Shown here: in pieces, positions 1-63,634 of the stretch
How positions within the stretch are numbered: the first letter of the stretch is position 1
How the letters are laid out: each line of letters opens with the position of its first letter
Assembly (NCBI GenBank): GCA_002450895.1
Contig: DKAR01000036.1
Location: 236-63,869, forward strand
Direction: 5' to 3'
DNA length: 63,634 nucleotides
DNA from: Proteobacteria bacterium UBA6921
GTDB taxonomy: Bacteria; Pseudomonadota; Gammaproteobacteria; SG8-11
The notes under the pieces: model-generated
The model's input: only the letters and a program-made list of their open reading frames with translations
Databases searched by the model: none
What the model was told of the DNA's origin: nothing
Made by a program: the position numbers and the translations under genes

Positions 1-1463
1 TGTATGAATGGCGGGTTCATATCCATGGGCATCGAAGGCGCGAGTTTGACAACGCCAACGAGCATCAGCGGGGCAACTTCGCCCGCGGCACGGGCCACGG
101 CGAGAATCAGACCGGTCATCATCGCAGGGCTGGCCATGGGAAGTACCGTGCGCCATAAGGTTTCGAGTTTGGTCGCACCCAATGCAAGGCTGCCTTCACG
201 AATGGAGCTTGGAATTCGGGCCAGTCCTTCTTCCGTCGCGACGATGACGACCGGGAGCGTAAGAATTGCGAGCGTAAGTGACGACCACAGGATTCCGCCT
301 GTACCAAATGTCGGCTGTGGCAACGCTTCCGGAAAGAACATCCGATCGATACCGCCACCGATGAAATACACGAAGAATCCGAGCCCAAAAACGCCGTAGA
401 CGATCGCCGGAACACCCGCGAGATTATTCACTGCGATCCGAATCAGGCGGGTCAGTGGGCCCTGTTTGGCATACTCGCGCAAATACACCGCAGCAACGAC
501 GCCAAACGGTGTTACCAAAATCGACATGATAAGAACCAGGATGACTGTACCGAAGATGGCTGGAAATACGCCGCCCTCGGTGTTCGCTTCACGCGGTTCA
601 TCGCTCACAAACTCCCAGATCTTTGCTAGATAATGCCCCAATTTTTCAGGCAACGACATGGAATTGGGAAAGAAAACACGCACAATTTTGGCGAGGGGAA
701 TATCGACAACCTTGCCGCTTGAAACCTCGACGTCAATTGAGTCGCGTTTCAGGTCCTTATTTAGTTCAGCCAAATTGCTCTGCAATGTTTCAAAGCTTGT
801 CTTTAATTCATTGCGCCGTTCTTCGATACGCGCGCGTTTGCCTGCGTCAGTATCGCCGGCCAGTTCCAGTCGGCGCTCGGCTAGCCGCAATCGTTCAAAT
901 TCGTAGTTGATCGCGCCGATCTTTCCTTTTTGGATTTCCTGAATTTGATGAAAAATCTGCTGCGCGCGTTCAAGTCGCGCGCGGAGTTCGGATATCGCAG
1001 TCTCTCCGCTCGCAACTGATTTTGACGATTCTTTTACTTCGCGCAGGTATCCGTAGAAATTTCCCCATTCGCGCCGCTCGATCACCATGAGATCGCGCGG
1101 TTCAATCTTGCCTTTGATGCCGTAGCCCAATACCCATCGAAAATCACTTCCGCCCAGTTCCCGGTTCCCGTTTTTGACCAGAAAGCGCTGGACGTCCTCT
1201 ATGCCGGCAGGGACTTCAACGCCGGCTTCCTGAACTCGCTTTGCCGTGACCGTTTCCTGATCGTGAAACTCACCAATTACCTTTTCAGCAATATCGCTCG
1301 CCAGCGGCTGGTATTGGAATTCGAAGACCGTATGCGGCCAAAAATAGCCCATTCCCCGATACGCGATCATGGCGAGCAGACCGAGTACCATGACCAAGCT
1401 CAGGCTGACTGCTGATGCAGTAAACCAGATCCACGGTGCTCCGCTGTTAAACCACTTGCGCAT
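1..1463 (-). CDS. pstA: Phosphate ABC transporter permease PstA (long Pseudomonas-type form); 3' end runs off the left edge of the window
   Basis: Absent from the ORF track because no stop lies in the window. A reverse-strand ATG at 1463-1461 opens an uninterrupted frame down to position 3. Hand translation gives MRKWFNSGAPWIWFTASAVSLSLVMVLG..., then ...MSLPEKLGHYLAK..., then the ABC-permease EAA-type segment ...GATKLETLWRTVLPMASPAM... It follows pstC and pstS on the same strand. Confidence 0.85.
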   Translation of the reverse strand, partial: MRKWFNSGAPWIWFTASAVSLSLVMVLGLLAMIAYRGMGYFWPHTVFEFQYQPLASDIAEKVIGEFHDQETVTAKRVQEAGVEVPAGIEDVQRFLVKNGNRELGGSDFRWVLGYGIKGKIEPRDLMVIERREWGNFYGYLREVKESSKSVASGETAISELRARLERAQQIFHQIQEIQKGKIGAINYEFERLRLAERRLELAGDTDAGKRARIEERRNELKTSFETLQSNLAELNKDLKRDSIDVEVSSGKVVDIPLAKIVRVFFPNSMSLPEKLGHYLAKIWEFVSDEPREANTEGGVFPAIFGTVILVLIMSILVTPFGVVAAVYLREYAKQGPLTRLIRIAVNNLAGVPAIVYGVFGLGFFVYFIGGGIDRMFFPEALPQPTFGTGGILWSSLTLAILTLPVVIVATEEGLARIPSSIREGSLALGATKLETLWRTVLPMASPAMMTGLILAVARAAGEVAPLMLVGVVKLAPSMPMDMNPPFI

Positions 1464-1506
1464 CTGAAATTATTCCATTTCTGCTTAGTTGAAGATTCGT
1501 ACTACG

Positions 1507-3780
1507 TTACAGCGAGCTGTATTTTCGGCGCAGCCGTTGGCGAACTATTTCAGCCGCCGTATTGAAAACAAAAGTGAACATGAACAACACCAGGGCCGCG
1601 AGAAACAGTACGCGGTAGTGCGTGCTAGCAACTTCGGACTCTGGCATTTCGACGGCAATATTCGCCGAAAGTGTACGCATTCCCTGGAACATGGAGAGGT
1701 CCATTACGGGCGTATTTCCAGTAGCCATTAGCACGATCATGGTTTCACCCACGGCGCGTCCCAAGCCGATCATGATCCCTGAAAATATACCGGGGCTTGC
1801 GGTCAATAACACAACGCGCCACAGCGTTTGCCATGGGGTCGCACCGAGCGCGAGAGATCCATTGATGAGTGTGCGAGGAACGCTAAAAATTGCATCCTCG
1901 GCGATAGTGAAGATCGTTGGGGTCACCGCGAATCCCATCGCGATTCCGACAATGATGGAGTTTCGCTGGTCGAATGGAATTCCGAGGTCGTTGGCCAGCC
2001 ATAAACGCATATCGCCGCCAAACCACGTTAACTCCATCCACGGACTGACCGACAATGCGCCCCATGTGAGTAATATGACGACCGGCATTAGCACAAGGCC
2101 GTACCAGCCTTCCGGAATACGCGACCGCACACTGAGAGGAAATTTGTTCCAGCTGTAAGCAAATGCCAAGACACCGATTGGAAGAATTAGGAGCGTTGTA
2201 AATACGCCCGGAAGATATTCTTCAACAAACGGTGCCAACCATAATCCAGCGAGAAAGCCCAATACCACCGTCGGGACGGCACCCATGACCTCAACGGTGG
2301 GTTTAACCAATCCACGCATATAGGGCGACATAAAATGTGCTGTATAAATCGCGCCTAACAAAGACAGTGGCACCGCAAACAGCATTGCGTAAAACGCGGC
2401 TTTCAGTGTTCCGAAAGCCAACGGCATTAAACTGAATTTGGGTTCAAACGTATTGGTCGAAGCGGACGATTGCCACAGCCACTTGGGTTCATCGTAACTC
2501 TCATACCAGACGCGGCCCCATAAAGAAGACCAAGACACTTCAGGATGCTCATTGTTGATGCGCCAAAACGCCAGTTGGCCGTTCGCGTCTTCGGAAAGAA
2601 GGGCGTTAGCACGCGGTGCGATCGCGATTCGTTTCAACTCGCTGCTCGTGGCGGGTGTCACGAGCAGCGTGCGTTCCGCCGTCGTGTGATACAACCCGAG
2701 ATATCCGCTAGCGTCCGCGGCAACGAAACCCTTACGCGCATACTCCGGTGCAATCGAAGTGATTTTTGCGTTCCGTTCATTAAAAGAACGAATCCTTTTT
2801 AGAGATGAATTTCCGCTCGCATCCCGAACCGGAAACCACTGGGCGATCGTTCCATTATTCATTCCAACAAGTAAAGAAATCCCGCCACTCAGAAATTCCA
2901 GTGCAGTAACTTGCGTGCCAGGGTCGGCGACATTGAGTCGCTCTTCAACCGTCGGTTTCTGTTTGTTCTTGATATTGATGCGCGACAAGAATCCCGACTC
3001 TTCGACGACGTATAAGAACTTTTGGTCCGGATCGAGCAACAGCTGTTCCACTGCCTCAGCAGGTGCGGGCAACTCATTCGTCACCGCGATAAGCTTTCCT
3101 TCCTCTCCGAGCAGAGCCTCTTCGCGCTCAAAGGTCGTCAGCAGCAGGCGGCGATCTTCGGTCGCCGCGACCAACGTGATATTCGATCCGTCTGACTGAA
3201 TAGCCAGTTTCGAAAGCGCGCGCCCCTTCTTGTCCATTGAAATGGGCTCATTACCCAGAGGCAATTCGGTTTTCGGCACGATTGTTCGCACACCTTCCGA
3301 AAACTTGGCTTCAAAGCCAGCCCGCGCAGCGACGACCTGCCCATTTGAAAGTCCAAATGCGACAACTCGAGAGGCGGGCGCCGCCGCGGCAAAACTCGCG
3401 ATCTTGGCTTTTGGGGGGAAGGGAATCGGTTGATCCAACAAGATATTGCCGTTGGCGGTACTGAAGAAAACAGCACGGGCGTCCTCGGTATAACGGACGC
3501 CGATTTCTGCCTGCTCATCGATGGCCAGGTGCAGCGTAGCCCCGGTGCCCGGGACAGAAAACCGCTGCACGACGTGCATATCGGCGCCCCGGAAGAGGGG
3601 AATAACGACCCAGACCAGGTAGAAAAATATCAATAAAATCGCGATGATAACGCCGACACCGCCGACGCCGACCAAATGTTTTGCCGCCGCGTCTTTGAAC
3701 ATTCGCCAGCGCCGCAAGCGAGAGGTAGGTTCGTATCGAAGGACGGGTGTACCAGAGGCCGAGTGCGCGGAACTTTCCAT
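1507..3780 (-). CDS. pstC: Phosphate ABC transporter permease PstC (long form with a large periplasmic insert)
   Basis: 757-aa ORF with an N-terminal TM segment and a long soluble insert. The C-terminal polytopic permease core carries ...SLALGATPWQTLWRVVLLTASPGIFSGIMIGLGRAVGETM... It lies between pstS and pstA. Confidence 0.85.
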   Translation of the reverse strand: MESSAHSASGTPVLRYEPTSRLRRWRMFKDAAAKHLVGVGGVGVIIAILLIFFYLVWVVIPLFRGADMHVVQRFSVPGTGATLHLAIDEQAEIGVRYTEDARAVFFSTANGNILLDQPIPFPPKAKIASFAAAAPASRVVAFGLSNGQVVAARAGFEAKFSEGVRTIVPKTELPLGNEPISMDKKGRALSKLAIQSDGSNITLVAATEDRRLLLTTFEREEALLGEEGKLIAVTNELPAPAEAVEQLLLDPDQKFLYVVEESGFLSRINIKNKQKPTVEERLNVADPGTQVTALEFLSGGISLLVGMNNGTIAQWFPVRDASGNSSLKRIRSFNERNAKITSIAPEYARKGFVAADASGYLGLYHTTAERTLLVTPATSSELKRIAIAPRANALLSEDANGQLAFWRINNEHPEVSWSSLWGRVWYESYDEPKWLWQSSASTNTFEPKFSLMPLAFGTLKAAFYAMLFAVPLSLLGAIYTAHFMSPYMRGLVKPTVEVMGAVPTVVLGFLAGLWLAPFVEEYLPGVFTTLLILPIGVLAFAYSWNKFPLSVRSRIPEGWYGLVLMPVVILLTWGALSVSPWMELTWFGGDMRLWLANDLGIPFDQRNSIIVGIAMGFAVTPTIFTIAEDAIFSVPRTLINGSLALGATPWQTLWRVVLLTASPGIFSGIMIGLGRAVGETMIVLMATGNTPVMDLSMFQGMRTLSANIAVEMPESEVASTHYRVLFLAALVLFMFTFVFNTAAEIVRQRLRRKYSSL

Positions 3781-3887
3781 GCGCGCATCGTATGGATGAA
3801 ATATGACAGAAATGTTACAGAGCGCTCAGCGGTGGTATCGCTGAGCGCCCTGAAGACTTCGAACCTTAGAACAGGGTAGTGCTTAAA

Positions 3888-4871
3888 TTACTTCAACTTT
3901 TCCAATTCTTTGTCTGCAATGCTCTTGGGCAATGCAACAAAGCCGTCCTTCACAACGACTTCCTGGCCAACCTTGGCGAGAACCATTTTCAGGAATTCCT
4001 GTTCCAACGGCGGCAACGGCTTGTTGGGAGCCTTGTTGACATAGACGAAGAGGAAGCGTGACAGGGGATAAACACCCTTCAGCGCGTTATCTTCTGTTGC
4101 TTCTTCAAACGCAGCGCCGTCGGCCTTCGCAATCGGAACCGCACGGACCGTTGCGGTCTTGTAGCCGATGCCCGAGTAGCCCACCGCGTTCAGCGAGGCC
4201 GATACGGACTGCACAACGGAAGCGGAGCCAGGCTGTTCATTCACGTTGTTCTTGTAGTCGCCTTTGCAAAGCGCGTGCTCTTTGAAATAACCGTAGGTTC
4301 CAGAAACGGAGTTACGACCATAGAGCTGAATGTCGCGCGTCGCCCAGGCGCCGGTCAGGCCGAGTTGGCCCCAGCGGGTGATGTCTTCCGCCGCGCCGCA
4401 TTTGCGGGTTGACGAAAAGATTGCGTCCACTTGCGGCATCGTCAATCCCTTGATCGGATTGTCCTTGTGGACAAACACGGCCAATGCGTCGATCGCAACG
4501 CGAATCGGGGTCGGTTTATAGCCGAACTTCTTTTCGAAAGCCTCAATTTCCTTGTCCTTCATCTCGCGGCTCATAGGGCCGAGGTTTGAAGTGCCTTCGG
4601 TTAGGGCCGGCGGAGCGGTAGACGAGCCCGCCGCTTGAATCTGAATGTTGACGTTCGGATAAAGGCGCTTGTATTCCTCAGCCCAGAGGGTCATGAGATT
4701 CGCCAACGTGTCCGAGCCGACGCTGGAGAGGTTGCCGGAAACGCCGCTGACTTTTTGATAATCTGGCAATTTCGAGTCAACACCCGCGTGGGTTTGCGCG
4801 GACAGCGCCAGAGCACCGGTGATCATTCCGGCGATAGCGGCGCTTTTGACGATCATCTTGGAAACAGACAT
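3888..4871 (-). CDS. pstS: Periplasmic phosphate-binding protein PstS
   Basis: 327 aa with a signal peptide (...[11 protein letters not shown]). PstS/PBP-like-2 motifs are present: [27 protein letters not shown] and [10 protein letters not shown]. Tandem Pho boxes lie upstream. Confidence 0.9.
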
Positions 4872-4908
4872 TCGAAAACTCCTATCGGTTGTGATTGCGC
4901 GATAGTCT

Positions 4909-4937
4909 GTGAACTTATTGTTACATTTTCATGACAA
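4909..4937 (-). promoter_or_regulatory. Tandem Pho boxes of the pstS promoter
   Basis: The minus strand reads TTGTCAT-GAAA-ATGTAAC-AATA-AGTTCAC, three heptamers at exact 11-bp spacing. The array ends 38 nt upstream of the pstS ATG (4871). It overlaps the last codons and the stop codon (4929-4931) of phoR. Confidence 0.8.
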
Positions 4938-6254
4938 GGTAGAGGCCTGGTCGTTGGCGCGCGGAGGTGCGATTACGCCCGAAACCGGGAATTCACAGCT
5001 GAATTCACTCCCCTCGCCCAAGACGCTATCGATTTTCAATATCCCTTCATGGCGTTGTACGACGTGTTTGACAATGGCGAGACCGAGCCCCGTTCCGCCG
5101 GCTTCACGAGATCGGCCCACATCCACTCGATAGAAGCGTTCTGTTAATCGCGGGATGTGATTTTCAGAAATTCCGATTCCTGTGTCTTTAACTGCAAAGC
5201 GAACCCCGCCGTCCGAAGACTTCCATGTGACGTGGATTTTCCCGTGTGGCGGCGTGTAGCGAATTGCATTGAACACCAAGTTCGAAAACGCACTTCTCAG
5301 TTCTTCGTGATTGCCAAGAAGCCATAGGCTATCGTCTGAGTCGAGAGAAATATCATGTTCTCTCTCTCCGCTGAGCGCGCGGGCCTCGCTGCAGATTGCC
5401 TTCAACATCTCGGGAATGTCCACCGGATTTTTCCGCGGCGGTCCGACATCCGTTTCGAGGCGAGCAAGCAGCAAAAGTTGCTGCACGATCAGTTGCATCC
5501 GGCTGGCTTGCGCTTGCATCAGATCAATTTGATGTGACCAGTCGGAGATCTTTTCGTCCTTGTTATCAGACATGCTTTCAAGAAATCCGGTCAGCACCGT
5601 CAACGGTGTGCGCAACTCGTGCGACACGTTTGCAACGAAATCACGCCGCATTTGCTCGAGTCGCTGCATGCGAGAGACATCGCGTGCAATTAGCAGGCGC
5701 TGATTATCTCCATAGGGCACGACGTGGATTTGCAACGACAGCTGGCTGTCATTGGGTGACTGCACTAGCAAGGGCTGTACGTAGTTGCCTTGCGAGAGAT
5801 ATTTCAAAAAACTGGGATGTCGAAACAGATTGTCGAGTCGCTTTCCGACATCTTGCGCGCGGAGATTGAAGTACCGTGACGCGGCATGATTGAACCATTC
5901 TATTTCGTTGCTCGATTGCAATACGACGGTTGCGTCCGGCATCGCTGCCGTCCCTTTTCGAAACCGACTCAGCAGATCTGTAAGGCGCCGTCGTTGCGCG
6001 CGTCCGCGACGGTAAAACTGATAGACCGAATGATAGAGCTCCTCGTACACCCCGCCGATTTCGGGAAGTTCAGAAATTTTTCGCTGTCGCAGCCATTGAT
6101 CGAGTTGATAGACGTTGTACAGGTGATACGCGAGATAGGGGACGATGCAAATCAATATTCCAAGCGAATAGTATCCAGTGATGGCGCCGATGATGACGCC
6201 AACGACGACCAGTGCGACCAGTCGCCACGCCTCGGAAAGCCAGTGATCGAGCAA
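4929..6254 (-). CDS. phoR: Phosphate regulon sensor histidine kinase PhoR
   Basis: H-box SHELRTPLTVLTGF, G-boxes KDTGIGI and GGTGLGLAIVKH, and two N-terminal TM segments. The track ORF (to 6398) overlaps phoB. I place the start at TTG 6254-6252, 2 nt after the phoB stop; this start is uncertain. Confidence 0.85.
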   Translation of the reverse strand: MLDHWLSEAWRLVALVVVGVIIGAITGYYSLGILICIVPYLAYHLYNVYQLDQWLRQRKISELPEIGGVYEELYHSVYQFYRRGRAQRRRLTDLLSRFRKGTAAMPDATVVLQSSNEIEWFNHAASRYFNLRAQDVGKRLDNLFRHPSFLKYLSQGNYVQPLLVQSPNDSQLSLQIHVVPYGDNQRLLIARDVSRMQRLEQMRRDFVANVSHELRTPLTVLTGFLESMSDNKDEKISDWSHQIDLMQAQASRMQLIVQQLLLLARLETDVGPPRKNPVDIPEMLKAICSEARALSGEREHDISLDSDDSLWLLGNHEELRSAFSNLVFNAIRYTPPHGKIHVTWKSSDGGVRFAVKDTGIGISENHIPRLTERFYRVDVGRSREAGGTGLGLAIVKHVVQRHEGILKIDSVLGEGSEFSCEFPVSGVIAPPRANDQASTLS

Positions 6255-6256
6255 AC

Positions 6257-6946
6257 CTACCCCTTGGACGAGAAGCGGTAACCTGAACCGCGAACCGTTT
6301 GAATATAGCGGTCGTGGCCGTGTACGTCCAAGGCTTTGCGGAGACGGCGGATATGGACGTCGACAGTACGTTCGTCGACGTAAACGTTTTGGCCCCAAAC
6401 CTGATCGAGGAGCTGATCGCGGCTATATACGCGGTCCGGGTGCGTCATGAAGAAATGCAGGAGGCGAAACTCCGTCGGGCCCATATCCAGCACAGCGTCT
6501 TTGGCTGTGACGCGGTGGTTCACCGGATCGAGCGAAAGATCGTCACAGACGACAGCGGCGTCGTCGTCGTGCGGGCGGTAGCGTCGCAATACGGCTTTGA
6601 TTCGGGCAATCAGTTCGCGCGGCGAAAACGGTTTGGTGATGTAGTCGTCGGCACCCGACTCAAGTCCGCGCACGCGATCGTCTTCTTCGCCACGCGCCGT
6701 GAGCATGATCACCGGCAGGCTTCGCGTGGAGTCATTATTTTTCAACCGGCGCGCCAGTTCAACACCACTCATTGACGGCAACATCCAGTCCACTAGAACC
6801 AGATCAGGACGGCGATCGGCGACTTCGACCAGTGCCCGTTCTGCATCGCCTGTTTCAGCGACCGCAAATCCAGCCCTTTCTGCAGCGAAGCGCACCATTT
6901 CGCGAATGGGCGCTTCATCCTCAACTACCAAGATAAGTGAACGCAC
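6257..6946 (-). CDS. phoB: Phosphate regulon response regulator PhoB
   Basis: Receiver domain ([24 protein letters not shown]) and OmpR-type winged helix ([14 protein letters not shown]...[11 protein letters not shown]). The track ORF is N-terminally over-extended. GTG at 6946 gives the canonical 229 aa. Confidence 0.9.
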
Positions 6947-6998
6947 TAAACAAACACTCCCGGCCAAGTACAACGCGGCCGTATCGTAGAGTTGCAAT

Positions 6999-7016
6999 GT
7001 TACATTTCCGTTACAG
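6999..7016 (-). promoter_or_regulatory. Pho box of the phoB promoter (autoregulation)
   Basis: The minus strand reads CTGTAAC-GGAA-ATGTAAC, followed after about 10 nt by TACGAT. It lies 53 nt upstream of the proposed phoB GTG. Confidence 0.7.
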
Positions 7017-7123
7017 CGGGCCCAAGAATTAAGCCGACGGACTCCCGCATTCTTCCTAACACGCGTTTCGCTACCCGAGCGTGCAGTCACATTGTAGTGC
7101 GCTTGCCCGCAATCGTCGTTGCA

Positions 7124-7141
7124 CTGTCACTGAATCTTCAC
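7124..7141 (+). promoter_or_regulatory. Candidate Pho box facing the beta-propeller/tpsB transcription unit
   Basis: The plus strand reads CTGTCAC-TGAA-TCTTCAC, about 90 nt upstream of 7231. It is divergent from the phoB box. Confidence 0.45.
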
Positions 7142-7230
7142 GAACAGTTTCTAGACTTCGCCTGCCTCCAAACGCCGACCACCGTCGTCGGAAACTGAAT
7201 AACTGAAGTATTCCGCAAGGAGCCCGTTCC

Positions 7231-9558
7231 GTGATCCATTTTCATGCCACAAGGATGTCCTGCGCACAGCGAGAAAATCACTCAAAGTCTTTGGTTATTA
7301 TGGTCTTATTGTTCTTTTTGGGGGTTCGCCCGGCGCTGGCGCAATCCCTCATATATATAGGTGTAACGCCGGTCACGGATCCGACGGGCATTTTGGTTAG
7401 CGAAAATCGTGCATCCGTCTACGTTTTGCGGGCTGGGGCGGATGCCATCGATACGTTGCCACGCGATTCGGTCACAGGGGTCTGGGGCGCGCCTCGAACA
7501 ATTGATCGCGAGTCGTCCGGAATCAGCAATCTGCGCAGTCCGTGGAAAATGGCCCTCAGTCCGGACCAGTCGAAACTATATGTCGTCTGTCGTGGCAGTC
7601 TTACCGATGCGACGAATCCGGATGCTTTATTGGTATTCGATCGTGATATTTCCAGCGGTGCGCTTGTGTATCGCGAATCGCACATCAACGGAGTGGCAGG
7701 TGTGTCCGGCATCGGCTTGCCGTCGTCAGTGACAGTAAGTCCCGACGGCACCCATGTTTACGTGACGAGTCAATCTGAGAATGCTGTCGCCCTGTTTGTG
7801 CAGAGTAACAATGGCGGTTTGCAATTTGTTGAGAGCTACAAACAAGGATCCGCGGGAATCAACGCACTGGATCAGCCGTTGAGTGCCCAGGTCAGCCCTG
7901 ACGGAAAACATCTTTACGTCGGCGCGCAGAACTCGAAATCGATTGCAAGATTTTCCCGCGATTCAATATCAGGCAAGCTGACATGGCTTGGTGCCCTCGT
8001 CGACAACAGTAGCGCGAGTTTCGCACTGGCGAAGCCGTTGGCAATTTCGGAAAGCCAGGACGGTCGATTTGTTTATGTCGCCAGTGAATCGGACGGTGCG
8101 GTTTCCGTTTTCGTCAGAGACACAATGACGGGAGATTTGACGCCACGCCAACGGATAAAGCAGGGCGACACCGGTGTCGATCACCTCGACCACGTTACAT
8201 CGATTGTATTGAGCGCCGACGAAACCCGACTTTTTGCAGTAAGCCCGACCGCGAACACATTGAGCGTGTTCACGCGGAATCCGACAACCGGGGAGCTCAT
8301 TCCTCTTGAGGCTCTGGTCGACGCAGGAAACGGCGGGGATTCTCTCGGAGGCGCCGTTGCCGTGACGCGTTCAGCCGATGGGCGATGGGTGGATGTCGCG
8401 GCAACATCGGACGACGCCATCAGCTCGTTCTCTGTGGGAGCCACGAATCTCCATCTTGCAGTCGATTCGCCGGCGGGAGCGCGGCTGGCCAACAAAACGC
8501 TGACGTTGTCGCTCACCGTCCAGAATGCGGCATCAAGCGGCACGGCGACGGGCGTGCGGTTGTTTGCGAATGTGCCGGACGAACTGAATGTCACGGACGT
8601 GCAGCCTGAGAGCGGAAGTTGCTCAAAACGTCCCGCGATGATTGATTGCATGCTGAATACACTTGGCAGCGGTACGTCAACAACCGTGACGATCATCGCT
8701 CTGCCCACACAGAGTCTCGCGAGCGTGCTGCGCTTTTCAGTGGTCGCTGATCAGCACGACGAAATGATCAGCGATAACAATGTTGAGATGATCCTGGAAA
8801 TCGTCGATACCAACCACACACCGCAAGCAGTCGATGACAGCGTCGTCACAACAGTCAATCAGTCATTGGAGATTGATGTATTGGCCAATGATTCCGATCC
8901 CGATCCGAATGACGCATTGACGATCAAGAGTTTCAATTCAACCAGCGTCCAGGGGGGCTCTGTCGTTCGAAATGCAGCGGGCACGCTCACCTACACGCCG
9001 CCGTCGGGGTTCAAGGGTCCGGATTCCTTCAACTACACGGTGAATGACGTCGAGGGGGCGACCGCATCGGCGCAAGTCAACATCTTCGTGAACTCCCCCC
9101 CGATCGCTGTCGACGACGTGTTTACTGTCTTGCCGGGTGCGCCGGCAACGTTGTTGGTGTTGTTGAATGACCACGATCCGGACATCAACGACCCGGTCTG
9201 GGTGGCCGATGTGGACGTTGTTTCAAGTGGCGGGAATTCCGTCACAGTCAGCCCGAATGGCGACGCGGTGAAATATTTCGCCGCGCGTGATTTTCTGGGT
9301 ACTGACGACTTTACCTATACGCTGACTGATTCTCACGGTGCGCTGGTGACGGCCCATGTCACGGTAAAGGTGGTTGCAAGCCTTGCCGCCGCGCAGGATG
9401 ACGGCACACAGGCGACAGCGACGAAAAAGAAGAAACACAGTGGTGCGTTCGATCCTTTGTGGTTGATCGCATTGATGGCTTTGACGTGGAAGCGACGACG
9501 CTGTTTCGCATCACGTCAGGGCGGGCGCCGACATCTCGCTGTAATACTTCCATCATAA
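7231..9558 (+). CDS. Large secreted/surface protein: lactonase-type 7-bladed beta-propeller repeats, a DUF11-like domain, two cadherin/Ig-like domains and a C-terminal TM-plus-basic tail
   Basis: Repeated blades: LYVVCRGS, HVYVTSQSENAVALF, HLYVGAQNSKSIARF, FVYVASESDGAVSVF and LFAVSPTANTLSVF. A DUF11-like segment reads LTLSLTVQNAASSGTATGVRLFANVP. Two units match the pattern AVDD...VLANDSDPD / LLNDHDPD...TYT. The tail is SGAFDPLWLIALMALTWKRRR. The true start may be the internal ATG (MSCAQ...). Confidence 0.6.
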   Translation: MIHFHATRMSCAQRENHSKSLVIMVLLFFLGVRPALAQSLIYIGVTPVTDPTGILVSENRASVYVLRAGADAIDTLPRDSVTGVWGAPRTIDRESSGISNLRSPWKMALSPDQSKLYVVCRGSLTDATNPDALLVFDRDISSGALVYRESHINGVAGVSGIGLPSSVTVSPDGTHVYVTSQSENAVALFVQSNNGGLQFVESYKQGSAGINALDQPLSAQVSPDGKHLYVGAQNSKSIARFSRDSISGKLTWLGALVDNSSASFALAKPLAISESQDGRFVYVASESDGAVSVFVRDTMTGDLTPRQRIKQGDTGVDHLDHVTSIVLSADETRLFAVSPTANTLSVFTRNPTTGELIPLEALVDAGNGGDSLGGAVAVTRSADGRWVDVAATSDDAISSFSVGATNLHLAVDSPAGARLANKTLTLSLTVQNAASSGTATGVRLFANVPDELNVTDVQPESGSCSKRPAMIDCMLNTLGSGTSTTVTIIALPTQSLASVLRFSVVADQHDEMISDNNVEMILEIVDTNHTPQAVDDSVVTTVNQSLEIDVLANDSDPDPNDALTIKSFNSTSVQGGSVVRNAAGTLTYTPPSGFKGPDSFNYTVNDVEGATASAQVNIFVNSPPIAVDDVFTVLPGAPATLLVLLNDHDPDINDPVWVADVDVVSSGGNSVTVSPNGDAVKYFAARDFLGTDDFTYTLTDSHGALVTAHVTVKVVASLAAAQDDGTQATATKKKKHSGAFDPLWLIALMALTWKRRRCFASRQGGRRHLAVILPS

Positions 9559-9598
9559 GGTTCGGCATTTTGCGGCGGGACAGCTCCCGCAGACAGGA

Positions 9599-11284
9599 TT
9601 GTCTGTGCACAACCGGATACTTGTGAACTTAATTCAGAAACATGATCAGGGCGTGATCGGTCAGCGCGCCCGGCATCGCACGGGCGCACTCTTTTCCGCG
9701 ACCGTCATTGTCTGCGCGTCTCTGACATTTTCTATCGCGGGCCAGGCGAATGGTGACGATGCGGTAAACACGCCCGCCGTACCCGCCGGCGAGGCCCGTT
9801 TCGAGGTTTCCGAATTTCGAGTTATTGGCAACACGCTTTTGGATGTCATCGATGTCGAAAGCGTGTTGATGAGGTTTTTGGGCCCTGGAAAGACCGGAGC
9901 GGACGTTGACGCGGCGCGGCAAGTGCTGGAACAACGCTACCGCGAGGCGGGATATCCCACCGTGCTGGTCAATGTGCCCGAGCAGGCGGTCACCGAGGGC
10001 GTGGTGCGCCTTCAGGTCGTCGAAGGAAAAGTAGAACGATTGTCGATTAAAGGCTCGAAGTACTATTCGCTTTCACTCATCAAGAAACAGGTCCCGGGCC
10101 TTGCCGAAGGCGCGATCCTTTATCTTCCCGAAGTACAACGGCAAATGAGTCAGGTCAATGCGGCGTCCGGTGATCGAACCGTGACACCCGTACTCCGCCC
10201 CGGAAAAACGCCAGGAACGGTCGAGGCAGAACTGCGTGTCACAGAAACGTTCCCGCTGCACGGAGATCTCGAACTCAACAACCGCTACAGTGGCGATACG
10301 AGCAAATCACGCCTGAGCGCGGGACTGCGCTATGACAATCTCTGGCAGAGTGCGCACAGCCTCGCTGTGAATTACCAGACCGCGCCGGAGGAGCCCAAGG
10401 AATCCACCGTGTGGTCCGGGACCTACCTGGCGCGTTTTACGACAACCGAGAATGTTCTGGTCGTTTATGGCGTTCAGTCCGACAGTGAAACCGCCGCCGT
10501 GGGCGATCTCAACGTGATTGGTAAGGGCCGCATAATGGGTGTCCGCGGCATTTTACCTCTTGTACCTCCGGAGCATGGGACTCGGACAATAACGCTCGGG
10601 CTCGATTACAAGGATTTTGACGAAACGATTACTGTCCAGGGTTCTGACACGCTCAACACGCCGATTACTTATGTAAGCTGGTTGGCACAATACGGCGGCG
10701 GCGAGCGGACGGAAGACTCGAGCCTGCAGTGGTCGCTGGGAGCTGTCGTTGGAATTCGTGGCATTGAGAACTCGAACCAGGAATTCGCCAACAAGCGCTA
10801 CAACGCGAAAGCGAATTTTCTGATATTGAAATCGGACCTCGACTATCAAACAAAAAATATTCAGTCGTCAACGCTCCGATGGCATGTGGCTGCACAGCTG
10901 TGCGACGCGCCCCTGATCAGCAACGAACAGTTCTTTGCCGGCGGCGCGGACTCGGTGCGCGGATACAAGGAGTCGCAAGCGCCGGGTGATTACGGTGCCG
11001 TGATGAATATTGAATGGTCAACGCCTTCCTATGCCGCCGCAGTGAGCGAGCAGGTTCGCGATCTTCGCGCTCTGTTCTTCATTGACGCGGCGTCACTTCG
11101 GCTTCGCGACGCGCTCCCCGGACAAGATCGGAGTACCGAACTCTATTCCACCGGTATTGGCCTGCGTACCAGCGCGTGGTCAACGCTATCCCTCGATGTC
11201 GATCTCGCCATGGCACTGAAAGAATTTGGTGACACAGACAAGAATGAGTGGCGCGTCCACGGGCGACTTTCCTACTCGTTCTAA
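9599..11284 (+). CDS. Two-partner secretion outer-membrane transporter (TpsB; ShlB/FhaC/HecB family)
   Basis: POTRA region: FEVSEFRVIGNTLL...GKVERLSIKGSKYYS. The Omp85/TpsB loop-6 motif VRGY is present in ADSVRGYKE. The C-terminus is the beta-barrel ending ...RLSYSF. The start is uncertain because the track start is a non-ATG codon. Confidence 0.85.
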   Translation: MSVHNRILVNLIQKHDQGVIGQRARHRTGALFSATVIVCASLTFSIAGQANGDDAVNTPAVPAGEARFEVSEFRVIGNTLLDVIDVESVLMRFLGPGKTGADVDAARQVLEQRYREAGYPTVLVNVPEQAVTEGVVRLQVVEGKVERLSIKGSKYYSLSLIKKQVPGLAEGAILYLPEVQRQMSQVNAASGDRTVTPVLRPGKTPGTVEAELRVTETFPLHGDLELNNRYSGDTSKSRLSAGLRYDNLWQSAHSLAVNYQTAPEEPKESTVWSGTYLARFTTTENVLVVYGVQSDSETAAVGDLNVIGKGRIMGVRGILPLVPPEHGTRTITLGLDYKDFDETITVQGSDTLNTPITYVSWLAQYGGGERTEDSSLQWSLGAVVGIRGIENSNQEFANKRYNAKANFLILKSDLDYQTKNIQSSTLRWHVAAQLCDAPLISNEQFFAGGADSVRGYKESQAPGDYGAVMNIEWSTPSYAAAVSEQVRDLRALFFIDAASLRLRDALPGQDRSTELYSTGIGLRTSAWSTLSLDVDLAMALKEFGDTDKNEWRVHGRLSYSF

Positions 11285-11546
11285 CCTCGGAATTGAAAGT
11301 AAGGCCTGAAATGCTGTGCACGGTGCGGCATTTCTTGCGACGTGCTTACTTTTCAAATCATGGTTTTCAAAACACACGTTCCGATCGGGCGCGGTTCTGT
11401 CGTGTGCGTACGTGAAAACTCGGGCGACGTGACATGTCATCGAATCAAACGTAATACATTTGAATTTCGTTGTTAATTCAACTCGAAATTCATTCGCATC
11501 CCGCCTGTATTTCTTGAAACAAAAGGTTCAAGAGAAATTCAAGCGA

Positions 11547-11564
11547 GAGTCACTCCGTCGTCAC
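11547..11564 (+). promoter_or_regulatory. Candidate Pho box upstream of the VPxP-tail / PstS-fold gene pair
   Basis: GAGTCAC-TCCG-TCGTCAC, with two GTCAC cores 11 bp apart. TGTAAT follows 9-10 nt later. The site is about 180 nt upstream of ATG 11744. Confidence 0.35.
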
Positions 11565-11743
11565 ACACGCCGCGTGTAATAGCGCCCGTTGCTCGGATTG
11601 GGGCGAGAGTGAGTTAGCAATCTCAAAGCCGACGCAATGCCGGATGACTCCGTGCCTCGTCTTTTTCATACATCTCTGCAGAAGGTGTACGGCGGGCGGA
11701 GCAGGGTCGAAGAGGAATCAACGAAACACAAAATGAGGATCCT

Positions 11744-12595
11744 ATGAAAGTTTCGAAACTTGGTTTGAAGCAGAAGATGCTGGTTGCTGCCGTTGCAATG
11801 GCCGCGACGGGTGCAGCGCACGCGATCGATCAAACAAACAATGCCCCTTATGGTAGCGAACTTGTATTCAGCATTTGGGACCCGACCGTCGGTCAGGAAG
11901 CGTCCTTCACGCTTGGCCTGAACGTCGATCTGAATACCTTCTCATCCTCGGTTGCTACCGCTCCCGGCTACTCGGTGAATTTTGGAAACATTTTTTCTGA
12001 CGCCGGTTTCCAGCAGTTTCTGGGGGCCGCAAGTCTGAACGGCGCGAACGACCTCAATTCGCTGCGTTGGAACATTGGCGCCGCCAACACGATTTTGTCA
12101 TTCAACGAAGTCATGGGATTCACCCATGGGCCAGCGGGTCCGCTCAATGATGTAACGAACGCCGAAGTCATTCAGGCGTCTGGTGGCGCCGCCAATTTCT
12201 TCAGCAATTTTGGTTCGGGTAACTCCGGTGGTATCGACGGAACCGGTCCGAAATACGCTGGCAATCCTGTCAACTGGGGCGAAACGATGGTTGGCGGCAT
12301 TTTCCAGGGCACCGCTGGTAGCGTTGGCGACAGTCTCGGATTTTACGTCTTCACGAATAATCAAGAGAGCAGCGGAACGTTCGATGAACAGGCGCTTGCC
12401 GATGGCGGTGCCTATCAAAACCAATACGGTTTCGGCGCGTTCACGCTTAGCGCGAACGGTCAGCTGACGTACTCGATCGCCGATGCTCCGACGAATCCCC
12501 CACCGGTCCCGGTTCCGGCCGCTGTTTGGCTGCTCGGTTCCGCGATGGTTGGTTTGGTCGGCGTCGCACGTCGTCGCGAAAGCGAAAAGGCCTAA
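11744..12595 (+). CDS. Small secreted Gly/Asn/Ser-rich protein with a PEP-CTERM-like (VPLPA-type) C-terminal sorting tail
   Basis: Signal peptide MLVAAVAMAATGAAHA. The C-terminus is PPVPVPAAVWLLGSAMVGLVGVARRRESEKA, that is, a proline motif, a TM helix and an Arg cluster. Confidence 0.65.
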   Translation: MKVSKLGLKQKMLVAAVAMAATGAAHAIDQTNNAPYGSELVFSIWDPTVGQEASFTLGLNVDLNTFSSSVATAPGYSVNFGNIFSDAGFQQFLGAASLNGANDLNSLRWNIGAANTILSFNEVMGFTHGPAGPLNDVTNAEVIQASGGAANFFSNFGSGNSGGIDGTGPKYAGNPVNWGETMVGGIFQGTAGSVGDSLGFYVFTNNQESSGTFDEQALADGGAYQNQYGFGAFTLSANGQLTYSIADAPTNPPPVPVPAAVWLLGSAMVGLVGVARRRESEKA

Positions 12596-12746
12596 CCCTT
12601 TTGGCCGTTGCGGTCGCGGTGAATCGGAATCGTCGACGCCGCGACCGCCTTCACGAAGCAAAGATTTGTTGCCTTTCGCAACGTGAATGTCGGTTGGAAT
12701 TTCGAAGTTGAAGAGTCATCCAACAATCTTGAAACAGGAGTCCATC

Positions 12747-14246
12747 ATGAAATTGAAATCTATCGTCACCGCGACGGCGTCCGCCGTTGCCCTGTTGGCC
12801 GCCGGTCAAGCCGCCGCTGTCAACGTTGAACCATGGCAAATCACCGGCGCAGAAACCTACACGCTGCTCCTGGGCGGCGCGACCGCGCAGGACAAGGGTA
12901 TTGTTCTGCTGATGCGTCGTCTGTGCGCTGCTGGAACGATGACGCAAGTCGCCGGCAACAAGACCAACGTGTTCTTCTGCGATGCGAATGGTGTCGACAG
13001 CCTGCCGATTGCAGCCGGTACGCGTCTGGTGCTGTACAAAAACTCCAGCTCTGGTTCGAGCAGTGGCGTGAATCCGGTGGCCAACTCCACCACGATTCCG
13101 TTCATCAACCTGGCTTCGCTGACGCAAGCGCAGTACACCGACGGCGTGACCTGCCCGATTAGCAACATTGCAGCTACCCCGGACTTCGCGGACGTGAAGG
13201 TGTACAACTGCGGTAACAACGTCGGCGTCGTCAACTCAGTTCCGAACGGCGGTCTGTCGGACGTCGAGCCGCCGCTGCTCGGTTATGTCAAGACCACCGC
13301 ACCGACCAACAACGAACTGCTTTCACAGGCAGGACCGCAAGTAGTTTTCGGCGTTCCGGTTTCGCTGAACTTCTACCGCGCGTTGCAGGCTGCTCAAGGC
13401 AAGGCTTTGGACGATACCGAAGCGAACATGCCAAGTCTGACCAAGGCTCAAATCACGGGAATCTGGACCGGCGGCATTCCGTCTCCGATCTTTTTCTCTG
13501 ACATCACCGGCACCAAGTTGGCCGCCGCTTCGTTTGAACGTTGCCGTCGCAAAAACGGCTCGGGCACATTGGCTTCTACGCGCGCCTATTTCACTGCGGA
13601 AGGTTGCTCGATCTATCCGACCAAGTTGATGTCACCCGGTAATGACGGCGATGCAACTGCGCCGGCGCTTCCCGCTGGCGTTGTTGCTGAATACGGCGGA
13701 ACGACGGGTGTTCTCGGTTGCTTGAATGCATCGAATGCCGGCGGCAAATACGGCATTGGCATGGCGAGCATGGAGACTGTGCCCGGTAGCGCTTACACGT
13801 CTGATGCGGTGTGGGGCACGGATGCAGGCAACTGGCGTTATATCAAAGTCTCTGGTTACGCTCCGACGCTGTTGAACGTCGCGCAGTCCAAGTATGACTT
13901 CGTGATGGAAGCGAGCTGGAACTACCGCGGTGGCGCCAACACCACATCCGGTGGTCCGTTGGCCGGCGATGCCAAGACCTTCTTTGACAAGATGGTTGCT
14001 ACGAACAGCACGCAGCTCGTCATCAAGGAGCTGAACACGCAGTTCATCCATTCGTTCGGTCAGTCTGGCCTGATGGGCAAGCCGGGTACCCCGACAGCAC
14101 CTTCCGCCGCTCCGGCGGGTGTCCTGACGGCGGCCGAAGTCACCGCAAATCCGATCAGCACCTGGACGCGCGCCGTCGCCGGCACGCCGAACTCGTGCAA
14201 CCCGATCTCGGTGACCAAGGAAACCGGCCTCGACATGCTGCAGTAA
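12747..14246 (+). CDS. Secreted protein with a PstS-like periplasmic-binding-protein fold (tentative)
   Basis: ATG 12747 is preceded by CAGGAG, and the signal peptide is MKLKSIVTATASAVALLAAGQAAA. PstS-family-like landmarks appear in order: LLLGGATAQDKG, GGLSDVEPPLL, LTKAQITGIWTGGI and RRKNGSGTLAS. The family call rests on pattern recognition only. Confidence 0.4.
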   Translation: MKLKSIVTATASAVALLAAGQAAAVNVEPWQITGAETYTLLLGGATAQDKGIVLLMRRLCAAGTMTQVAGNKTNVFFCDANGVDSLPIAAGTRLVLYKNSSSGSSSGVNPVANSTTIPFINLASLTQAQYTDGVTCPISNIAATPDFADVKVYNCGNNVGVVNSVPNGGLSDVEPPLLGYVKTTAPTNNELLSQAGPQVVFGVPVSLNFYRALQAAQGKALDDTEANMPSLTKAQITGIWTGGIPSPIFFSDITGTKLAAASFERCRRKNGSGTLASTRAYFTAEGCSIYPTKLMSPGNDGDATAPALPAGVVAEYGGTTGVLGCLNASNAGGKYGIGMASMETVPGSAYTSDAVWGTDAGNWRYIKVSGYAPTLLNVAQSKYDFVMEASWNYRGGANTTSGGPLAGDAKTFFDKMVATNSTQLVIKELNTQFIHSFGQSGLMGKPGTPTAPSAAPAGVLTAAEVTANPISTWTRAVAGTPNSCNPISVTKETGLDMLQ

Positions 14247-14313
14247 TCATGTCGCAATCGCTGTAACTCGCCCGGCGGCGCAGGTTGCCGCCGGGTCCTG
14301 CCAGAAAATAAAT

Positions 14314-14346
14314 GCGGGCCCCGATCTGGGGCCCGCTTCTTTTTTT
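14314..14346 (+). terminator. Rho-independent terminator after the 12747..14246 gene
   Basis: GCGGGCCCC-gatct-GGGGCCCGC followed by TTCTTTTTTT. A second hairpin (CCCGGCGGC...GCCGCCGGG) lies just upstream. Confidence 0.8.
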
Positions 14347-14495
14347 CGCCATGCCGAGGTGGCAGGGTGGACTTCTGCGGGCGGTATTTACTCGTCGAAA
14401 GTCCCTTTCCGACTGTCTCCGCGTGCGCCTAACGCGTATCATTCGGACTGGCCCTTTATTGAGCCGGGTCATCGTTAAATTGCGGGTAATTCTTT

Positions 14496-15185
14496 ATGAG
14501 CCATTCAATGTCACACCGGTTGTTGTCAGAAGCCTTTGGAACGTTTTGGATTGTATTCGCGGGTACCGGAGCCGTGATTGTCAGCAGCGCGACCGGCGCT
14601 TTTCCCCACCTGGGCGTTGCGATTGTGTTTGGTTTGGTTGTGTTTGTGATGATCTCTGCGCTCGGCGATGTGTCCGGCGCGCATTTCAATCCGGCGGTCA
14701 CGATTGGTTTCTATCTCGCAAAACGCTTCCCGGGTCGCGGCGTAGCGCCGTACGTATTGAGTCAGTGCGCAGGGGCACTATTGGCGAGCCTCGTTCTGCA
14801 TCTGTTGTTTCCGTTCAACGAGACGCTCGGCGCAACCAATCCGGCCGGAACTTTTCTTCAGTCGTGGATTTTGGAGTTGATCCTGACGTTGGGACTGATG
14901 TTTGTCATCTTGAGTGTATCGACCGGTGCCAGTGAAAAAGGCATTACCGCCGGATTGGCCATCGGCGGGTTGATTGGTCTCGAAGCGCTTTTTGCGGGTC
15001 CGATCAGCGGCGCGTCGATGAACCCGGCACGGTCGCTGGGGCCTGCGCTGGTTTCGGGGCATCTCGAAAATATTCTTTTGTATCTGTCTGCACCGGTCGT
15101 CGGTGCGGCACTCGCCGTCTTGATGTGTGTATGCACCCGCGATAAAGACTGTTGCTCAAGTCGCGCGATGGAGAATTTTTCATGA
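14496..15185 (+). CDS. MIP-family channel (aquaporin/aquaglyceroporin), probable arsenite channel
   Basis: Two NPA boxes (GAHFNPAVT and GASMNPARS) and six TM segments. The C-terminal tail is Cys-rich (LMCVCTRDKDCCSS). Its stop overlaps the arsC start. Confidence 0.85.
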   Translation: MSHSMSHRLLSEAFGTFWIVFAGTGAVIVSSATGAFPHLGVAIVFGLVVFVMISALGDVSGAHFNPAVTIGFYLAKRFPGRGVAPYVLSQCAGALLASLVLHLLFPFNETLGATNPAGTFLQSWILELILTLGLMFVILSVSTGASEKGITAGLAIGGLIGLEALFAGPISGASMNPARSLGPALVSGHLENILLYLSAPVVGAALAVLMCVCTRDKDCCSSRAMENFS

Positions 15186-15601
15186 GCGATTCGGTCAAGC
15201 GCGTGTTGTTCGTTTGCGTCGAAAACTCCAATCGCAGCCAGATGGCGCAAGCGTTTGCGCGGTTGCTCGGTGGCGCTGCGGTGGAAGCCTACAGCGCCGG
15301 TTCAAAACCGTCGGGGGTGATCAATCCAAAGGCCATCGCCGCCATGAAGGAATTGGGTTACGACCTGACATCCCACCAATCCAAGTCACTGGACGACTTG
15401 CCCAACGTCGAATTCGATTTTGTCGCTACGATGGGATGCGGAGACAATTGCCCTTACGTCAAGGCGCGCACGCGGACGGACTGGGCGTTGCCGGATCCCA
15501 AACACATGGGCCCCGAAGAGTACCGCCTTGTACGGGACGACATTCGCGATCGCGTCGCAACGATGTTGCGCAAACTGGGTGTTCCGGTTGCTGAGTACTA
15601 A
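15182..15601 (+). CDS. arsC: Arsenate reductase, low-molecular-weight phosphatase family
   Basis: CX5R P-loop in VLFVCVENSNRSQMAQA and a downstream Cys pair in MGCGDNCPY. ATG 15182 overlaps the aquaporin TGA (ATGA). The track ORF start at 15152 is probably over-extended. Confidence 0.8.
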   Translation: MSDSVKRVLFVCVENSNRSQMAQAFARLLGGAAVEAYSAGSKPSGVINPKAIAAMKELGYDLTSHQSKSLDDLPNVEFDFVATMGCGDNCPYVKARTRTDWALPDPKHMGPEEYRLVRDDIRDRVATMLRKLGVPVAEY

Positions 15602-15619
15602 AGCCGCGCATTGGGATTG

Positions 15620-15657
15620 AATGGCGGCCGGGAAATTTTACAGCGCGCCATTTCTTT
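15620..15657 (+). terminator. Probable terminator of arsC
   Basis: AATGGCG-(19 nt)-CGCCATT stem followed by TTCTTTG. Confidence 0.45.
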
Positions 15658-15730
15658 GCGAATCCGTGGGGGCAATCTGAAAAAGAGATGTACTCGGCGC
15701 GAGACGGCGGGCGATTTCCGGACGTTCTGA

Positions 15731-15765
15731 ATAAAGACGCCCCCACGCAACGGCGCGGGGGCGTC
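15731..15765 (-). terminator. Rho-independent terminator of the metallophosphoesterase gene
   Basis: GACGCCCCC-(12 nt)-GGGGGCGTC stem. On the minus strand it is followed by TTTATT. Confidence 0.7.
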
Positions 15766-15772
15766 CTGTCGA

Positions 15773-16855
15773 TCAATTTCCGGGCACAATCATCGGTTCA
15801 AAATCGAACACATTGGGATTGGTCGGGTCTACCGTCACTTTGATCCAGTGAATGTTCGGGCTGCCGAACGTTTCCACGCGCGTGAAATTTTTCACGAGGT
15901 GGGCTTGGTCAACGAGCGGCTTGTCAACCTTGAAGAAGTGCGTATCGCCGTGCACCAGCACGACCTGGCCTGAATATGAATTGGTCTCTTCAACGATCGC
16001 GTTGAGAAAATCCGTATAACCGTTGACGGCCGCGTCTGCACGCTCGTTGATATCTTCGGTTTCTGGCAGATCAAACCAGGGATCACCCTGAATCACGACC
16101 ATGACGCCTTTGGCTTTTTTGGCCTTCGCCATTTCAAACGCGTCATGCAGCCAGATCAGGTTGTGCGCGTTGCGATCAGCGTACTCGGCGTTGTCTGCAT
16201 CACAGTCCGCCTGGGTGCGCGCGCTCTTTGAACTGGCGCAGGCGCCGTCGTTCACCTTGTTGTTATTGCTGCCCGGGACGTTCATGCCAACGAAGACAAT
16301 GCCTTTGTACATCCAGCGGGTGTTTTCACTGAACGGCCTGCCCGGTTCACCCTGGCGATTCAGCACCATCTTTTTCTGGCCGAAGCTGGTTGCGGAATTA
16401 AACATGTTCTGGCGCAGGAAGGTGAGACGTTCCAACGCATTGTATCCACCGTTGTTGGTGCGATGGCAGTCGGTCCACTCGTTGTCTCCGGGGACATAGA
16501 CCAGCGGCGCACGCAGCGAATTGAACATATCGGCGGCCTTGGTGCTGATGGTTTCATCGTCACACACGGAGCTGCCATCCTTCGTGTCGCCGTCATAGAT
16601 ACTGAAGGCAATACGAGCGGCATTGATGTCTGCAATCAGTGCAGGAATCTTCGGTTGGTCGCCGCTTTTGGCATAGGGCATGTCGCCCCACAGGCCGAAC
16701 GAGAACCGACCGCGGTCACCGTCGTCCGAATGCTCATCCATCTCGTGAGCCGACGCGTAGGCGCTGCAAAGCAATGTGCCGGAAAAAATCAAAGCTGATG
16801 TCAAACGAACCGCTCTTTGACGGGTAGTCATTTCCTTTCCCCCTGGTTTTTGCAA
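15773..16855 (-). CDS. Secreted calcineurin-like metallophosphoesterase
   Basis: Signal peptide LIFSGTLLCSAYASA. Metallophosphoesterase motifs are GDMPY, YDGDTKDG, VPGDNEW and VLVHGDTH. A near-consensus Pho box lies upstream. Confidence 0.7.
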   Translation of the reverse strand: MQKPGGKEMTTRQRAVRLTSALIFSGTLLCSAYASAHEMDEHSDDGDRGRFSFGLWGDMPYAKSGDQPKIPALIADINAARIAFSIYDGDTKDGSSVCDDETISTKAADMFNSLRAPLVYVPGDNEWTDCHRTNNGGYNALERLTFLRQNMFNSATSFGQKKMVLNRQGEPGRPFSENTRWMYKGIVFVGMNVPGSNNNKVNDGACASSKSARTQADCDADNAEYADRNAHNLIWLHDAFEMAKAKKAKGVMVVIQGDPWFDLPETEDINERADAAVNGYTDFLNAIVEETNSYSGQVVLVHGDTHFFKVDKPLVDQAHLVKNFTRVETFGSPNIHWIKVTVDPTNPNVFDFEPMIVPGN

Positions 16856-16910
16856 TGGAAGGTTGCTGGTTGCGACGGAGGGTTATTTTTCTTCGCCGCT
16901 GAAGAATCTT

Positions 16911-16939
16911 GTTACTGAAACGTGACAGAACGATGACAG
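16911..16939 (-). promoter_or_regulatory. Pho box of the metallophosphoesterase promoter
   Basis: The minus strand reads CTGTCAT-CGTT-CTGTCAC-GTTT-CAGTAAC. The first 18 nt match the E. coli consensus CTGTCAT-N4-CTGTCAY exactly in both heptamers. The array ends about 55 nt upstream of ATG 16855. Confidence 0.8.
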
Positions 16940-17038
16940 CACGATCGCGCGCGAGAGTCAGGGCCAATCCTGTCGATAGTAAATGCCATATCTTTTGTCA
17001 CGAGCATTGCGACTTCAGTGTATGTTTCGCAATCGTTT

Positions 17039-17638
17039 CTATTGCGTGAGTGATGTAAATTCATCCAGGATGCTGCGCGCATGATCAGCGACGTCGGGAT
17101 CAGGATCGTGTGTCGCCGAACTGACAAGGGTGCGCAACGTGCCATCAGGATCCCCCGTGTTCCACGCCATGGTGCGAATGGAATCGAGCGTCAAATACCG
17201 GTTGGTGGATTGCTCATCGCGTAGCGACTCACTGAGCGCCAGACGCGCTTCTGCATTGTTGGCAGAGGCCAGAGTCTGGATGGCGGACGCGCGCCGCGCC
17301 GGGTCCTGGTCCAGCGTCGCCTGCCGAATCGCTTCGCGGGTCATGTCTTCAGGTCCCGGGGCAGCAACGGTTTCTTCGTTCGTGGCTGCACGGCGAATAG
17401 ATCCGGGAACACCTGTTGCTGGTGACGCGGAGCGCGGTACGGAAACAAGCGTATTTGAATGGAGCGGCACTGAATCCGGATTGGAACGTGCGGCCGTAGA
17501 AATCGGCGCCACCGAAATGTCATCGACAATATTTGGAAGTGTAATTCGGCTGACAAATTCGACGAGCGTGTAGGAAGCGAAAACGACTCCCGCGAGGGGA
17601 AGCGCAATCAGCCACTTCCAATGGTCGTTACGTTTCAT
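17039..17638 (-). CDS. Membrane-anchored protein with a HEAT-like repeat C-terminal domain
   Basis: N-terminal TM segment (WLIALPLAGVVFASYTLV), a Pro/Ser-rich linker, and helical repeats (DPARRASAIQTLA and HDPDPDVADHARSIL). It is divergent from the TPR-TpsA operon. Confidence 0.45.
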   Translation of the reverse strand: MKRNDHWKWLIALPLAGVVFASYTLVEFVSRITLPNIVDDISVAPISTAARSNPDSVPLHSNTLVSVPRSASPATGVPGSIRRAATNEETVAAPGPEDMTREAIRQATLDQDPARRASAIQTLASANNAEARLALSESLRDEQSTNRYLTLDSIRTMAWNTGDPDGTLRTLVSSATHDPDPDVADHARSILDEFTSLTQ

Positions 17639-17686
17639 TTTCTCTCAATTACAACTTTCGTTTTGTTTGCACGGTACAGCGACTTC

Positions 17687-17704
17687 GTGACGCGAAAATG
17701 ACGC
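17687..17704 (-). promoter_or_regulatory. Candidate Pho box facing the HEAT-like gene
   Basis: The minus strand reads GCGTCAT-TTTC-GCGTCAC, 49 nt upstream of ATG 17638. Confidence 0.4.
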
Positions 17705-17720
17705 GGCGCGCGCCGATGCC

Positions 17721-17738
17721 GTGTCATGCAAGCGTCAC
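17721..17738 (+). promoter_or_regulatory. Candidate Pho box facing the TPR-TpsA operon
   Basis: The plus strand reads GTGTCAT-GCAA-GCGTCAC. After an 11-nt gap comes TAAGCT (17750-17755). The box ends 45 nt upstream of ATG 17783. Confidence 0.45.
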
Positions 17739-17782
17739 AATTCCCGGTGTAAGCTGCGCGGCATTTCCGGAAGGGGCCCGAC

Positions 17783-18391
17783 ATGGCGACAGAATTCAGC
17801 GCGGATACACAGCCGTTCGCAACAGCAGTGTCATTGCATGAGCGGGGCGAGTGGGAAGCGGCGGCGCAGGCGTATCATCACGCCTTGGCGGTCGATCCAT
17901 CCAATATCGAAGTGTTGCACGGCGCGGGCATCCTCGCGTTACAAGTCGGTGATTTTTCGACCTCCGCTGAATTGCTCCGTCGTGCCGTCGTAAACGGTTC
18001 CCACGAACCGGACACCTATATGTTGCTGGGCCGTGCATTGAAGTCCGGCGGTGATCTTGATGCGGCGCTGGAAAACTTTTTTCACGCAATCTCGCGAGCC
18101 CCGGATTGGGCCGACGCCTATGTGCAGATCGGAATCGTGTTTCGGATGCAGAATCGCATGGCGGAAGCCGAAGTCGCGTATCGACAGGCTCTCGCGCTGA
18201 ATGCGAATTCCGTTGAAGCGCATATCAATCTGGGCAATGTGTTGCATCTGCGTGGTGATCTCGAAGCCGCCGTGCGTCATTACGAAATCGCGTTGGAGTT
18301 ATCACCCCAGTCCGAAACCGCGGCCACCAATCGCGACATCACCCTCAATGCGCAAGCCTATGCGCGCGGCGTGAATCCCGTACCGGCATGA
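17783..18391 (+). CDS. Tetratricopeptide-repeat protein, translationally coupled to tpsA
   Basis: Several 34-residue TPR units (for example AYVQIGIVFRMQNRMAEAEVAYRQALALNANSVE and AHINLGNVLHLRGDLEAAVRHYEIALELSP). Its TGA (18389-18391) overlaps the TpsA ATG (18388) as ATGA. Confidence 0.7.
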   Translation: MATEFSADTQPFATAVSLHERGEWEAAAQAYHHALAVDPSNIEVLHGAGILALQVGDFSTSAELLRRAVVNGSHEPDTYMLLGRALKSGGDLDAALENFFHAISRAPDWADAYVQIGIVFRMQNRMAEAEVAYRQALALNANSVEAHINLGNVLHLRGDLEAAVRHYEIALELSPQSETAATNRDITLNAQAYARGVNPVPA

Positions 18392-21300
18392 GTCATTCCG
18401 TGGTTAACCAATCTCTGACTGCACGCGCGCAAGCGCGACCCGGAAAGCGAAGGCTCCCGCCCGAGTTTCGGATGCGCCGGTGTTTTGCGCTGACCCTCAG
18501 CGCGATGGCAGCAATCGCCTGTGCGCCATCGCACGTCTCCGCGGAGCCGGCGAACACGGCGCTACCGACGGCATGTGGCAATGGTAACTGCGGCGGAAAG
18601 CAGTGGGTCACGCTCGGGTCCGCCAGCGCCAGCGTTCAGAACAATCAGATGAACGTGGTTGTTCAGGGGCAAACGGCGGTACTCAACTGGAGCAGCTTCA
18701 ACATCGGTGCGGATGCCGCCGTCAATTTTCAGCAGGACAACGCAACGGCCGTCGCGATCAACAAGATCGTCACCGAAAATCCCACCGAGATCTTCGGCCA
18801 GCTCACGGCCAACGGACAGATCTACCTGATCAATCCGAACCGGATTGTGTTTGGAAAGACAGCAAAAGTCGACGTCGGCGGACTCGTCGCGTCGACGCTC
18901 GAACTCACAGATGAAGCGCTCAAGGATGGTATCGCGGGCGCCATTCATAACTTGGGTCCCGACGGGAAGCCCGTTCCGGCATTCGTGGCGACGTATGATT
19001 CCTCCGGTCATGTCGTCAATGGCGATATCGAAATCCAGCAGGGCGCGTCGCTGAAAAGCGCCGATGGCGGCCGCATTCTCGTTTTTGCGCCGAACGTCGT
19101 GAACCGCGGTGACATCAACACGCCGAACGGTCAAACCATTCTCGCCGCGGGTAGCAAGATTTATCTCGCTGCTGCGCAAGCCGACGGGAATCGTGAGGAC
19201 AGCGATGTCGCCGGTCTGGTCGTTGAGGTCGATGTCAGTGAAATCAACAATGATGAGCTCACGAAATTTCTGCACGGTGAAACAACCCAGCTTCTGTTGG
19301 GCAGCGTCAACAACTACGGCTCGATCAATGCCGACGTCGGCAATATTTCTCTGGTCGGTCTGGCGGTAAATCAGTCCGGGCGCGTTACGGCAAAAACGTC
19401 CGTTCGTCGCAACGGAACAATTTTATTGCGTGCCGGTGACGGGATTGCCGCTGGAAACGTCGGCGCCAACGGTGGAAATCTTTCAAACTACTCCCCACGC
19501 GGCGGATTGGTCACGCTCGGTGCGGGGAGTGTTACGGAAATTATTCCGGACTCTGCGGACACCTCCGCAACGGCCGATGTCGTCGAGCAACCGAAGTCGC
19601 GCATAGATCTGCGCGGACATAGCGTGCACCTGCTGGGTGACGCACATGTCACAGCCACCAGCGGTGATGTGACGATCACTGCCCAACAGGATCCATCGCA
19701 GACGCTGGCGACCCAGGCCGACAACGATAGCCGCGTATTCATCGACGATGGCGCGGTCATTGACGTGTCCGGGGCCGCGGTGTCGCTATCGGCTGACCGA
19801 GCCACAGTAACGGTGCAGCTGCAGAGCGAGCAGCTCAAGGACAGCCCCGAGCAGCGGGACTCCGTCGTGAAGGGCGAATATGTCACGGTGGATATACGCC
19901 AGACCGGAGTCAATGCGGACGGTTCAACCTGGGTCGGTACGCCGCTGGCGGATATCACCGGTGCCATTCAGGCCGTGAATCGAACCGTGGATGAACGCAG
20001 CGTCGAAGGCGGAACCATCACGATTCGTTCGCAGGGCGACGTTATCGTCAGCGCCGGTGCCACGCTCGACATTTCCGGCGGACGAAAAGACTACGAAGCG
20101 GGTGTCATTCATACCACCAAGCTGGTCTCCGACGGAAAGTTGTACGACATTGGCGCCGCGGACCCGAACCGCCACTACGACGGCATTGCTGGACAGTACA
20201 CCCAGTCCTCGGCGAAGTGGGGCCAATCGAAGACCTGGAGCATGCTGGGCGAAGTCGGCACCTACTCCGCCGCGTTTACGCAGGGTGCCGACGCCGGCCA
20301 ACTGAACATCGATACGTCGCGCATGATTCTTGACGGAAAGGTGCGCGCCGACGTTGTCAAAGGCGACTATCAGAACGATTCGCAGTCGCGACCCGGCAAC
20401 GTCAGCGAAGATGTGTGGAGCGAATTGCCCAGCTCGATGGCGGCCCAGGGCACGTTTGTGTTTGGCAACACCGCGCAGGACACCGAGCCTGTGCATCGCT
20501 ATCGTGGCGATGATGTTGTCATTGAAGAACAGCAACTGCTTTCTCAATTGAAAGACTCCGGATTTGATCCGACACGCGATGCGCTACCCGAAACGCTGGA
20601 TCACATCACGATCCGGCCATCCCTGTTTTCCAGTGACGGAGTCGGAAGTGCCAGCATTCGCAGCAGCGAAACCGTGACGGTTGCGGCAGGCGCCAACGTA
20701 CAGATGAACGCGGGCAGTTCTCTGCAACTGATCGGCAGCACAGTAACTATTGACGGAAACGTCAGTGCGACTGGCGGCAACGTATCGGCACTCGCCGTAA
20801 AGACCGGAACGAACTCATTGAACGAAGGTCACGACGTCACACTGAGTCATGGGGCGTCGATCGACGTATCGGGAAGTTGGGTGAATGACGATCCGTTAAT
20901 TGCAGGCAGCACACGAGATCAGCGCTGGATCAATGGCGGCAGTGTTCAGCTCGAGGCCAAGCTCGGCAACATTGTAATGGAAAGCGATTCGAGCATTGAT
21001 GCATCTGGTTCCGCCTGGCTGAAGAGCGACGGAAAGATCAAGGCGGGCAGCGGTGGAAAGATCGACATAGTCACCGAGAGTGACGGAACATCCGTGACGC
21101 TCGATGGCGAATTGAGCGCGTATGGAATGTCACGCGGCGGCAGCCTCTCTATCACCACCGCGAATTCGATTTGTATCTCGACCGGAGTCTGCGACGGGTT
21201 GGCGAAAGAATCTGTACTGACATTGGTCCCGGATTTCTTCCAGCAGGGCGGGTTTGGTTCTTATTCCCTGACCAGCAAGTTTGGTGGACTGGTGGTTGCC

Positions 21301-24300
21301 GCGGGTACCGAGCTGAGCCCGCGCCAGCAAAATCTGGTACTCGACAGCGGCTATCGTTCCAGTGCCAGCGGCGCGGATCTCCGGACATTCAGCCATCTCG
21401 AAGAGCGTCCTGCGGAATCACGACGTGCGACGGATCTCACACTCAAGAGCAAATCTGAATTGCGCATTGAGTCAGGTGCGGTGATCGAAGCGGATGCGGG
21501 TAGCAAAGTCAGCCTCAGTTCAACCGACCGCATCTATGTTGACGGCACGGTACAGACGCACGGCGGAAGTATCGCACTCACCGTCAGTGACTATGCCGGG
21601 GGCGATGATGTCGTCGCCAATCAAGCGATCTGGCTGGGACAGAATGCGCGTCTTGATGTCAGCGGTACGACGCTGTTGCAACCCAGTCCCATCGGTCTGC
21701 GCGCCGGCACCGTTTACGACGGCGGAACAGTCAGTCTCACCGCCAACGCCGGATATGTGATCGCCGAAAGCGGATCGCTAATTAACGTGCCCGGGACGCA
21801 GGCCACGCTGGATCTTCCGGATGGCAACGGCGGATACACCGCGGTTGACGTGGGCAGCAATGCAGGAACGGTGCGAATCAAAAGCGCCGAGGGTGCGGTG
21901 CTGGAAGGTTCCATGGAGGGCCACGCCGGATCGGCGACGGCGCTCGGTGGCACGCTCGCGGTCACCATTGATGCCAACAATCGCGGCGAGCCGGGCGAAT
22001 TCACGCTCACCGCGGACAAGAACCACTTCTCTCACGACGATCGCGTGATCGAGGTAATTGACGATGTCGCCCAAAGCGCACTGAGCGGAACGACCTATGA
22101 AACATTCGGCGCCGCGTTCAGTGCACCGGACGCCGGCCACGCCGGTGTGTCGACGGTTCGCACGACAATGCTCGATCAAGGCGGGTTCGACGCACTGGAA
22201 CTTACTGCAAAAAATTTGCGTACGATTCCGGATCAATCGAACGACAATCAGGTGGATCTGCGCGCGTACGGTATTGTTCGAGTAGAAAGCGATCTGAATC
22301 TGGACCGACGCCTGGTTATCGATGCGCCCACGCTGGATGTCGCCGCCGACAGCGTCGTACTCGGTGCAGCCTATGTGGCCATCGGCTCACGGGAGGGACT
22401 GCTGACCGAGAGCGCTCCGACCACCACGTCGGATCATTCACTCACGGTCAATGCGCAGTGGTTGGATGTTGTCGGTCACAGTTCAATCATCAATACCAAC
22501 GACATCGCGCTGCACGCCGAAAGTGATTTGCGCCTGCGCCCGGTACCGTCGACAAATCTGGAAGACAATGCGCTTGCAATGACTGGTTCGTTGACGGTCG
22601 CGGGCCATCTCGAGTTGCAGGCCGACGTTGTCTACCCGGCCACGTTCACCGACCTTACGATCACCGCCAAGGACACGGCCGCGCCCGGTTCGATTACCGT
22701 ACTTCCCGGCGACGAAACGCACGGCGTCCTGTCGGCCGGTGGCGCGCTGCATCTCGTCGCCAATCAGATTGATCAGCGTGGTGTTTTGAAAGCACCGCTC
22801 GGCGTGATTGACCTGCAGGCGCACGGAACTGAGGCTGTGCCCGGAAATTTGGTGCTTGCCGAAGGAAGCGTAACGTCCACGTCGGCCGAGGGTCAGGTGA
22901 TTCCGGCCGGGCAGTCCGAAGGTGGCTTTGACTGGGTGTACAATATCAACAGCCAGACAAAACTTTTGTTCGGAGGCGAATTTGATCCCGTGCCGCAACA
23001 AAGCATTCAGTTGGGCGGCGACAACGTCGCGCTGAACGATGGCGCCAAACTTGATGCGTCCGGCGGCGGTGACCTGCAGTTGTACGAGTGGGTCAATGGC
23101 CTCGGTGGGTCGCGCGATATTCTCGATCCCGCGGTTTCGCCGCTCAGCTTTGCGGTCCTTCCGACCTTCGGCGAGACGATTGCGCCCTGGGATGAGCACG
23201 AGTCCGGTGCGTTTACTTCCAAATCTGTCGGGACGACGGTTTACCTCGAGGGTGTCGCCGGATTGCCAAGCGGTGAATATGCGGTACTGCCACCGCGTTA
23301 CGCGTTAATGCCCGGCGCCTATCTCATCACCGAGTTGCCGAATCTGCGCGATCGACCGGCCGGTCAGACCGGCATGCTGATCAACGGAACGCCGATCACC
23401 ACCGGTTACTTCGGCGTCGCCGGGACCGAGCAGCGCGAAGATCGCACGCGCGGATTCTCCGTAGTTTCGAGTGAATTATTGCGTGATGCCAACGATCCAC
23501 ATCGTCCGGCAGAGTACACCCTGACGCTCGCCAGTGAGTTCCTGGCGCAGCAGGCCGCCGACGGCGCGGTGGTCGGACGAATGCCGAACGATGCCGGCGT
23601 GGTTTCGATCGCCGCCGAGGATTCGCTGAATTTGCAGGCGCAGCTCATCGGCAATGCGGCCAACGGTGGTCGCGGTGCCGGCGTCGATATCGCCAGCGCC
23701 AATCTGGTGGTGACTGCCGATGGCGCCGGCGCTGCGGACGGCGGAATTCCAATATCCGCTGATGTATTAAATGGCCTGGGTGCGGAAAGCATTTTCCTCG
23801 GTGGCCGACGCAGCGAAGGCGCTGAAGGAACCGAACTGAATGTCATCAGCAACAACGTCACGATTGCCAGCGGTGCGAATCTAGTCGCACCCGAACTGAT
23901 CCTCGCTGCACGCGACACCGTCGTGCTTGCCGACGGCGCGACCGTCTCCGGCGCAGGCGAATCAAATCAGGAAGGTTCGAACTACGTTGTCAATGGCGAC
24001 GCAGCCATCATGCGTGTCAGCGGTGGTGCGCAAAGCGAACTGGTGCGCCATGCCGCATCCGGAAACGCCGGGTCGATCGATGTCGCGAGCGGCGCAACCG
24101 TAGCGGCGGACGGATCCGCGCTGTTCGACGTCAGCAAGAATCTGAGTTTCGCTGGAAACATCGATGTGCAAGGGGCTTCGCTGGCCGTCGGCGCTGCGCA
24201 GATCAATCTGGGAGATGTGCCGGCGAATACCGAAGGCTTTAACCTGGCATCGTCGACGTTGATCGGAATCAATGCCGACGAATTGCGGCTCAACGGACGT

Positions 24301-27300
24301 CAGTCGATCAACGTGTTCAGCGCCCCGATTATCGAGGCGCAGCGGCTGGTTCTGGATACGCCATTGCTTGAAGCGCGTGCCGGTAGCAGCGATGCAGTGA
24401 CCCAGGTTCACGCCGATGAAGTGATCCTGCGGAATTCGACCGGCAGTGCGGTCAGCTCGAATCCATCGGCACAAACGCACGGTTCGTTGCAGATCAGTGC
24501 GGGCAATGCGGACGCGGCGGGCGAGATCGAACAGGGTCAGGGCACAGTCACGGTTGCCGGATTCGATGCGGTTAAGCTGACTTCGACCGGCGCGATCTAC
24601 GGGCGCGATACCGGCACACTCAATACCGGCGCCGCCGATGTCACGCTGGATGCCGGCGTGATCAGCGGTCATCGTGGCTCGGAAACGACGATCACCACGC
24701 AAGGGCGCGTCGACATCGCCGCGTCGAACACGGCGTCGTCCGCGCTGGCGGACGACGCAATCGGCGCGACGCTGTCCATCAATGCGGACACAATCCATGA
24801 CGACGGCCGAATCGTCATGGCGTCGGGTGCTGTGAATCTGCATGCCACAGGTGCCTACGGTGTGACACTCGACCCGAACGGCGTCATCGATGTGAGCGGT
24901 GTCGTGCGCGACTTCACCGTAACGACGCGCCCTTCACCGGGCGGTAACGTTGAGATCGTCGCAGACTCCGGCAATATCACGCTCAACGCAGGCTCGAGTA
25001 TTTCCGTCGCCGGTGCGGTGACTGCCGACGGTCTCGGTGCCGATGCCGGAAGCCTGACGCTGCGCGCACCGCAAGGAACAGTAAAAGTTGAAAGCGATCT
25101 GGACGGCAGCGCGCAAAGCGATCAGCGCCAGGGACGCGCAACGATCGACGCGCGTCGTATCGACAACCTCGCCGCATTGAATCTCGCGCTGAACAATGCG
25201 GCATTCAATGACGAACGCGTATTGCGAATCCGGGAAGGTGACGTCGACCTGGATACGGACATCACCGCGCATCGCATCGACATCACAGTTGATGGCGGCG
25301 CACTGACAGTGGGAAATCAAAACGCAAACGTCACCCTCGACGCCAGCGGCAACGAAGGCGGACACGTGCGTCTCGCTGCGCGCGACGACGTGCAGGTGAG
25401 TTCCGGCGTGACCATCGATGCCAGCGGTAGTGAAGGCGACGGTGGCAATGTTGAGCTGATGAGTTCGGAAGGCGTGGTGCAAACGGAGCAGGGCAGCACC
25501 ATCGACGTGTCGCACGGTTCCGAAGGTGACGCACAAGACGGCGAAGTTCACGCGCGCGTCAACGAGAGCGTGTTGCTTCCGCTGGCCAGCGGTGGCACGT
25601 CAGCAATGGAATTGAAGGGAACCGTGATCGGTTCGCCGGTGATCGTCGAAGGCGTGCATGTCACCAGTCTCGACAGCGTCGGCGGTGTCATTGGCGATGC
25701 TGAAATTGCCAACGCGCGCGGCAGCGCGGATGCGTTTATGGCCAATGCGACACCGATCGAAGCGGCGCTGGAGAAATACGGCACCGATGTCGAACTTCGT
25801 CCTGGCGTGGAACTGGTTTCCAGCACCGACCTGACACTGAATACGCCATGGGATCTGATCGATTGGCGCTATGGCGGCGCGCCTGGTGTTTTAACACTGC
25901 GTGCCGCCGGCGATGTGAATATCAATCAAACGTTGTCCGACGGAATGATGTTCGACTGGATTGCGTATGCGTCGCTGCCAGCGGCGGGACCCTCGTGGAG
26001 CTACAGGATCGCCGCCGGCGCGGATCTGGCCAGTGCATCTCCGTTCGGTCTTGCGGCGTCGAGCGAACGCACCCGGACGGGAAGCATCGCCATTGCACCC
26101 GGCTATGTTGGCACGAGTATTTACGATCCGACGGTGCAAACCGCGGTGCGCACCGGAACGGGCGATGTCGAAATGGCGGCGGCGGGGAATGTCGAACTCG
26201 GCAATGCCGCCTCGGTGATCTACACCGCCGGGACTCCGGTCAGCGGAATCAGTGCGTCCATGCGTGAATCGCTGGACTACATCTGGGGATTCACCGCCGC
26301 ATTTCCCGAAAACGGCGGCGATATCATCGTGCGCGCGGGCGGTGACATGACGGGCGCATCAAGCCACCATCTCGTGACCGAGTGGCTATGGCGCATGGGA
26401 TCCGATGCTGCGACGACCGGCGAAATGCCCACGGCCTGGGGAATACAGTTCGATCAATTCACCGACGGCATCGGTGCATTGGGTGGCGGCAACGTCACAC
26501 TTGTTGCCGCGCGCGACATTGACAACGTCTCCGCCGCCATTCCGACGGTGGGCGTTCCATTGGGAGCAACGCCTGCGGACAATGAGCTGCACGTCACCGG
26601 CGGTGGCATACTGCGCGTCGAAGCCGGACGGGATATCTACGGCGGGATGTACTTTGTCGGTGCTGGTCAGGGAATGTTGGCGGCCGGCGGTGACATTGCG
26701 CGTGCCGCGGGCGACAGCAACGGCGCGTCGTATTTGAAAATCGCCCTCGGCGATGCGGAAGTCGGCGTCAGTGCGCGGGGCTCCATTGATGTGGGGTCAG
26801 TGTTTAATCCCACGATCATTCCGCAAAGCCAGTCGGCGGGTGCCTATGGTTTCGATCCAACCATCGACTTTCTGACCTACCAACCCGACAGTCGTGCCGA
26901 TTTCACGGCGATTGCTGGCGCCGTCCACTATCACGACAGTGCCGATGCGACGGTCAATGATGCCAGGGACGGGCTTTACGGCGTCAACGACTATACCGTT
27001 CAGGCAGAATTGCTGCGCATGTTGCCACCGACGCTTACGATGCAGGCGCTCGGCGGTGATATTGTCGTTGGCGGAACCGGCGCGGACAACGGATCGGGCA
27101 AGATTCTGAAACTTGCACCCGCCGTGTCCGGACAACTCGAGCTGCTTGCCGAGGGTGACGTGCGCTTGTACGACGGGATCCTGCTGTCAGATACGAATCC
27201 GGAAAATCTTCCCACGCCGGAGGCGCCGGGCCGATTTTTCCCGGCGTCCAGCGATTCGCTGCTGACACAACTCTTTGCAGAGTATTCGCCGCAGTTTCGA

Positions 27301-28818
27301 TCGCTCGATGCACCATTGCACGCGAACGATGCCGGCGATCCGGTGTTCGTCGTCGCGCAGCACGGCGATCTGGACATGACGACGTGGACGAAGCAATCCT
27401 TTAAATCCGGATTGTGGCTTGCGAAGTCTGCCGAGATCGTGGCGGGACGAGACATTCTTGATCCGGACATCGCGATTCAACACGCCAATGTCGGCGATGT
27501 GAGCCAGATCGTGGCCGGACGCGATATTCGTTATGAGACCGAACGTGACTCGAAAACGCGGCGCATCGTTCCCAAAGGAATTGCCAGCCAGAAAAGCATC
27601 GTCGTTGATGGTCCCGGCGAGGTACTGGTTTCCGCCGGTCGCGATGTCGATCTGGGGGCGTCCAGTGCCGGTATCCTGACCCGCGGTGATGTCGTCAATC
27701 CGGCCTTGGCGGATAACGGAGCCAACCTGACGGTGCTTGCCGGTATTGGAACAGGCGCCGACTACGCCACGTTCATCGATACATACATCAACGGTCGTGA
27801 CGATTACCACGATGCATTGATCGCCTACATGCAGTCGCGCGGCGCGCTTGTCTATACCTACACCGACGCCGTTGCCCAATTCGATGTGTTGAGTCGATCC
27901 GAGCAAATGCCGTTTCTCGAACGCATCTTGTTCACGGAAATGCGTATTGCCGGGCGGGATGCGGCGACGAGCGGCAGCGGCGATTACTCGCGTGGGTACA
28001 CGGCGATCAGCGCATTGTTCCCGGATCCCGATGCACAAGGCCGACTCGCGCTGTATTTCAGTCGCGTCTATACCCTCGACGGTGGCGATATCAATCTGAT
28101 GGTGCCCGGTGGGGAAGTGAACGTGGGATTGGCCGCGCTCCCGACGTCGTTCGGTATCACCAAGAAGCCCGAAGAACTGGGTATCGTGACGCAGAGCACC
28201 GGCAGCGTGAATATCCTCGCGCGTGACGATGTGCTGGTGAACACGTCGCGCGTCTTCGCCGGGGATGGCGGGTCCATTCTGATCTGGTCATCCGAAGGTG
28301 ACATTGATGCGGGTCGCGGCGCCAAGACGGCCATCTCCGCGCCGCCGCCGGAAATCACTGTGGATCCGGCCACCGGACAAGCCAAGATTGTCTACAAGGC
28401 CGCGTTGAACGGCAGCGGCATTCGCGCGTTCGTTACCACGGAAGGTCGCGCTGCTGGTGATGTCGATTTGTTCGCACCGAGCGGCGTCATCAATGTGAAC
28501 GATGCCGGCATTGGTTCGGCCGGCAACATCACCATAGGCGCCACCGAAGTGATCGGGTCCGACAACATCGACGTCGGTGGCGTCGCAGTCGGTATTCCGT
28601 CCGTCGATACGAGCAGCCTGTCGTCCTCGTTGTCCGGCGTTGCCGCCGCGGGCGCGACCAAGAGCGCTGAACAAAATGCGAGCGACAGCGCAGGCGCTTC
28701 CGACAAATCGACAACGCCTATCGCAGACGCCGCCGTCAGCTTCCTTGAAGTGGAGGTGCTCGGTTTCGGCGAAGACGACGAAGAAGAAAAGAAAAAACGC
28801 GAGCAGGAATCCAAGTAG
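18388..28818 (+). CDS. Giant TpsA exoprotein (filamentous haemagglutinin family, 3476 aa)
   Basis: An extended N-terminal signal region is followed by a TPS domain (VLNWSSFNIGADAAVNF...AINKIV...ANGQIYLINPNRIVFG...GGLVASTLEL). Thousands of residues of Gly/Ala/Ser/Asp-rich beta-helix repeat follow. A conserved C-terminal region reads GGDINLMVPGGEVNVG...GGSILIWSSEGDIDAGRGAKT...GDVDLFAPSGVINVNDAGI. The tail is charged (GEDDEEEKKKREQESK). Confidence 0.9.
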   Translation: MSHSVVNQSLTARAQARPGKRRLPPEFRMRRCFALTLSAMAAIACAPSHVSAEPANTALPTACGNGNCGGKQWVTLGSASASVQNNQMNVVVQGQTAVLNWSSFNIGADAAVNFQQDNATAVAINKIVTENPTEIFGQLTANGQIYLINPNRIVFGKTAKVDVGGLVASTLELTDEALKDGIAGAIHNLGPDGKPVPAFVATYDSSGHVVNGDIEIQQGASLKSADGGRILVFAPNVVNRGDINTPNGQTILAAGSKIYLAAAQADGNREDSDVAGLVVEVDVSEINNDELTKFLHGETTQLLLGSVNNYGSINADVGNISLVGLAVNQSGRVTAKTSVRRNGTILLRAGDGIAAGNVGANGGNLSNYSPRGGLVTLGAGSVTEIIPDSADTSATADVVEQPKSRIDLRGHSVHLLGDAHVTATSGDVTITAQQDPSQTLATQADNDSRVFIDDGAVIDVSGAAVSLSADRATVTVQLQSEQLKDSPEQRDSVVKGEYVTVDIRQTGVNADGSTWVGTPLADITGAIQAVNRTVDERSVEGGTITIRSQGDVIVSAGATLDISGGRKDYEAGVIHTTKLVSDGKLYDIGAADPNRHYDGIAGQYTQSSAKWGQSKTWSMLGEVGTYSAAFTQGADAGQLNIDTSRMILDGKVRADVVKGDYQNDSQSRPGNVSEDVWSELPSSMAAQGTFVFGNTAQDTEPVHRYRGDDVVIEEQQLLSQLKDSGFDPTRDALPETLDHITIRPSLFSSDGVGSASIRSSETVTVAAGANVQMNAGSSLQLIGSTVTIDGNVSATGGNVSALAVKTGTNSLNEGHDVTLSHGASIDVSGSWVNDDPLIAGSTRDQRWINGGSVQLEAKLGNIVMESDSSIDASGSAWLKSDGKIKAGSGGKIDIVTESDGTSVTLDGELSAYGMSRGGSLSITTANSICISTGVCDGLAKESVLTLVPDFFQQGGFGSYSLTSKFGGLVVAAGTELSPRQQNLVLDSGYRSSASGADLRTFSHLEERPAESRRATDLTLKSKSELRIESGAVIEADAGSKVSLSSTDRIYVDGTVQTHGGSIALTVSDYAGGDDVVANQAIWLGQNARLDVSGTTLLQPSPIGLRAGTVYDGGTVSLTANAGYVIAESGSLINVPGTQATLDLPDGNGGYTAVDVGSNAGTVRIKSAEGAVLEGSMEGHAGSATALGGTLAVTIDANNRGEPGEFTLTADKNHFSHDDRVIEVIDDVAQSALSGTTYETFGAAFSAPDAGHAGVSTVRTTMLDQGGFDALELTAKNLRTIPDQSNDNQVDLRAYGIVRVESDLNLDRRLVIDAPTLDVAADSVVLGAAYVAIGSREGLLTESAPTTTSDHSLTVNAQWLDVVGHSSIINTNDIALHAESDLRLRPVPSTNLEDNALAMTGSLTVAGHLELQADVVYPATFTDLTITAKDTAAPGSITVLPGDETHGVLSAGGALHLVANQIDQRGVLKAPLGVIDLQAHGTEAVPGNLVLAEGSVTSTSAEGQVIPAGQSEGGFDWVYNINSQTKLLFGGEFDPVPQQSIQLGGDNVALNDGAKLDASGGGDLQLYEWVNGLGGSRDILDPAVSPLSFAVLPTFGETIAPWDEHESGAFTSKSVGTTVYLEGVAGLPSGEYAVLPPRYALMPGAYLITELPNLRDRPAGQTGMLINGTPITTGYFGVAGTEQREDRTRGFSVVSSELLRDANDPHRPAEYTLTLASEFLAQQAADGAVVGRMPNDAGVVSIAAEDSLNLQAQLIGNAANGGRGAGVDIASANLVVTADGAGAADGGIPISADVLNGLGAESIFLGGRRSEGAEGTELNVISNNVTIASGANLVAPELILAARDTVVLADGATVSGAGESNQEGSNYVVNGDAAIMRVSGGAQSELVRHAASGNAGSIDVASGATVAADGSALFDVSKNLSFAGNIDVQGASLAVGAAQINLGDVPANTEGFNLASSTLIGINADELRLNGRQSINVFSAPIIEAQRLVLDTPLLEARAGSSDAVTQVHADEVILRNSTGSAVSSNPSAQTHGSLQISAGNADAAGEIEQGQGTVTVAGFDAVKLTSTGAIYGRDTGTLNTGAADVTLDAGVISGHRGSETTITTQGRVDIAASNTASSALADDAIGATLSINADTIHDDGRIVMASGAVNLHATGAYGVTLDPNGVIDVSGVVRDFTVTTRPSPGGNVEIVADSGNITLNAGSSISVAGAVTADGLGADAGSLTLRAPQGTVKVESDLDGSAQSDQRQGRATIDARRIDNLAALNLALNNAAFNDERVLRIREGDVDLDTDITAHRIDITVDGGALTVGNQNANVTLDASGNEGGHVRLAARDDVQVSSGVTIDASGSEGDGGNVELMSSEGVVQTEQGSTIDVSHGSEGDAQDGEVHARVNESVLLPLASGGTSAMELKGTVIGSPVIVEGVHVTSLDSVGGVIGDAEIANARGSADAFMANATPIEAALEKYGTDVELRPGVELVSSTDLTLNTPWDLIDWRYGGAPGVLTLRAAGDVNINQTLSDGMMFDWIAYASLPAAGPSWSYRIAAGADLASASPFGLAASSERTRTGSIAIAPGYVGTSIYDPTVQTAVRTGTGDVEMAAAGNVELGNAASVIYTAGTPVSGISASMRESLDYIWGFTAAFPENGGDIIVRAGGDMTGASSHHLVTEWLWRMGSDAATTGEMPTAWGIQFDQFTDGIGALGGGNVTLVAARDIDNVSAAIPTVGVPLGATPADNELHVTGGGILRVEAGRDIYGGMYFVGAGQGMLAAGGDIARAAGDSNGASYLKIALGDAEVGVSARGSIDVGSVFNPTIIPQSQSAGAYGFDPTIDFLTYQPDSRADFTAIAGAVHYHDSADATVNDARDGLYGVNDYTVQAELLRMLPPTLTMQALGGDIVVGGTGADNGSGKILKLAPAVSGQLELLAEGDVRLYDGILLSDTNPENLPTPEAPGRFFPASSDSLLTQLFAEYSPQFRSLDAPLHANDAGDPVFVVAQHGDLDMTTWTKQSFKSGLWLAKSAEIVAGRDILDPDIAIQHANVGDVSQIVAGRDIRYETERDSKTRRIVPKGIASQKSIVVDGPGEVLVSAGRDVDLGASSAGILTRGDVVNPALADNGANLTVLAGIGTGADYATFIDTYINGRDDYHDALIAYMQSRGALVYTYTDAVAQFDVLSRSEQMPFLERILFTEMRIAGRDAATSGSGDYSRGYTAISALFPDPDAQGRLALYFSRVYTLDGGDINLMVPGGEVNVGLAALPTSFGITKKPEELGIVTQSTGSVNILARDDVLVNTSRVFAGDGGSILIWSSEGDIDAGRGAKTAISAPPPEITVDPATGQAKIVYKAALNGSGIRAFVTTEGRAAGDVDLFAPSGVINVNDAGIGSAGNITIGATEVIGSDNIDVGGVAVGIPSVDTSSLSSSLSGVAAAGATKSAEQNASDSAGASDKSTTPIADAAVSFLEVEVLGFGEDDEEEKKKREQESK

Positions 28819-28836
28819 TCCGTATCGCGGGGTGTC

Positions 28837-29376
28837 GTGGTGCGCAGTCCTTACTCAACCGGTCGCGAAGTCGCGTCGTTCGTCCTGATATTCGCAGGAT
28901 GTTTCGTCGCGATGCAGCTCACGTACACACTGGCACGCGAGTATGACGTCGTCGAGCGCGCGGTGGTTGATATTGCGACCGTGTTGCCGAGTGCCCACAT
29001 CATTTCCGCGCTTACGCCTGACGAGCAGGTGCGTGCTGAAGGCGCGCGACTGATTTCTCCCAACGTGCGCCTGTCCGTGCTCAACGGATGTGAAGGCACC
29101 GAGTGCCTGCTGTTGTTGTTCGCAGCAATCATTGCGCATCGCGCCGCCGCTCGCGACAAGGCAGCGGCTCTCGCGGCGGGATTTCTGCTCGTGTATGGCA
29201 TCAATCAGATGCGCATCGTCACGCTGTTCTATGTGGTCCGTTATCGACACGACTGGTTTCCGATATTGCATGGATATATCGCGCCGCTGTTCGTCACGGG
29301 TGTCGCCGCGGTATTTTTCTACGTCTGGGTTGCCTGGGTCGCGCGACGGTCTTCGTTTTCACGGAATGTGTCATGA
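28837..29376 (+). CDS. Short exosortase/archaeosortase-family protein (XrtH-like size class)
   Basis: 179 aa with about 5 TM segments. The family catalytic landmarks appear in order: Cys in VLNGCEGTECLLLLFAAII, Arg in YGINQMRIVTLFYV and His in PILHGYIAPLF. The gene starts 19 nt after the TpsA stop. Confidence 0.55.
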   Translation: MVRSPYSTGREVASFVLIFAGCFVAMQLTYTLAREYDVVERAVVDIATVLPSAHIISALTPDEQVRAEGARLISPNVRLSVLNGCEGTECLLLLFAAIIAHRAAARDKAAALAAGFLLVYGINQMRIVTLFYVVRYRHDWFPILHGYIAPLFVTGVAAVFFYVWVAWVARRSSFSRNVS

Positions 29377-30032
29377 AGCCGGTGCTGATCCGGGGAATCT
29401 GCGCGCTGGTTGTGCTGTTGTCCGCGGGGTATTGGTCGGCCGGAACTGTGGCGGCGCATCTGCTTCCATTGATGCAGTTTTCCATTCACCTGCTATTGCC
29501 GGATTTTGACGTTGTCCATCTTGGCGTCGAGCAGCCTGCGGGAGAAGCGTTCGTTGTTTTGACGGTTGAAAACGTGCGCCCGCTCTTTGTTGGTCGTTTC
29601 ATGCCGGCCGGAAATCTGTTTGATAGCTCTACGCTCGCCGCCCACGTCATGCTGCCGGCGATTGTGTGTTTCACCCTGTTAGTCACATGGCCAGTCAAAA
29701 CCGCAAGCATCTTGATGGCGCGATTGCTCTGTGGTTTGGCTGTATTGATTCTGGAGATTCCACTGGATGTTCCCGTGGTGTTGTCCGGAGCGATTGTCGA
29801 TTTTTTGACCGCGGCAAATCCCTACGCGAGCGGCGCCCCGCCCGCGGTGGTATTGGCGATGAACGTCCTCAATGGCGGTGGTCGCCTGCTGTTGGGTGTT
29901 GTGGCGGCGGCGAGCGCTGTCGTGCTGGTCCATGGGGACTCCTCGCCTGTCGCGAAAGATTCATCAAATCTTCACGAATCTTTTAAGAAAACACGCCATA
30001 GTCCGGATCGCAGTCGCCCTTCGCAGGGATAA
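29373..30032 (+). CDS. Polytopic membrane protein coupled to the exosortase-like gene (possible exosortase-associated partner)
   Basis: ATG 29373 overlaps the upstream TGA (ATGA). The product is 219 aa with 4-5 hydrophobic helices and begins MKPVLIRGICALVVLLSAGYW. The track ORF start at 29103 is over-extended into the upstream gene. Confidence 0.45.
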   Translation: MKPVLIRGICALVVLLSAGYWSAGTVAAHLLPLMQFSIHLLLPDFDVVHLGVEQPAGEAFVVLTVENVRPLFVGRFMPAGNLFDSSTLAAHVMLPAIVCFTLLVTWPVKTASILMARLLCGLAVLILEIPLDVPVVLSGAIVDFLTAANPYASGAPPAVVLAMNVLNGGGRLLLGVVAAASAVVLVHGDSSPVAKDSSNLHESFKKTRHSPDRSRPSQG

Positions 30033-30277
30033 ACGGCGGCCGCATGCGAGCGGGATGCTCGCTCCATATGCCTAAGGCACTGTTGGCTGTACCTCCCATA
30101 AGAAAGCGCGGGCGGCGTGAGCGCGCCGCCCGCCGAATAACACCTTCCCGGGCCCTCCCGTCGCTGTCACGGAACTGCAATACGTCCCGCCGATAATTCG
30201 TCCGCGCCGCGCGTTACAACCCGATGCGATGTTCCGCGGACGTTGCAGGCTGGCCCGAATCAACCAAGGACACTTTC

Positions 30278-32092
30278 ATGGCAAAACGACTCGCCGCGAC
30301 ACTCTTCCTGTTTTGCCTGGTTCCCTCGCTGGCACAGGCCTGGTGGAATGACAGCTGGGATTTTCGAAAACAGATCAGTATCGATACCAGTGTGACCGGC
30401 GCCGACATCAAGGGCGCGGTCAGCAATGTTCCGGTGCTCGTGCGCCTGCATACCGGAAACTTTCCGTATTTCAAGGACGCAAAGCCCGACGGTTCCGACC
30501 TGCGTTTTGTCGCCGGCGATGACAAAACGCCTTTGAAGTTTCATGTTGAAAGCTATGACTCGGTCAATGAGATCGCATTGATCTGGGTCAAGGTGCCCGG
30601 CGTACAGGGTAACAGCACCAGCGAAAAATTCTGGATGTACTACGGAAACGCGGATGCGCCGGCGGCGCCTGATGCCGGTGGCACCTGGGATACCCAACAA
30701 GCGCTGGCGCTTCATTTCGATGCGGACGCGGGTGCGCCGCAGGATCGCACCGCGTACGGCAATCACCCCGCCAGTTCGACGGCCGTGCGCAATCCCAATT
30801 CGCTCATCGGCGGCGGTGTGCGTTTCAGCGGCAGCGAGTCGATTGCCATCAATCCGTCGCCTTCGCTGTTGATGAAACCGGAATCGGGCTGGACTTTCGC
30901 GGCATGGATCAAGCCCCAGGGACCGCAACAGGAAACTGCCTTGCTGTACAGCCGCGACGGCAATGCCTCGCTGATGTTCGGAATCAAGGACGCGCGTCTG
31001 TTCGCACGCTATCGCAACGCGGACGGAAAGGTCGCAGAGATTCCGGCGGATGGAACGCTGAATCTCGGAACCTGGACCCACGTCGCGATGACGCTGGGCG
31101 CGGGACGCATTGCCATCTTCATTAATGGAAACGAAACAGCGTCGGCGAACGCGGTCCTTACCGAGAAGGGCGGCAAAATTATTATCGGCGCCAGCGAAGG
31201 CGCCAACTTCTTCATCGGCGAAATGGATGAAGTGGAAATTTCGAATATTGCGCGCAGCGCGGACTGGATCAAGCTCGCCGCGCGGGGTCAGGGTGCGGAA
31301 GGCACGCTGCTGCATTACGCGGAAGACGAGCAGAACAAGGGCGGTGGCGGAACGTCGTACTTCTCGGTCATTCTCCAGAACGTCACGATCGACGGTTGGG
31401 TGGTGATCGTTCTGCTGGCCGTCATGGCGGTCATAAGCTGGGTGGTGATGTTCGGCAAGGGCGTCGTGATCAATCGCGTGCGCCGCGACAATCGCGCGTT
31501 CCTGGATCAGTTCAAGAAGCTCGGCGCGCGTGATCCAGATGCGCTGGATGCAAAAGACTCCGAGGACGACAAGGAACTCGCCGGATCTCCGCTTTCGCAG
31601 GCGCTGTTTGGAAAGCATGATCATTTCCAGAGCTCGGCGCTCTATCACATCTATCACACTGGCATTCAGGAACTGCACTATCGCGTTGGCAAGGCGGTCG
31701 GAGCGCAGGCCGCCGGACTGTCACATCAGGCCGTGGATGCAATCCGTGCGTCGCTGGATGCCGCGGTCGTGCGTGAAACACAGAAGCTGAACAGCCAGAT
31801 GGTGTTGCTCACGATCGCCATTTCCGGGGGGCCGTTTCTCGGACTGTTGGGCACGGTCGTGGGCGTCATGATCACGTTCGCCGCGATTGCGGCCAGCGGT
31901 GACGTCAACATCAATGCCATCGCGCCAGGCATCGCGGCAGCTCTCGTTGCCACGGTCGCCGGACTCGCCGTCGCGATTCCTGCACTGTTTGGTTACAACT
32001 ACCTGTTGTCGCGGGTCAAGGAATGCGTCGCCGACATGCAGGTGTTCGTGGATGAGTTCGTAACGAAACTGGCGGAACACTACGGGCGCTAA
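30278..32092 (+). CDS. exbB: Fusion protein: signal peptide, DUF2341-like and LamG/concanavalin-like domains, then a C-terminal MotA/TolQ/ExbB proton-channel domain
   Basis: Signal peptide MAKRLAATLFLFCLVPSLAQA. The DUF2341-like N-terminus reads WWNDSWDFRKQISID...VPVLVRLH...GSDLRFV...LKFHVESYD. The LamG-like segment reads WTFAAWIKPQG...LFGIKD...WTHVAMT...IFINGNE. The ExbB core reads LLTIAISGGPFLGLLGTVVGVMITFAAIA...IAPGIAAALVATVAGLAVAIPALFGYNYL. Confidence 0.8.
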   Translation: MAKRLAATLFLFCLVPSLAQAWWNDSWDFRKQISIDTSVTGADIKGAVSNVPVLVRLHTGNFPYFKDAKPDGSDLRFVAGDDKTPLKFHVESYDSVNEIALIWVKVPGVQGNSTSEKFWMYYGNADAPAAPDAGGTWDTQQALALHFDADAGAPQDRTAYGNHPASSTAVRNPNSLIGGGVRFSGSESIAINPSPSLLMKPESGWTFAAWIKPQGPQQETALLYSRDGNASLMFGIKDARLFARYRNADGKVAEIPADGTLNLGTWTHVAMTLGAGRIAIFINGNETASANAVLTEKGGKIIIGASEGANFFIGEMDEVEISNIARSADWIKLAARGQGAEGTLLHYAEDEQNKGGGGTSYFSVILQNVTIDGWVVIVLLAVMAVISWVVMFGKGVVINRVRRDNRAFLDQFKKLGARDPDALDAKDSEDDKELAGSPLSQALFGKHDHFQSSALYHIYHTGIQELHYRVGKAVGAQAAGLSHQAVDAIRASLDAAVVRETQKLNSQMVLLTIAISGGPFLGLLGTVVGVMITFAAIAASGDVNINAIAPGIAAALVATVAGLAVAIPALFGYNYLLSRVKECVADMQVFVDEFVTKLAEHYGR

Positions 32093-32134
32093 CGCGCTCG
32101 CCTGACTCCCGTCAACGCATATCAGGACCCGACA

Positions 32135-32539
32135 ATGCGCGCGCAAACCGAAGCCAATCTTTACGACGACATCAACATCACGCCGATGCTGGATCTGGCG
32201 TATGTGTTGTTGGTGATCTTCATCATCATGACGACTGCCACCGTGCAGGGAATCAAAGTCAATCTGCCGAAGGCCAGCGCGACGCCGAGCCTGCACAAGC
32301 CGCAGACCAAGGCGATCACCATTTCTCAGGACGGAACCATCTTTCTCGATACATACCCGGTGACGCTGAACGAGCTTGAGGCGCGACTGCAGAGTTACAA
32401 GGCGGTGAACCCGGATCTACCGGTCATTGTGAAAGGCGACGCGTCGATTCAATACCAGCGCGTTATCGAAGTCCTGGATTTGCTCGGTCGCCTGGAGATC
32501 ACGCAGCTCGGACTCGTGACCCAGCGCGTTGTTAAATAG
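32135..32539 (+). CDS. exbD: Biopolymer transport protein ExbD/TolR
   Basis: 134 aa. N-terminal TM motif INITPMLDLAYVLLVIFIIM and a periplasmic domain with ...ITISQDGTIFLD...VIVKGDASIQYQRVIEVLDLL. Confidence 0.85.
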   Translation: MRAQTEANLYDDINITPMLDLAYVLLVIFIIMTTATVQGIKVNLPKASATPSLHKPQTKAITISQDGTIFLDTYPVTLNELEARLQSYKAVNPDLPVIVKGDASIQYQRVIEVLDLLGRLEITQLGLVTQRVVK

Positions 32540-32559
32540 TTGATGATCGGCCGCGTCTC

Positions 32560-33219
32560 ATGACCACGCGCGCGCATTACAAAAAATACCTGCCCCAAAT
32601 AGCAGGCGGGACACTGGTCGTTGCGGTGCTTGCCGGTCTGATTGCGTTCATCCAGCACATGCTGAATTCATCGACACCGATCGGTAAAAAAGCCGTTCAA
32701 CAAATCACGCTGCTGCAGCCGCCACCGCCGCCGCCACCCCCGCCGAAAGTTGAGGAACCGCCGCCGGAGCCTGAAGTCGTCGAAGACAAAACGCCCGATC
32801 CAGATCCACAACAGACAGACAACACGGCGGATGACGTCCCGCCGGGCACGGATCTTGGTCTCGACGCTGACGGAGGTGCCGGCGGCGATCTGTTCGGTCT
32901 GGTCGGGCGCAAGGGCGGTCGTGATCTGATCGGCAGCCGCGGCAGCATGGAGGCGTGGTATGCGAACGTCATCAAGTCTGACGTGCAGGATCTTCTTTAC
33001 GAAGATCCCGCCGTGCGCAAAAAACGTTACGCCGTCGATGTGCGTTTCTGGATCGATCCGGAAGGACACGTAAAACGTTTTGAGTTGCTGCGAACGAGCG
33101 GCGACCGCGATATGGATGGCGCGCTGAAAACCGCGCTGCGAAATTTTTCCAAGGTGCGTGAACGTCCGCCGGAGGAATTGCCACGTTCCTTCACGATCCG
33201 CATCACATCACGTCTTTAG
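32560..33219 (+). CDS. tonB: TonB-family energy transducer
   Basis: N-terminal TM anchor (GGTLVVAVLAGLIAFI), a proline-rich spacer (PPPPPPPPPPKVEEPPPEPE) and a TonB-C-like domain (YAVDVRFWIDPEGHVKRFELLRTSGDRDMDGALKTAL). Confidence 0.7.
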   Translation: MTTRAHYKKYLPQIAGGTLVVAVLAGLIAFIQHMLNSSTPIGKKAVQQITLLQPPPPPPPPPKVEEPPPEPEVVEDKTPDPDPQQTDNTADDVPPGTDLGLDADGGAGGDLFGLVGRKGGRDLIGSRGSMEAWYANVIKSDVQDLLYEDPAVRKKRYAVDVRFWIDPEGHVKRFELLRTSGDRDMDGALKTALRNFSKVRERPPEELPRSFTIRITSRL

Positions 33220-33228
33220 GAATTCGCC

Positions 33229-35037
33229 GTGCAGGCACGATTTCTGGAAACACAAAAAAAGGAACGACTTGTGATTTCAAAAGGGCATACAACGAAAATA
33301 ATACTGGCCGCATTTTGTATGGGGTCGTGGTCGCTGCTCTCGAGTGCCGCAGAAATCACCACGCCGCCGCCTGCGCCCGAACCGGGCGTGACGCCGGAAC
33401 AACCCAAGCCGGAGGCGTCGCCCGCCGACCAAGCCATGCCCGATGTTTCGCCGGAAACCCAGCGCGAGGCGGAGTCACTGGTGAATGCGGTGAAAAAACG
33501 CGTTGCGAACGAAAACCAGCAGGCGCCGCTGCCGCCGGCGGAAACCAATGCGATCCGCGTGACGCATGTTCCGGAAACCATCAAGAACGAGATTCGCGAA
33601 CAGGTCAAAGCGGAGTTGCACGATCAGATCGTGCAGGATGTCTTCACGCAGGCGCGCAATGAACAGTGGGGTTTGCCGCAGGCGCTGCCATCGTGGGTGA
33701 ACAAGTTTTCGCTGAAGGGTGATATGCGCCTGCGCGAGCAGGGGGACTATTTCGACAGCGGGAACATCGGTTGCAACATCAGCGACGGGTATGTTGACTT
33801 TAATGTCGTAAACGCCAAGGGTGGCGTCGGTAAAGCCGGCCTGGATCGCTGTATCAACACAACAGAAGATCGCCAGCGTCTGCGCACCCGTGCCCGGCTC
33901 GGGGCGGATGCAAAAGTGAACGACACGTTGAAAGCGGTGCTGCGAATAAGCACCGGCAACACACGCGATCCGGTATCCACCAATCAGACGCTTGGCAATT
34001 ATGGTGGCCGGTACGGTGTGGTGTGGGATGAAGCCTATTTGCGCTACGACGGTATGGACCTGGATCGCTTTCCCTGGCTGACGCTCTATGGCGGGCGCAT
34101 GGCGAATCCCTGGCTGTCGACTGATCTCGTTTGGGACAACGACCTGGCGTTCGAAGGCCTTGCCGGGACGATGCGCTTCAATTTGCGCGGGTCGGGAAAT
34201 TTGCTCGACATGAATGAACGGGACCGAATTCTGTTCCTCACTGTCGGTGCATTCCCGTTGCAGGAAGTCGAGCTATCAAAACGGGACAAGTGGCTTTATG
34301 GCGTTCAGCTGGGGACGGATTTGATCTTTCTTAACCAGTCTACGCTGCGAATTGGTCTCGCGTACTACCACTACGAAAACATTACCGGAGTGCGCAATTC
34401 ACTCGATTCCGTGGACTATGACTTTACCGCACCGGGGTATGTGCAAAAAGGCAATGGCCTGTTCGATATCCGCAACGACGACTCAACGTCGGATCCTCTG
34501 GGGAATTCGGATTATTGGGCGCTGGCCGCGGACTACAAACTTGCGGACCTCACCATTCAGTACGACAGTCTCGCACTCGCGCCACATCACATTGTTACAA
34601 CGATCGACGTGGTCAAGAACATCGGGTATGACAAGGGTGAAATCTGGAAGCGCACCAACGGCAATGGCGTGCAGTATGCCGGCGGATTTGCGACCAATGT
34701 GGGCGCGAGCGATTCCGAAAAAGCCGCCGCGTCCGTCAAGGAACGCTCGCTCGGATATCAGGTGATGCTCAGCTATGGATGGCCGATTGTCGCGGAGCGC
34801 TATACGTGGCGGGTGCACGGTGAATATCGTTACCTGCAACGCGACGCGGTGCTGGATGCGTTTACCGATTCAGACTTTCATCTGGGCGGCACGGATGCCA
34901 AGGGGTGGATCATCGGCGGCGACTACGCCATCGACGAGAACACTGTATTGTCATTCCGATATTTGACTTCCGATTCGATCGACGCCGCGCCGTTGTCGAT
35001 CGATTCCGTTCAGCTGGATCTTTCCGCCAAATTCTGA
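33229..35037 (+). CDS. Outer-membrane beta-barrel (putative porin family) with a Pro-rich, helical N-terminal extension
   Basis: Signal peptide ...SWSLLSSAAE, then a PAPEPGVTPEQPKPE linker. Alternating beta-strand sequence follows (FSLKGDMRLREQGDY..., LRTRARLGADAKVN, VLRISTGN, GYQVMLSYGW, WRVHGEYRYLQRD). The C-terminal residue is aromatic (...LDLSAKF). The exact start is uncertain (GTG 33229). Confidence 0.5.
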   Translation: MQARFLETQKKERLVISKGHTTKIILAAFCMGSWSLLSSAAEITTPPPAPEPGVTPEQPKPEASPADQAMPDVSPETQREAESLVNAVKKRVANENQQAPLPPAETNAIRVTHVPETIKNEIREQVKAELHDQIVQDVFTQARNEQWGLPQALPSWVNKFSLKGDMRLREQGDYFDSGNIGCNISDGYVDFNVVNAKGGVGKAGLDRCINTTEDRQRLRTRARLGADAKVNDTLKAVLRISTGNTRDPVSTNQTLGNYGGRYGVVWDEAYLRYDGMDLDRFPWLTLYGGRMANPWLSTDLVWDNDLAFEGLAGTMRFNLRGSGNLLDMNERDRILFLTVGAFPLQEVELSKRDKWLYGVQLGTDLIFLNQSTLRIGLAYYHYENITGVRNSLDSVDYDFTAPGYVQKGNGLFDIRNDDSTSDPLGNSDYWALAADYKLADLTIQYDSLALAPHHIVTTIDVVKNIGYDKGEIWKRTNGNGVQYAGGFATNVGASDSEKAAASVKERSLGYQVMLSYGWPIVAERYTWRVHGEYRYLQRDAVLDAFTDSDFHLGGTDAKGWIIGGDYAIDENTVLSFRYLTSDSIDAAPLSIDSVQLDLSAKF

Positions 35038-35048
35038 GGAGGCCCGTT

Positions 35049-35717
35049 ATGCAAACTCAACTTGTCTATCTTGCCGCTGCTTTGATCATGCTGGTATCCA
35101 CGGCCGGAAACGCCGAGACAGCGCGTCGCGAATCGGGTGGCGCCGATAGCGCCGCATTGCTTCGTGCACAAGGGCAGGTACGCGAAATGGCGGCGCAGCG
35201 CGACGCCCTCGCCGCCGAGAATGAAAAGCTCAAGGATGAAATGAAGAAGAAGTTGGAGGAAAAAGACGCAAAGATTGCATCGATGAACAAACGAATGGAT
35301 GCAATGCAAAACAGTTCAGAGCGATCGGACGCCGTCGCTGAAAAAACACGGGAAGTGAATCAGGCCATGCGCGACCGGATCCTCGAAACCCAGGAAAAGA
35401 TGCAGAAGCTGGTGGACAAATACAAGGAATTGGTTGCCGCGCTGCGGGTAATTGAAGACGAGCGTACGAACCTGCAAAAGACGGTTGCGCAAAAGAACTC
35501 CGAAATCGACAGCTGCGCCAACAACAACGTGACGCTCTACAACACCAGCCTGGAACTGATCGACCGTTACGAAAACAAGGGCGTATGGGATGCGATGCTG
35601 GAGAAGGAGCCGGTGACCCAGCTCAAGCGCGTTGCAATGGAAAACGCCGTACAGGATTACCGAAACCGCGTTGAATCAGCAAAGGTTGAAGTTCCGGACA
35701 GTCGCCTTTCCAACTGA
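35049..35717 (+). CDS. Secreted coiled-coil protein
   Basis: ATG 35049 with signal peptide LAAALIMLVSTAGNAE, then about 150 residues of heptad-like, charged sequence (AAENEKLKDEMKKKLEEKDAKIASMNKRMDAMQ...). It starts 11 nt after the porin stop. The track ORF start at 34905 is over-extended. Confidence 0.55.
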   Translation: MQTQLVYLAAALIMLVSTAGNAETARRESGGADSAALLRAQGQVREMAAQRDALAAENEKLKDEMKKKLEEKDAKIASMNKRMDAMQNSSERSDAVAEKTREVNQAMRDRILETQEKMQKLVDKYKELVAALRVIEDERTNLQKTVAQKNSEIDSCANNNVTLYNTSLELIDRYENKGVWDAMLEKEPVTQLKRVAMENAVQDYRNRVESAKVEVPDSRLSN

Positions 35718-36152
35718 CCGCTCTCGAAATGCGAGTGTGGGATATTTAAAGGTCGCCGGACCACCTGTCGGCAAGAAATGCGTCGGATGCTATTGGCATC
35801 GTAGGTGCCGATGTGATCGGACCGTATTACGTTGCTCAATGCATTTCGAAATGCCCTCGTAGTTCAAATGCAGGACCCCTCCCGGGTTTGGTCACACTTG
35901 ATTCAAAGAAGCGTCATTGACACCCCGTAAAACATCGCGTGCCGGGTGGGACGAGAATGCGCCGATCCAACCTCGCGCGATAGTCGCAAAACCGTTCGCG
36001 CGCACAAGTTTCCACCGGCAGGTCTTTTGCGCCGCACGATTCTGCAGATCGGGCGCTGCGATGGGCGAAGGAGTGTGGGCGATGATGTTTGTGGTGCCCT
36101 GCAAGGCACCACGTCGCATGTGCGGACGCAGGGTAAACATGGAGAAGGCACT

Positions 36153-36842
36153 ATGCTCCGAAAAAAAATCATCCCGGTCTTGTTGTGCGCAGGAATGGGT
36201 CCAGTCGGCGTTGCTCAAGCAACGGCGGTGTCGTATTACATGGATCAATCCAATGTTGCCAACGCGCCCGCGATCGCTGACGGCACCGCGAATTTTCTGC
36301 AGGTGACGATCGACGACGAAGGTGCAGCCGGTTACATCAATTTCACCGTCAGTGTGCTTCCTGCGCTGGGCAGTCTGGCAGGCAGCAATTTTGGTATTGA
36401 AAAGTTTTCGTTCAACGTGACCAGTGCAGGCGTGTTACCGTCGGATTCGGGCTGTACGCCCGGGCCGTCGTGTACCGACTGGTTGCTGCCCGCCGGGTGG
36501 TCGGCAAATACGCCGCCGCCACCCAACCAGAACGATGGTTTCGGAAAATTCGACGTTGAAGTTTCCGATGGTGGCACGGCGCGGCAAACGACGTTGCAGT
36601 TTTCGTTTGCCTCGACGAACACGTTGGCGATGTTGCTGGATCCGTCGGCAAATCCCGCCGCTGAAGGCAATGCGTATTTTGCCGCTCATGTCGCAGGATT
36701 CAGCACGACAGACACGTCGAACAACATTGTGACGAGTGCTTATTTCGGAGCTACCGACTTGTTGTCGGTTCCCGTTCCGGCACCGTTGCTGTTGCTGGGT
36801 TCGGCGTTGTTGTCGCTGATTCGGTTCCGTAAAAAACAATAG
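36153..36842 (+). CDS. Small secreted protein with a PEP-CTERM-like (VPxP) C-terminal sorting tail
   Basis: ATG 36153 with signal peptide MLRKKIIPVLLCAGMGPVGVAQA. The C-terminus is LLSVPVPAPLLLLGSALLSLIRFRKKQ. The track ORF start at 35946 is over-extended. Confidence 0.65.
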   Translation: MLRKKIIPVLLCAGMGPVGVAQATAVSYYMDQSNVANAPAIADGTANFLQVTIDDEGAAGYINFTVSVLPALGSLAGSNFGIEKFSFNVTSAGVLPSDSGCTPGPSCTDWLLPAGWSANTPPPPNQNDGFGKFDVEVSDGGTARQTTLQFSFASTNTLAMLLDPSANPAAEGNAYFAAHVAGFSTTDTSNNIVTSAYFGATDLLSVPVPAPLLLLGSALLSLIRFRKKQ

Positions 36843-36959
36843 TGACGCTGTTGGTGATTCGCGGTCGGGTGGAAACGCCTAGGCCGCGCCTTCTTTTCGC
36901 GCAATCCCGCCGAACTTTTCCAGAGATAGTGAAAAGTCCTATTCGAACCGGACTTCGCG

Positions 36960-36999
36960 GTGTCACATCGCTGTCTCTTCTGTTTCATGAATCCGTCAT
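36960..36999 (+). promoter_or_regulatory. Two tandem Pho boxes upstream of the PhoX-like gene
   Basis: GTGTCAC-ATCG-CTGTCTC-TTCT-GTTTCAT-GAAT-CCGTCAT, four heptamers at exact 11-bp spacing. The array ends about 100 nt upstream of ATG 37101. Confidence 0.65.
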
Positions 37000-37100
37000 C
37001 GCCACGTACTAGCTTCGCACTGCTCGAATGATTGAGCAGAAAGAAGACGGAAACAACTTTGGGAAATCATCCCTAACACAACATAACCAGGAGATTTCAA

Positions 37101-38501
37101 ATGTTCCGACAGACGATCATAACCGCAGCCGCTGCCGTCGCAATGATTCCCGCGGCAGCCTGTGCAACGACCGGCCCAAGCAGCTCGCAAACACCTTACC
37201 TCACGCCGTCTGCAGCGGGTGTTGAATTCACTTCGATCCTGACCGTTGGCGATACCGTGAAGAAGAAAAACAAGGGCAGTGAAACGTATCGCATGGTCGG
37301 CATCCCCGATGGGCTGGGAGCCTATGATAACGGCGATGGCACAATCACCGTTTTGATGAATCAGGAACTCGGCAGCTCACTTGGTGCGGTTCGTGCGCAT
37401 GGTTCGAAGGGTGCTTTTGTCTCGCAATGGACGGTTCGCAAGAGCGACCTCGCCGTTCTCAAAGGCAAAGACCTGATGGAGAACGTTGTCCTCACTTCCG
37501 GTGGCTCGACGGCGTTCAACCGCTTCTGTTCCGCGGATCTCGCCGCAACGACGGCCTACTTCAACAGCACCAGCGGCAAAGGCTTCAACGAAGGCCGTAT
37601 CTTCCTGAACGGTGAAGAAACCTCCGGCGGCCGCGCCATGGCGCACATGGCATCAGGTCGCGATCAGGGCACCAGCTATGAGTTGGCGGCGCTGGGCACC
37701 GCGGCGTGGGAAAACCTGGTGGCCAGCCCGTTCGAACAGGACAAGACCGTCGTCGCGGGAATGGATGACGGTTCGATCGGCGCCAGCAAGGTTTACATCT
37801 ACGTCGGGCAAAAGCAGGAAGAAGGCAGCCCGATCGAAATGGCCGGCCTGACCAATGGGACGAGCTTCCAGGTGCTCGTGCAAGGTGCGGCGACTGAAGC
37901 TTCGATTGGTAATGACTTCTCCGGCGCGTTCTCGCTGGTCACCACCGGCGGCACCGGCCTGAACCGCGTGGAAGACGGCGCATGGGATACTGTGAATCCG
38001 AACCGCTTCTACTTCGTGACCACCGACAGCTTCAACGGTAACACCCGGCTGTGGCGCATGACGTTCAGCGACATCACCAACCCGACCGCGGGCGGCATGA
38101 TTGAGGTGCTCGTCAACGGTGTGGTGGACGGACAGAAGATGATGGACAACATCACCGTGGATGCGGCCGGCAACGTCTACATGCAGGAAGACGTCGGCAA
38201 CAACGTTCGTCTGGGCAAGATCTGGAAGTACGACACCACCGGCGCGCTGACGGAACTTGCCGAGCATGACGCCAACCGCTTTATCAACGGCGCCCCCGGA
38301 GACATCGACGGCAGCGCAACCAAGGCGGAAGACGAAGAGTCCTCCGGCATCATCGAAGTTACGAGCATGTTCGAAGGCGTCGACGGCTATGACACCGCGA
38401 ACAACCGCTACTTCCTGCTCGACGTCCAGGCGCACTACGCGACCGGCGACGCCGAAACGGTGGAAGGCGGCCAGTTCCTGATGATGAAGGCGCCCAAGTA
38501 G
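37101..38501 (+). CDS. Secreted beta-propeller protein, PhoX/DUF839-like putative phosphatase (tentative)
   Basis: Signal peptide MFRQTIITAAAAVAMIPAAACA. YRMVGIPDGLGAYDNGDGTITVLMNQELG...GAVRAHGSKGAFVSQWTV resembles the N-terminal signature I associate with DUF839/PhoX proteins. The Pho boxes upstream support a phosphate-scavenging role. Confidence 0.45.
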   Translation: MFRQTIITAAAAVAMIPAAACATTGPSSSQTPYLTPSAAGVEFTSILTVGDTVKKKNKGSETYRMVGIPDGLGAYDNGDGTITVLMNQELGSSLGAVRAHGSKGAFVSQWTVRKSDLAVLKGKDLMENVVLTSGGSTAFNRFCSADLAATTAYFNSTSGKGFNEGRIFLNGEETSGGRAMAHMASGRDQGTSYELAALGTAAWENLVASPFEQDKTVVAGMDDGSIGASKVYIYVGQKQEEGSPIEMAGLTNGTSFQVLVQGAATEASIGNDFSGAFSLVTTGGTGLNRVEDGAWDTVNPNRFYFVTTDSFNGNTRLWRMTFSDITNPTAGGMIEVLVNGVVDGQKMMDNITVDAAGNVYMQEDVGNNVRLGKIWKYDTTGALTELAEHDANRFINGAPGDIDGSATKAEDEESSGIIEVTSMFEGVDGYDTANNRYFLLDVQAHYATGDAETVEGGQFLMMKAPK

Positions 38502-38535
38502 TCACAACACGAGTTGGTTCGTTTCATCGCAACAA

Positions 38536-38565
38536 GCGGCCCGCGGACGAAAGTTCGCGGGCCGT
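38536..38565 (+). terminator. Probable terminator hairpin after the PhoX-like gene
   Basis: GCGGCCCGCG-(10 nt)-CGCGGGCCGT stem. The downstream U-tract is weak (CTCATT). Confidence 0.5.
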
Positions 38566-38660
38566 CTCATTGAGGGCCCCGGACATTGCAGGACCGTTCG
38601 TCTAAAAAATTTTTGCGTGTCGCAGTATCAGAAAAAAAGAAATTAGGAAATCGCGTTTTG

Positions 38661-39029
38661 CTAGCCACCACGAGAACTACGCAGGCGCTTGGCAAGCGAT
38701 CGCATCACCTGCAGCGAGAACATCGGTGTGTTTTGGGACAAATAGACAAACCGTTTTTCGTCAACCGGAAGGACTCGGCAGGCCGTCTTTGCAACGGCGC
38801 TTGCTGTACGCGGGCTGTTTTCAATCAATCCCACTTCTCCGAGAAACGAACCGGGACCTATCGTGTCAATTGTTGTCCCGTTATGAACAATATCAACCTC
38901 GCCTTGTTGCACGATGTACATCAAACCGCCGGCGGCGTCGCCTTGGGAAAAGATCGTTATGCCGGCAGCAACGTCGGTTCCGCCCTCGGCATGTGCGAAA
39001 ATCATCGTGGTCATATATGAGTTGTCCAA
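38661..39029 (-). CDS. Stand-alone cyclic-nucleotide-binding (CAP effector) domain protein
   Basis: 122 aa containing IFSQGDAAGGLMYIVQQGEVDI and the phosphate-binding-cassette-like GSFLGEVGLIENSPRTASAVAKT. No DNA-binding or other output domain is present. Confidence 0.75.
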   Translation of the reverse strand: MDNSYMTTMIFAHAEGGTDVAAGITIFSQGDAAGGLMYIVQQGEVDIVHNGTTIDTIGPGSFLGEVGLIENSPRTASAVAKTACRVLPVDEKRFVYLSQNTPMFSLQVMRSLAKRLRSSRGG

Positions 39030-39321
39030 TCGGCGTCGGGCCTGTTGTTCAAGCGGTTCACTATCACGCGTTCAAAACAGGCGAATTCAAAACTTCACCG
39101 TTCCCATGAGCAGGGTGCGGTGAAAACCTCAGTCATTGTTTTGCAGTTTTGTTACAGCCTTATTAAGGGCGGTCTCGGAATTGCTCCGCTGCGGCTTGAT
39201 GCAGCAGATTCCATGATTACAGACGGTTCCTGAAGAACAGTTATTTCCAGGCCACCGATGTTTGACCCGCGTCGCGCCGGCCGACCAGGCCCGTATCCGA
39301 TCGAGTACTCCATCTCGAGCT

Positions 39322-39361
39322 TGGTCACAATTTGGTCATGTTAGTGTCACCGTCCCGTTAC
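39322..39361 (+). promoter_or_regulatory. Two tandem Pho boxes upstream of the PAP2-GT4 pair
   Basis: TGGTCAC-AATT-TGGTCAT-GTTA-GTGTCAC-CGTC-CCGTTAC, four heptamers at exact 11-bp spacing. After about 10 nt comes GATATTAT. The array ends 54 nt upstream of ATG 39415. Confidence 0.7.
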
Positions 39362-39414
39362 CTTCGCGGCCGATATTATGTTCAATTTTTACGGCCGTCC
39401 CACGGGAGGCGACC

Positions 39415-39948
39415 ATGCGGATTCAAAGTCTGTTTCAGCGCATGGATGTGTATGAGCTGAGAATGTGCGAAGTCCTGAACCGGATCAGTCGTCTGGATTC
39501 AGTACGAAAGTTCTTCGTCGCAATCAGCCGTCTTGGCAACGGAGTGTTCTGGTATGTTTTGATCGCTTTGCTTCCCTTGATGCAGGGGGACGGGGCGATG
39601 ACTGCGTCTGTTCACATGACCGCGGTCGGGTTAGTCGGAGTCGCGATTTACAAATTTCTGAAGTCACGTTTGGTGCGCGAGCGGCCGTACATCAATCGAT
39701 CGACAATTTCCCTCGGCACCGCGCCGCTCGATGTTTATAGCTTTCCCTCGGGGCACACGTTGCACGCGGTTTCGTTTTCCGTCGTCGCTTTGTCGTATTT
39801 CCCGCATCTGTCGCTGCTGTTGATTCCATTTACTGCCTTGGTCGCGATGTCGCGAGTGGTTCTTGGGCTTCACTATCCCACCGATGTTGTCGCCGGCGCC
39901 GTGATCGGTTTATCCCTGGCCTACTCGAGTTTTCTGTTTGTCGGATGA
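39415..39948 (+). CDS. PAP2-family (type 2 phosphatidic acid phosphatase superfamily) membrane phosphatase
   Basis: ATG 39415 is preceded by GGGAGG. All three PAP2 motifs are present: KSRLVRERP, FPSGHT and SRVVLGLHYPTDV. The track ORF start at 39262 is over-extended. Confidence 0.85.
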   Translation: MRIQSLFQRMDVYELRMCEVLNRISRLDSVRKFFVAISRLGNGVFWYVLIALLPLMQGDGAMTASVHMTAVGLVGVAIYKFLKSRLVRERPYINRSTISLGTAPLDVYSFPSGHTLHAVSFSVVALSYFPHLSLLLIPFTALVAMSRVVLGLHYPTDVVAGAVIGLSLAYSSFLFVG

Positions 39949-39985
39949 TCCATTGAAGTCCGAAGAAAAAGACAAGCGCAGGACA

Positions 39986-41170
39986 ATGCGAATACTTTTC
40001 ATTTCAGATGTCTATTTTCCTCGGGTGAATGGCGTGTCGACGTCGATCAAGACGTTCATGGCGGCGCTGGAGCGTCTGGGTCACGAAGTATTTCTGATCG
40101 CGCCGGACTATGGAAACAATGGTCCGGATGATGCGCGCATCATGCGCATTCCGGCACGGGTTGTGCCCTTTGACCCGGAAGATCGATTCATGTCCAGCGC
40201 CGAAATCGGAAAGCGATTCGACGCGCTAAAGTCACACGGGTTTGATTTGGTGCATATCCATACACCGTTCGTCGCGCATTATTCAGGCCTTTCAATTGCG
40301 CGCGCGCTGGATATTCCGGTATTCGAAACGTATCACACGTTTTTCGAAGAGTATCTCTACCACTACGTGCCGTTCGTCCCGAAAACATGGATGCGCGCCC
40401 TGGCGCGTCGTTTCAGCCGATCGCAGTGCATGGCGGTGGATGCCGTTGTCGTTCCATCACGACCGATGCTGGATGTGTTGTTCAAGTATGGCATCCGCGC
40501 GCATATGGAAATTATTCCCACCGGACTCGAGCTGGACCGTTTCAAAGGCGGTGATGGTGCACGTTTTCGTGCAAAGCACGGAATTTCGCAAGATCGGCCG
40601 GTACTTTTGCATGTGGGTCGTGTTGCTCATGAAAAAAACATCGAGTTTCTAATGCAGGTCGTTTCACGGATACGTTCATCGGTGCGGAACATTATGTTTG
40701 TAATTGCTGGCGAAGGCCCCGCGCTTCCCAGCCTGCGTGCGATGGCGAGCGATCTGGCCCTCGACTCTAATGTGATGTTCATTGGATACATGGATCGTGA
40801 ATCTGAACTTCTGGACTGCTATTGCGCGGCGGACCTCAAGATCTTTGCGTCACGTACAGAGACTCAGGGGCTGGTACTTCTTGAAGCTATGGCGCTGGGT
40901 GTTCCGGTCGTGTCGACAGCGATAATGGGTACGCAGGATGTATTGGCTCCGGGTTGTGGCGCCGCCATCGTCAGTGAGGATGTGCAGTCCTTTGCAGACG
41001 TTGTGACTCGACTCCTGGGCAGCCCGGAAGTGCGGACCCGAATGAGCGAAGAAGGTAAAGACTACGTGCACGAATGGTCGGCCGATGCGATGGCGCAGCG
41101 CCTCTCCGGCGTTTACGCGGACGGCATCAAGTCTTCCATCGCCGCCTCGGTCGGTGTGCTTCGGTCGTGA
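39986..41170 (+). CDS. Family-4 (GT-B) glycosyltransferase
   Basis: N-terminus MRILFISDVYFPRVNGVSTSI and the EX7E region ETQGLVLLEAMALGVPVV. It starts 38 nt after the PAP2 stop. The track start at 39938 is a TTG that overlaps the PAP2 gene. Confidence 0.8.
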   Translation: MRILFISDVYFPRVNGVSTSIKTFMAALERLGHEVFLIAPDYGNNGPDDARIMRIPARVVPFDPEDRFMSSAEIGKRFDALKSHGFDLVHIHTPFVAHYSGLSIARALDIPVFETYHTFFEEYLYHYVPFVPKTWMRALARRFSRSQCMAVDAVVVPSRPMLDVLFKYGIRAHMEIIPTGLELDRFKGGDGARFRAKHGISQDRPVLLHVGRVAHEKNIEFLMQVVSRIRSSVRNIMFVIAGEGPALPSLRAMASDLALDSNVMFIGYMDRESELLDCYCAADLKIFASRTETQGLVLLEAMALGVPVVSTAIMGTQDVLAPGCGAAIVSEDVQSFADVVTRLLGSPEVRTRMSEEGKDYVHEWSADAMAQRLSGVYADGIKSSIAASVGVLRS

Positions 41171-41242
41171 GAAGAATCATCTCGGCACTAAGGCCGTTTC
41201 AAACGCCTGTGACCGGGTTGTCGAAGATAGAAACCGTGAACG

Positions 41243-41282
41243 TTGTCATCTAAACGCCATGCAGCTGTCATTATTGCGACAC
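41243..41282 (+). promoter_or_regulatory. Candidate Pho boxes upstream of the first PilZ gene
   Basis: TTGTCAT-CTAA-ACGCCAT-GCAG-CTGTCAT-TATT-GCGACAC. The two strong heptamers are 22 bp apart, in register with two weaker ones. An AT-rich candidate -10 (CACTATTTAT) follows. Confidence 0.45.
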
Positions 41283-41334
41283 GCTCACTATTTATTGTGG
41301 TCGCAGAACGGCAATCGACGAGGAGCTCCTGACG

Positions 41335-41667
41335 ATGGAACACCGCTACAACAAGCGATTCAATGTCGAGTTTAGCGTCCTGGTGGTTGTGCGCGACAAG
41401 GGTGTTCGTATCGGCACGGCCCGCAACCTGTCTCTCGAGGGCATGTTCGTCTCTCTTCCGGATTGGTCTTTGGCGCTCGGGACAATGCTCACGTTGAAGC
41501 TGCGCGTGAATGGTGTGCTGGAAACGATGCGGGCGATGGTCGTGCATAGCGGTGATGGAGGTGTTGGCGTTTTTTTTCGCGACATGGAGCCGATGCGGCG
41601 TGCCGGATGGCATCGGGTTCCTGCGCTGCTCGACGAGGACGGCACGTACTGGATGGATGTCGGTTGA
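41335..41667 (+). CDS. Single-domain PilZ (c-di-GMP-binding) protein
   Basis: RxxxR (RYNKR) at the N-terminus and D/NxSxxG (NLSLEG) about 25 residues later. 110 aa. Confidence 0.7.
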   Translation: MEHRYNKRFNVEFSVLVVVRDKGVRIGTARNLSLEGMFVSLPDWSLALGTMLTLKLRVNGVLETMRAMVVHSGDGGVGVFFRDMEPMRRAGWHRVPALLDEDGTYWMDVG

Positions 41668-41719
41668 CTCCGGGAACAACAAAACGGTTTTGCATTAATC
41701 AACTCACGAGAAAGACTCT

Positions 41720-42106
41720 ATGGATACTTACGAATTCCTGACTGCGACCGATCGAGCCTTAATTCAGGCAACTCAGCCCCTGCGACGCTCCAACCGTCGG
41801 GCTTGCGAACGCCTCAATACGGATCTGTACGTTGCTTTGCGACTGTCCGGCAAATTGATTGTTCAAGGTCGAGTAAGCAATATTTCCCGGCACGGAATTT
41901 TTGTTGAAGTGCCGGTGGATCTGTTGCCGGAGTCGGGTCAAGTTGAATTACGCTCCTACCAGGGCGACGTCATGTTGTCCGCGTCTGGCGATATCGTGCA
42001 CAAGACAGCCGAAGGTGTCGGGATCAGTCTGCGCGGGCCGATCATGATGTATGAAATGATTGAGGGCGCGCAGTATGCACTCGATCCGGTCGCGATCGCG
42101 GTGTAA
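41720..42106 (+). CDS. Single-domain PilZ (c-di-GMP-binding) protein
   Basis: RRSNRR followed by NISRHG. 128 aa. Confidence 0.7.
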   Translation: MDTYEFLTATDRALIQATQPLRRSNRRACERLNTDLYVALRLSGKLIVQGRVSNISRHGIFVEVPVDLLPESGQVELRSYQGDVMLSASGDIVHKTAEGVGISLRGPIMMYEMIEGAQYALDPVAIAV

Positions 42107-42178
42107 CAACATACCAAGTTTCTCTCCCCCCACGAAGACAAACAGAAGTATCCCCCCCACTGTTCAGATTGAACGCGA

Positions 42179-42206
42179 GGCGCCCCAAAAGGGCGCCTTA
42201 TTTTTT
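42179..42206 (+). terminator. Rho-independent terminator of the PilZ pair
   Basis: GGCGCC-ccaaaag-GGCGCC followed by TTATTTTTT. Confidence 0.75.
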
Positions 42207-42420
42207 GAAACAAATTCGTCAATTCGGATTCAACACAGTGTCACTCCTCGCAGTTACAACTGTCGCCGCGGAGTGATGTGAAACCCGCGTTCACCCTCGG
42301 CGCTCCAGCCAACAGGAAACGCACGCGCAAAAGGCGCAACACGAGGCATTACGACGTACTACAAGGATCTTCGCACCGGAAATTGGTGCGAATCGGCCAG
42401 GGATCTCTGGGCCTGTAAAA

Positions 42421-42458
42421 CGGACTGTCGCGTTGCAGCGCGGCAGTCCGTTTTTTTT
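42421..42458 (+). terminator. Strong orphan rho-independent terminator with no plus-strand CDS upstream
   Basis: CGGACTGtCGCG-ttgcag-CGCGgCAGTCCG followed by T8. Confidence 0.75.
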
Positions 42459-42718
42459 GGCGCGGCTAGTGCCAATACCGTTTATGCGGTGAGGGTGCAG
42501 CGCTCTTCCGCCACTTCACGCTTTTTTCGATCGTTCGCTGTTTCAGTCCAGTTCCTTTAAGAATGTTCCCGGTTTGGGCCACAACTGTGTATGACAGTGT
42601 CATCTCTCCGCCATCTCTTCGAAATGCTTGTTTCATTTCTCTGTCATGCATTGCGGCGAAATTTCGCAACGTAGATTGAGTTTGTTCGCATCACCCATTG
42701 AGCAAAGGCGGAAATACG

Positions 42719-43189
42719 ATGGAACTTAAAAAGCAGAACATTTCGCTACGCATGAACACTTCAGACCTGCGCAAGATCAAGCAGATTGCGCAACGTCTCG
42801 GAGCGCGTGAATCGGATGTCTTTCGGTTCGCGATCAAATCGACACTGGCCAAACTTTCGCCGCTATGCGAACTGCAAGCGCACGGCAGCGACCTGGTTCC
42901 GGTGTTTATGGAGGTGGGACCGGAATTGGCGAAGTACTTCGATCTGGATTCGTCCCGGCTGGATCGGATTATCAATGACGGAGTTCTGGATCCCACAAAA
43001 CGAGTCGACCGCGATGATCTGGAGCTCCTCGCGCTGTCGGGTCTCGAGGCGAACTACATGGTCCTGAAGTTGCGGGAGCGCGGTGCGCGGCCCGCGACGG
43101 CGACCGACGGCCCCGCAACGGTTTTGCGCGAGTACTTACTGCAAAAGTACCTGGCGCGCGCCGTTGCTGCGGAACGCCAGATTGCTTAA
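42719..43189 (+). CDS. Hypothetical protein with an N-terminal ribbon-helix-helix-like segment
   Basis: MELKKQNISLRMNTSDLRKIKQIAQRLGARESDVFRFAIKSTL has a strand-helix-helix pattern typical of CopG/Arc-type regulators. ATG 42719 has an AGGCGGA Shine-Dalgarno-like sequence; the track start at 42698 is a TTG. Confidence 0.45.
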   Translation: MELKKQNISLRMNTSDLRKIKQIAQRLGARESDVFRFAIKSTLAKLSPLCELQAHGSDLVPVFMEVGPELAKYFDLDSSRLDRIINDGVLDPTKRVDRDDLELLALSGLEANYMVLKLRERGARPATATDGPATVLREYLLQKYLARAVAAERQIA

Positions 43190-43223
43190 CCAAAAGAACG
43201 AATACACCAAGGAGGAGCACGCC

Positions 43224-43730
43224 ATGAATTCAGTATCCGGTTGCCGGAATGTGCTGAGCAGTGCTGTCGCAGCACTGACTCTGACTTTTTCCGCCGTCGC
43301 ATCTGCGAACAATGTTGTTTACGAAGACGTCGATTTTTTTGAAGGGAAAGGGTCCAGCAGTGAATCGTTCCATATTGATACCACGGGACTCTATCAGGCC
43401 ACGTTGACGGACTTTCAGTTTCCCAGTTCTTTCTCCGGCAACTTCGCACTCGGGGTCGCGACGGGTGGAAATTCAATGGTGGGCACCACGAACGGAAGTG
43501 GCAGTTTCACCTTTCAGGCCGCCCCGGGGACGTATTGGGCGAACGTTTATGGTGTAACTGCAGGACCGCTTGATCTCGGTTTGTATGGCATTCGTATTGA
43601 ACAAATCATGGCAACGCCACTCCCGACTGCAATGCTTTTGTTGTTCTCCGGACTGGTTGCTTTGGTCGGTGTCGGGCGCGGGGGAGCGCGCCTGACCCCA
43701 CCAATGTTCCCTTTGCAGGCAACGGCTTAG
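43224..43730 (+). CDS. Small secreted protein with a PEP-CTERM-like C-terminal tail
   Basis: ATG 43224 is preceded by AGGAGG, and the signal peptide is ...AALTLTFSAVASA. The C-terminus is ATPLPTAMLLLFSGLVALVGVGRGGAR plus a 14-aa extension. The track ORF start at 43083 is over-extended. Confidence 0.6.
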   Translation: MNSVSGCRNVLSSAVAALTLTFSAVASANNVVYEDVDFFEGKGSSSESFHIDTTGLYQATLTDFQFPSSFSGNFALGVATGGNSMVGTTNGSGSFTFQAAPGTYWANVYGVTAGPLDLGLYGIRIEQIMATPLPTAMLLLFSGLVALVGVGRGGARLTPPMFPLQATA

Positions 43731-43821
43731 TGATGCGGACTGTGGCTGAAATAATTCGGTCACAGTCCTCGCGTAGCCTAATTACTCGTTAACAAACAGA
43801 CGGTTGTAGGCGGATTGAAGT

Positions 43822-44439
43822 ATGAGAATTCTTGCGAGTCGTTTCAAACGCGCGTGCATTCGGGCCCTTGTGCCGACAGCGATCTGGTCGGCGATCGTGC
43901 TCGCCGTGGTGGCCGGATCCGCCGCCAGTGCTGATGCGGAGTCCGCCGCGGTTTCGGCGTCGTACCTTGTGCAGCCGGGAGACATCCTGCTCGTTTCGGT
44001 CTGGCGCGAGCCGGACATGCAAAGCGAAGTTGCAGTGCGCCCGGACGGCCGAATTTCTCTGCCACTGGTCGGCGAGATTGATGTTGCGAATCACGATGTC
44101 GCGCAGATCCGCGCCGATCTGACGTCGCGATTGCAACCGTTCATGCCGGATGCCGCGGTGAACGTTGCTGTCAAACAGCCGTTGGGGAACAAGATCTATG
44201 TCCTCGGTCAGGTGAACCGTCCCGGAGAATTTATTCTGAACCGGGACGTGGACGTCCTGCAGGCGTTGAGCCTGGCGCAAGGCGCAACCCGCTTCGCCGA
44301 ACTGGATGAAATAAAAGTATTGCGTCGCGAAGGGGTGAGTCAGACCGCCATCCCGTTTAACTATGACGAAGTGGTTGGCGGAAAACATCTGGAACAAAAC
44401 ATCGTGCTGCGCAGCGGCGACGTCGTTGTGGTGCCGTGA
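43822..44439 (+). CDS. Polysaccharide export protein (Wza/Poly_export plus SLBB; short PEP-CTERM-locus type)
   Basis: YLVQPGDILLVSVWREPDMQSEVAVRPDGRISLPLVGEIDVAN...DLTSRL and the SLBB-like KIYVLGQVNRPGEF...VDVLQALSLAQG. Confidence 0.8.
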   Translation: MRILASRFKRACIRALVPTAIWSAIVLAVVAGSAASADAESAAVSASYLVQPGDILLVSVWREPDMQSEVAVRPDGRISLPLVGEIDVANHDVAQIRADLTSRLQPFMPDAAVNVAVKQPLGNKIYVLGQVNRPGEFILNRDVDVLQALSLAQGATRFAELDEIKVLRREGVSQTAIPFNYDEVVGGKHLEQNIVLRSGDVVVVP

Positions 44440-44447
44440 GCCCGTGA

Positions 44448-45602
44448 ATGCGTCGACTCCTGGTGTGCGGCATCGTCGCACTGGTTTCAGCCTTGCCCGG
44501 TAATTCCGCAATGAGCGCCTCCTGGACAGCAAACTCGGCGATAAGCGCGGACGCGCGTTATGTCGACAATCCGCGCCTGATTCCGGACTCCGATGACCGT
44601 GATGTTGTCGAAGTCCTGGACGTTCGGAGCAGCGTTGTTCGCGAAACACCCACTAGTTTGTTCAGCATCGCCCCCCGATTGCGCGGCACGCGTGCGGTAG
44701 AGGATGAGTCTCTGGATCGCGATGAGTACTTTGTGGATATGAGGTTGGCCAATGAAGCCCAGCGCCGCAAATGGTCGATCGACACCAACGTAACGCACGA
44801 TACGACGCTGACCAGCGAATGGGGCGGCACCTTTTTCAGTGAAGCGCGCAAATGGCGTAACTACCGGTCGATTTATCCGAGCGTGAGCGAGGCAATTAGC
44901 GAAAGACTGACGGCCGGCGCAGGGTTTGGATATTCCGATGTCCGATATGAAGACGCACGACTGACGCCACTGGCCGGATATCGATATCGCTGGGTGGATG
45001 CAAATCTGTCTCGTGTTCAAAGCGATCGATCCACACTGACATTCAGTTCGTATCTTTCGCGATACGATGCCGCGCAGTTTGGCGTCCAATCCGACGACGG
45101 CGGATTGAGAGTTTCCTTTCGTTCGGAGTTGACGCCAACACTGAGGGGGTCCGCCGATTTCGGTAGTCACCGTACGCATAGTTCGAATCTTGCGGGTTCG
45201 CGCTGGACGACTTCGGGCCTGTTTTCCGCGCGCCTCGATGGAACGAATGAGCGATCGTCCTGGAGCCTGTCGGTTGGGCGTGTTGTCGACCCCAGCGGTT
45301 TTGGTGTCCTGGTGCACCGCGATACGGTCAGCACGGTGTTGAATTGGCAGTTATCTCCTCGATGGTCGACCAATCTCGCGGCGACCGTTGCGCGCGACAA
45401 GGCCGTGCAATCGCAGGCCAGTTCCGCGAATCGACGTCGCCAGAACGCTGAGGCGCGCGTGGCGTGGCAAGTGGCGCCCGCCTGGTCCCTTTCGAGCTCT
45501 GCACTTTATTCGCACTATCACTACGACGTGACGGACCGTGAAGCCGCAAGCGCCAGCTTTTTGCTTCGCGCGACTTACAACAGCGGTGATTGGTTTTTTT
45601 AG
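44448..45602 (+). CDS. Predicted outer-membrane beta-barrel protein of the EPS locus
   Basis: Signal peptide, alternating-strand composition, and an aromatic C-terminus (...YNSGDWFF). Its position between the export protein and Wzz matches PEP-CTERM-associated EPS loci. Confidence 0.45.
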   Translation: MRRLLVCGIVALVSALPGNSAMSASWTANSAISADARYVDNPRLIPDSDDRDVVEVLDVRSSVVRETPTSLFSIAPRLRGTRAVEDESLDRDEYFVDMRLANEAQRRKWSIDTNVTHDTTLTSEWGGTFFSEARKWRNYRSIYPSVSEAISERLTAGAGFGYSDVRYEDARLTPLAGYRYRWVDANLSRVQSDRSTLTFSSYLSRYDAAQFGVQSDDGGLRVSFRSELTPTLRGSADFGSHRTHSSNLAGSRWTTSGLFSARLDGTNERSSWSLSVGRVVDPSGFGVLVHRDTVSTVLNWQLSPRWSTNLAATVARDKAVQSQASSANRRRQNAEARVAWQVAPAWSLSSSALYSHYHYDVTDREAASASFLLRATYNSGDWFF

Positions 45603-45617
45603 CGAGGGAAGGCGGCA

Positions 45618-47375
45618 ATGGATCGGAATGAAAACGAAAAAACATTGGCCGACTATCTGGGCGCTCTGAAGCGCTATCGCGGCCGAATGGGAATGGTCAT
45701 CGTTGCAATGATCGTCGCAAGCATCGGCGTGGCCTTCGGACTGCCACCCGTGTATCGCTCCAGCGCGACAATCCTGATCGAGCAGCAGGAAATCCCCACC
45801 GATCTGGTTCGTTCGACCATCACAAGTTTCGCGGATCAGCGCATTCAGGTGATCAGTCAGCGCGTGATGACTCGCGCGAATCTCATGGACATCATCAAGA
45901 AATACAACCTCTATCCCGACGATCAGAAAACGGAACCGACGGAGGTCCTTGTCGAGAATATGCACAAGGACATCAAGATGAATACGATCAGCGCGGACGT
46001 CGTCGATCCGCGCAGCGGACGGCCCACTCAGGCGACCATTGCATTTACGGTGTCGTACGACAGTGAATCGCCTGGATTGGCTCAAAAGGTCGCGAACGAA
46101 CTCGTTTCGCTTTACCTCAATGAGAATCTCAAGAGCCGAACCGAGGCGACGGAACAGACGTCCGATTTTCTGAGCGATGAGGCTCGCAAGCTGAGTGAAC
46201 TGATCACGGACTCGGAAAAAAAGCTGGCTGAATTCAAAACAGCAAACGCTGACGAGTTGCCTGAACTTTCGGGCCTCAACATGCAAGTGCTTGATCGTGC
46301 CGAGCGGGACATGCTCGATGTGGATCGCGACATGCGATCGCTGCGCGAACGCAAGGCCTATCTGGAAGCGCAAATTGCGCAAGTGAGTGAGACCACCAGT
46401 CTGTACGCGAAAACCGGAGAACGGCTTCTCGGTCCGGAGGACCGTTTAAAGCAATTGCAGACAAGCTATGTCAGCCTGCTTTCTAACTACGGTGCGGATC
46501 ACCCGGACGTTGTGCGCGCGCGCAAGGAAATCGACGCACTCAAAAAAGAAGTCGGCGGTGTTGATACGGCAGACAGTCTGCGTGATCGCCGCAAGATTCT
46601 TGAAGATGATCTGGAGGCGGCCCGAAAAAAATACGGCGCTGAACATCCCGACGTAAAGCGACTCCAGCGTGAGCTCTCCGTTCTGGACGACAACATCGCG
46701 CAGGCGACAATTAACAAGAGCGTTGCGAGCACGGAAGAGCCGAACAATCCTGCATTCATTCAACTGCAATCACAAATCAAAAGCGCTGAAATCGAGCTCG
46801 CCGCGTTGTCGGCCAAGAAAGACGCGCTTTCGCAAAAGATGCAGGACTATGAAGGGCGTCTCGCGCGTACGCCGCAGGTCGAGCGGCAGTTCCGGGCGCT
46901 CACGCGTGACTATGAAAATGCGTGGGGAAAGTACAAGGAGCTGAAGGCGAAGCAGATGGAAGCTCAGCTCGCTCAGGTCATGGAAACCGAACGCAAGGGC
47001 GAGCGCTTCACGCTCATTGAGCCACCCGAGTTGCCCGAAAAACCGCTCAAGCCGAACCGCATGGCTGTACTGGTTCTGGGCGTGGTGTTTTCGTTTGCGG
47101 GGGGTGTTGGCACGGTTGCCGTGAGCGAGACAACGGATGCCACAGTGCGCGGGGTCCGTGGAGTATCGCTGCTGTTGAACTCGCCGCCGCTTGCGGCCAT
47201 TCCGCGAATTGATACCGAGGCGGATCGCCAGCGCCGCAGGCGCAGGCGGATCGGATTCGCCGTCGCGATCGTTGCGCTAATTGGCATGGGAGTCGCGGCG
47301 TTTCACTTCTTTTTCATGCCGCTGGATGTGTTTTGGTACGCCGTACAGCGGCGCCTGGGTTTGCAAGTTATCTGA
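45618..47375 (+). CDS. Polysaccharide chain-length determinant (Wzz/PCP family)
   Basis: N-terminal Wzz segment with TM (LADYLGALKRYRGRMGMVIVAMIVASIGVAFGLPPVYRSSATILIE), a long coiled-coil periplasmic region, and a second TM near the C-terminus (IGFAVAIVALIGMGVAAF). Confidence 0.75.
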   Translation: MDRNENEKTLADYLGALKRYRGRMGMVIVAMIVASIGVAFGLPPVYRSSATILIEQQEIPTDLVRSTITSFADQRIQVISQRVMTRANLMDIIKKYNLYPDDQKTEPTEVLVENMHKDIKMNTISADVVDPRSGRPTQATIAFTVSYDSESPGLAQKVANELVSLYLNENLKSRTEATEQTSDFLSDEARKLSELITDSEKKLAEFKTANADELPELSGLNMQVLDRAERDMLDVDRDMRSLRERKAYLEAQIAQVSETTSLYAKTGERLLGPEDRLKQLQTSYVSLLSNYGADHPDVVRARKEIDALKKEVGGVDTADSLRDRRKILEDDLEAARKKYGAEHPDVKRLQRELSVLDDNIAQATINKSVASTEEPNNPAFIQLQSQIKSAEIELAALSAKKDALSQKMQDYEGRLARTPQVERQFRALTRDYENAWGKYKELKAKQMEAQLAQVMETERKGERFTLIEPPELPEKPLKPNRMAVLVLGVVFSFAGGVGTVAVSETTDATVRGVRGVSLLLNSPPLAAIPRIDTEADRQRRRRRRIGFAVAIVALIGMGVAAFHFFFMPLDVFWYAVQRRLGLQVI

Positions 47376-47403
47376 CCGAATTTATTTGCTGAGACTGCTT
47401 TTT

Positions 47404-48207
47404 ATGGAACGAATTGCAAAAGTTGCCGAGTCAAATCCAGCCTTGGGAATCGTGCGCGAGGCGGAGGGCACAACACAGCTTCCGTCGCCGCGCCTTGGCC
47501 AGGAAATCAGCGTGAATTACACCCAGACGCGCACGGTGCAGACTCCCCGGCAAATGCTCGAACGAAATCGAATCGTTGCGGGTGTTTCGGATCCAGCCGT
47601 TGCCGGGGCCTACAAGATGTTACGGACGCAAGTGTTGCAACGCATGAAAGCAAACGGCTGGAGCAGCCTGGCCGTTGCCAGTGCGAGCAGTGGCGAGGGA
47701 AAAAGCGTTACCGCCATCAACCTCGCAATCAGCATCGCGAAAGAGGTCAATCACACGGTGCTGCTGGTCGATCTGGATTTGCGGCGGCCGGTGATCGCGA
47801 ATTATTTCGGATACGAGGCGCCATTCGGATTGCGTGACTATCTGCTTGATGATGTTCCGTTGACCGAAATGCTGTTTACGCCGGGGATCAACAGGCTCGT
47901 GATCCTGCCCGGTGGCAAGGCTTTGGCGGATTCATCCGAATTCCTGACGGCACCGAAAATGACGCGTCTGGCGCATGAACTGAAGGACCGCTATGCGCGG
48001 CGCATCGTTATCTATGACATGCCACCACTCTTGCTGGCTGACGACATGCTCGCATTTTCGCCGAACTTTGATGCGGCGCTGCTGGTCGTTCAGGAAGGCA
48101 AGACTCGCAAGGATCAGCTTCAACAGGCAATGGAAATGCTTTCTGGAATCAATGTCGTCGGTACCGTGCTGAATCAGGCGGACGAAGGCAGTACCCCTTA
48201 TTACTAG
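47404..48207 (+). CDS. BY-kinase-like ATPase (separate cytoplasmic partner of Wzz)
   Basis: Walker A SASSGEGKSVTAINLA, Walker A' LLVDLDLRRP and Walker B RIVIYDMPP, with C-terminal ...STPYY. The track start at 47281 overlaps wzz; I prefer ATG 47404 (MERIAKV...). Confidence 0.7.
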   Translation: MERIAKVAESNPALGIVREAEGTTQLPSPRLGQEISVNYTQTRTVQTPRQMLERNRIVAGVSDPAVAGAYKMLRTQVLQRMKANGWSSLAVASASSGEGKSVTAINLAISIAKEVNHTVLLVDLDLRRPVIANYFGYEAPFGLRDYLLDDVPLTEMLFTPGINRLVILPGGKALADSSEFLTAPKMTRLAHELKDRYARRIVIYDMPPLLLADDMLAFSPNFDAALLVVQEGKTRKDQLQQAMEMLSGINVVGTVLNQADEGSTPYY

Positions 48208-48264
48208 CCGTCCGATTGACAGAACGTCAACGGAAGCAAATGTAGAAAAACCTACGGTGATCAT

Positions 48265-50151
48265 GTGTTCCAGACGACCCGGGACAAAGGGAGAGTGTTT
48301 TGTTTCGCGGTCTTCGGCTGGATGCTTGTCATCGCATTGGGCGCCGCAGAAGCAGCTTCTGCAGTTCCAGCCCCCGTATTCGAGTTCGGCAAACGGAGTC
48401 TGGGTGCGTCGACCGTCCCGCAGCTGATTGATGGGGCCCGTGTCGTGTCGGATGAACGTGTTGGGACGCACTGGCGATTGGCGGACCGAAGTCATGTCGA
48501 GATCTCCGGAATTCAACTTTCAACAGACGAGGGCTCGATCGATTTTTGGCTGAAACCGCAGTGGGGCGATCGTGACCCGCAATCGCATGTCTTACTGACA
48601 GCACGATGGAATGATGGTCGACAAGGTTATCTCGCCGCAAGTTACGGTTGGTGGGAACCGCAGGGTTCGCGGCGGCTTTACTTCGTGGTCAACAACCAAC
48701 AAGAAGCGCATTGCGGCGCACCGTTCCTGCCGACACCGGATGAGTGGGTTCACGTGTCGCTGGTGTGGAGAAGTGGCGCGTCTGGCTACTGTGCAATCTA
48801 TCTTGGAACGGAGCGGATCGCGGAAAGCCGGCCGGCACTCGCAGGTCACCAACGTTCAACGGGGCCGCTCTTTGTCGGGAGTGATCTCGGATCTACCGAT
48901 CCACGCAAACGCCCGGCGGAATTTTCGCTTGCGGACTTTCGGGTCTTCGACCGCGCGCTCGGTGAATCTGAAATCCGCGTGTTATCGCATTCGGCCGGCA
49001 CACTCCGGTTCTCAAGCGAATTCGGTGATCCGGCCTGGATGAAATCAACATTGGCCAGACCGGCGGCGGAGGTGCGTGCGCCTGACGGACAATTGCGCGA
49101 AATACGCGCGCTGTTTGATGAAGATATCCATTGGGCATATTCGAGGGAAAGCACCGATCAAATACTGAAGAAGATTCAGTCCGCAGGATTCAATGTCTAC
49201 GTTCCATGCGTTTGGCATGGTCGTGGCGCGTACTTCCCCACAACAATCGCCGCAATCGATTCTCGTTTGCCGAATATCGTCAGGAATGGAGACGATCCGC
49301 TGCGCTACCTGATTCAGCGTGCGCACGAAATGGGAATAGAAATTCATCCGTGGTTTACCGTTGCGTTACGCGAAAATGAAGAGTATCCGGATTTCCATCC
49401 GGACGGCACGCCCGACGGGGCGTTCGACGTTCACAACCCGGACTTTCGCGATTTTATCGTTCGGCTGATGCTCGATGTCGTTTCCCGATACGACATCGAC
49501 GGTATCAATCTCGACTACATCCGGGCCATGGGAATTTGTACGTCCAGTCCATGCAAGGCGAGCTACGAAGCCCGTTACAAGACATCGCTCATCGCGGACA
49601 ACATTCAAAGGGTCTTCAGCGCCGATGCACGCCGGCGGGTCGAGGCCTGGCAGGATGATGCGGTTTCCGACATCGTGGAACGCCTTTCTGACGGAACTCG
49701 CAAGCTCAAACCGAACGCGATCATCAGCGTGGACAGCCATCCCGTTCCCCGAAGTGAAAAGCGCCCGCTGGAAGGTCGTAACGATATTGCCTGGGCCGAC
49801 CGCGACTGGATCGATGTCATCTTCGCGATGGATTACCGAAAGCGGATTGACGACGCACGTATTGATGCGGTCCGTGACAGCCTGAAGAATCCAAAGAAAC
49901 TGCTTCCCCTGTTCGGTAACTACGAACGCGTCGACGGACGAACGGTTCCGCGCTCCGCGGCGCTGGTCAGCCGCTACATCGATTTCGCACGGCGCAAATG
50001 GCCGGGAAACGGTTTTGGTTTTTACATTTACAGCATGCTGAGTGCGGAACAGATCCGCGCACTTCAAGCCGGGCCGTTTCGGGAAGCGGCAGCTCCGTTT
50101 TGGTCGCGAGCCGAACAAGTTGAAATACCCAACGCGGTGGCACAACCATGA
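48265..50151 (+). CDS. Secreted LamG-like lectin domain fused to a glycosyl-hydrolase-like (GHL10/TIM-barrel) domain
   Basis: Signal peptide ...LVIALGAAEAASA. The LamG-like segment reads GSIDFWLKPQW...WVHVSLVW...LFVGSD...DFRVFDRAL. The GHL10-like segment reads AGFNVYVPCVWHGRGAYFPT...MGIEIHPWF...IDGINLDYIR. GTG start. Confidence 0.5.
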   Translation: MFQTTRDKGRVFCFAVFGWMLVIALGAAEAASAVPAPVFEFGKRSLGASTVPQLIDGARVVSDERVGTHWRLADRSHVEISGIQLSTDEGSIDFWLKPQWGDRDPQSHVLLTARWNDGRQGYLAASYGWWEPQGSRRLYFVVNNQQEAHCGAPFLPTPDEWVHVSLVWRSGASGYCAIYLGTERIAESRPALAGHQRSTGPLFVGSDLGSTDPRKRPAEFSLADFRVFDRALGESEIRVLSHSAGTLRFSSEFGDPAWMKSTLARPAAEVRAPDGQLREIRALFDEDIHWAYSRESTDQILKKIQSAGFNVYVPCVWHGRGAYFPTTIAAIDSRLPNIVRNGDDPLRYLIQRAHEMGIEIHPWFTVALRENEEYPDFHPDGTPDGAFDVHNPDFRDFIVRLMLDVVSRYDIDGINLDYIRAMGICTSSPCKASYEARYKTSLIADNIQRVFSADARRRVEAWQDDAVSDIVERLSDGTRKLKPNAIISVDSHPVPRSEKRPLEGRNDIAWADRDWIDVIFAMDYRKRIDDARIDAVRDSLKNPKKLLPLFGNYERVDGRTVPRSAALVSRYIDFARRKWPGNGFGFYIYSMLSAEQIRALQAGPFREAAAPFWSRAEQVEIPNAVAQP

Positions 50152-51488
50152 GCCTACCGTTTCTGATCGAAATTGCCTTGTTGCTGTCTATCGCCATGGC
50201 GGCGTTGTTCGTGCAACGCGGGTTGATCGTTCTGCTGATGTTGTTGCCGGCGACGGAAGTGGGCGGGTGGGTGGATCCGATGACCATTGCGGTCAAAGGC
50301 GTGTTTGACACCCATGCCTTGCTCGGCCTGCTGATTCTTGGCGGCATCGTGGTGTCCATCACGCGATTGTCGGATCTGGGCGGCGCTCTGATGTTAAAAC
50401 CCATGTTGGTCTGGATCGGATTCTGGCTCTATGGCGTCACCTATCCGGTCTTCATGGACTATTCGTCTTTTTTCTACGCGCTGAAGGGTTCAAAAGAGTT
50501 TTTGACGGTCTTCGCGTATTTCGCAGTTTTTCTCTTTGTCCGCACAGAAACTGAAATCAAGTGGGGTTGGCGCATCGTCATGGGATTCGGCATCTATTTC
50601 TCTCTGCTCGAGCTGGCCGCGCAAGCATTTGGGACCACGTTGCTATCTCATCTCGGATATTCGTTTCGCAAAGAGATTTCTTTCATGTGGAAAGTGTATC
50701 CCCAGTTCTGGCCTGTGTTGTTGATCGCGCTTTTGCATTCGTATTTCGAATACGCGCTCAGCGTGGGGCGACCATTCGCCCGAATCTGGATCGGGAGCAT
50801 TGGACTGTTGCTAACATTCTATCGATCCTATCTGCTTGCGACCGTGACGACGGCGCCGCTGTTCTCGTTGTTTGGCCGACAGAAACTGTCGCGGGTCATG
50901 GTGCAGGGCATCGCCATGACGCTCGTGGTTGTGGTGGGAATCGCCGGTGTATGGGTGATCACGGTGAATCGCGGTGGCGACATGGCCACGTTGACCGACC
51001 ATTTCGTGTCATCCGGTATCACTGAATTCGACACACAAACTGGCGGCGCCATCGTCGGTCGCGAAGCGGTCTCCAAGGAGCGTCGTGCGATTGTTGAACG
51101 CAGTCCATGGTTCGGATATGGATTTATCGACAAGGATTCACAGTTTGGCCACCAGGTCCGCCATTACGTTCGCGGTGACACGCTCGGCTTTATCGACAAG
51201 GGCGACGTCGACGTTGCGCTGAAATTTGGATACGCAGGCCGTGCGTTACTGTATGCGACGACGCTTTGGATGGCCTGGTTGCTCGTGCGTCTGGCACGGG
51301 CGTCGAAATCAAACCTTTTGAACGTGCGTGCATTGTCTATAGCAACTTTGCTCGTGATCTTTCTGATTGTTCAGCCCGTACATGCCCCGTTGACCTACAG
51401 TTTTGCCTTGCTGCCACTGGGCATCGCGCTGGGGTTGCTTGAACGTGAACGCTATCTTGAAGCGCGGAAGCCGGTGCCAAGCCAATGA
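50148..51488 (+). CDS. O-antigen polymerase/ligase-like (Wzy) membrane protein
   Basis: About 10 TM segments with a periplasmic loop (...ERSPWFGYGFIDKD...). ATGA overlaps link it to both neighbours. Confidence 0.5.
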   Translation: MSLPFLIEIALLLSIAMAALFVQRGLIVLLMLLPATEVGGWVDPMTIAVKGVFDTHALLGLLILGGIVVSITRLSDLGGALMLKPMLVWIGFWLYGVTYPVFMDYSSFFYALKGSKEFLTVFAYFAVFLFVRTETEIKWGWRIVMGFGIYFSLLELAAQAFGTTLLSHLGYSFRKEISFMWKVYPQFWPVLLIALLHSYFEYALSVGRPFARIWIGSIGLLLTFYRSYLLATVTTAPLFSLFGRQKLSRVMVQGIAMTLVVVVGIAGVWVITVNRGGDMATLTDHFVSSGITEFDTQTGGAIVGREAVSKERRAIVERSPWFGYGFIDKDSQFGHQVRHYVRGDTLGFIDKGDVDVALKFGYAGRALLYATTLWMAWLLVRLARASKSNLLNVRALSIATLLVIFLIVQPVHAPLTYSFALLPLGIALGLLERERYLEARKPVPSQ

Positions 51489-52624
51489 GAACAGTGCTCC
51501 ATATCATCGAGCGATTGGCGGATTTCGGCGGAACACCGCGCAAGATGCTCTATCTCGCCGCGCACAATAACTATCAAACAAGCCAGCTGGTTTTTGTACC
51601 TTATTTGCCTCCGCCGCGGGACGCAACGCTCGAGCCCCGGTTTCGCGACCATGGTGCGAAAGTGCGGAATCTGGATACGTTGTCATTGCCGCGCCTGGTG
51701 CGTGGCATCGCCGCAACGGCGCGCGCCGAGCGCGCGGACGTGATCTGCACGCACTTCACTCGGCCGCTGATTGTCGGATTCCTCGTATCGCGCTGGTTGA
51801 GACTTCCCCTGATCCATAACGAACACAGCAGCGCGTCGCACCGCAAAGGGGTGGGGCGTCGCCTGGCGCAACTCAGCCTCCCGTTTGCTGACGCCGTGGT
51901 TTGCAATTCTCAGGATACGGCGGAATCCATCGCACGTGACTATCGGGTGTCGCGTGACAAATTGCGCGTCCTCTACAACCCGGTGGTGCAACGCGCTACG
52001 GCAGGAACTCGCATGGAGTTCCGCGCGACACTGAACATTCGGCCCGATGAAGTTTTGATTGGTAACGTCGGTGGGCTGCTGGAATGGAGGGATCAGGCCA
52101 CATTATTACGTGCCTTCGCTGAACTGCGATCCCATTGCCGCGCTGTGCGATTGGTGATCATTGGCGACGGCCCGCTGCGACGGGAGCTGGCGAGATTGGC
52201 GGCGGAATTGAAAATTTCCGACGCCGTGGAATTTGTCGGGTACACCGATCGCATTGGAGATTATCTCTCTGCCATGGATATCTACGTGAATCCTGCGCTC
52301 GATGAAGGATTTGGCATCGCCGTTGTTGAGGCAATGCTCTCCGGGTTGCCGGTTCTGCTCGCAAATGCTGGTGCTCATCCCGAACTGATTGCAGACGACA
52401 CTCACGGTTTGTTGTTTCCGGGGCGCAACGATCAAACGCTCGCTCGGCAGTTGCGCGAGCTGGTCATGCATCCGGAGCGGCGTGAAAGACTGGGTCATGC
52501 GGCGCGCGATGCGGCGCGCACCCGGTTTGCTCCGGAACTCTATGCCTCGGGATATGACGCGATTGTCCGCGATGTATTGGGGCGAAAATTGTCGCCCAAG
52601 AATGCAGGGAGCGCGGTTCAATGA
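51485..52624 (+). CDS. Family-4 glycosyltransferase
   Basis: GT-B EX7E region EGFGIAVVEAMLSGLPVL. ATGA coupling at both ends. Confidence 0.8.
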   Translation: MRTVLHIIERLADFGGTPRKMLYLAAHNNYQTSQLVFVPYLPPPRDATLEPRFRDHGAKVRNLDTLSLPRLVRGIAATARAERADVICTHFTRPLIVGFLVSRWLRLPLIHNEHSSASHRKGVGRRLAQLSLPFADAVVCNSQDTAESIARDYRVSRDKLRVLYNPVVQRATAGTRMEFRATLNIRPDEVLIGNVGGLLEWRDQATLLRAFAELRSHCRAVRLVIIGDGPLRRELARLAAELKISDAVEFVGYTDRIGDYLSAMDIYVNPALDEGFGIAVVEAMLSGLPVLLANAGAHPELIADDTHGLLFPGRNDQTLARQLRELVMHPERRERLGHAARDAARTRFAPELYASGYDAIVRDVLGRKLSPKNAGSAVQ

Positions 52625-54108
52625 ACCTGCTTGACCTCAAGCGGCGGTTCGCGGCGGGGTCCCTGACGGGCCTTGCGCGCGTCGCGCTGGCAATTCCGCT
52701 TTACTTCATTCTCACGCCGTACGTACTTCATGCGCTCGGTACGGAGCGCTTCGGGCTTTGGGCGTTTGGAACGCTGGTCATCAGTGTCATGACGCTCACT
52801 GACTTCGGTTTCAAGAATGCGCTGGTCTACTACGTGGCGCGCAATCTCGAAGACACAGCGCGCATCAATCGATATTTTAATGTCGCATTCCTGCTGTTCG
52901 TTGCTATGACGATGTTGGTTTTTGCGATTGCGTACGCGGCAGGACCTCTGATCGTGCGCGAGTTGCTGAACGTCAAAATCGAATTGCGCGATGAAGCGGC
53001 GTTCGTGCTGTGGGTGACCGCGCTTGGTTTCGGACTGCGCTTCGTTGCGCTTCCTTTTCAAGCCGTCGTCGAGGCGCATCAGCGCCATGCTGTGTCGCAG
53101 GCAATCCTGTTGTTGTGGTTGGTCGTCAATTTTGTCGGAACGTTGATCGCACTGAACATACGTCCGGACATTTACGCACTGGGGGCGATTAGCATCTTGT
53201 CCAATCTTGTTGTACTGGCCGCCTTCATTACCTACACGAAGATTCAATTCAGGTTTCTGGGTGTCGATCCTCGCCGCGTCTCGGCGTCCGAAGCAAAGGA
53301 CATGGTTATCTATGGGGGCGGGATTCACGCGGCAACGCTGCTGATCGCTTCGCGCGAGCCGGTTCTCAAGGTCCTGATCGCCCGAACTCAGGATCTGGCC
53401 GGTGTAGCGACATTCGAGATTGTCTTTCGGTTGTGCACGCAGCTGGTGTCATTCGTTGCAACGCCGTTGCTAGGAACCTTTTCCGCCGCGGCGCTTCTGG
53501 CGCGCGATCGCACCGACGAATTGGGACACGTACTGCGACCCATGCTAGGTTTTTGTCTGGCGACGTTTGTCCCGGCGATTCTGTTCTTCGCCTCGTTCTC
53601 GGAGTCTCTGGTTTCATTGTGGTTGGGTCCGGACTTTCCGCAGGTGTCCGCGATGCTTCCCGGTGCGTTTACCGCGTTTTCGGTCTACTACACGACCGAA
53701 GTTCTGTACAAGTCAATTGAGGGTTCCGGGTGGTCCGTGTACAGCGCGCTCGTGCAGTCCATTGTGCTTTCTTTGATGGTTGGGACATTTCTGGCGTGGG
53801 ACGGCCCGGCGGGTGCGGCGGTGCCGGCGGCACTGCTGAGCGGATTCGTATTTTTCAGTCTCTCCAACGTGGCGGTATTTCGCGTGCGCTTCCCGACGCT
53901 CCGGCTTGTCACATCCGCCCAATTAGGTTGGCTTCTGGCCCCGGCGTGTGCCTATCTGCTGGTGCTGCGGTGGTTGCCGCCTGCAGTGCTTCCGGTCGCG
54001 TTTTTCGTTTATTCGATTCTCCATATCGTGTGTGTCAGGCGCGCAAACCTGTTTGACGTTTTCAATGTTGCCAGGCGTGTCGTGAAAATGGTCACGGTGA
54101 AGCAATGA
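52621..54108 (+). CDS. Polysaccharide flippase (Wzx/MOP superfamily)
   Basis: 495 aa with about 12-14 TM segments. The position and operon coupling are typical of Wzx. Confidence 0.6.
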   Translation: MNLLDLKRRFAAGSLTGLARVALAIPLYFILTPYVLHALGTERFGLWAFGTLVISVMTLTDFGFKNALVYYVARNLEDTARINRYFNVAFLLFVAMTMLVFAIAYAAGPLIVRELLNVKIELRDEAAFVLWVTALGFGLRFVALPFQAVVEAHQRHAVSQAILLLWLVVNFVGTLIALNIRPDIYALGAISILSNLVVLAAFITYTKIQFRFLGVDPRRVSASEAKDMVIYGGGIHAATLLIASREPVLKVLIARTQDLAGVATFEIVFRLCTQLVSFVATPLLGTFSAAALLARDRTDELGHVLRPMLGFCLATFVPAILFFASFSESLVSLWLGPDFPQVSAMLPGAFTAFSVYYTTEVLYKSIEGSGWSVYSALVQSIVLSLMVGTFLAWDGPAGAAVPAALLSGFVFFSLSNVAVFRVRFPTLRLVTSAQLGWLLAPACAYLLVLRWLPPAVLPVAFFVYSILHIVCVRRANLFDVFNVARRVVKMVTVKQ

Positions 54109-55271
54109 AACTTGTCGTGTTGACCAACATCCTGACGCCGTACCGGATCCCTTTGTTTGCAGAGATGCAGCGCCACGTCGATGACTTTACCGTGCTCCTG
54201 ATGAGCGAGCACGAGGAGAATCGGCAATGGCGACTTGAGCGTGCTCCATTCAAGGTCACCACACTTCCCGGAATTCATCTGCGGCCACCGGGGGCGGAAG
54301 TGTCGCTGCACGTAAATTACGGTGTGATCCGTGCCCTGCGCCGACTCAATCCCGATGTCGTTCTCAGCGGTGGTTTTACGCCCGCCAACATTGCTGCGGC
54401 CGTGTATTGTCGTGTGTTCAACAAGCGCTACATGGGTTGGGGAGAAGTCACGCGCCGCGATGCAACGGGACGTTCTGCGATACGAACCCTTTTGCGGCGA
54501 TTCATCGTGCGCCATGCGGCGGGTTGCGTTGCGTCGTCCAGCGAAGCGCGCGACGCATTCGTGTCGTACGGAATCGAAGCACAGAAAGTTTTGCTCGCGC
54601 CGATGCCGATCGACGTCGATTTTTTTCGCGATCGCACGCGTGAAGCGAAAAACTCTGCGGCCGTCGCAGCGATGCGATCGGGTTATTCGTCGCCGGTCCT
54701 TCTATCGGTCGGCCGTTTGACGGGTATAAAAGGTTACCCGGAGTTGTTTGCAATCTATCGCCGGATTCTCGAAGCCAAACCCGAAGCCACCTTGCTGATC
54801 GTCGGCGACGGCCCACAGCGAAAGGAATACGAACAACAAGTTGCGGAAGCAGGATGGAGCCGAGTGCATTTTGTTGGCTTCGTTCAGGCGGAAGACCTGC
54901 CGCGATATCTCGCATTGGCGGACGGTTTCATTTTCCACACGCTGTTTGACCCGTTTGGTGCGGTGTCGGTCGAAGCCATGGCTGCGGGTGTGCCCGTCGC
55001 AGCTTCTGTTTATGCCGCGTCGACCCACGATTTCGTCGAAGAATGCGTGACTGGCGTGCGGATCGATCCCAGAGATGCGCAGGGATCGGCGGCAGCGATC
55101 CTTCGTCTGCTGGATCTCGCCGAAAATCAGCGCGCCGCCATGCTCGCCGCCGCGTATCAGCGGGCGAAGCGCCACGACATTGCATCGACTGCCCTGGCGA
55201 TGCTTGAGTTCATGAGCGCGCCGAATTCCGCAAACGGGGTTGCTTCTGCGGAGACAGGCCATGGCCGCTAA
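54105..55271 (+). CDS. Family-4 glycosyltransferase
   Basis: GT-B C-terminal region LLSVGRLTGIKG and DPFGAVSVEAMAAGVPV. Confidence 0.75.
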   Translation: MKLVVLTNILTPYRIPLFAEMQRHVDDFTVLLMSEHEENRQWRLERAPFKVTTLPGIHLRPPGAEVSLHVNYGVIRALRRLNPDVVLSGGFTPANIAAAVYCRVFNKRYMGWGEVTRRDATGRSAIRTLLRRFIVRHAAGCVASSSEARDAFVSYGIEAQKVLLAPMPIDVDFFRDRTREAKNSAAVAAMRSGYSSPVLLSVGRLTGIKGYPELFAIYRRILEAKPEATLLIVGDGPQRKEYEQQVAEAGWSRVHFVGFVQAEDLPRYLALADGFIFHTLFDPFGAVSVEAMAAGVPVAASVYAASTHDFVEECVTGVRIDPRDAQGSAAAILRLLDLAENQRAAMLAAAYQRAKRHDIASTALAMLEFMSAPNSANGVASAETGHGR

Positions 55272-56430
55272 ACCGAAACTCCTTGTCATCGGTCCGGTGC
55301 CGCCGCCGTTGTCCGGTCCGGAGATTGTCACTCGCAATCTGATTCAAGCGCCTGCATTGCGCGAGCGGTACGAAGTGATTCACCTCAACACCACCGTGCG
55401 AAAATCGAATCATGCGAAAGGAAAACTCGATTTCATGATGATCTGGGCGTTCGTCAGCTACCTGTATCGCTTTGTACGCTGTTTGATCACAGAGCGCCCG
55501 GACTTCGTGCTGTACCTGCCCACGTCGGCAACGCTGAAAGGATGGACACGTGATGGTATGACGATGCTTCTCAGTCGCCCGTTTGGCGCGAAACTGATCG
55601 TTCTGTTCCAGGGCGGGCATTTCCGATATTTCTATGACTCATTGCGCGGCTGGATCCGAAGTGTAGTCGGTTGGTTGATCCGCCGATCTCATCTCGTTCT
55701 TGCACAGGCCGACACGCTGCACCGCCAATTCAAGGGAATCGTTCCGGACGCACGTGTCGCCACACTATACAATTCCATCGACAAGCAATTCTTCGATCAA
55801 TTTGACGGTGTAAGTCCACGCAATGGCCAGCCGGTCAAAGTTCTATTTGTTGGTCACCTTTCACTCGCGAAGGGCTACTGCGATTTGATGAAAGTTGTTC
55901 CGGCACTCACTGCGGTTGGCGGCGTGCGCGTTCAGTGCATGGGCGTTCCAATGCCTGTCGAGCGCAACGTGTTTTTCAATCAGTTGACCGGTGAACGGCT
56001 GCGACACGAAGATCCGCAGGAATGTTACGAGCGGTACATCGAATACGCCGGACTGGATCCGCACGTCGAATTCCTGGGCGGCCAGGTTCACGGCGAAGAC
56101 AAGATCCGCGTATTTCGTGAAGCCGATATTTTTGTGCTGCCGAGTTATTCGGAAGGTTTCTCTACGGCGATTCTTGAAGCGATGGCGGCGGGTCTTCCGG
56201 TGGTCGTAACGCGCGTGGGCGCGGCACCCGACGTGATCGCGGAAGGCGTCAATGGATTTGTGATTAATCCCGGAGATACCGATGCGCTGCGTGATCGCCT
56301 GCAACGCCTGATCGGCGATCCCGAACTGCGGCAGCGGATTGGATCTGCCAACCGGGAGAAATGCCGGAACGAATTTCTTGTCGACGTCGGGGCGCGCCGC
56401 CTGTCGAAGTTGCTGGACTCTTTAACTTAG
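55261..56430 (+). CDS. Family-4 glycosyltransferase
   Basis: ATG 55261 (MAAKPKLLVIGPVPPP) overlaps the upstream stop. EGFSTAILEAMAAGLPVV is present. Confidence 0.75.
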   Translation: MAAKPKLLVIGPVPPPLSGPEIVTRNLIQAPALRERYEVIHLNTTVRKSNHAKGKLDFMMIWAFVSYLYRFVRCLITERPDFVLYLPTSATLKGWTRDGMTMLLSRPFGAKLIVLFQGGHFRYFYDSLRGWIRSVVGWLIRRSHLVLAQADTLHRQFKGIVPDARVATLYNSIDKQFFDQFDGVSPRNGQPVKVLFVGHLSLAKGYCDLMKVVPALTAVGGVRVQCMGVPMPVERNVFFNQLTGERLRHEDPQECYERYIEYAGLDPHVEFLGGQVHGEDKIRVFREADIFVLPSYSEGFSTAILEAMAAGLPVVVTRVGAAPDVIAEGVNGFVINPGDTDALRDRLQRLIGDPELRQRIGSANREKCRNEFLVDVGARRLSKLLDSLT

Positions 56431-56570
56431 TTTTCTTCGATCGTTCAGCGAGTTCCGGGTTTGTACATCGCGCTGTCACAAAAAATACTTACGATCCGCC
56501 CGGAAGACTGGATCCGATCCCGTTCATGGTGCGCTCAGCGCTCGCAAAGACTTCTTTGCTTTGGTGATTA

Positions 56571-58730
56571 ATGCTGCAACTGACTCAGAAACTTAAAAAC
56601 GGAGCAATGGACGTTCTGGACGTTGCTGTTCCGCATGTCGCGCGTGGATTCATTCTGGTCAGAAATCACTGCTCTTTGATCAGTGCCGGGACGGAAGCGA
56701 GCACAGTGACCGCCGCGCGCAAGGGATTGGTCGGCAAAGCGATGGAGCGCCCGCAACAGGTCAAGCAAGTCATCGATACATTCATCCAACAAGGTCCGGT
56801 GCAGACCTACCGCGCCGTCATGAAAAAACTCGACGCCTATTCGCCGCTGGGTTACAGCGCCGCAGGCGAGGTGATTGATGTTGCGCCCGACGTCAGTGGA
56901 TTTGCGGTCGGTGATCGCGTCGCCTGCGCGGGTGCCGGTTACGCAAGTCATGCCGAAGTCATCGCTGTGCCCGCGAATCTGTGTGTGAAGTTACCCGCAC
57001 ACGCTGACCTGGGTCGCGCGTCTTACAACACGCTGGGTGCTATCGCGCTGCAGGGCATTCGCCAGGCGGATCTGAAGCTGGGTGAATCTTGCGTTGTCGT
57101 CGGGCTCGGATTGCTGGGGCAGCTGACTTGCCTGATGTTGCGCGCGAGCGGTGTGCGCGTGGTCGGAATGGATATCGATGCGGCGATGGTCGAACTGGCG
57201 CGCAAACATAGTGCAGACCTGGCGCTCGTATCCGGCGCGCCGGGGTCCGGCGAAGCGATCATGGAATTCAGCGGTGGCCTTGGCGCCGACGCCGTCATCA
57301 TCACGGCGGCGACGAGCAGCCTGGAGCCCATTAATTTTGCCGGTCGCGTATTGCGCAAGCGCGGTACTGTGGTCATCGTCGGCAGTGTGCCAACCGGTTT
57401 TGATCGCGATCCCTATTTTTACCGCAAGGAATTGCAGTTGAAGATGTCGTGCTCGTATGGTCCGGGTCGTTACGACCTGAACTACGAAGAGAAAGGGCAC
57501 GACTATCCCGCCGCCTATGTGCGCTGGACCGAGAACCGCAACATGAGCGCGTTCCAGGACCTGGTTCATTCGGGAAGGATCAATCTGGATTATCTGACAA
57601 CGCATCGGTTCAAACTCGAAAATGCGCCGAACGCCTATGACCTGATCACCCAACGCTCGCAGCCGTTCCTTGGCATTCTGATTGAATACGACACCAGCAA
57701 ACCGGTGCGCCGCGAGAGTCTGGAAATCAATGTGGGTTCCGCTGCGAACGGAAAAGCCAACATTGCTTTCGTTGGCGCCGGCAGCTACGCGATGAGCAAC
57801 TTGCTACCGAACATTCCAAAGGGTAGCGATGTTCGCCTGACGGGCGTTCTGACCTCGTCCGGAACGAGTGCGCGAACTGTCGCCGAGAAATTCGGATTCG
57901 AATTCTGCGCGGGGTCGGCGGACGATATTTTCAATTCGCCGAGGGTCGACACGGTCTTCGTCGCCACGCGCCACAACAGTCACGCGAAATACGTGCAACA
58001 CGCGTTGGCGGCGCGCAAGAACGTGTTCGTCGAAAAGCCGCTGTGCCTCAACGAAGACGAACTGGAAGAGATCAGCGCGTTGTACCGCACTCTGTCCGAT
58101 CAGCAATCCGCACCGTTGCTCATGGTCGGATTCAATCGCCGTTTTTCGCCACTGGTCGCGGAGATTAAAAAACAGCTCGGCACCGGTTCGATGGCCATGT
58201 TGTATCGGGTGAACGCCGGCGCAATTCCGGCGGATTCCTGGATTCAGGACGCCGAAATCGGCGGCGGCCGGATCATCGGCGAAGTCTGCCACTTTGTCGA
58301 TTTGCTGATCTGTCTCAACGGCTCGTTGCCGACGCGTGTTTCGGCAACGGCGCTCGAATCCGCCGATGCACTGATGGATACGGTCAACATCGCGCTGCAG
58401 TTTGCAAACGGTTCGACCGGAACGATTGCGTATTACGCCAATGGGGCCAAGTCACTTCCGAAGGAACATCTCGAAGTGTATCGCGCGGGTGCCGTTGCCG
58501 TACTTCGTGACTTCAAGGAGCTGGAAATTCACGGCGCTCGGAAGCCGTACAAGACGCGATTGATGAATCAGAACAAGGGCCAGGCCGAAATGGTAAACGC
58601 GTTTATCACAGCGATCACCGGCGGCAACGGCAACCCGATTCCGTTTTCTGAAATTCACGCGGCAACGCTGACCACGTTCCGAATCCTGCAGGCGATCCGT
58701 TCGAGGGCCTCGGTTGAACTGGCTCCATGA
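56571..58730 (+). CDS. Bi-domain oxidoreductase (MDR/zinc-ADH-like N-terminal half, Gfo/Idh/MocA-like C-terminal half)
   Basis: The N-terminal half has GDRVACAGAGYASHAEV and Rossmann motif VVVGLGLLGQL. The C-terminal half has IAFVGAGSYAMSNLLPN and VFVEKPL. Confidence 0.75.
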   Translation: MLQLTQKLKNGAMDVLDVAVPHVARGFILVRNHCSLISAGTEASTVTAARKGLVGKAMERPQQVKQVIDTFIQQGPVQTYRAVMKKLDAYSPLGYSAAGEVIDVAPDVSGFAVGDRVACAGAGYASHAEVIAVPANLCVKLPAHADLGRASYNTLGAIALQGIRQADLKLGESCVVVGLGLLGQLTCLMLRASGVRVVGMDIDAAMVELARKHSADLALVSGAPGSGEAIMEFSGGLGADAVIITAATSSLEPINFAGRVLRKRGTVVIVGSVPTGFDRDPYFYRKELQLKMSCSYGPGRYDLNYEEKGHDYPAAYVRWTENRNMSAFQDLVHSGRINLDYLTTHRFKLENAPNAYDLITQRSQPFLGILIEYDTSKPVRRESLEINVGSAANGKANIAFVGAGSYAMSNLLPNIPKGSDVRLTGVLTSSGTSARTVAEKFGFEFCAGSADDIFNSPRVDTVFVATRHNSHAKYVQHALAARKNVFVEKPLCLNEDELEEISALYRTLSDQQSAPLLMVGFNRRFSPLVAEIKKQLGTGSMAMLYRVNAGAIPADSWIQDAEIGGGRIIGEVCHFVDLLICLNGSLPTRVSATALESADALMDTVNIALQFANGSTGTIAYYANGAKSLPKEHLEVYRAGAVAVLRDFKELEIHGARKPYKTRLMNQNKGQAEMVNAFITAITGGNGNPIPFSEIHAATLTTFRILQAIRSRASVELAP

Positions 58731-58760
58731 CGGCACACTGAACTTGGCGAGTTAAAGGTA

Positions 58761-60668
58761 ATGCGCAGTCTGAGCTGGTACGCCAAGCGGCTTCGTGTCA
58801 TGCAGCCGCGTGAAATCGCGCATCGCGTCAGCGAGCAGGTGACGTTGGGGGGAATGCGGTTTCGCCATTGGCGCGGAGCATCATCGATCGTTCCGCGCAT
58901 AGACTTGCCGCGTTTCTGCACGGCGCAGTCCCGCCAACTGCCGGCACTCCAGTGGGAATTCAAGCCAACAACTCGCGAGATCGACTCCTTGTTGGCCGGA
59001 CACTATCCGGCTTTGGGTCACGATTGGCGTTGGAGTCCCGCGGACGCTATTTGGCGCCAGGCGCCGGATACAGGTCGACATTGGCCGCAAAAATTTTTCA
59101 ACAGTATCCATTTTCGTGAAGGCAATCCGCACGGGGACATCCGCATTGCGTGGGAGCCGAGTCGGCTTCAACAGTTGGTCACGCTGGCTCTGTTGGCGGA
59201 ACGGTCCGATCCGCATATCCGGCTCAAGGCGGTGGTGCTCATTGAATCCCAGTTGGCGTCCTGGGTTCGGTTGAACCCGCCGCTGGCCGGTATTCATTAC
59301 ATCTCGGCAATGGAATGCGCCTTGCGCGTTATTTCGGTGTGCCACGCACTGGATCGGGTTCGCGAACACCTGCTGAACGCCGAAGAGACCTGGGCCGCAC
59401 TCACCACTCTGGTTGAATTTCATGCCGGATTTATTGCGCGGCGATTGTCGCTGCATTCGTCGACCGGCAATCACACGGTTGCTGAAGCGGCGGGACTTGT
59501 TTACGCGGCTGTGCTGTTTCCGCATCTGCCCAATGCGCATCATTGGAAGAAGCGTGGATTGGAGCTTCTGGAACGCGAAGCGGACCGCCAAATCCTTGCG
59601 GATGGCAGTGGACTCGAGCAGGCATTCTGGTACTTGCTGTTCATCGCTGACCTGTTCGGAATGGTGGCGGAGCTGTTGCGGCACTACAACGAGCCGGTAC
59701 CCGCTGCGATCGACGCGGCGGTCCAGCGTGCACGGTCGTTCCTGAACGCCGTCGCGGACTCGCTCGAATCATTGCCGCCAATCGGTGATGCCGACGGCGG
59801 TTTCGCGCTTTCGCCAGCGCTTCGTATCAGCTGGATGCCCAATCCAACGCGGCCACGGATGCGCTCTTTTCCTGACGGCGGATATACCGTGCTCAATGCG
59901 GGTGGGAAGGAAGGTTGCTCGGTTCTGTTCGATCATGGTCCCTTGGGCATGCCTCCTTCGTGCGGGCATGGTCACGCGGATGCGCTGGCCGTTTGTGTCG
60001 CAATCAATGGCGCGCCGTTGTTGATCGACAGCGGTACTTACCTATACACCGGAGCGCCGAAATGGCGGAGCTACTTTCGCGGTACACGAGCCCACAATAC
60101 CGTGATGGTCAATGGTCTGGATCAGGCGCGACAGGAAACCGCATTTCTCTGGTCAAAATTCTTTCACAGTAGTCTCGTACGCTCTGAGGAAACCAGCGCC
60201 GGAACAGTGCGATTGCTCGCAAGGCACGATGGCTATGCGGACGTCGACGCAATTCACTGGAGGGGGGTTGTACAGCGCGCGGGCGGTGAACTGATCGTGT
60301 TGGACCGGTTGGAAGGTGGCGGGACACACGCGCTTGAATTGAACTGGCATCTCGCAATCCCGCCAGCGACTACAGAAGGCGAAGCGTTACATTTCAACGG
60401 GTATTCGCGTCCGGTCTCGATGAGAATTTGGGGTGGAACTTCGACCGTCGTGTCCGGGCAAACGGATCCGCTGCACGGCTGGAAAAGCCAAAGTTACGGC
60501 AAGAAAGAAATTGGCGCTGTGTGTTGCACAAGATATCTGGGCGAGTTGCACCACGAGTTCCTGACGGTGGTCACATTTCAGGCCGATGGCAACAGAGAAT
60601 CGATCGAAGACTTGACTGAAGAGCTGGTGCTCTTGCGAGGGTGGATTGATGAGGCCAAAGCGGATTGA
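58761..60668 (+). CDS. Heparinase II/III-family protein
   Basis: SCGHGHADALAVCVAINGAPLLIDSGTYLYTG...YFRGTRAHNTVMVNGLDQ. Confidence 0.75.
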   Translation: MRSLSWYAKRLRVMQPREIAHRVSEQVTLGGMRFRHWRGASSIVPRIDLPRFCTAQSRQLPALQWEFKPTTREIDSLLAGHYPALGHDWRWSPADAIWRQAPDTGRHWPQKFFNSIHFREGNPHGDIRIAWEPSRLQQLVTLALLAERSDPHIRLKAVVLIESQLASWVRLNPPLAGIHYISAMECALRVISVCHALDRVREHLLNAEETWAALTTLVEFHAGFIARRLSLHSSTGNHTVAEAAGLVYAAVLFPHLPNAHHWKKRGLELLEREADRQILADGSGLEQAFWYLLFIADLFGMVAELLRHYNEPVPAAIDAAVQRARSFLNAVADSLESLPPIGDADGGFALSPALRISWMPNPTRPRMRSFPDGGYTVLNAGGKEGCSVLFDHGPLGMPPSCGHGHADALAVCVAINGAPLLIDSGTYLYTGAPKWRSYFRGTRAHNTVMVNGLDQARQETAFLWSKFFHSSLVRSEETSAGTVRLLARHDGYADVDAIHWRGVVQRAGGELIVLDRLEGGGTHALELNWHLAIPPATTEGEALHFNGYSRPVSMRIWGGTSTVVSGQTDPLHGWKSQSYGKKEIGAVCCTRYLGELHHEFLTVVTFQADGNRESIEDLTEELVLLRGWIDEAKAD

Positions 60669-61383
60669 AGTGCTCGGGGTTCCCGTGGACTGCGTTGACA
60701 TGTCTACCGCGGTACAGCGCGTCGACGACGCGATTCGCGCCCGTCAGACCTTGTCGGTTTTGGCCGTGAATCCCGAAAAGGTTATCAAGGCCCAGAGTGA
60801 TGTCACCGTCATGCGTCTGCTGACCAACGCCGGATTATTGATTCCTGATGGCATCGGCGTCGTGTTGGCCGCGCGTATTTTCGGGCTGGGCAAGATGGGC
60901 CGCGTGCCGGGTGCCGAACTGATGCCGAAACTTTGCGAACTCGCCAAGGTACGCGGCTATAAGGTATTTCTCTTTGGTGCGAGCCCCGAGGTGAATGAGC
61001 GCGCCGCGCAGAAACTGCGCGAGACGTATCGTGGATTGAATATTGTGGGTCGGCAGCACGGTTTTGTTCGCGACGATGAAATACCGGAACTGCTGGATCG
61101 CATCAATGCGTCCGGAGCGCAGATTATGTTCGTCGCCCTCGGCAGTCCGCGCCAGGAATTGTGGATTGAAAAGTATGCCCCAATCCTGAACGTCAAAATT
61201 TTCCAGGGGGTGGGTGGCACGTTCGACGTGATCGCGGGCTCGGTGAAGCGCGCGCCATGGGTATTCCGCAAGATGCATCTTGAATGGTTCTACCGACTGG
61301 CGGTGCAGCCCAGGCGTTTGTTACGCCAAACGGCGCTTCCACGGTTTGCATATCAAGTGCTGCGACGCCGGTTTGCCGGTTGA
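60649..61383 (+). CDS. WecB/TagA/CpsF-family (GT26) glycosyltransferase
   Basis: IEVLGVPVD, LAVNPEKV, LLIPDGIGVV, ALGSPRQELWI and GVGGTFDVIAG...LEWFYRL. ATG 60649 overlaps the heparinase 3' end. Confidence 0.85.
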   Translation: MRPKRIEVLGVPVDCVDMSTAVQRVDDAIRARQTLSVLAVNPEKVIKAQSDVTVMRLLTNAGLLIPDGIGVVLAARIFGLGKMGRVPGAELMPKLCELAKVRGYKVFLFGASPEVNERAAQKLRETYRGLNIVGRQHGFVRDDEIPELLDRINASGAQIMFVALGSPRQELWIEKYAPILNVKIFQGVGGTFDVIAGSVKRAPWVFRKMHLEWFYRLAVQPRRLLRQTALPRFAYQVLRRRFAG

Positions 61384-61426
61384 AGAGAAATTTCTAACGC
61401 AGTGTTGGAGTGAGGTTATTGTTTCG

Positions 61427-62122
61427 ATGAATGACGCAGTCGCGTGGCATTCCAGGAATGCCGTTCAGTTCGATGGAAATTACGCGCGACAACGTGCGTT
61501 CGATGAACGACGCAAGATTTGGTTCGATATTCTGGATCGATTCGGCGGCCCGGATCATTTTGTCGTTGATGTGGGGTGCGGCAGCGGAGTGTTCTCACTC
61601 TACGCAGCCCAACGCAATGCAACCGTGCTCGGCGTGGACGGCAGCCGCGAAATGATCGATTTGTGCGAGCGCCGACGGAAGGAAACCAGCCAGAATAACG
61701 TGACATTTACGCAAACCGATATCGCCACGTTAACCGACGTCGTCCGCGCTCGACCGAATCTGATCATTTGTTCCAGCGTGCTGGAGTACGTAACCGACTT
61801 TGAGCGCGTGTTGCAAACATTTTCCAGCCTTATTGCTCCCGGCGGAATCGTGGCGATCTCGATGCCGAATCCTGCCAGCCTGTTTCGGCGAATCGAGCCG
61901 ATCGTGTACAAACTGACCGGCCGCCCGAAGTATTTCGGCTTCGTCCGGAATATTGTTTCTGTAAATCGAATGGCTCAATTGTTGAGCCAAGCTGGGTTGG
62001 AGCCGATCGAATCCCGCTACTTTGCAGGCATGCGCGGGCTTGCTTCGTTCTTTCGCCCGATGGGTTTGTCAAAGTACTCCGACAATCTTTACGTTGTCGT
62101 CGCACGGCGCGCCGCGAAATAG
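61427..62122 (+). CDS. Class I SAM-dependent methyltransferase
   Basis: ATG 61427 (MNDAVAWH...), motif I VVDVGCGSGVFSL and motif post-I VLGVDGS. The track start at 61280 is over-extended into the GT26 gene. Confidence 0.75.
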   Translation: MNDAVAWHSRNAVQFDGNYARQRAFDERRKIWFDILDRFGGPDHFVVDVGCGSGVFSLYAAQRNATVLGVDGSREMIDLCERRRKETSQNNVTFTQTDIATLTDVVRARPNLIICSSVLEYVTDFERVLQTFSSLIAPGGIVAISMPNPASLFRRIEPIVYKLTGRPKYFGFVRNIVSVNRMAQLLSQAGLEPIESRYFAGMRGLASFFRPMGLSKYSDNLYVVVARRAAK

Positions 62123-62134
62123 GAACGGATTCGA

Positions 62135-63634
62135 ATGATGATGGAGGCGGGCGGTGGTGCGCGTTCGCGCCTGATTTCTAGGTATTCCCTGACGACGCTT
62201 CTTGGAGCCATAGTATGCGTGCCGATCTTCGCAGCCGCGGTGCCTACGGTAGATGCCTTCCTCGATTCATTCAGCGTGGTGCAAGGTGGTGAGCTGAAGG
62301 TTTTCGTTTCGAGTGACGCGCCGACCCTTGACCTGCATGTGTTTCGTATCGGAAATCCCGACCAGGAAGTTCTAACCCAACGTGCCGTGCCCGCCGCAGG
62401 GTATGCCGTGCCGACGAATGGGTGGACGGTGGGCGCCGATTGGCCGAAGTTTTCCGTCGTGCCGGTGTCGGCAGATTGGGTCAGTGGCCTGTATCAGATC
62501 GAATTCGTTGCCGGCGGACAATCTTTGCGCACACTCAACTTTGTGGTTCGCGAGGACCAGCCAGGATCACAGGCCAACATTCTGGTATTGGACAACGCGC
62601 CGACTCAGATTGCGTACAACAATTGGGGAGGTAAATCTCTTTACACGTTCAATTCGACAGACAAGATCGCCGCGGTCGCGGTCTCGCTGCGGCGCCCGGG
62701 AAATCAGACCGGAATACCTCAGGAATCCGAATTTCTTCATTGGGCAAACGCGATGGGCGTTCCGGTCGAGTATGCGTCGATGTTCGATCTTCATTCGGAT
62801 CCGCAATTACTCAGCCACTACAAAGTCGTCGTGCTGGTGGGCCACAGCGAATACTGGACCCGGGAAATGCGTGACTGTCTCGAAGCATTTCTGGCCGGCG
62901 GGGGAAATGCCGCAATTCTCGGCGGCGATACGATGTGGTGGCAGGTTCGAATCGAGAACGACCAGCTGGTTGGCTACAAAGAGACTGCCTCCAATGATCC
63001 ATTGAAAGGTATCGATGACACGCGGGTTACCACCAACTGGTACGCGGCCCCGGTGTTGAGACCGGAAAACGCCGTGACAGTAGTCAGCTGGCGCCACGGC
63101 GGCTACGTGAATGCCTCCGGATTCTATTTGGCGTCGGACGGGTGGGGTGGTTATACCGTTACCGCGGCGGATCATTGGTTGTTCAGCGCGACCGGCTTGC
63201 ACAACGGGGACGTATTTGGGCAAGAACAAACGATTGCGGGTTATGAAACCGACGGCGCGGTATTCAGCTGGATCAATGGAAACCCGGTTGTCACGGGCGC
63301 GGGCGGGACGCCGCAGAACTATCAGATCCTCGCGTACACGCCAGCTAAGACCAATGCCGTGAGCAATGGCAATGCCACGATGGGGCTCTACCAAACTGCC
63401 GGAGATGGGTACGTCTTTAATGCGGCGACAGTCGATTGGGCCGACGGACTTTGGTCCATTCGCGATTCGAAGATATCGAACACGCAAGTCAGCACGATTA
63501 CCTACAACGCCTTTTCGTCGTTTGCTGTACTTGCTCCCTTGATTCCCGAAACGCCTTTGCAGATTCTCGTTCCGTCAGAAGCAACTTCCGAATCCCTTGT
63601 CATCGTCTGGTCCGGTGCAATCGCGAAAGCGCCG
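62135..63634 (+). CDS. N,N-dimethylformamidase-large-subunit-like domain protein; 3' end runs off the right edge of the window
   Basis: Absent from the ORF track because no stop lies in the window. ATG 62135 opens an uninterrupted frame to the window end. Hand translation gives MMMEAGGGARSRLISRYSLTTLLGAIVCVPIFAAA..., then LVLDNAPTQIAYNNWGGKSLY..., VVLVGHSEYWTREMRD... and GGNAAILGGDTMWWQVR. This is the motif triplet I associate with this family. Confidence 0.55.
   Translation, partial: MMMEAGGGARSRLISRYSLTTLLGAIVCVPIFAAAVPTVDAFLDSFSVVQGGELKVFVSSDAPTLDLHVFRIGNPDQEVLTQRAVPAAGYAVPTNGWTVGADWPKFSVVPVSADWVSGLYQIEFVAGGQSLRTLNFVVREDQPGSQANILVLDNAPTQIAYNNWGGKSLYTFNSTDKIAAVAVSLRRPGNQTGIPQESEFLHWANAMGVPVEYASMFDLHSDPQLLSHYKVVVLVGHSEYWTREMRDCLEAFLAGGGNAAILGGDTMWWQVRIENDQLVGYKETASNDPLKGIDDTRVTTNWYAAPVLRPENAVTVVSWRHGGYVNASGFYLASDGWGGYTVTAADHWLFSATGLHNGDVFGQEQTIAGYETDGAVFSWINGNPVVTGAGGTPQNYQILAYTPAKTNAVSNGNATMGLYQTAGDGYVFNAATVDWADGLWSIRDSKISNTQVSTITYNAFSSFAVLAPLIPETPLQILVPSEATSESLVIVWSGAIAKAP

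Follow-up and report, generated by a model that had tools for sequence, protein, structure and literature searches.

The five co-directional genes at 30278-35717 of the window (the whole stretch of 63,634 nucleotides that was analysed) very probably constitute the accessory motor operon of a PdtA-type two-partner secretion (TPS) locus. By order and published annotation they correspond to exbB2-exbD2-tonB4-PA0696-PA0697 of Pseudomonas aeruginosa, with a PhoB-type promoter of their own for phosphate limitation. The task of the operon is proposed tentatively; our best guess, offered with considerable doubt, is a proton-driven device that would handle the C-terminal end of the secreted adhesin at the porin. 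In order on the + strand, the products are a DUF2341-LamG-MotA/ExbB protein, an ExbD, a TonB/TolA-like protein, a Porin_5 barrel and a secreted helical protein (Table 1). All five genes are present where the first-pass annotation had drawn them, with gaps of 42, 20, 9 and 11 nt, an operon-like spacing, and its LamG/DUF2341 and other domain calls were upheld by Pfam.

Table 1. Coordinates of the motor operon, its promoter site and the associated secretion genes in the window
Feature	Position	Strand	Basis
TpsB transporter (POTRA_2 + ShlB/Omp85 barrel)	9599..11284	+	Pfam
PdtA-type TpsA, 3476 aa	18388..28818	+	Pfam, NCBIfam
Pho-box-like site CTGTCACggaaCTGCAAT	30164..30181	+	2 mismatches to consensus
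ExbB/TolQ-family proton-channel subunit	30278..32092	+	Pfam
ExbD/TolR-family subunit	32135..32539	+	PF02472 E=4e-29
TonB/TolA-like transducer	32560..33219	+	Pfam TonB_2 34.9 bits (cut-off 22)
Porin_5 outer-membrane barrel	33229..35037	+	PF16930 E=1e-156
Secreted helix-rich periplasmic protein	35049..35717	+	signal peptide

Components of the motor operon

The long reading frame of the ExbB-like gene spans 30224-32092, and translation probably begins at the ATG of position 30278 (MAKRL..), where AAGGA provides the ribosome-binding site and the product opens with a signal peptide ending in AQA before WWNDSW; in the closest relative the protein is annotated with 604 aa. As had been proposed, the signal peptide and the periplasmic domains, DUF2341 (E=1.4e-17, 89-170) and LamG (Laminin_G_3, 1.5e-24, 205-350), precede the channel domain (MotA_ExbB, 1e-28, 499-606). 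The LamG/DUF2341 fusion is specific to this family. NCBIfam scores the protein best as TolQ (135 bits, versus 70 for exbB, both below the equivalog cut-offs), the top PDB match is TolQ (8odt, E=7.5e-20), and the equivalents of TolQ T145 and T178 are kept, that of E173 being Ala. The second product, rightly called an ExbD on its PF02472 match, keeps the transmembrane Asp (PMLDLAYV) and reaches 93 bits with tolR versus 73 with ExbD_2.

The third gene is labelled 'protein TonB' or 'energy transducer TonB' by sources. Its product matches TIGR01352 above the cut-off and TonB_C slightly below it (23.5 bits, cut-off 24.6), and it comprises an N-terminal transmembrane helix, a polyproline run, a PEPE spacer and a C-terminal domain (128-219). 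The earlier identification as a TonB with polyproline is consistent with the TonB_2 match, the run itself being of nine residues (P54-P62) and not eleven. A Gly-rich motif at residues 97-121 is invariant, and the proline-rich region weakly matches GltJ. The C-terminal domain is modelled by AlphaFold2 (AF2) at block-mean pLDDT 89-97, and the PDB structures closest to it in fold are those of TolA domain III (1lr0, 6s3w, 2x9a, 3qdr), followed by HasB and TonB. All three inner-membrane parts score nearer to TolQ, TolR and TolA than to the Ton proteins ExbB, ExbD and TonB, with every Tol score below its equivalog cut-off.

The AF2 model of the 602-aa porin (pLDDT 78.7) is a 16-18-strand barrel beginning near residue 160, ahead of which lie a signal peptide, a Pro-rich low-complexity stretch and two helices, an architecture that, with the Porin_5 match, bears out the barrel with Pro-rich and helical extension described previously. 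The predicted fold is of the general-porin type with a helical N-terminal stalk. The extension contains a conserved VRVPYVPE motif (residues 108-116, DNA 33553-33576), and the lumen carries an invariant arginine ladder (R167, R169, R215-R223, R239). The best Foldseek matches are OmpM1, the closest, MOMP, OprB, DcaP, chitoporin, OprO/OprP and OmpF, with the alginate export barrel AlgE also found; no 22-strand plugged receptor occurs among the 50 matches listed, in agreement with the view of a porin-like barrel as opposed to a plugged transporter. A profile search of the PDB gave no detectable sequence relationship to OprP/OprO, DcaP or OmpM1, and the family comprises 1084 clusters at 50% identity (E<=1e-30).

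The fifth protein is clearly helix-rich: its mature form is 74% E/K/Q/R/D/L/A/M/N with only 2 Pro. It had been described as a secreted coiled coil, of which the signal peptide and the helix-rich composition are borne out and the true coiled coil is plausible from sequence. No Pfam family was found for it; weak matches fall on coiled-coil segments of SMC, Rad50 and ZorA, and its C-terminal ~70 residues are conserved (..C..KN..LY....EL.DRYENKGVWDALL.KEP..). As the first-pass annotation held, the window lacks a TonB-dependent receptor, no ORF of at least 150 aa matching Plug or TonB_dep_Rec in Pfam, and such a transporter is likewise missing from the recurrent neighbour clusters and from three loci annotated with Pfam. 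Neither the window nor the recurrent neighbours of the module include a TolB or Pal homologue, and the module has no co-conserved gene for a periplasmic binding protein or an inner-membrane transporter.

Conservation, the adhesin link and phosphate control

Synteny was scanned from the porin (81 genome loci) and in reverse from the TpsA C-terminus (80 metagenome loci). The five genes keep their order across the 81 genome loci, in many families, the counts per gene being 61/61 for ExbB with its DUF2341-LamG N-terminal domain, 68/68 for ExbD (60-83% identity across loci), 71/74 for the TonB-like gene and 69/70 for the helical protein, directly 3' of the porin; their co-conservation is thereby established. 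The module had also been thought self-contained, which it is not: its genes are linked with a two-partner secretion adhesin of the PdtA type. The C-terminus of TpsA (DUF3739) lies directly upstream of exbB in 45/49 genome loci, 4 of the 49 porin loci having no TpsA nearby, and the scan that starts from TpsA finds the porin downstream in 32/35 and LamG-ExbB in 38/48. At some loci the porin is directly 3' of TpsA, with the motor further on or not seen (L091, L095, L103, L105, L116, L117, L122, L132), and in L095, L091 and L132 the helical protein accompanies it. The order in Immundisolibacter, which parallels that of the P. aeruginosa cluster, is TpsA-ExbB-ExbD-TonB-Porin_5-helical protein, followed by an Rce1-like gene and a PpiC rotamase.

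TpsA consists of an N-terminal TPS/NPXG domain, a C-terminal DUF3739 and a low-complexity tail ending in the conserved strand FLEVEVLGFG (residues 3452-3461, DNA 28741-28770); neither Pfam nor NCBIfam detected a phosphatase, nuclease or binding domain in it. Over its last ~400 residues it shares 36-53% identity with its counterparts at other loci, and about 120 homologues share a disordered linker followed by the near-invariant strand motif at the C-terminus. The motif is also found in DUF3739 TpsAs with no module within 8 kb (e.g. L107, L110, L112, L144). The likely partner of TpsA is the TpsB in Table 1, 7 kb upstream of it and preceded by Pho-like sites at 9528 and 9539. In about seven genome loci, including L022, L031, L033, L046, L064 and L077 (36-44% identity), a TpsB stands between TpsA and exbB, and the edge of L037 carries an incomplete copy. 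The window itself has an exosortase-like gene and a membrane ORF at that position, an insertion seen only here and in the closest relative, and XrtA-type exopolysaccharide export genes downstream, as in ~17/81 genome loci of several families. This exosortase/exopolysaccharide link is a secondary neighbourhood association, outside the core module.

Pho control of the module, suspected from the start, is supported by its promoter. The Pho-box-like site in Table 1 is followed 10 nt downstream by a -10 element, GATAAT (30192-30197), and a second, weaker site at 30153 lies in 11-bp phase with it. The window is a Pho island with pstS, phoBR and many Pho-boxed genes, and it contains 31 Pho-box-like sites versus 12.9 expected, a number that 0/100 shuffles reached. 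Among homologous module promoters, 44/109 loci have such a site (shuffles, 2.2%; opposite strand, 3/109), concentrated 60-125 nt upstream of the start codon. Phosphate starvation, PhoB and sigma-VreI all induce the P. aeruginosa cluster from pdtA to PA0699 as a whole, and under phosphate limitation the most enriched proteins include PA0696 and PdtA (PMC2729926, PMC7035377, PMC9769906).

Proposed function and its alternatives

A possible client of the motor was modelled by AF2 in one artificial single chain that fused the TonB-like protein, the porin N-terminus and the TpsA tail (pTM 0.41); the readout was secondary structure and pLDDT, uncontrolled by a scrambled or unrelated peptide. In this uncontrolled fusion the TpsA motif is modelled as a beta strand of 10 residues (block-mean pLDDT ~81), the remaining strands belong to the TolA-like domain alone, and the porin motif stays coil at pLDDT <50. 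The model suggests that the partner bound by the TolA-like domain is the conserved strand at the TpsA C-terminus and not the N-terminal motif of the porin.

Gene content, domain identities, synteny, Pho sites and the porin fold are observed here; from them we infer a stoichiometry, a direction of force and the contact between TolA-like domain and TpsA tail, as well as what the porin, LamG crown and helical protein do. The ExbB-like and ExbD-like subunits would form a proton-driven inner-membrane stator of the Tol/Ton type; if it is pentameric like TolQ/ExbB, the fused DUF2341-LamG domains would make a periplasmic lectin-fold crown on it. The TolA-like protein would cross the periplasm via its proline-rich spacer and capture, by beta-strand addition to its C-terminal domain, the strand (..LxVEVLGFGE) that follows the long disordered Ser/Ala/Gly linker of TpsA. 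The Porin_5 barrel, with its basic lumen and N-terminal helical stalk, and the helical protein would supply the outer-membrane and periplasmic part, the barrel acting either as a conduit that brings the acidic unstructured tail to the periplasm or as an anchor beside which the tail is held. Proton-motive force would then serve to hold or release the C-terminal end of the surface filament, or to tension or retract it. Such a device would be the native counterpart of group A colicins, whose disordered Tol-box end is threaded through a porin and pulled by TolQRA. Counting against it, TPS secretion has no known energy requirement, and the tail motif of module-less TpsAs and the 4/49 porin loci lacking a nearby TpsA weigh on the same side. 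Handling of the adhesin also gives no role to the conserved VRVPYVPE and following helix, the LamG crown or the Gly-rich motif, and the arginine ladder suits an anion channel equally well.

That last point belongs to a rather unlikely alternative, an energised gate for phosphorus uptake, in which Porin_5 would be an anion-specific channel admitting phosphorus-rich polyanions (phosphate esters, polyphosphate, nucleic acid or others), the Tol/Ton-like motor would serve to open the channel or to power import via the stalk and motif, and TpsA would be a surface capture device, as HxuA is for the TonB-dependent receptor HxuC. The Pho-regulated promoter conserved across lineages and the Pho island fit such a gate, the arginine ladder recalls OprP/OprO, both among the structural matches, and the conserved strand-like motif and helix of the porin could be the handle of the motor. 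HxuABC is a precedent for a TPS system that serves TonB-dependent uptake (PMC4873976). Set against these points, the TpsA tail and not the porin motif docked on the TolA-like domain in the uncontrolled fusion, an unplugged porin has no obvious energy need, and basic clusters facing acidic loops also occur in general porins; the domains of TpsA and the conserved neighbours, in which no phosphatase, nuclease or binding domain and no periplasmic binding protein or inner-membrane transporter, respectively, were detected, likewise argue against uptake.

A second, stress-specific Tol-Pal-like system is improbable. Its motor would tether or remodel the outer membrane via the porin stalk and the helical protein, comparable to Pal and the CpoB coiled coil, and keep the envelope intact while phospholipids are replaced in phosphate starvation, TpsA being a neighbour and not a client. 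The nearness of the three motor parts to TolQ, TolR and TolA favours it, as do the parallel with tolQ-tolR-tolA-(outer-membrane partner)-(periplasmic coiled-coil protein) and the match to OmpM1, an outer-membrane attachment porin, and to DcaP, both of which carry an N-terminal stalk. However, the scores fall well below the equivalog cut-offs, TolB and Pal are absent from the window and recurrent neighbours, and the tight two-way linkage to DUF3739 TpsAs and the TpsA tail result are left unexplained. An ordinary extra TonB system for transporters encoded elsewhere, with the porin and helical protein merely co-regulated Pho genes, is very improbable: the labels of the third gene and its TonB_2 and TIGR01352 matches above cut-off speak for it, and the window covers only part of the genome, but the ExbB-ExbD-TonB-porin-helical order recurs in essentially every locus of many families (with gaps of 9-20 nt here), the recurrent neighbours and three annotated loci supply no receptor, the C-terminal domain is nearer to TolA than to TonB, and the LamG/DUF2341 fusion is peculiar to this family. 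Hardly credible is an aid to the export or assembly of an anionic exopolysaccharide and PEP-CTERM matrix, with the basic lumen passing the polymer, LamG binding it and the motor powering the process. The XrtA-type genes, the AlgE match, the lectin fold of LamG and the exosortase-like gene point that way; most loci, however, have no exosortase or exopolysaccharide neighbours, the insertion is confined to the window and its closest relative, exopolysaccharide clusters have their own export protein and barrel, and P. aeruginosa is not known to have an exosortase system.

Comparison with known systems

The cluster is already known in P. aeruginosa, its function unexplained, the match being by gene order and published annotation. 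To judge by the papers' annotation, PA0693 presumably carries DUF2341/LamG and PA0696 is presumably a Porin_5. PA0690-PA0699 encode the same product series (TpsA, TpsB, ExbB, ExbD, TonB homologue, porin, signal-peptide protein) in the order pdtA-phdA-pdtB-exbB2-exbD2-tonB4-PA0696 ('putative outer membrane porin')-PA0697 (signal peptide)-...-PA0699 (PpiC), so that the precedent, previously considered partial, looks complete (PMC2729926, PMC7035377). Both clusters are tied to phosphate starvation, by induction there and by Pho sites here. The window differs in lacking vreAIR and hxc, in its distant TpsB, in the inserted exosortase-like gene and membrane ORF and in the XrtA-type genes downstream. 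The association of TPS, ExbBD and PA0696 was noted earlier in Pseudomonas, Burkholderia, Rhodopseudomonas and Janthinobacterium, and transposon mutants in tonB4 and PA0696 left VreI-induced zebrafish killing unchanged, a result that is uninformative and lends the adhesin-handling proposal no support (PMC2729926). The P. aeruginosa counterpart is still called 'still uncharacterized' (PMC2729926, PMC7035377, PMC9769906), as the first-pass annotation had said of DUF2341-type ExbB with a porin.

Tol-Pal supplies the best sequence and structure matches of the inner-membrane parts (TolQ, TolR, TolA domain III). The TolR-type transmembrane Asp and the TolQ Thr equivalents are kept, both operons end with a gene for a periplasmic helical protein, and TolA binds partners by beta-strand addition to its C-terminal domain, as may the TolA-like protein. 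Unlike Tol-Pal, the module has no TolB/Pal, scores below the cut-offs, has Ala for TolQ E173, and adds DUF2341-LamG on the channel subunit, a porin partner, Pho regulation and the TPS link. The Ton system shares the proton-driven stator, the proline-rich transducer spanning the periplasm and the TonB_2 and TIGR01352 matches; it differs in its 22-strand plugged receptor, absent from the window and conserved neighbours, while the module has a C-terminal domain nearer to TolA and no conserved transmembrane His. Group A colicin import through OmpF and TolQRA/TolB offers an analogy, with a large protein whose disordered end bears a short Tol-binding strand, a trimeric porin conduit and force from the Tol motor. 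There a toxin parasitises housekeeping proteins; here one locus encodes all the parts, the 'box' lies at the C-terminus and threading is hypothetical.

Myxococcus Agl-Glt gliding combines a TolQR-like motor, TonB-like periplasmic proteins, non-plugged barrels and a surface adhesin, and transmits force to the surface; its barrel families and adhesin are unrelated to those of the module, it has many more components, and the weak GltJ match is the sole sequence link seen. OprP/OprO, DcaP and OmpM1 have the 16-18-strand fold of the window porin in common, OprP/OprO sharing the arginine ladder and Pho regulation and DcaP and OmpM1 the N-terminal helical periplasmic extension. In contrast to all of these, the window barrel is larger (~440 residues) and genetically fixed to a motor.

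The five-gene module and its linked TpsA

Five open reading frames on the + strand, separated by gaps of only 42, 20, 9 and 11 nt, encode the products first proposed for them, and Pfam domains agree for the first four. The first gene joins DUF2341 (E=1.4e-17) and Laminin_G_3 (1.5e-24) to MotA_ExbB (PF01618, 1e-28), so the suggestion of an ExbB decorated with DUF2341 and LamG sequence is upheld by domain searches. Its start is likely the ATG at 30278, which is preceded by AAGGA and would open a classical signal peptide, MAKRLAATLFLFCLVPSLAQA, ahead of WWNDSW; the closest relative has a gene call of 604 aa. The second gene encodes ExbD (PF02472, E=4e-29), with a transmembrane Asp in PMLDLAYV conserved among 48 homologues. 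The third product passes the cut-offs for TonB_2 (34.9 bits against 22) and TIGR01352 (36.7 against 27.1) and falls just under that for the Pfam family TonB_C (23.5 against 24.6); its proline run, put at 11 residues by the first-pass annotation, counts 9. In this TonB-like protein the proline-rich spacer is separated from the C-terminal domain by an invariant Gly-rich motif, DLGLDAxGGAGxDxFGLxGRKGGR (residues 97-121, 32848-32922), modelled with low confidence. The fourth product matches Porin_5 (PF16930) over profile positions 39-535 of 535 (E=1e-156, 523 bits against a cut-off of 22). The fifth, described earlier as a secreted coiled-coil protein, does carry a signal peptide, with E/K/Q/R/D/L/A/M/N making up 74% of the mature part and Pro occurring twice; it has no Pfam family, and weak NCBIfam matches to coiled-coil segments hint at the coiled coil. 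No intrinsic terminator is evident 3' of this gene.

A pattern scan with the porin as query, in which each GTDB species was represented by one genome, turned up a porin relative at a minimum of 566 loci, of which the best 80 were kept; synteny was counted only at loci with enough flanking sequence. The LamG/DUF2341 N-terminal region of ExbB was present at 61/61 loci, the channel part at 65/65, ExbD at 68/68, the TonB-like protein at 71/74, and the helical protein after the porin at 69/70, with gene order and strand constant, frequencies that confirm the expected co-conservation of the five genes. The conserved C-terminus of TpsA, the giant two-partner secretion (TPS) adhesin, lies upstream of exbB at 45 of 49 loci, in most of them 20-800 nt before it; seven loci have TpsB interposed between these two genes, which is also the arrangement in P. 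aeruginosa. A reciprocal scan of metagenome contigs with the TpsA C-terminus recovered LamG-ExbB at 38/48, ExbD at 35/42, the TonB-like protein at 33/40 and the porin at 32/35. The motor is genetically locked to a TpsA carrying a conserved C-terminal strand, and the idea of a self-contained module gives way before the upstream TpsA and the reciprocal recovery of the porin. At the rearranged loci L091, L117, L132, L095, L103, L105, L116 and L122, the porin, sometimes together with the helical protein, adjoins the 3' end of TpsA, with the motor genes several kb downstream or none seen.

The TpsA of the window, 3476 aa in length, has TPS (E=1.1e-19) and NPXG at its N-terminus and DUF3739 (2.9e-33) at its C-terminus, and a TPR protein gene is translationally coupled to its own. 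Together with the POTRA_2 and ShlB domains of TpsB (Pfam), these features identify, at the level of sequence, a predicted PdtA-type two-partner secretion pair. The C-terminal 330-560 residues are conserved across distant taxa at 36-53% identity with many invariant columns, unusually for a TpsA. A CdiA/CDI toxin was considered and rejected because this C-terminus is conserved rather than polymorphic; exbB, rather than an immunity gene, comes directly after it. In its terminal stretch, a low-complexity linker rich in Ser/Ala/Gly leads into a strand-like motif. This motif takes the form ..LSVEVLGFGE, at the extreme C-terminus or close to it, or ..LSWLDVFVTGLGEENCKPDDxECLKRQ.., and is present also in the few loci without the module, which makes its correlation with the module uninformative.

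In P. aeruginosa, Llamas et al. 2009 (PMC2729926) described tpsA PA0690, tpsB PA0692, exbB2, exbD2, a homologue of tonB, PA0695, plus the signal-peptide-bearing proteins PA0696 and PA0697, and reported that in several genera TPS genes occur together with exbBD and homologues of PA0696. The gene order of the window is that of exbB2-exbD2-tonB4-PA0696-PA0697 (PMC2729926, PMC7035377). In Immundisolibacter the order is TpsA-ExbB(DUF2341, LamG, MotA)-ExbD-TonB-Porin_5-helical protein, followed by an Rce1-like gene and a PpiC rotamase, which parallels PA0690-PA0699; in Halochromatium it is TpsA-TpsB-ExbB-ExbD-TonB-Porin_5-helical protein. On the strength of these two orders and the published gene list, the module is treated as belonging to the P. 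aeruginosa cluster type, by gene order and published annotation. The PA0690-PA0701 block is induced by phosphate starvation via PhoB and sigma-VreI, and the proteins most enriched at phosphate limitation include PdtA, PA0696 and PA0698 (PMC2729926, PMC7035377, PMC9769906). Phosphate control is thus common to both, resting on a predicted Pho box in the window and, in P. aeruginosa, on induced transcripts and proteins (PMC7035377, PMC9769906). The precedent offered in the first-pass annotation therefore stands in gene order and Pho control, and "partial" undersells a cluster already catalogued there: exbB2-exbD2-tonB4-PA0696-PA0697 has been listed since 2009 as strongly phosphate-starvation-induced and expressed in patients, and was still termed uncharacterised in 2020. 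In a 2025 survey of MotAB relatives DUF2341 figures solely as an appendage, left unexplained, on A subunits of the "generic ion transporter" kind, and a search of literature full text found no functional work on DUF2341, Porin_5/PF16930, DUF3739, tonB4/PA0695 or TPS with ExbB.

Predicted Pho control and gene content of the window

The site upstream of exbB agrees with CTGTCAY-N4-CTGTCAY at 12 of 14 positions (2 mismatches). A weaker Pho-like site lies in 11-bp phase with it and GATAAT follows 10 nt downstream; the predicted arrangement, two 7-bp repeats replacing the -35 element, is that of a classical PhoB-dependent promoter. The window as a whole is a Pho island. It holds 31 Pho-box-like sites with up to 3 mismatches against 12.9 expected, a number reached in 0 of 100 shuffles, and these sites are located mostly 5' of genes. 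Across homologous loci, 44 of 109 have a sense-strand box of at least 11/14 in the 250 nt upstream of exbB, compared with 2.2% of shuffles of the same sequences and 3/109 on the opposite strand; at 12/14 or better the figure is sixteen of 109 against 0.13% of shuffles. Sites upstream of exbB cluster 60-125 nt before the start codon, that of the window lying at 114 nt. The phosphate-starvation link first drawn from a weak site is thereby strengthened by the box itself, by enrichment over shuffles and by conservation in homologous promoters.

Features of the window surrounding and including the module
Feature	Position	Strand	Source
pstC-like, pstS, phoR, phoB	1507-7090	-	Pfam
Pho-like sites	7113 and 7124		
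Secreted 775-aa protein, lactonase-type beta-propeller with Big_9/cadherin-like repeats	7231-9558	+	Pfam
TpsB	9599-11284		Pfam
283-aa protein with VPLPA-CTERM sorting domain	11744-12595	+	NCBIfam
MIP channel	14496-15185		Pfam
360-aa ORF	15773-16855	-	
Perfect Pho box CTGTCATCGTTCTGTCAC with second phased site	16911-16939	-	
TpsA	18388-28818		
179-aa mini-exosortase (best XrtM and XrtH, below cut-offs)	28837-29376	+	
219-aa polytopic membrane ORF, no family, overlapping the mini-exosortase gene	29373-30032	+	
Hairpin	30108-30133		
exbB Pho site	30164-30181		
GATAAT	30192-30197		
Five ORFs of the module	30224-35717	+	
298-aa protein, weak THxN PEP-CTERM match	35946-36842	+	
Three Pho-box-like sites in 11-bp phase	36960-36999	+	
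466-aa ORF without family	37101-38501	+	
XrtA-type exopolysaccharide locus	42698-48207, onward to ~62100	+	
pepcterm_export (exopolysaccharide locus)	43822-44439	+	
Beta-barrel (exopolysaccharide locus)	44448-45602	+	
Chain-length determinant (exopolysaccharide locus)	45618-47375	+	
Tyrosine autokinase (exopolysaccharide locus)	47281-48207	+	
LamG+GHL10 protein (exopolysaccharide locus)	48265-50151		

Several neighbouring features are worth recording in their own right. Between the polytopic membrane ORF and the exbB Pho box lies a hairpin with a perfect 10-bp GC-only stem, GCGGGCGGCG-tgagcg-CGCCGCCCGC, which has a T-rich tail on the - strand only and may be a terminator or insulator. The perfect Pho box, accompanied by a second phased site, stands upstream of the 360-aa ORF, which has no match in Pfam or NCBIfam, and the three phased sites stand upstream of the 466-aa ORF, a 69%-identical homologue of which lies near the module on the opposite strand at one related locus (L015). 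The 775-aa product, whose gene follows two Pho-like sites, could be a Pho-regulated surface enzyme. The proteins with VPLPA-CTERM and THxN PEP-CTERM matches are putative exosortase substrates and may be clients of the mini-exosortase. The insertion of mini-exosortase and membrane ORF between TpsA and exbB recurs, among ~160 related loci, only in the closest relative (L164). After its autokinase the exopolysaccharide locus continues with glycosyltransferases, a Wzy-like protein, a flippase and the LamG+GHL10 protein.

A Tol-like motor, a porin-like barrel and the TpsA tail

The motor subunits carry the predicted hallmarks of a proton-driven stator, namely PF01618 with the TM2 and TM3 Thr, and PF02472 with a transmembrane Asp. 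In NCBIfam the channel subunit scores 135 bits with tolQ (cut-off 221) and 70 with TIGR02797 exbB (cut-off 206), PDB searches return TolQ first (E=7.5e-20; ExbB 2e-12), and alignment to 8odt retains the equivalents of TolQ T145 and T178. The ExbD-like subunit reaches 93 bits with tolR (cut-off 127) and 57-73 bits with ExbD models (cut-offs 123-216). The third protein scores 28.6 with tolA_full (cut-off 59.5) and lacks a conserved transmembrane His; in sequence it weakly matches TolA C-terminal domains (E=0.014; HasB 0.046), and for its C-terminal domain as modelled the nearest fold is TolA domain III (1lr0, E=1e-3; 6s3w, 2x9a, 3qdr), with HasB/TonB lower. Tol equivalogs are the best-scoring relatives of the motor parts, yet all scores lie under the Tol cut-offs, and neither a TolB beta-propeller nor a Pal lipoprotein occurs in the window (Pfam) or among recurrent neighbours. 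The motor is therefore a Tol-like paralogue, not housekeeping Tol-Pal. One departure in the channel is A572 (~31937-31939), an invariant Ala in the family (IAAAL) at the equivalent of TolQ E173, with the pore Thr and the ExbD Asp kept; the TolQ E173 position corresponds to E176 in ExbB.

An AlphaFold2 (AF2) model of the porin from 72 sequences (mean pLDDT 78.7) predicts a barrel of 16-18 strands beginning near residue 160, preceded by a signal peptide, a Pro-rich low-complexity segment, a helix at 75-98 and a long helix at 116-145. Foldseek matched the barrel to OmpM1 (E=1e-14), MOMP, OprB, DcaP, chitoporin, OprO/OprP, OmpF and AlgE, with no TonB-dependent transporter fold among the 50 matches listed. 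The outer-membrane partner is thus porin-like, as had been supposed from sequence, with a Porin_5 match, a porin fold and no plug. A disguised TonB-dependent transporter was rejected for the 602-aa protein, which lacks Plug/TonB_dep_Rec and is modelled with 16-18 strands in a porin-like fold. The most conserved N-terminal element of the family is VRVPYVPEFVK, followed by an amphipathic helix; Porin_5 itself forms 4788, 3323 and 1084 clusters at 50% identity for E<=1e-3, 1e-10 and 1e-30, respectively.

The full TonB-like protein, porin residues 41-160 and the last 70 TpsA residues were modelled in AF2 as a single artificial chain, with an alignment for the TonB-like part only; this is one uncontrolled model with pTM 0.41, read for secondary structure and pLDDT only. 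The TonB-like C-terminal domain appears with three strands and block-mean pLDDT of 89-97, and the TpsA motif SFLEVEVLGF as a 10-residue beta strand with pLDDT ~81. Since the fusion model contains no other strands, the TpsA strand would have to pair with those of the TonB-like domain. That the TolA-like domain contacts the TpsA tail is accordingly a lead from modelling; it agrees with the genetics, the TpsA C-terminus being the module's most faithful neighbour. Porin VRVPYVPE, considered as a TonB/Tol box, is not supported in that role by this single uncontrolled competition model, where it is coil with pLDDT <50.

Function and relation to known systems

On the preferred reading, tentative and somewhat short of an even chance, the genes would encode a Tol-like proton motor, induced under Pho control and dedicated to a PdtA-type adhesin at its C-terminal end. 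The terminal strand of TpsA would be bound by the TolA-like domain, the arginine-lined porin and periplasmic helical protein would form an outer-membrane conduit or anchor, the LamG/DUF2341 crown would bind a periplasmic ligand, and force would be spent holding, tensioning, retracting or releasing the filament. From the envelope machine first envisaged, this keeps the porin partner, the lack of a TonB-dependent transporter and the Pho link; it drops self-containment, recasts the motor as Tol-like and recognises a cluster already catalogued in P. aeruginosa. A more ambitious version, in which a lectin-fold-crowned Tol-like motor grips the TpsA C-terminal strand as its acidic disordered tail passes the arginine-lined porin, would be a new kind of force device and is doubtful.

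It is likewise possible but unlikely that the porin mediates energised uptake of a phosphorus-rich anion, TpsA acting as an HxuABC-like capture device. This explanation could draw on an invariant lumen-facing Arg stripe on strands 1-3 (R167, R169, R215, R217, R219, R221, R223 and R239 in 72 homologues; R215-R223 at 33871-33897), which, beside near-invariant R290 and K354, fits an anion-selective or polyanion-passing lumen and resembles the arginine ladder of OprP or the basic pore of AlgE. Basic clusters are also found in general porins, and neither phmmer nor profile search gave Porin_5 any sequence kinship to OprP/OprO or another solved porin; the only matches in those searches, weak ones, linked ATP synthase subunit b with the helical N-terminus of the porin.

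A stress-specific Tol-Pal-like envelope system would share the Pho promoter and the Tol ranking of the motor parts; with TolB and Pal missing, it is distinctly improbable. That the genes form an ordinary extra TonB system for distant receptors, a reading to which the TonB_2 and TIGR01352 matches would lend themselves, is very unlikely. A Pfam scan of all gene-like ORFs of at least 150 aa bore out the claim that the window has no TonB-dependent transporter, with no match to Plug or TonB_dep_Rec; none was a recurrent neighbour cluster, none occurred in three Pfam-annotated loci (L081-L083), and fewer than 8 were present among 64 large flanking ORFs, for which the 25 commonest families were listed. 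Least credible is a role in exopolysaccharide export. The same export genes lie a few kb downstream of the module at ~17/81 genome loci in several families; exosortase, PEP-CTERM and exopolysaccharide genes were rejected as core parts, the insertion being confined to this window and its closest relative and the neighbours to about one-fifth of loci.

The cluster reaches beyond Pseudomonas, with porin relatives in the genomes of at least 566 GTDB species. What the analysis adds is an association that is both broad and rigid, a reassignment of the motor as Tol-like, and a proposed, testable contact between TolA-like domain and TpsA tail. Should that domain bind the tail, Tol/Ton-type motors would act not only in import and envelope maintenance but also in the handling of type Vb adhesins, and a native function for porin threading would be suggested. 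Were the force device real, it would mean active anchoring, tensioning, retraction or shedding of a micrometre-scale filament when phosphate runs out, and a physiological process imitated by group A colicins as they thread porins to TolA/TolB.

Two systems serve as working analogies for the mechanism, not as relatives: the Myxococcus Agl-Glt machinery, and group A colicins in their threading through porins. The module differs from the Ton system proper in missing the ExbB and ExbD equivalog cut-offs and in having a porin as partner rather than a 22-strand plugged receptor. From Tol-Pal it differs in having neither TolB nor Pal and in missing the cut-offs for TolQ, TolR and TolA.

What the first reader, a model, noticed from the sequence alone, without database searches (positions are those of the whole stretch)
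39322..41170. Pho-box-preceded PAP2 phosphatase plus GT4 glycosyltransferase: candidate phosphate-sparing lipid-remodelling pair
Four heptamers at exact 11-bp spacing (TGGTCAC, TGGTCAT, GTGTCAC, CCGTTAC) precede a membrane PAP2 phosphatase. All three PAP2 catalytic motifs are visible: KSRLVRERP, PSGHT and SRVVLGLHYPTD. A GT4 glycosyltransferase follows 38 nt downstream.

It is established that many bacteria replace phospholipids with glycolipids under phosphorus limitation. They do this with a phosphohydrolase that generates diacylglycerol and a glycosyltransferase that glycosylates it; the PlcP-Agt system of marine heterotrophs and rhizobia is an example.

A PAP2 enzyme acting on phosphatidate or a related lipid phosphate, coupled to a GT4, would achieve the same end with a different first enzyme. 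An alternative is dephosphorylation of undecaprenyl pyrophosphate or lipid A.
Basis: partly seen in the sequence, partly recalled or inferred. Interest (0 to 1): 0.65.

Follow-up and report, generated by a model that had tools for sequence, protein, structure and literature searches.

The report
Phosphate-starvation lipid phosphatase plus glycolipid glycosyltransferase operon
A two-gene operon behind a phosphate-starvation promoter pairs a small membrane lipid phosphatase with a lipid sugar-transferase. Comparison with hundreds of genomes shows this phosphatase family is an undescribed regular companion of the known bacterial system that swaps phospholipids for sugar lipids when phosphorus runs out.

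Summary
Four in-phase heptamers lie at 39322-39361. They are followed after exactly 10 bp by GATATT, then a Shine-Dalgarno site, a 177-aa PAP2 phosphatase with all three catalytic motifs, and 37 nt later a 394-aa GT4.

Each heptamer is a weak match to this genome's own Pho box (CTGTMAY-N4-CTGTMAY, learned from phoB, pstS, pstC and ppk). The four-heptamer sum still ranks 8th of 8 million positions. The array is conserved in a second copy of the operon on contig C136. Similar boxes precede related operons in 34 of 64 other genomes (5% expected).

Across an even sample of 200 genomes of the class:
- This PAP2 subfamily sits directly beside an MGS-like GT4 in 24 of 29 carriers.
- It co-occurs with this GT4 clade (odds ratio 63).
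- It is found almost only in genomes that also hold PlcP (25 of 29 carriers, against 26 of 171 non-carriers).

So it is normally a companion of PlcP-Agt, not a replacement. Here no PlcP was found, but the MAG is 89% complete.

Most likely role: PhoB-induced dephosphorylation of phosphatidate to diacylglycerol, which the GT4 then glycosylates. Substrates are inferred, not shown. I class it as a new variant of a known system.

The parts
39322..39361 (+). Four in-phase Pho-box heptamers (TGGTCAC, TGGTCAT, GTGTCAC, CCGTTAC), equal to two PhoB-dimer sites
   Evidence: Read. Heptamer scores are 3.15, 3.12, 6.38 and 3.32; the four-heptamer sum ranks 8th of 8.06 M positions. The array is conserved in C136.
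39372..39377 (+). -10-like hexamer GATATT, 10 bp after the last heptamer (alternative TATTAT at 39374-39379)
   Evidence: Same box-to-hexamer geometry as the phoB, pstC and exbB promoters of this window. Identical in C136. No -35 match is expected at a PhoB-dependent promoter, and the sigma-70 scan finds none.
39404..39409 (+). Shine-Dalgarno site GGGAGG, 5 nt before the ATG
39415..39948 (+). PAP2 lipid phosphatase, 177 aa, LpxE-like fold with an N-terminal amphipathic helix and five transmembrane helices
   Evidence: The AF2 model has pLDDT 90.6. The best structural match is Aquifex LpxE 6EBU, TM 0.78/0.83.
39986..41170 (+). GT4 glycosyltransferase, 394 aa, clade A (MGS/Agt-like), EX7E at aa 292-300
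39140..39157 (-). Strong divergent Pho box CTGTAAC-aaaa-CTGCAAA facing the cNMP-binding gene (38661-39014, minus strand)
   Evidence: Matrix score 16.8, about 15th in the genome. The ORF matches PF00027 at 2e-18.
41243..41282 (+). Second four-heptamer Pho array downstream of the GT4, ahead of two PilZ genes. No terminator lies between the GT4 and these genes.
   Evidence: The only strong terminator is at 42177-42199.

Best explanation
This is a PhoB-activated two-gene operon for making phosphorus-free membrane glycolipid.

Proposed mechanism, step by step:
1. Under phosphate starvation, phosphorylated PhoB (encoded in the same window) binds as two dimers to the four heptamers. These take the place of a -35 element, and PhoB recruits RNA polymerase to the GATATT -10.
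2. The small LpxE-like PAP2 membrane phosphatase removes the phosphate from phosphatidate, or a closely related glycerolipid monoester. This yields diacylglycerol and frees Pi.
3. The MGS/Agt-like GT4, a peripheral cytoplasmic enzyme, transfers a sugar from a UDP-sugar to that diacylglycerol. The product is a monoglycosyl-diacylglycerol (sugar unknown: glucose or glucuronate) that replaces phospholipid.

Across Gamma- and Betaproteobacteria the same PAP2 subfamily is a regular third member of the PlcP-Agt lipid-renovation gene set. PlcP recycles existing phospholipids to diacylglycerol. The PAP2 would divert newly made phosphatidate to the same pool.

What is shown: the sequence features, the gene pairing, the co-occurrence with PlcP and GT4, and the enrichment of Pho-box-like sites.
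What is inferred: PhoB control in vivo, the lipid substrates, the sugar, and the membrane orientation.
For: Regulation:
- phoBR and pstSCA lie in the same window, and the local Pho-box consensus was derived from them.
- The candidate array ranks 8th genome-wide as a four-heptamer unit. The other top arrays precede a phytase-like gene, a secreted phosphoesterase-like gene and neighbouring window genes; two-heptamer boxes also precede ppk and pstC.
- The spacing to the -10 hexamer is the same 10 bp as at phoB and pstC.
- The second operon copy on C136 shows a phylogenetic footprint.
- Pho-box-like pairs lie 40-135 bp upstream of the operon start in 34 of 64 related loci, against 5% expected, p=2e-27.

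Pairing:
- PAP2 is directly adjacent to an MGS-like GT4 in 24 of 29 carrier genomes from an even sample of 200.
- PAP2 and GT4 clade A co-occur with odds ratio 63, p=4e-15.

Lipid context:
- Recurrent neighbours are a PlcP-like LpxH-type metallophosphoesterase, a short Agt-like GT4, OlsB, DgkA, Zn-phospholipase C and PhoB/PhoR.
- Locus L019 reads GT4(B)-PlcP-PAP2-GT4(A)-OlsB.
- plcP is followed directly by GT4 clade A in G195, G031 and G019.
- PAP2 is nearly confined to PlcP-positive genomes, p=7e-14.
- The GT4's best curated family is alpha-monoglucosyl-diacylglycerol synthase, 157 bits over its full length.

PAP2 itself:
- The catalytic triad of motifs is intact.
- Over 120 homologues the active-site side carries 13.6 K+R and the opposite side 0.5. 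By the positive-inside rule the active site would face the cytoplasm, where phosphatidate is made and the GT4 works.

Literature:
- Diacylglycerol for these lipids must come from a phospholipase C or from phosphatidate dephosphorylation (PMC4796936).
- Agt enzymes make MGDG and GADG from diacylglycerol (PMC8528852).
Against: - No enzyme assay, lipid data or expression data exist. No RNA runs hold this sequence.
- Each heptamer is a weak match (5-6 of 7). Pairwise box scores are unexceptional, and chance gives about one such four-heptamer array per genome.
- By sequence and fold, the PAP2's nearest named relatives are a lipid A 1-phosphatase (Aquifex LpxE, itself trifunctional) and C55-PP phosphatases (SepP, BcrC-type). 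None is a dedicated phosphatidate phosphatase.
- All curated family scores are far below cut-off, for both proteins.
- PlcP already supplies diacylglycerol in most carrier genomes, so the need for a second source is an argument, not an observation.
- About a third of the closest PAP2 loci have no GT4 nearby.
- In Xanthomonadaceae the pair is followed by lpxH, a lipid A gene.
- The orientation inference is weakened because the arginine-rich N-terminal helix of LpxE lies on the periplasmic face (PMC6581854).
Confidence: 0.55

Rival explanations
1. The PAP2 is an envelope phosphatase of the LpxE/BcrC type that strips phosphate from lipid A or undecaprenyl pyrophosphate. This could salvage phosphorus or make a phosphate-free lipid A. 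The GT4 would then glycosylate lipid A-core or an undecaprenyl-linked intermediate rather than diacylglycerol.
For: - The best structural and sequence match is Aquifex LpxE.
- The best NCBIfam hit is the Und-PP phosphatase SepP, and source names call homologues 'undecaprenyl-diphosphatase'.
- GT4 enzymes such as WaaG and TuaC do act on LPS core and undecaprenyl-linked acceptors, and both appear among weaker hits.
- lpxH follows the pair in Xanthomonadaceae.
- An EPS locus lies 3 kb downstream in this window.
Against: - Scores to the LpxE, BcrC and SepP models are far below their cut-offs (21-58 bits against 177-250).
- The conserved neighbours are glycerolipid enzymes (PlcP, DgkA, Zn-PLC, OlsB), not lipid A or O-antigen genes.
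- The GT4 scores best against diacylglycerol and phosphatidylglycerol glycosyltransferases. It also replaces Agt downstream of plcP in three genomes.
- EPS genes are not conserved next to the pair.
- A periplasmic lipid A phosphatase could not hand its product to a cytoplasmic Leloir GT4.
Confidence: 0.2
2. The two enzymes work in the order sugar-transfer then dephosphorylation, as in trehalose-, sucrose- or glucosylglycerol-phosphate pathways. The GT4 would glycosylate a phosphorylated lipid head group such as phosphatidylglycerol phosphate. The PAP2, acting as a PGP-phosphatase-like enzyme, would then remove the terminal phosphate, giving a glycosylated phospholipid.
For: - Close structural relatives of the PAP2 (LpxE, YodM, PgpB) are PGP phosphatases (PMC6581854).
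- The second-best curated family for the GT4, and the best for the clade B GT4 that most often precedes this PAP2, is GpgS, which glycosylates phosphatidylglycerol (PMC12713373).
Against: - Such a product still contains phosphorus, which fits poorly with Pho control and with co-occurrence with PlcP, OlsB and DgkA.
- No deacetylase or flippase like GpgD/GpgF is conserved nearby.
- Scores to the GpgS model are far below cut-off (121 against 480).
Confidence: 0.08
3. The heptamer array is a chance or vestigial resemblance, and the operon is not under PhoB control. The pair would be a constitutive or otherwise regulated membrane-lipid module.
For: - Every heptamer departs from the consensus.
- Pairwise box scores are matched at hundreds of genome positions.
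- Simulation gives about 1.2 equally good four-heptamer arrays per genome.
- About half of the related loci show no convincing box.
Against: - The spacing to the -10 hexamer is correct, and the orientation and distance to the start codon fit.
- Conservation in C136 begins exactly at heptamer 1.
- Five of the six best arrays in the genome lie in this one Pho-gene-rich contig.
- Related loci are enriched tenfold.
Confidence: 0.1

Closest known systems
PlcP-Agt lipid renovation system (Phaeobacter MED193, SAR11 HTCC7211, Agrobacterium Atu2297, P. aeruginosa PA3219/PA3218/PA0842)
   Same: - Pho-box-controlled operon.
- A GT4 lipid glycosyltransferase follows an enzyme that would generate diacylglycerol.
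- The purpose is the same: replacing phospholipids when phosphate is scarce.
- Orthologues of this GT4 sit directly downstream of plcP in three sampled genomes, and the PAP2 lies inside PlcP-GT4 clusters in at least eight.
   Different: - The upstream enzyme here is an integral-membrane PAP2 phosphomonoesterase, not the LpxH-like metallophosphoesterase PlcP (a phospholipase C).
- No PlcP was found in this MAG.
- The GT4 belongs to a clade (A) separate from the short PlcP-adjacent clade C.
- No paper in the searched library links a PAP2 to this system.
Aquifex aeolicus LpxE (PDB 6EBU), a trifunctional lipid A 1-phosphatase, C55-PP phosphatase and PGP phosphatase
   Same: Same size and architecture: an N-terminal amphipathic helix plus five transmembrane helices and the tripartite PAP2 motif. 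TM-score 0.78/0.83, rmsd 2.1 A, profile E=4e-13.
   Different: - 26% identity.
- The LpxE NCBIfam model scores 21 bits against a cut-off of 177.
- The loops opposite the active site carry almost no K/R in this family (0.5 on average) but at least six in the LpxE sequence as aligned (my count). This predicts the opposite membrane orientation.
- The gene context is glycerolipid, not lipid A.
Acholeplasma-type alpha-monoglucosyl-diacylglycerol synthase (NCBIfam NF049988, Mgs)
   Same: Full-length alignment (1-382 against 1-389 of 398). It is the best-scoring curated family, a GT4 with the EX7E motif.
   Different: 157 bits against a cut-off of 400, so this GT4 is not an equivalog. The organism is a proteobacterium. 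The sugar and the acceptor are untested.
PAP2-type phosphatidate phosphatases that feed diacylglycerol to lipid synthesis (cyanobacterial and plastid LPPs; Streptomyces and Mycobacterium PAPs for triacylglycerol)
   Same: The proposed chemistry and logic are the same: phosphatidate is converted to diacylglycerol by a PAP2 enzyme to supply a non-phospholipid end product (PMC4796936; PMC8225852, listed).
   Different: Homology to those enzymes beyond the superfamily motifs was not tested here. Those are not known to be Pho-box-controlled or paired with a GT4.

Membership tests
PAP2 superfamily (Pfam PF01569) | Tripartite motif KX6RP / PSGH / SRX5HX3D | tested here: met
   K83-P91, P111-H114 and S146-D157. 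All are invariant in 24 homologues.
PAP2 superfamily (Pfam PF01569) | Score above the Pfam gathering threshold, and the PAP2 fold | tested here: met
   70.2 bits against 27.2. The AF2 model (pLDDT 90.6) matches LpxE, YodM, PgpB and G6PC1.
LpxE lipid A 1-phosphatase | Score above the NCBIfam NF007159 cut-off | tested here: not met
   21.2 bits against 177.
LpxE lipid A 1-phosphatase | Active site on the periplasmic face | tested here: inconclusive
   The charge distribution (13.6 K+R on the active-site side, 0.5 on the other) predicts a cytoplasmic face. However, the homologous N-terminal helix of LpxE is periplasmic.
Undecaprenyl-diphosphatase (SepP / BcrC-YbjG type) | Score above the NCBIfam cut-offs | tested here: not met
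   SepP 57.8 against 250; PRK11837 29.2 against 229.
Glycosyltransferase family 4 (GT-B, retaining) | Glyco_transf_4 N-domain plus Glycos_transf_1 C-domain, and the EX7E motif | tested here: met
   PF13439 at 1.3e-31 and PF00534 at 3e-36. E292-x7-E300.
alpha-Monoglucosyl-diacylglycerol synthase Mgs (NF049988) | Score above the equivalog cut-off | tested here: not met
   157 bits against 400. It is nevertheless the best family and aligns over the full length.
PlcP-Agt lipid renovation system | Pho box upstream of the operon | tested here: met
   A degenerate four-heptamer array with the correct -10 spacing, conserved in C136 and enriched in related loci.
PlcP-Agt lipid renovation system | PlcP (LpxH-like metallophosphoesterase) present and adjacent | tested here: not met
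   tblastn found no PlcP in this 89%-complete MAG. It is present in 25 of 29 other PAP2 carriers.
PlcP-Agt lipid renovation system | The GT4 is of the kind that partners PlcP | tested here: met
   Clade A orthologues lie 32-92 bp downstream of plcP on the same strand in G195, G031 and G019.
PlcP-Agt lipid renovation system | Glycosyl-diacylglycerol accumulates under phosphate limitation and depends on these genes | not testable with these tools
   This needs lipidomics of cultures or heterologous expression.
Pho regulon | PhoB/PhoR present, and PhoB-dependent induction | tested here: inconclusive
   PhoB (359 bits, over cut-off) and PhoR are in the window. Induction cannot be tested, as no RNA runs exist.

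The most novel reading that the evidence does not exclude
This LpxE-like PAP2 subfamily would be a cytoplasm-facing bacterial phosphatidate phosphatase. It would be the missing enzyme that diverts newly made phosphatidate to diacylglycerol during phosphate starvation. It would form a general third component of the PlcP-Agt lipid-renovation pathway in roughly 15% of gamma- and betaproteobacterial families, including Xanthomonas, Stenotrophomonas, Lysobacter, Methylotenera, Thiothrix and Nitrosococcus. It would have the opposite membrane orientation to all characterised bacterial PAP2 lipid phosphatases.
Probability: 0.3. Interest if true: 0.72.

Novelty: new variant of a known kind. Interest (0 to 1): 0.58.

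Why it matters
Replacing phospholipids with glycolipids is a major way for bacteria to cut their phosphorus quota. In Pseudomonas and Burkholderia it also changes resistance to polymyxin and survival in host cells.

The accepted pathway has two parts: PlcP makes diacylglycerol from old phospholipid, and Agt adds the sugar. It says nothing about how newly synthesised phosphatidate is kept out of phospholipid during growth on low phosphate.

A conserved PAP2 phosphatase with Pho-box-like sites upstream in about half of related loci, beside the glycosyltransferase in 83% of sampled carriers and almost confined to PlcP-positive genomes, is an obvious candidate for that step. It is present in easily grown model bacteria, so the idea can be tested directly. 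If its active site faces the cytoplasm, it would also be an unusual topology for a bacterial PAP2 enzyme.

Tried and rejected
- Part of the downstream PEP-CTERM-type EPS locus (45618-47375 and onward): rejected. EPS genes are not conserved next to the pair in 80 related loci, and two PilZ genes with their own Pho array and a terminator lie in between.
- Longer PAP2 ORF from TTG 39262: rejected. It would run through the heptamers; homologues are about 177 aa; and an SD precedes ATG 39415.
- GT4 start at TTG 39938: rejected in favour of ATG 39986, which gives the usual GT4 N-terminus shared by homologues.
- PAP2 as a substitute for PlcP in general: rejected by co-occurrence.
- P. aeruginosa Agt2 (PA0842) lying next to this PAP2: could not be established. 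The 'Pseudomonas sp.' loci turned out to be Xanthomonadaceae ([Pseudomonas] boreopolis, Xanthomonas, Stenotrophomonas), and papers on PA0842 mention no PAP2.
- Expression evidence: only four DNA metagenome runs hold the sequence, and no RNA runs do.
- Sigma-70 promoter scan: no hit at this promoter. This is expected for a PhoB-dependent promoter lacking a -35 element, so it is uninformative.
- Pfam found nothing for the 466-aa and 360-aa Pho-boxed secreted proteins in the window.
Full report
**1. What is in the sequence**

Reading 39000-41400 shows TGGTCAC (39322-39328), TGGTCAT (39333-39339), GTGTCAC (39344-39350) and CCGTTAC (39355-39361) at exact 11-bp spacing. A 10-bp spacer follows, then GATATT (39372-39377), a Shine-Dalgarno site GGGAGG (39404-39409) and an ATG at 39415.

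The ORF 39415-39948 encodes a 177-aa protein. It matches Pfam PAP2 at E=1.8e-19. It carries KSRLVRERP (aa 83-91), PSGH (111-114) and SRVVLGLHYPTD (146-157). Every catalytic residue is invariant in 24 homologues.

After a 37-nt gap, ATG 39986 opens a 394-aa GT4. It has both GT4 domains and the EX7E motif at 292-300. No terminator-like site lies between the two genes or just after the GT4. The next strong one is at 42177-42199, after two PilZ genes.

**2. Is the heptamer array a Pho box?**

The window itself encodes PhoB (359 bits, over the equivalog cut-off), PhoR, PstS, PstC and PstA on the minus strand. The promoters of phoB, pstS and pstC show the local consensus: CTGTMAY-N4-CTGTMAY, then 10 bp, then a -10 hexamer.

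A genome-wide scan for near-perfect boxes found only 23. They lie before ppk, a phytase-like protein, a secreted phosphoesterase-like protein, an ExbB-type motor and the pst/pho genes.

I built a matrix from seven such sites, excluding the candidate.
- The candidate's three overlapping 18-mers score 8.4, 11.9 and 9.2. Between 183 and 1819 genome positions score as well, so these values are ordinary.
- Scored as a unit of four in-phase heptamers, the array reaches 15.97 and ranks 8th of 8.06 million positions.
- The eight best positions fall at six loci, all upstream of ORFs. Five of them are in this contig.
- First-order Markov simulations gave 3 such arrays in 10 Mb scored on both strands, which scales to about 1.2 per genome. 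The score alone is therefore suggestive, not decisive.

Three further observations make chance unlikely.
- The last heptamer is followed after exactly 10 bp by a -10-like hexamer, as at phoB, pstC and exbB.
- The MAG holds a second copy of the operon on the 3.6-kb contig C136 (PAP2 80%, GT4 78% identical). In the alignment of the two upstream regions, similarity is at background level until the first heptamer. From there it is high. Three of 28 heptamer positions differ, against five of 12 positions in the 4-bp spacers, and GATATT is identical.
- In 64 related loci from other genomes, the best Pho-box-like pair in the 300 bp before the operon's first gene exceeds the 95th percentile of background windows in 34 cases (p=2e-27). 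It usually lies 40-135 bp before the start codon.

I conclude that the array is very probably a real, low-affinity double Pho box. I put this at about 0.85.

**3. The surroundings**

The 900-bp region upstream also holds a much stronger Pho box on the other strand (39140-39157; score 16.8, about 15th in the genome). It faces a stand-alone cNMP-binding protein (38661-39014; PF00027).

Further four-heptamer arrays precede:
- the 466-aa secreted protein at 37101-38501;
- the PilZ pair at 41335-42106;
- the ORF at 42698.

The finding therefore sits inside a Pho-regulon island. Earlier notes of this scan say the same. I had reached this independently.

**4. Is the pair conserved?**

Both proteins have thousands of homologues, mainly in Gammaproteobacteria, and several share contigs.

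In the 80 loci closest to the PAP2, a tblastn census and a tree resolve three well-separated GT4 clades (100/100 support).
- Clade A is the window's type, about 395 aa. It is directly downstream of PAP2 in 19 loci, directly upstream in 3, and within 3.6 kb in about 10.
- Clade B is 25-32% identical to the window's GT4 and about 400-430 aa. It is directly upstream of PAP2 in about 18 loci.
- Clade C is about 340 aa and lies next to a PlcP-like gene.

About 27 loci, mostly Steroidobacteraceae and Wenzhouxiangellaceae, have no GT4 nearby.

To avoid the bias of that set, I searched an even sample of 200 genomes of the class.
- The PAP2 subfamily is present in 29 genomes, and clade A in 24.
- Both are present in 19 (odds ratio 63, p=4e-15).
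- In 24 of the 29 carriers the PAP2 is directly adjacent, on the same strand, to an MGS-like GT4. In two more a GT4 lies within about 1.2 kb.

**5. What the neighbours say**

I clustered all ORFs of the 80 loci and annotated representatives. The recurrent neighbours are:
- an LpxH-like metallophosphoesterase of about 271 aa, which is the PlcP type;
- an OlsB-like ornithine-lipid acyltransferase;
- diacylglycerol kinase DgkA;
- a Zn-dependent phospholipase C family protein;
- PhoB/PhoR;
- an alpha/beta hydrolase.

One locus (L019) reads GT4(B)-PlcP-PAP2-GT4(A)-OlsB.

In the even sample:
- PlcP is present in 25 of 29 PAP2 carriers, against 26 of 171 non-carriers (p=7e-14).
- PlcP, a GT4 and PAP2 lie within 3 kb of each other in at least eight genomes.
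- In G195, G031 and G019 a clade A GT4 lies 32-92 bp downstream of plcP on the same strand. This is the arrangement described for plcP-agt (PMC4796936).

So the GT4 is of a kind that partners PlcP, and the PAP2 is a regular third member of that gene set. It is not, in general, a substitute for PlcP.

In this MAG, tblastn finds no PlcP or Zn-PLC homologue. The assembly is 89% complete, so their absence is not proven.

**6. The proteins**

The GT4's best curated family is alpha-monoglucosyl-diacylglycerol synthase (157 bits, full length). Next is the phosphatidylglycerol GlcNAc-transferase GpgS (121 bits). Both are far below their equivalog cut-offs. Among solved structures only generic GT4 relatives appear.

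The PAP2's best curated hits are SepP, PgpB, the YbjG type and LpxE, again all far below cut-off. A profile search of the PDB and a fold search with a confident AF2 model (pLDDT 90.6) both point to Aquifex LpxE (E=4e-13; TM 0.78/0.83, rmsd 2.1 A). That enzyme is itself trifunctional on lipid A 1-phosphate, C55-PP and PGP, with a periplasmic active site (PMC6581854).

Similarity therefore does not fix the substrate.

One feature separates the family from LpxE. Over 120 homologues, the loops on the active-site side carry on average 13.6 Lys+Arg and the opposite side 0.5. LpxE, as aligned, has at least six on the opposite side by my count. By the positive-inside rule this family's active site would face the cytoplasm, where phosphatidate is made and where a Leloir GT4 works.

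This is inference. The homologous N-terminal helix of LpxE is periplasmic, so the rule may mislead here.

**7. Mechanism proposed**

PhoB~P binds the four heptamers as two dimers and activates transcription from GATATT. The PAP2 converts phosphatidate, or a close relative, to diacylglycerol plus Pi. The GT4 glycosylates diacylglycerol to give a phosphorus-free membrane lipid.

Where PlcP is present, it recycles existing phospholipid while the PAP2 diverts de novo phosphatidate. Both routes are named in the literature as the only ways to make diacylglycerol for these lipids. The marine model strains were noted to lack a phosphatidate phosphatase (PMC4796936).

- Shown: sequence features, pairing, co-occurrence and box enrichment.
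- Inferred: regulation in vivo, the substrates, the sugar and the membrane orientation.

**8. Rivals**

- (a) A lipid A or C55-PP phosphatase paired with a GT4 acting on another acceptor. Nearest relatives favour this, as does lpxH following the pair in Xanthomonadaceae. The glycerolipid neighbours, the GT4's affinities and the compartment problem count against it.
- (b) Glycosylation of a phosphorylated head group followed by dephosphorylation. This is possible chemically, but the product would not spare phosphorus.
- (c) The box is not functional.
- (d) The pair belongs to the EPS locus. I rejected this.

**9. Novelty**

PlcP-Agt is established (PMC4796936, PMC8528852). Seven full-text searches found no paper linking a PAP2 enzyme to it. 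The only paper holding both 'PlcP' and a phosphatidate-phosphatase term is PMC4796936, which reports the absence of such an enzyme in its strains.

The clade B-PAP2 pair is present in Xanthomonas campestris, X. arboricola, Stenotrophomonas and Lysobacter. The clade A pair is present in Methylotenera, and clade A lies a few genes from the PAP2 in Methylobacillus and Thiothrix. Experiments are therefore straightforward.

I class this as a new variant of a known kind.

Noticed in passing
window 38661-39157 (- strand): A strong Pho box (CTGTAAC-aaaa-CTGCAAA, 39140-39157; score 16.8, about 15th in the genome) faces a 117-aa stand-alone cNMP-binding domain protein. That gene is transcribed divergently from the PAP2-GT4 operon.
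   Followed up: partly
window 41243-42199 (+): A four-heptamer Pho array (TTGTCAT/ACGCCAT/CTGTCAT/GCGACAC) precedes two single-domain PilZ genes. No terminator separates them from the GT4, so read-through from the PAP2-GT4 promoter is possible. A strong terminator lies at 42177-42199.
   Followed up: partly
window 36960-38501 (+): A four-heptamer Pho array (score 20.9, third best in the genome) lies upstream of a 466-aa secreted protein with no Pfam or NCBIfam hit.
   Followed up: no
window 15773-16939 (-): A perfect Pho box (CTGTCAT-cgtt-CTGTCAC-gttt-CAGTAAC) lies upstream of a 360-aa secreted protein. By eye it shows metallophosphoesterase-like motifs (GDxxY, DGDT, GDNEW, HGDTH), but it has no Pfam hit at E<=0.01.
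   Followed up: no
G000 contig C136 (locus L086, 1-3593): A second PAP2-GT4 copy (80% and 78% aa identity) with the same promoter architecture but different upstream genes and higher GC (59.2% against 56.7%). It is either a true paralogue or a related strain binned into the MAG.
   Followed up: partly
whole contig C183: Five of the six best four-heptamer Pho arrays of the 4-Mb genome lie in this one 121-kb contig, together with phoBR and pstSCA. This is an unusually dense Pho-regulon island.
   Followed up: partly
L087 (G000 C234:15000-22260): pstB and phoU lie at a contig end, probably continuing the window's pstSCA. They are followed by a Pho-like array, a thioredoxin-fold gene, dusA and an OlsB-like acyltransferase.
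   Followed up: no
L051 1163-5313 and relatives (Xanthomonadaceae): A conserved order ppx, GT4 (clade B), PAP2, lpxH on one strand in [Pseudomonas] boreopolis. Close homologues of this GT4 (77-92% identical) occur in Xanthomonas and Stenotrophomonas. The record's label 'Pseudomonas sp.' is misleading.
   Followed up: partly
Methylophilaceae loci L041, L050, L056, L073, L074, L076: In these betaproteobacteria a Zn-dependent phospholipase C family gene (PF00882) lies on the opposite strand between the PAP2 and the clade A GT4. In L050 and L073 a DgkA gene lies there as well.
   Followed up: no
window 42608-42647 (+): A further four-heptamer Pho-like array (score 17.6) lies upstream of a 163-aa ORF (42698-43189) with no family hit.
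   Followed up: no
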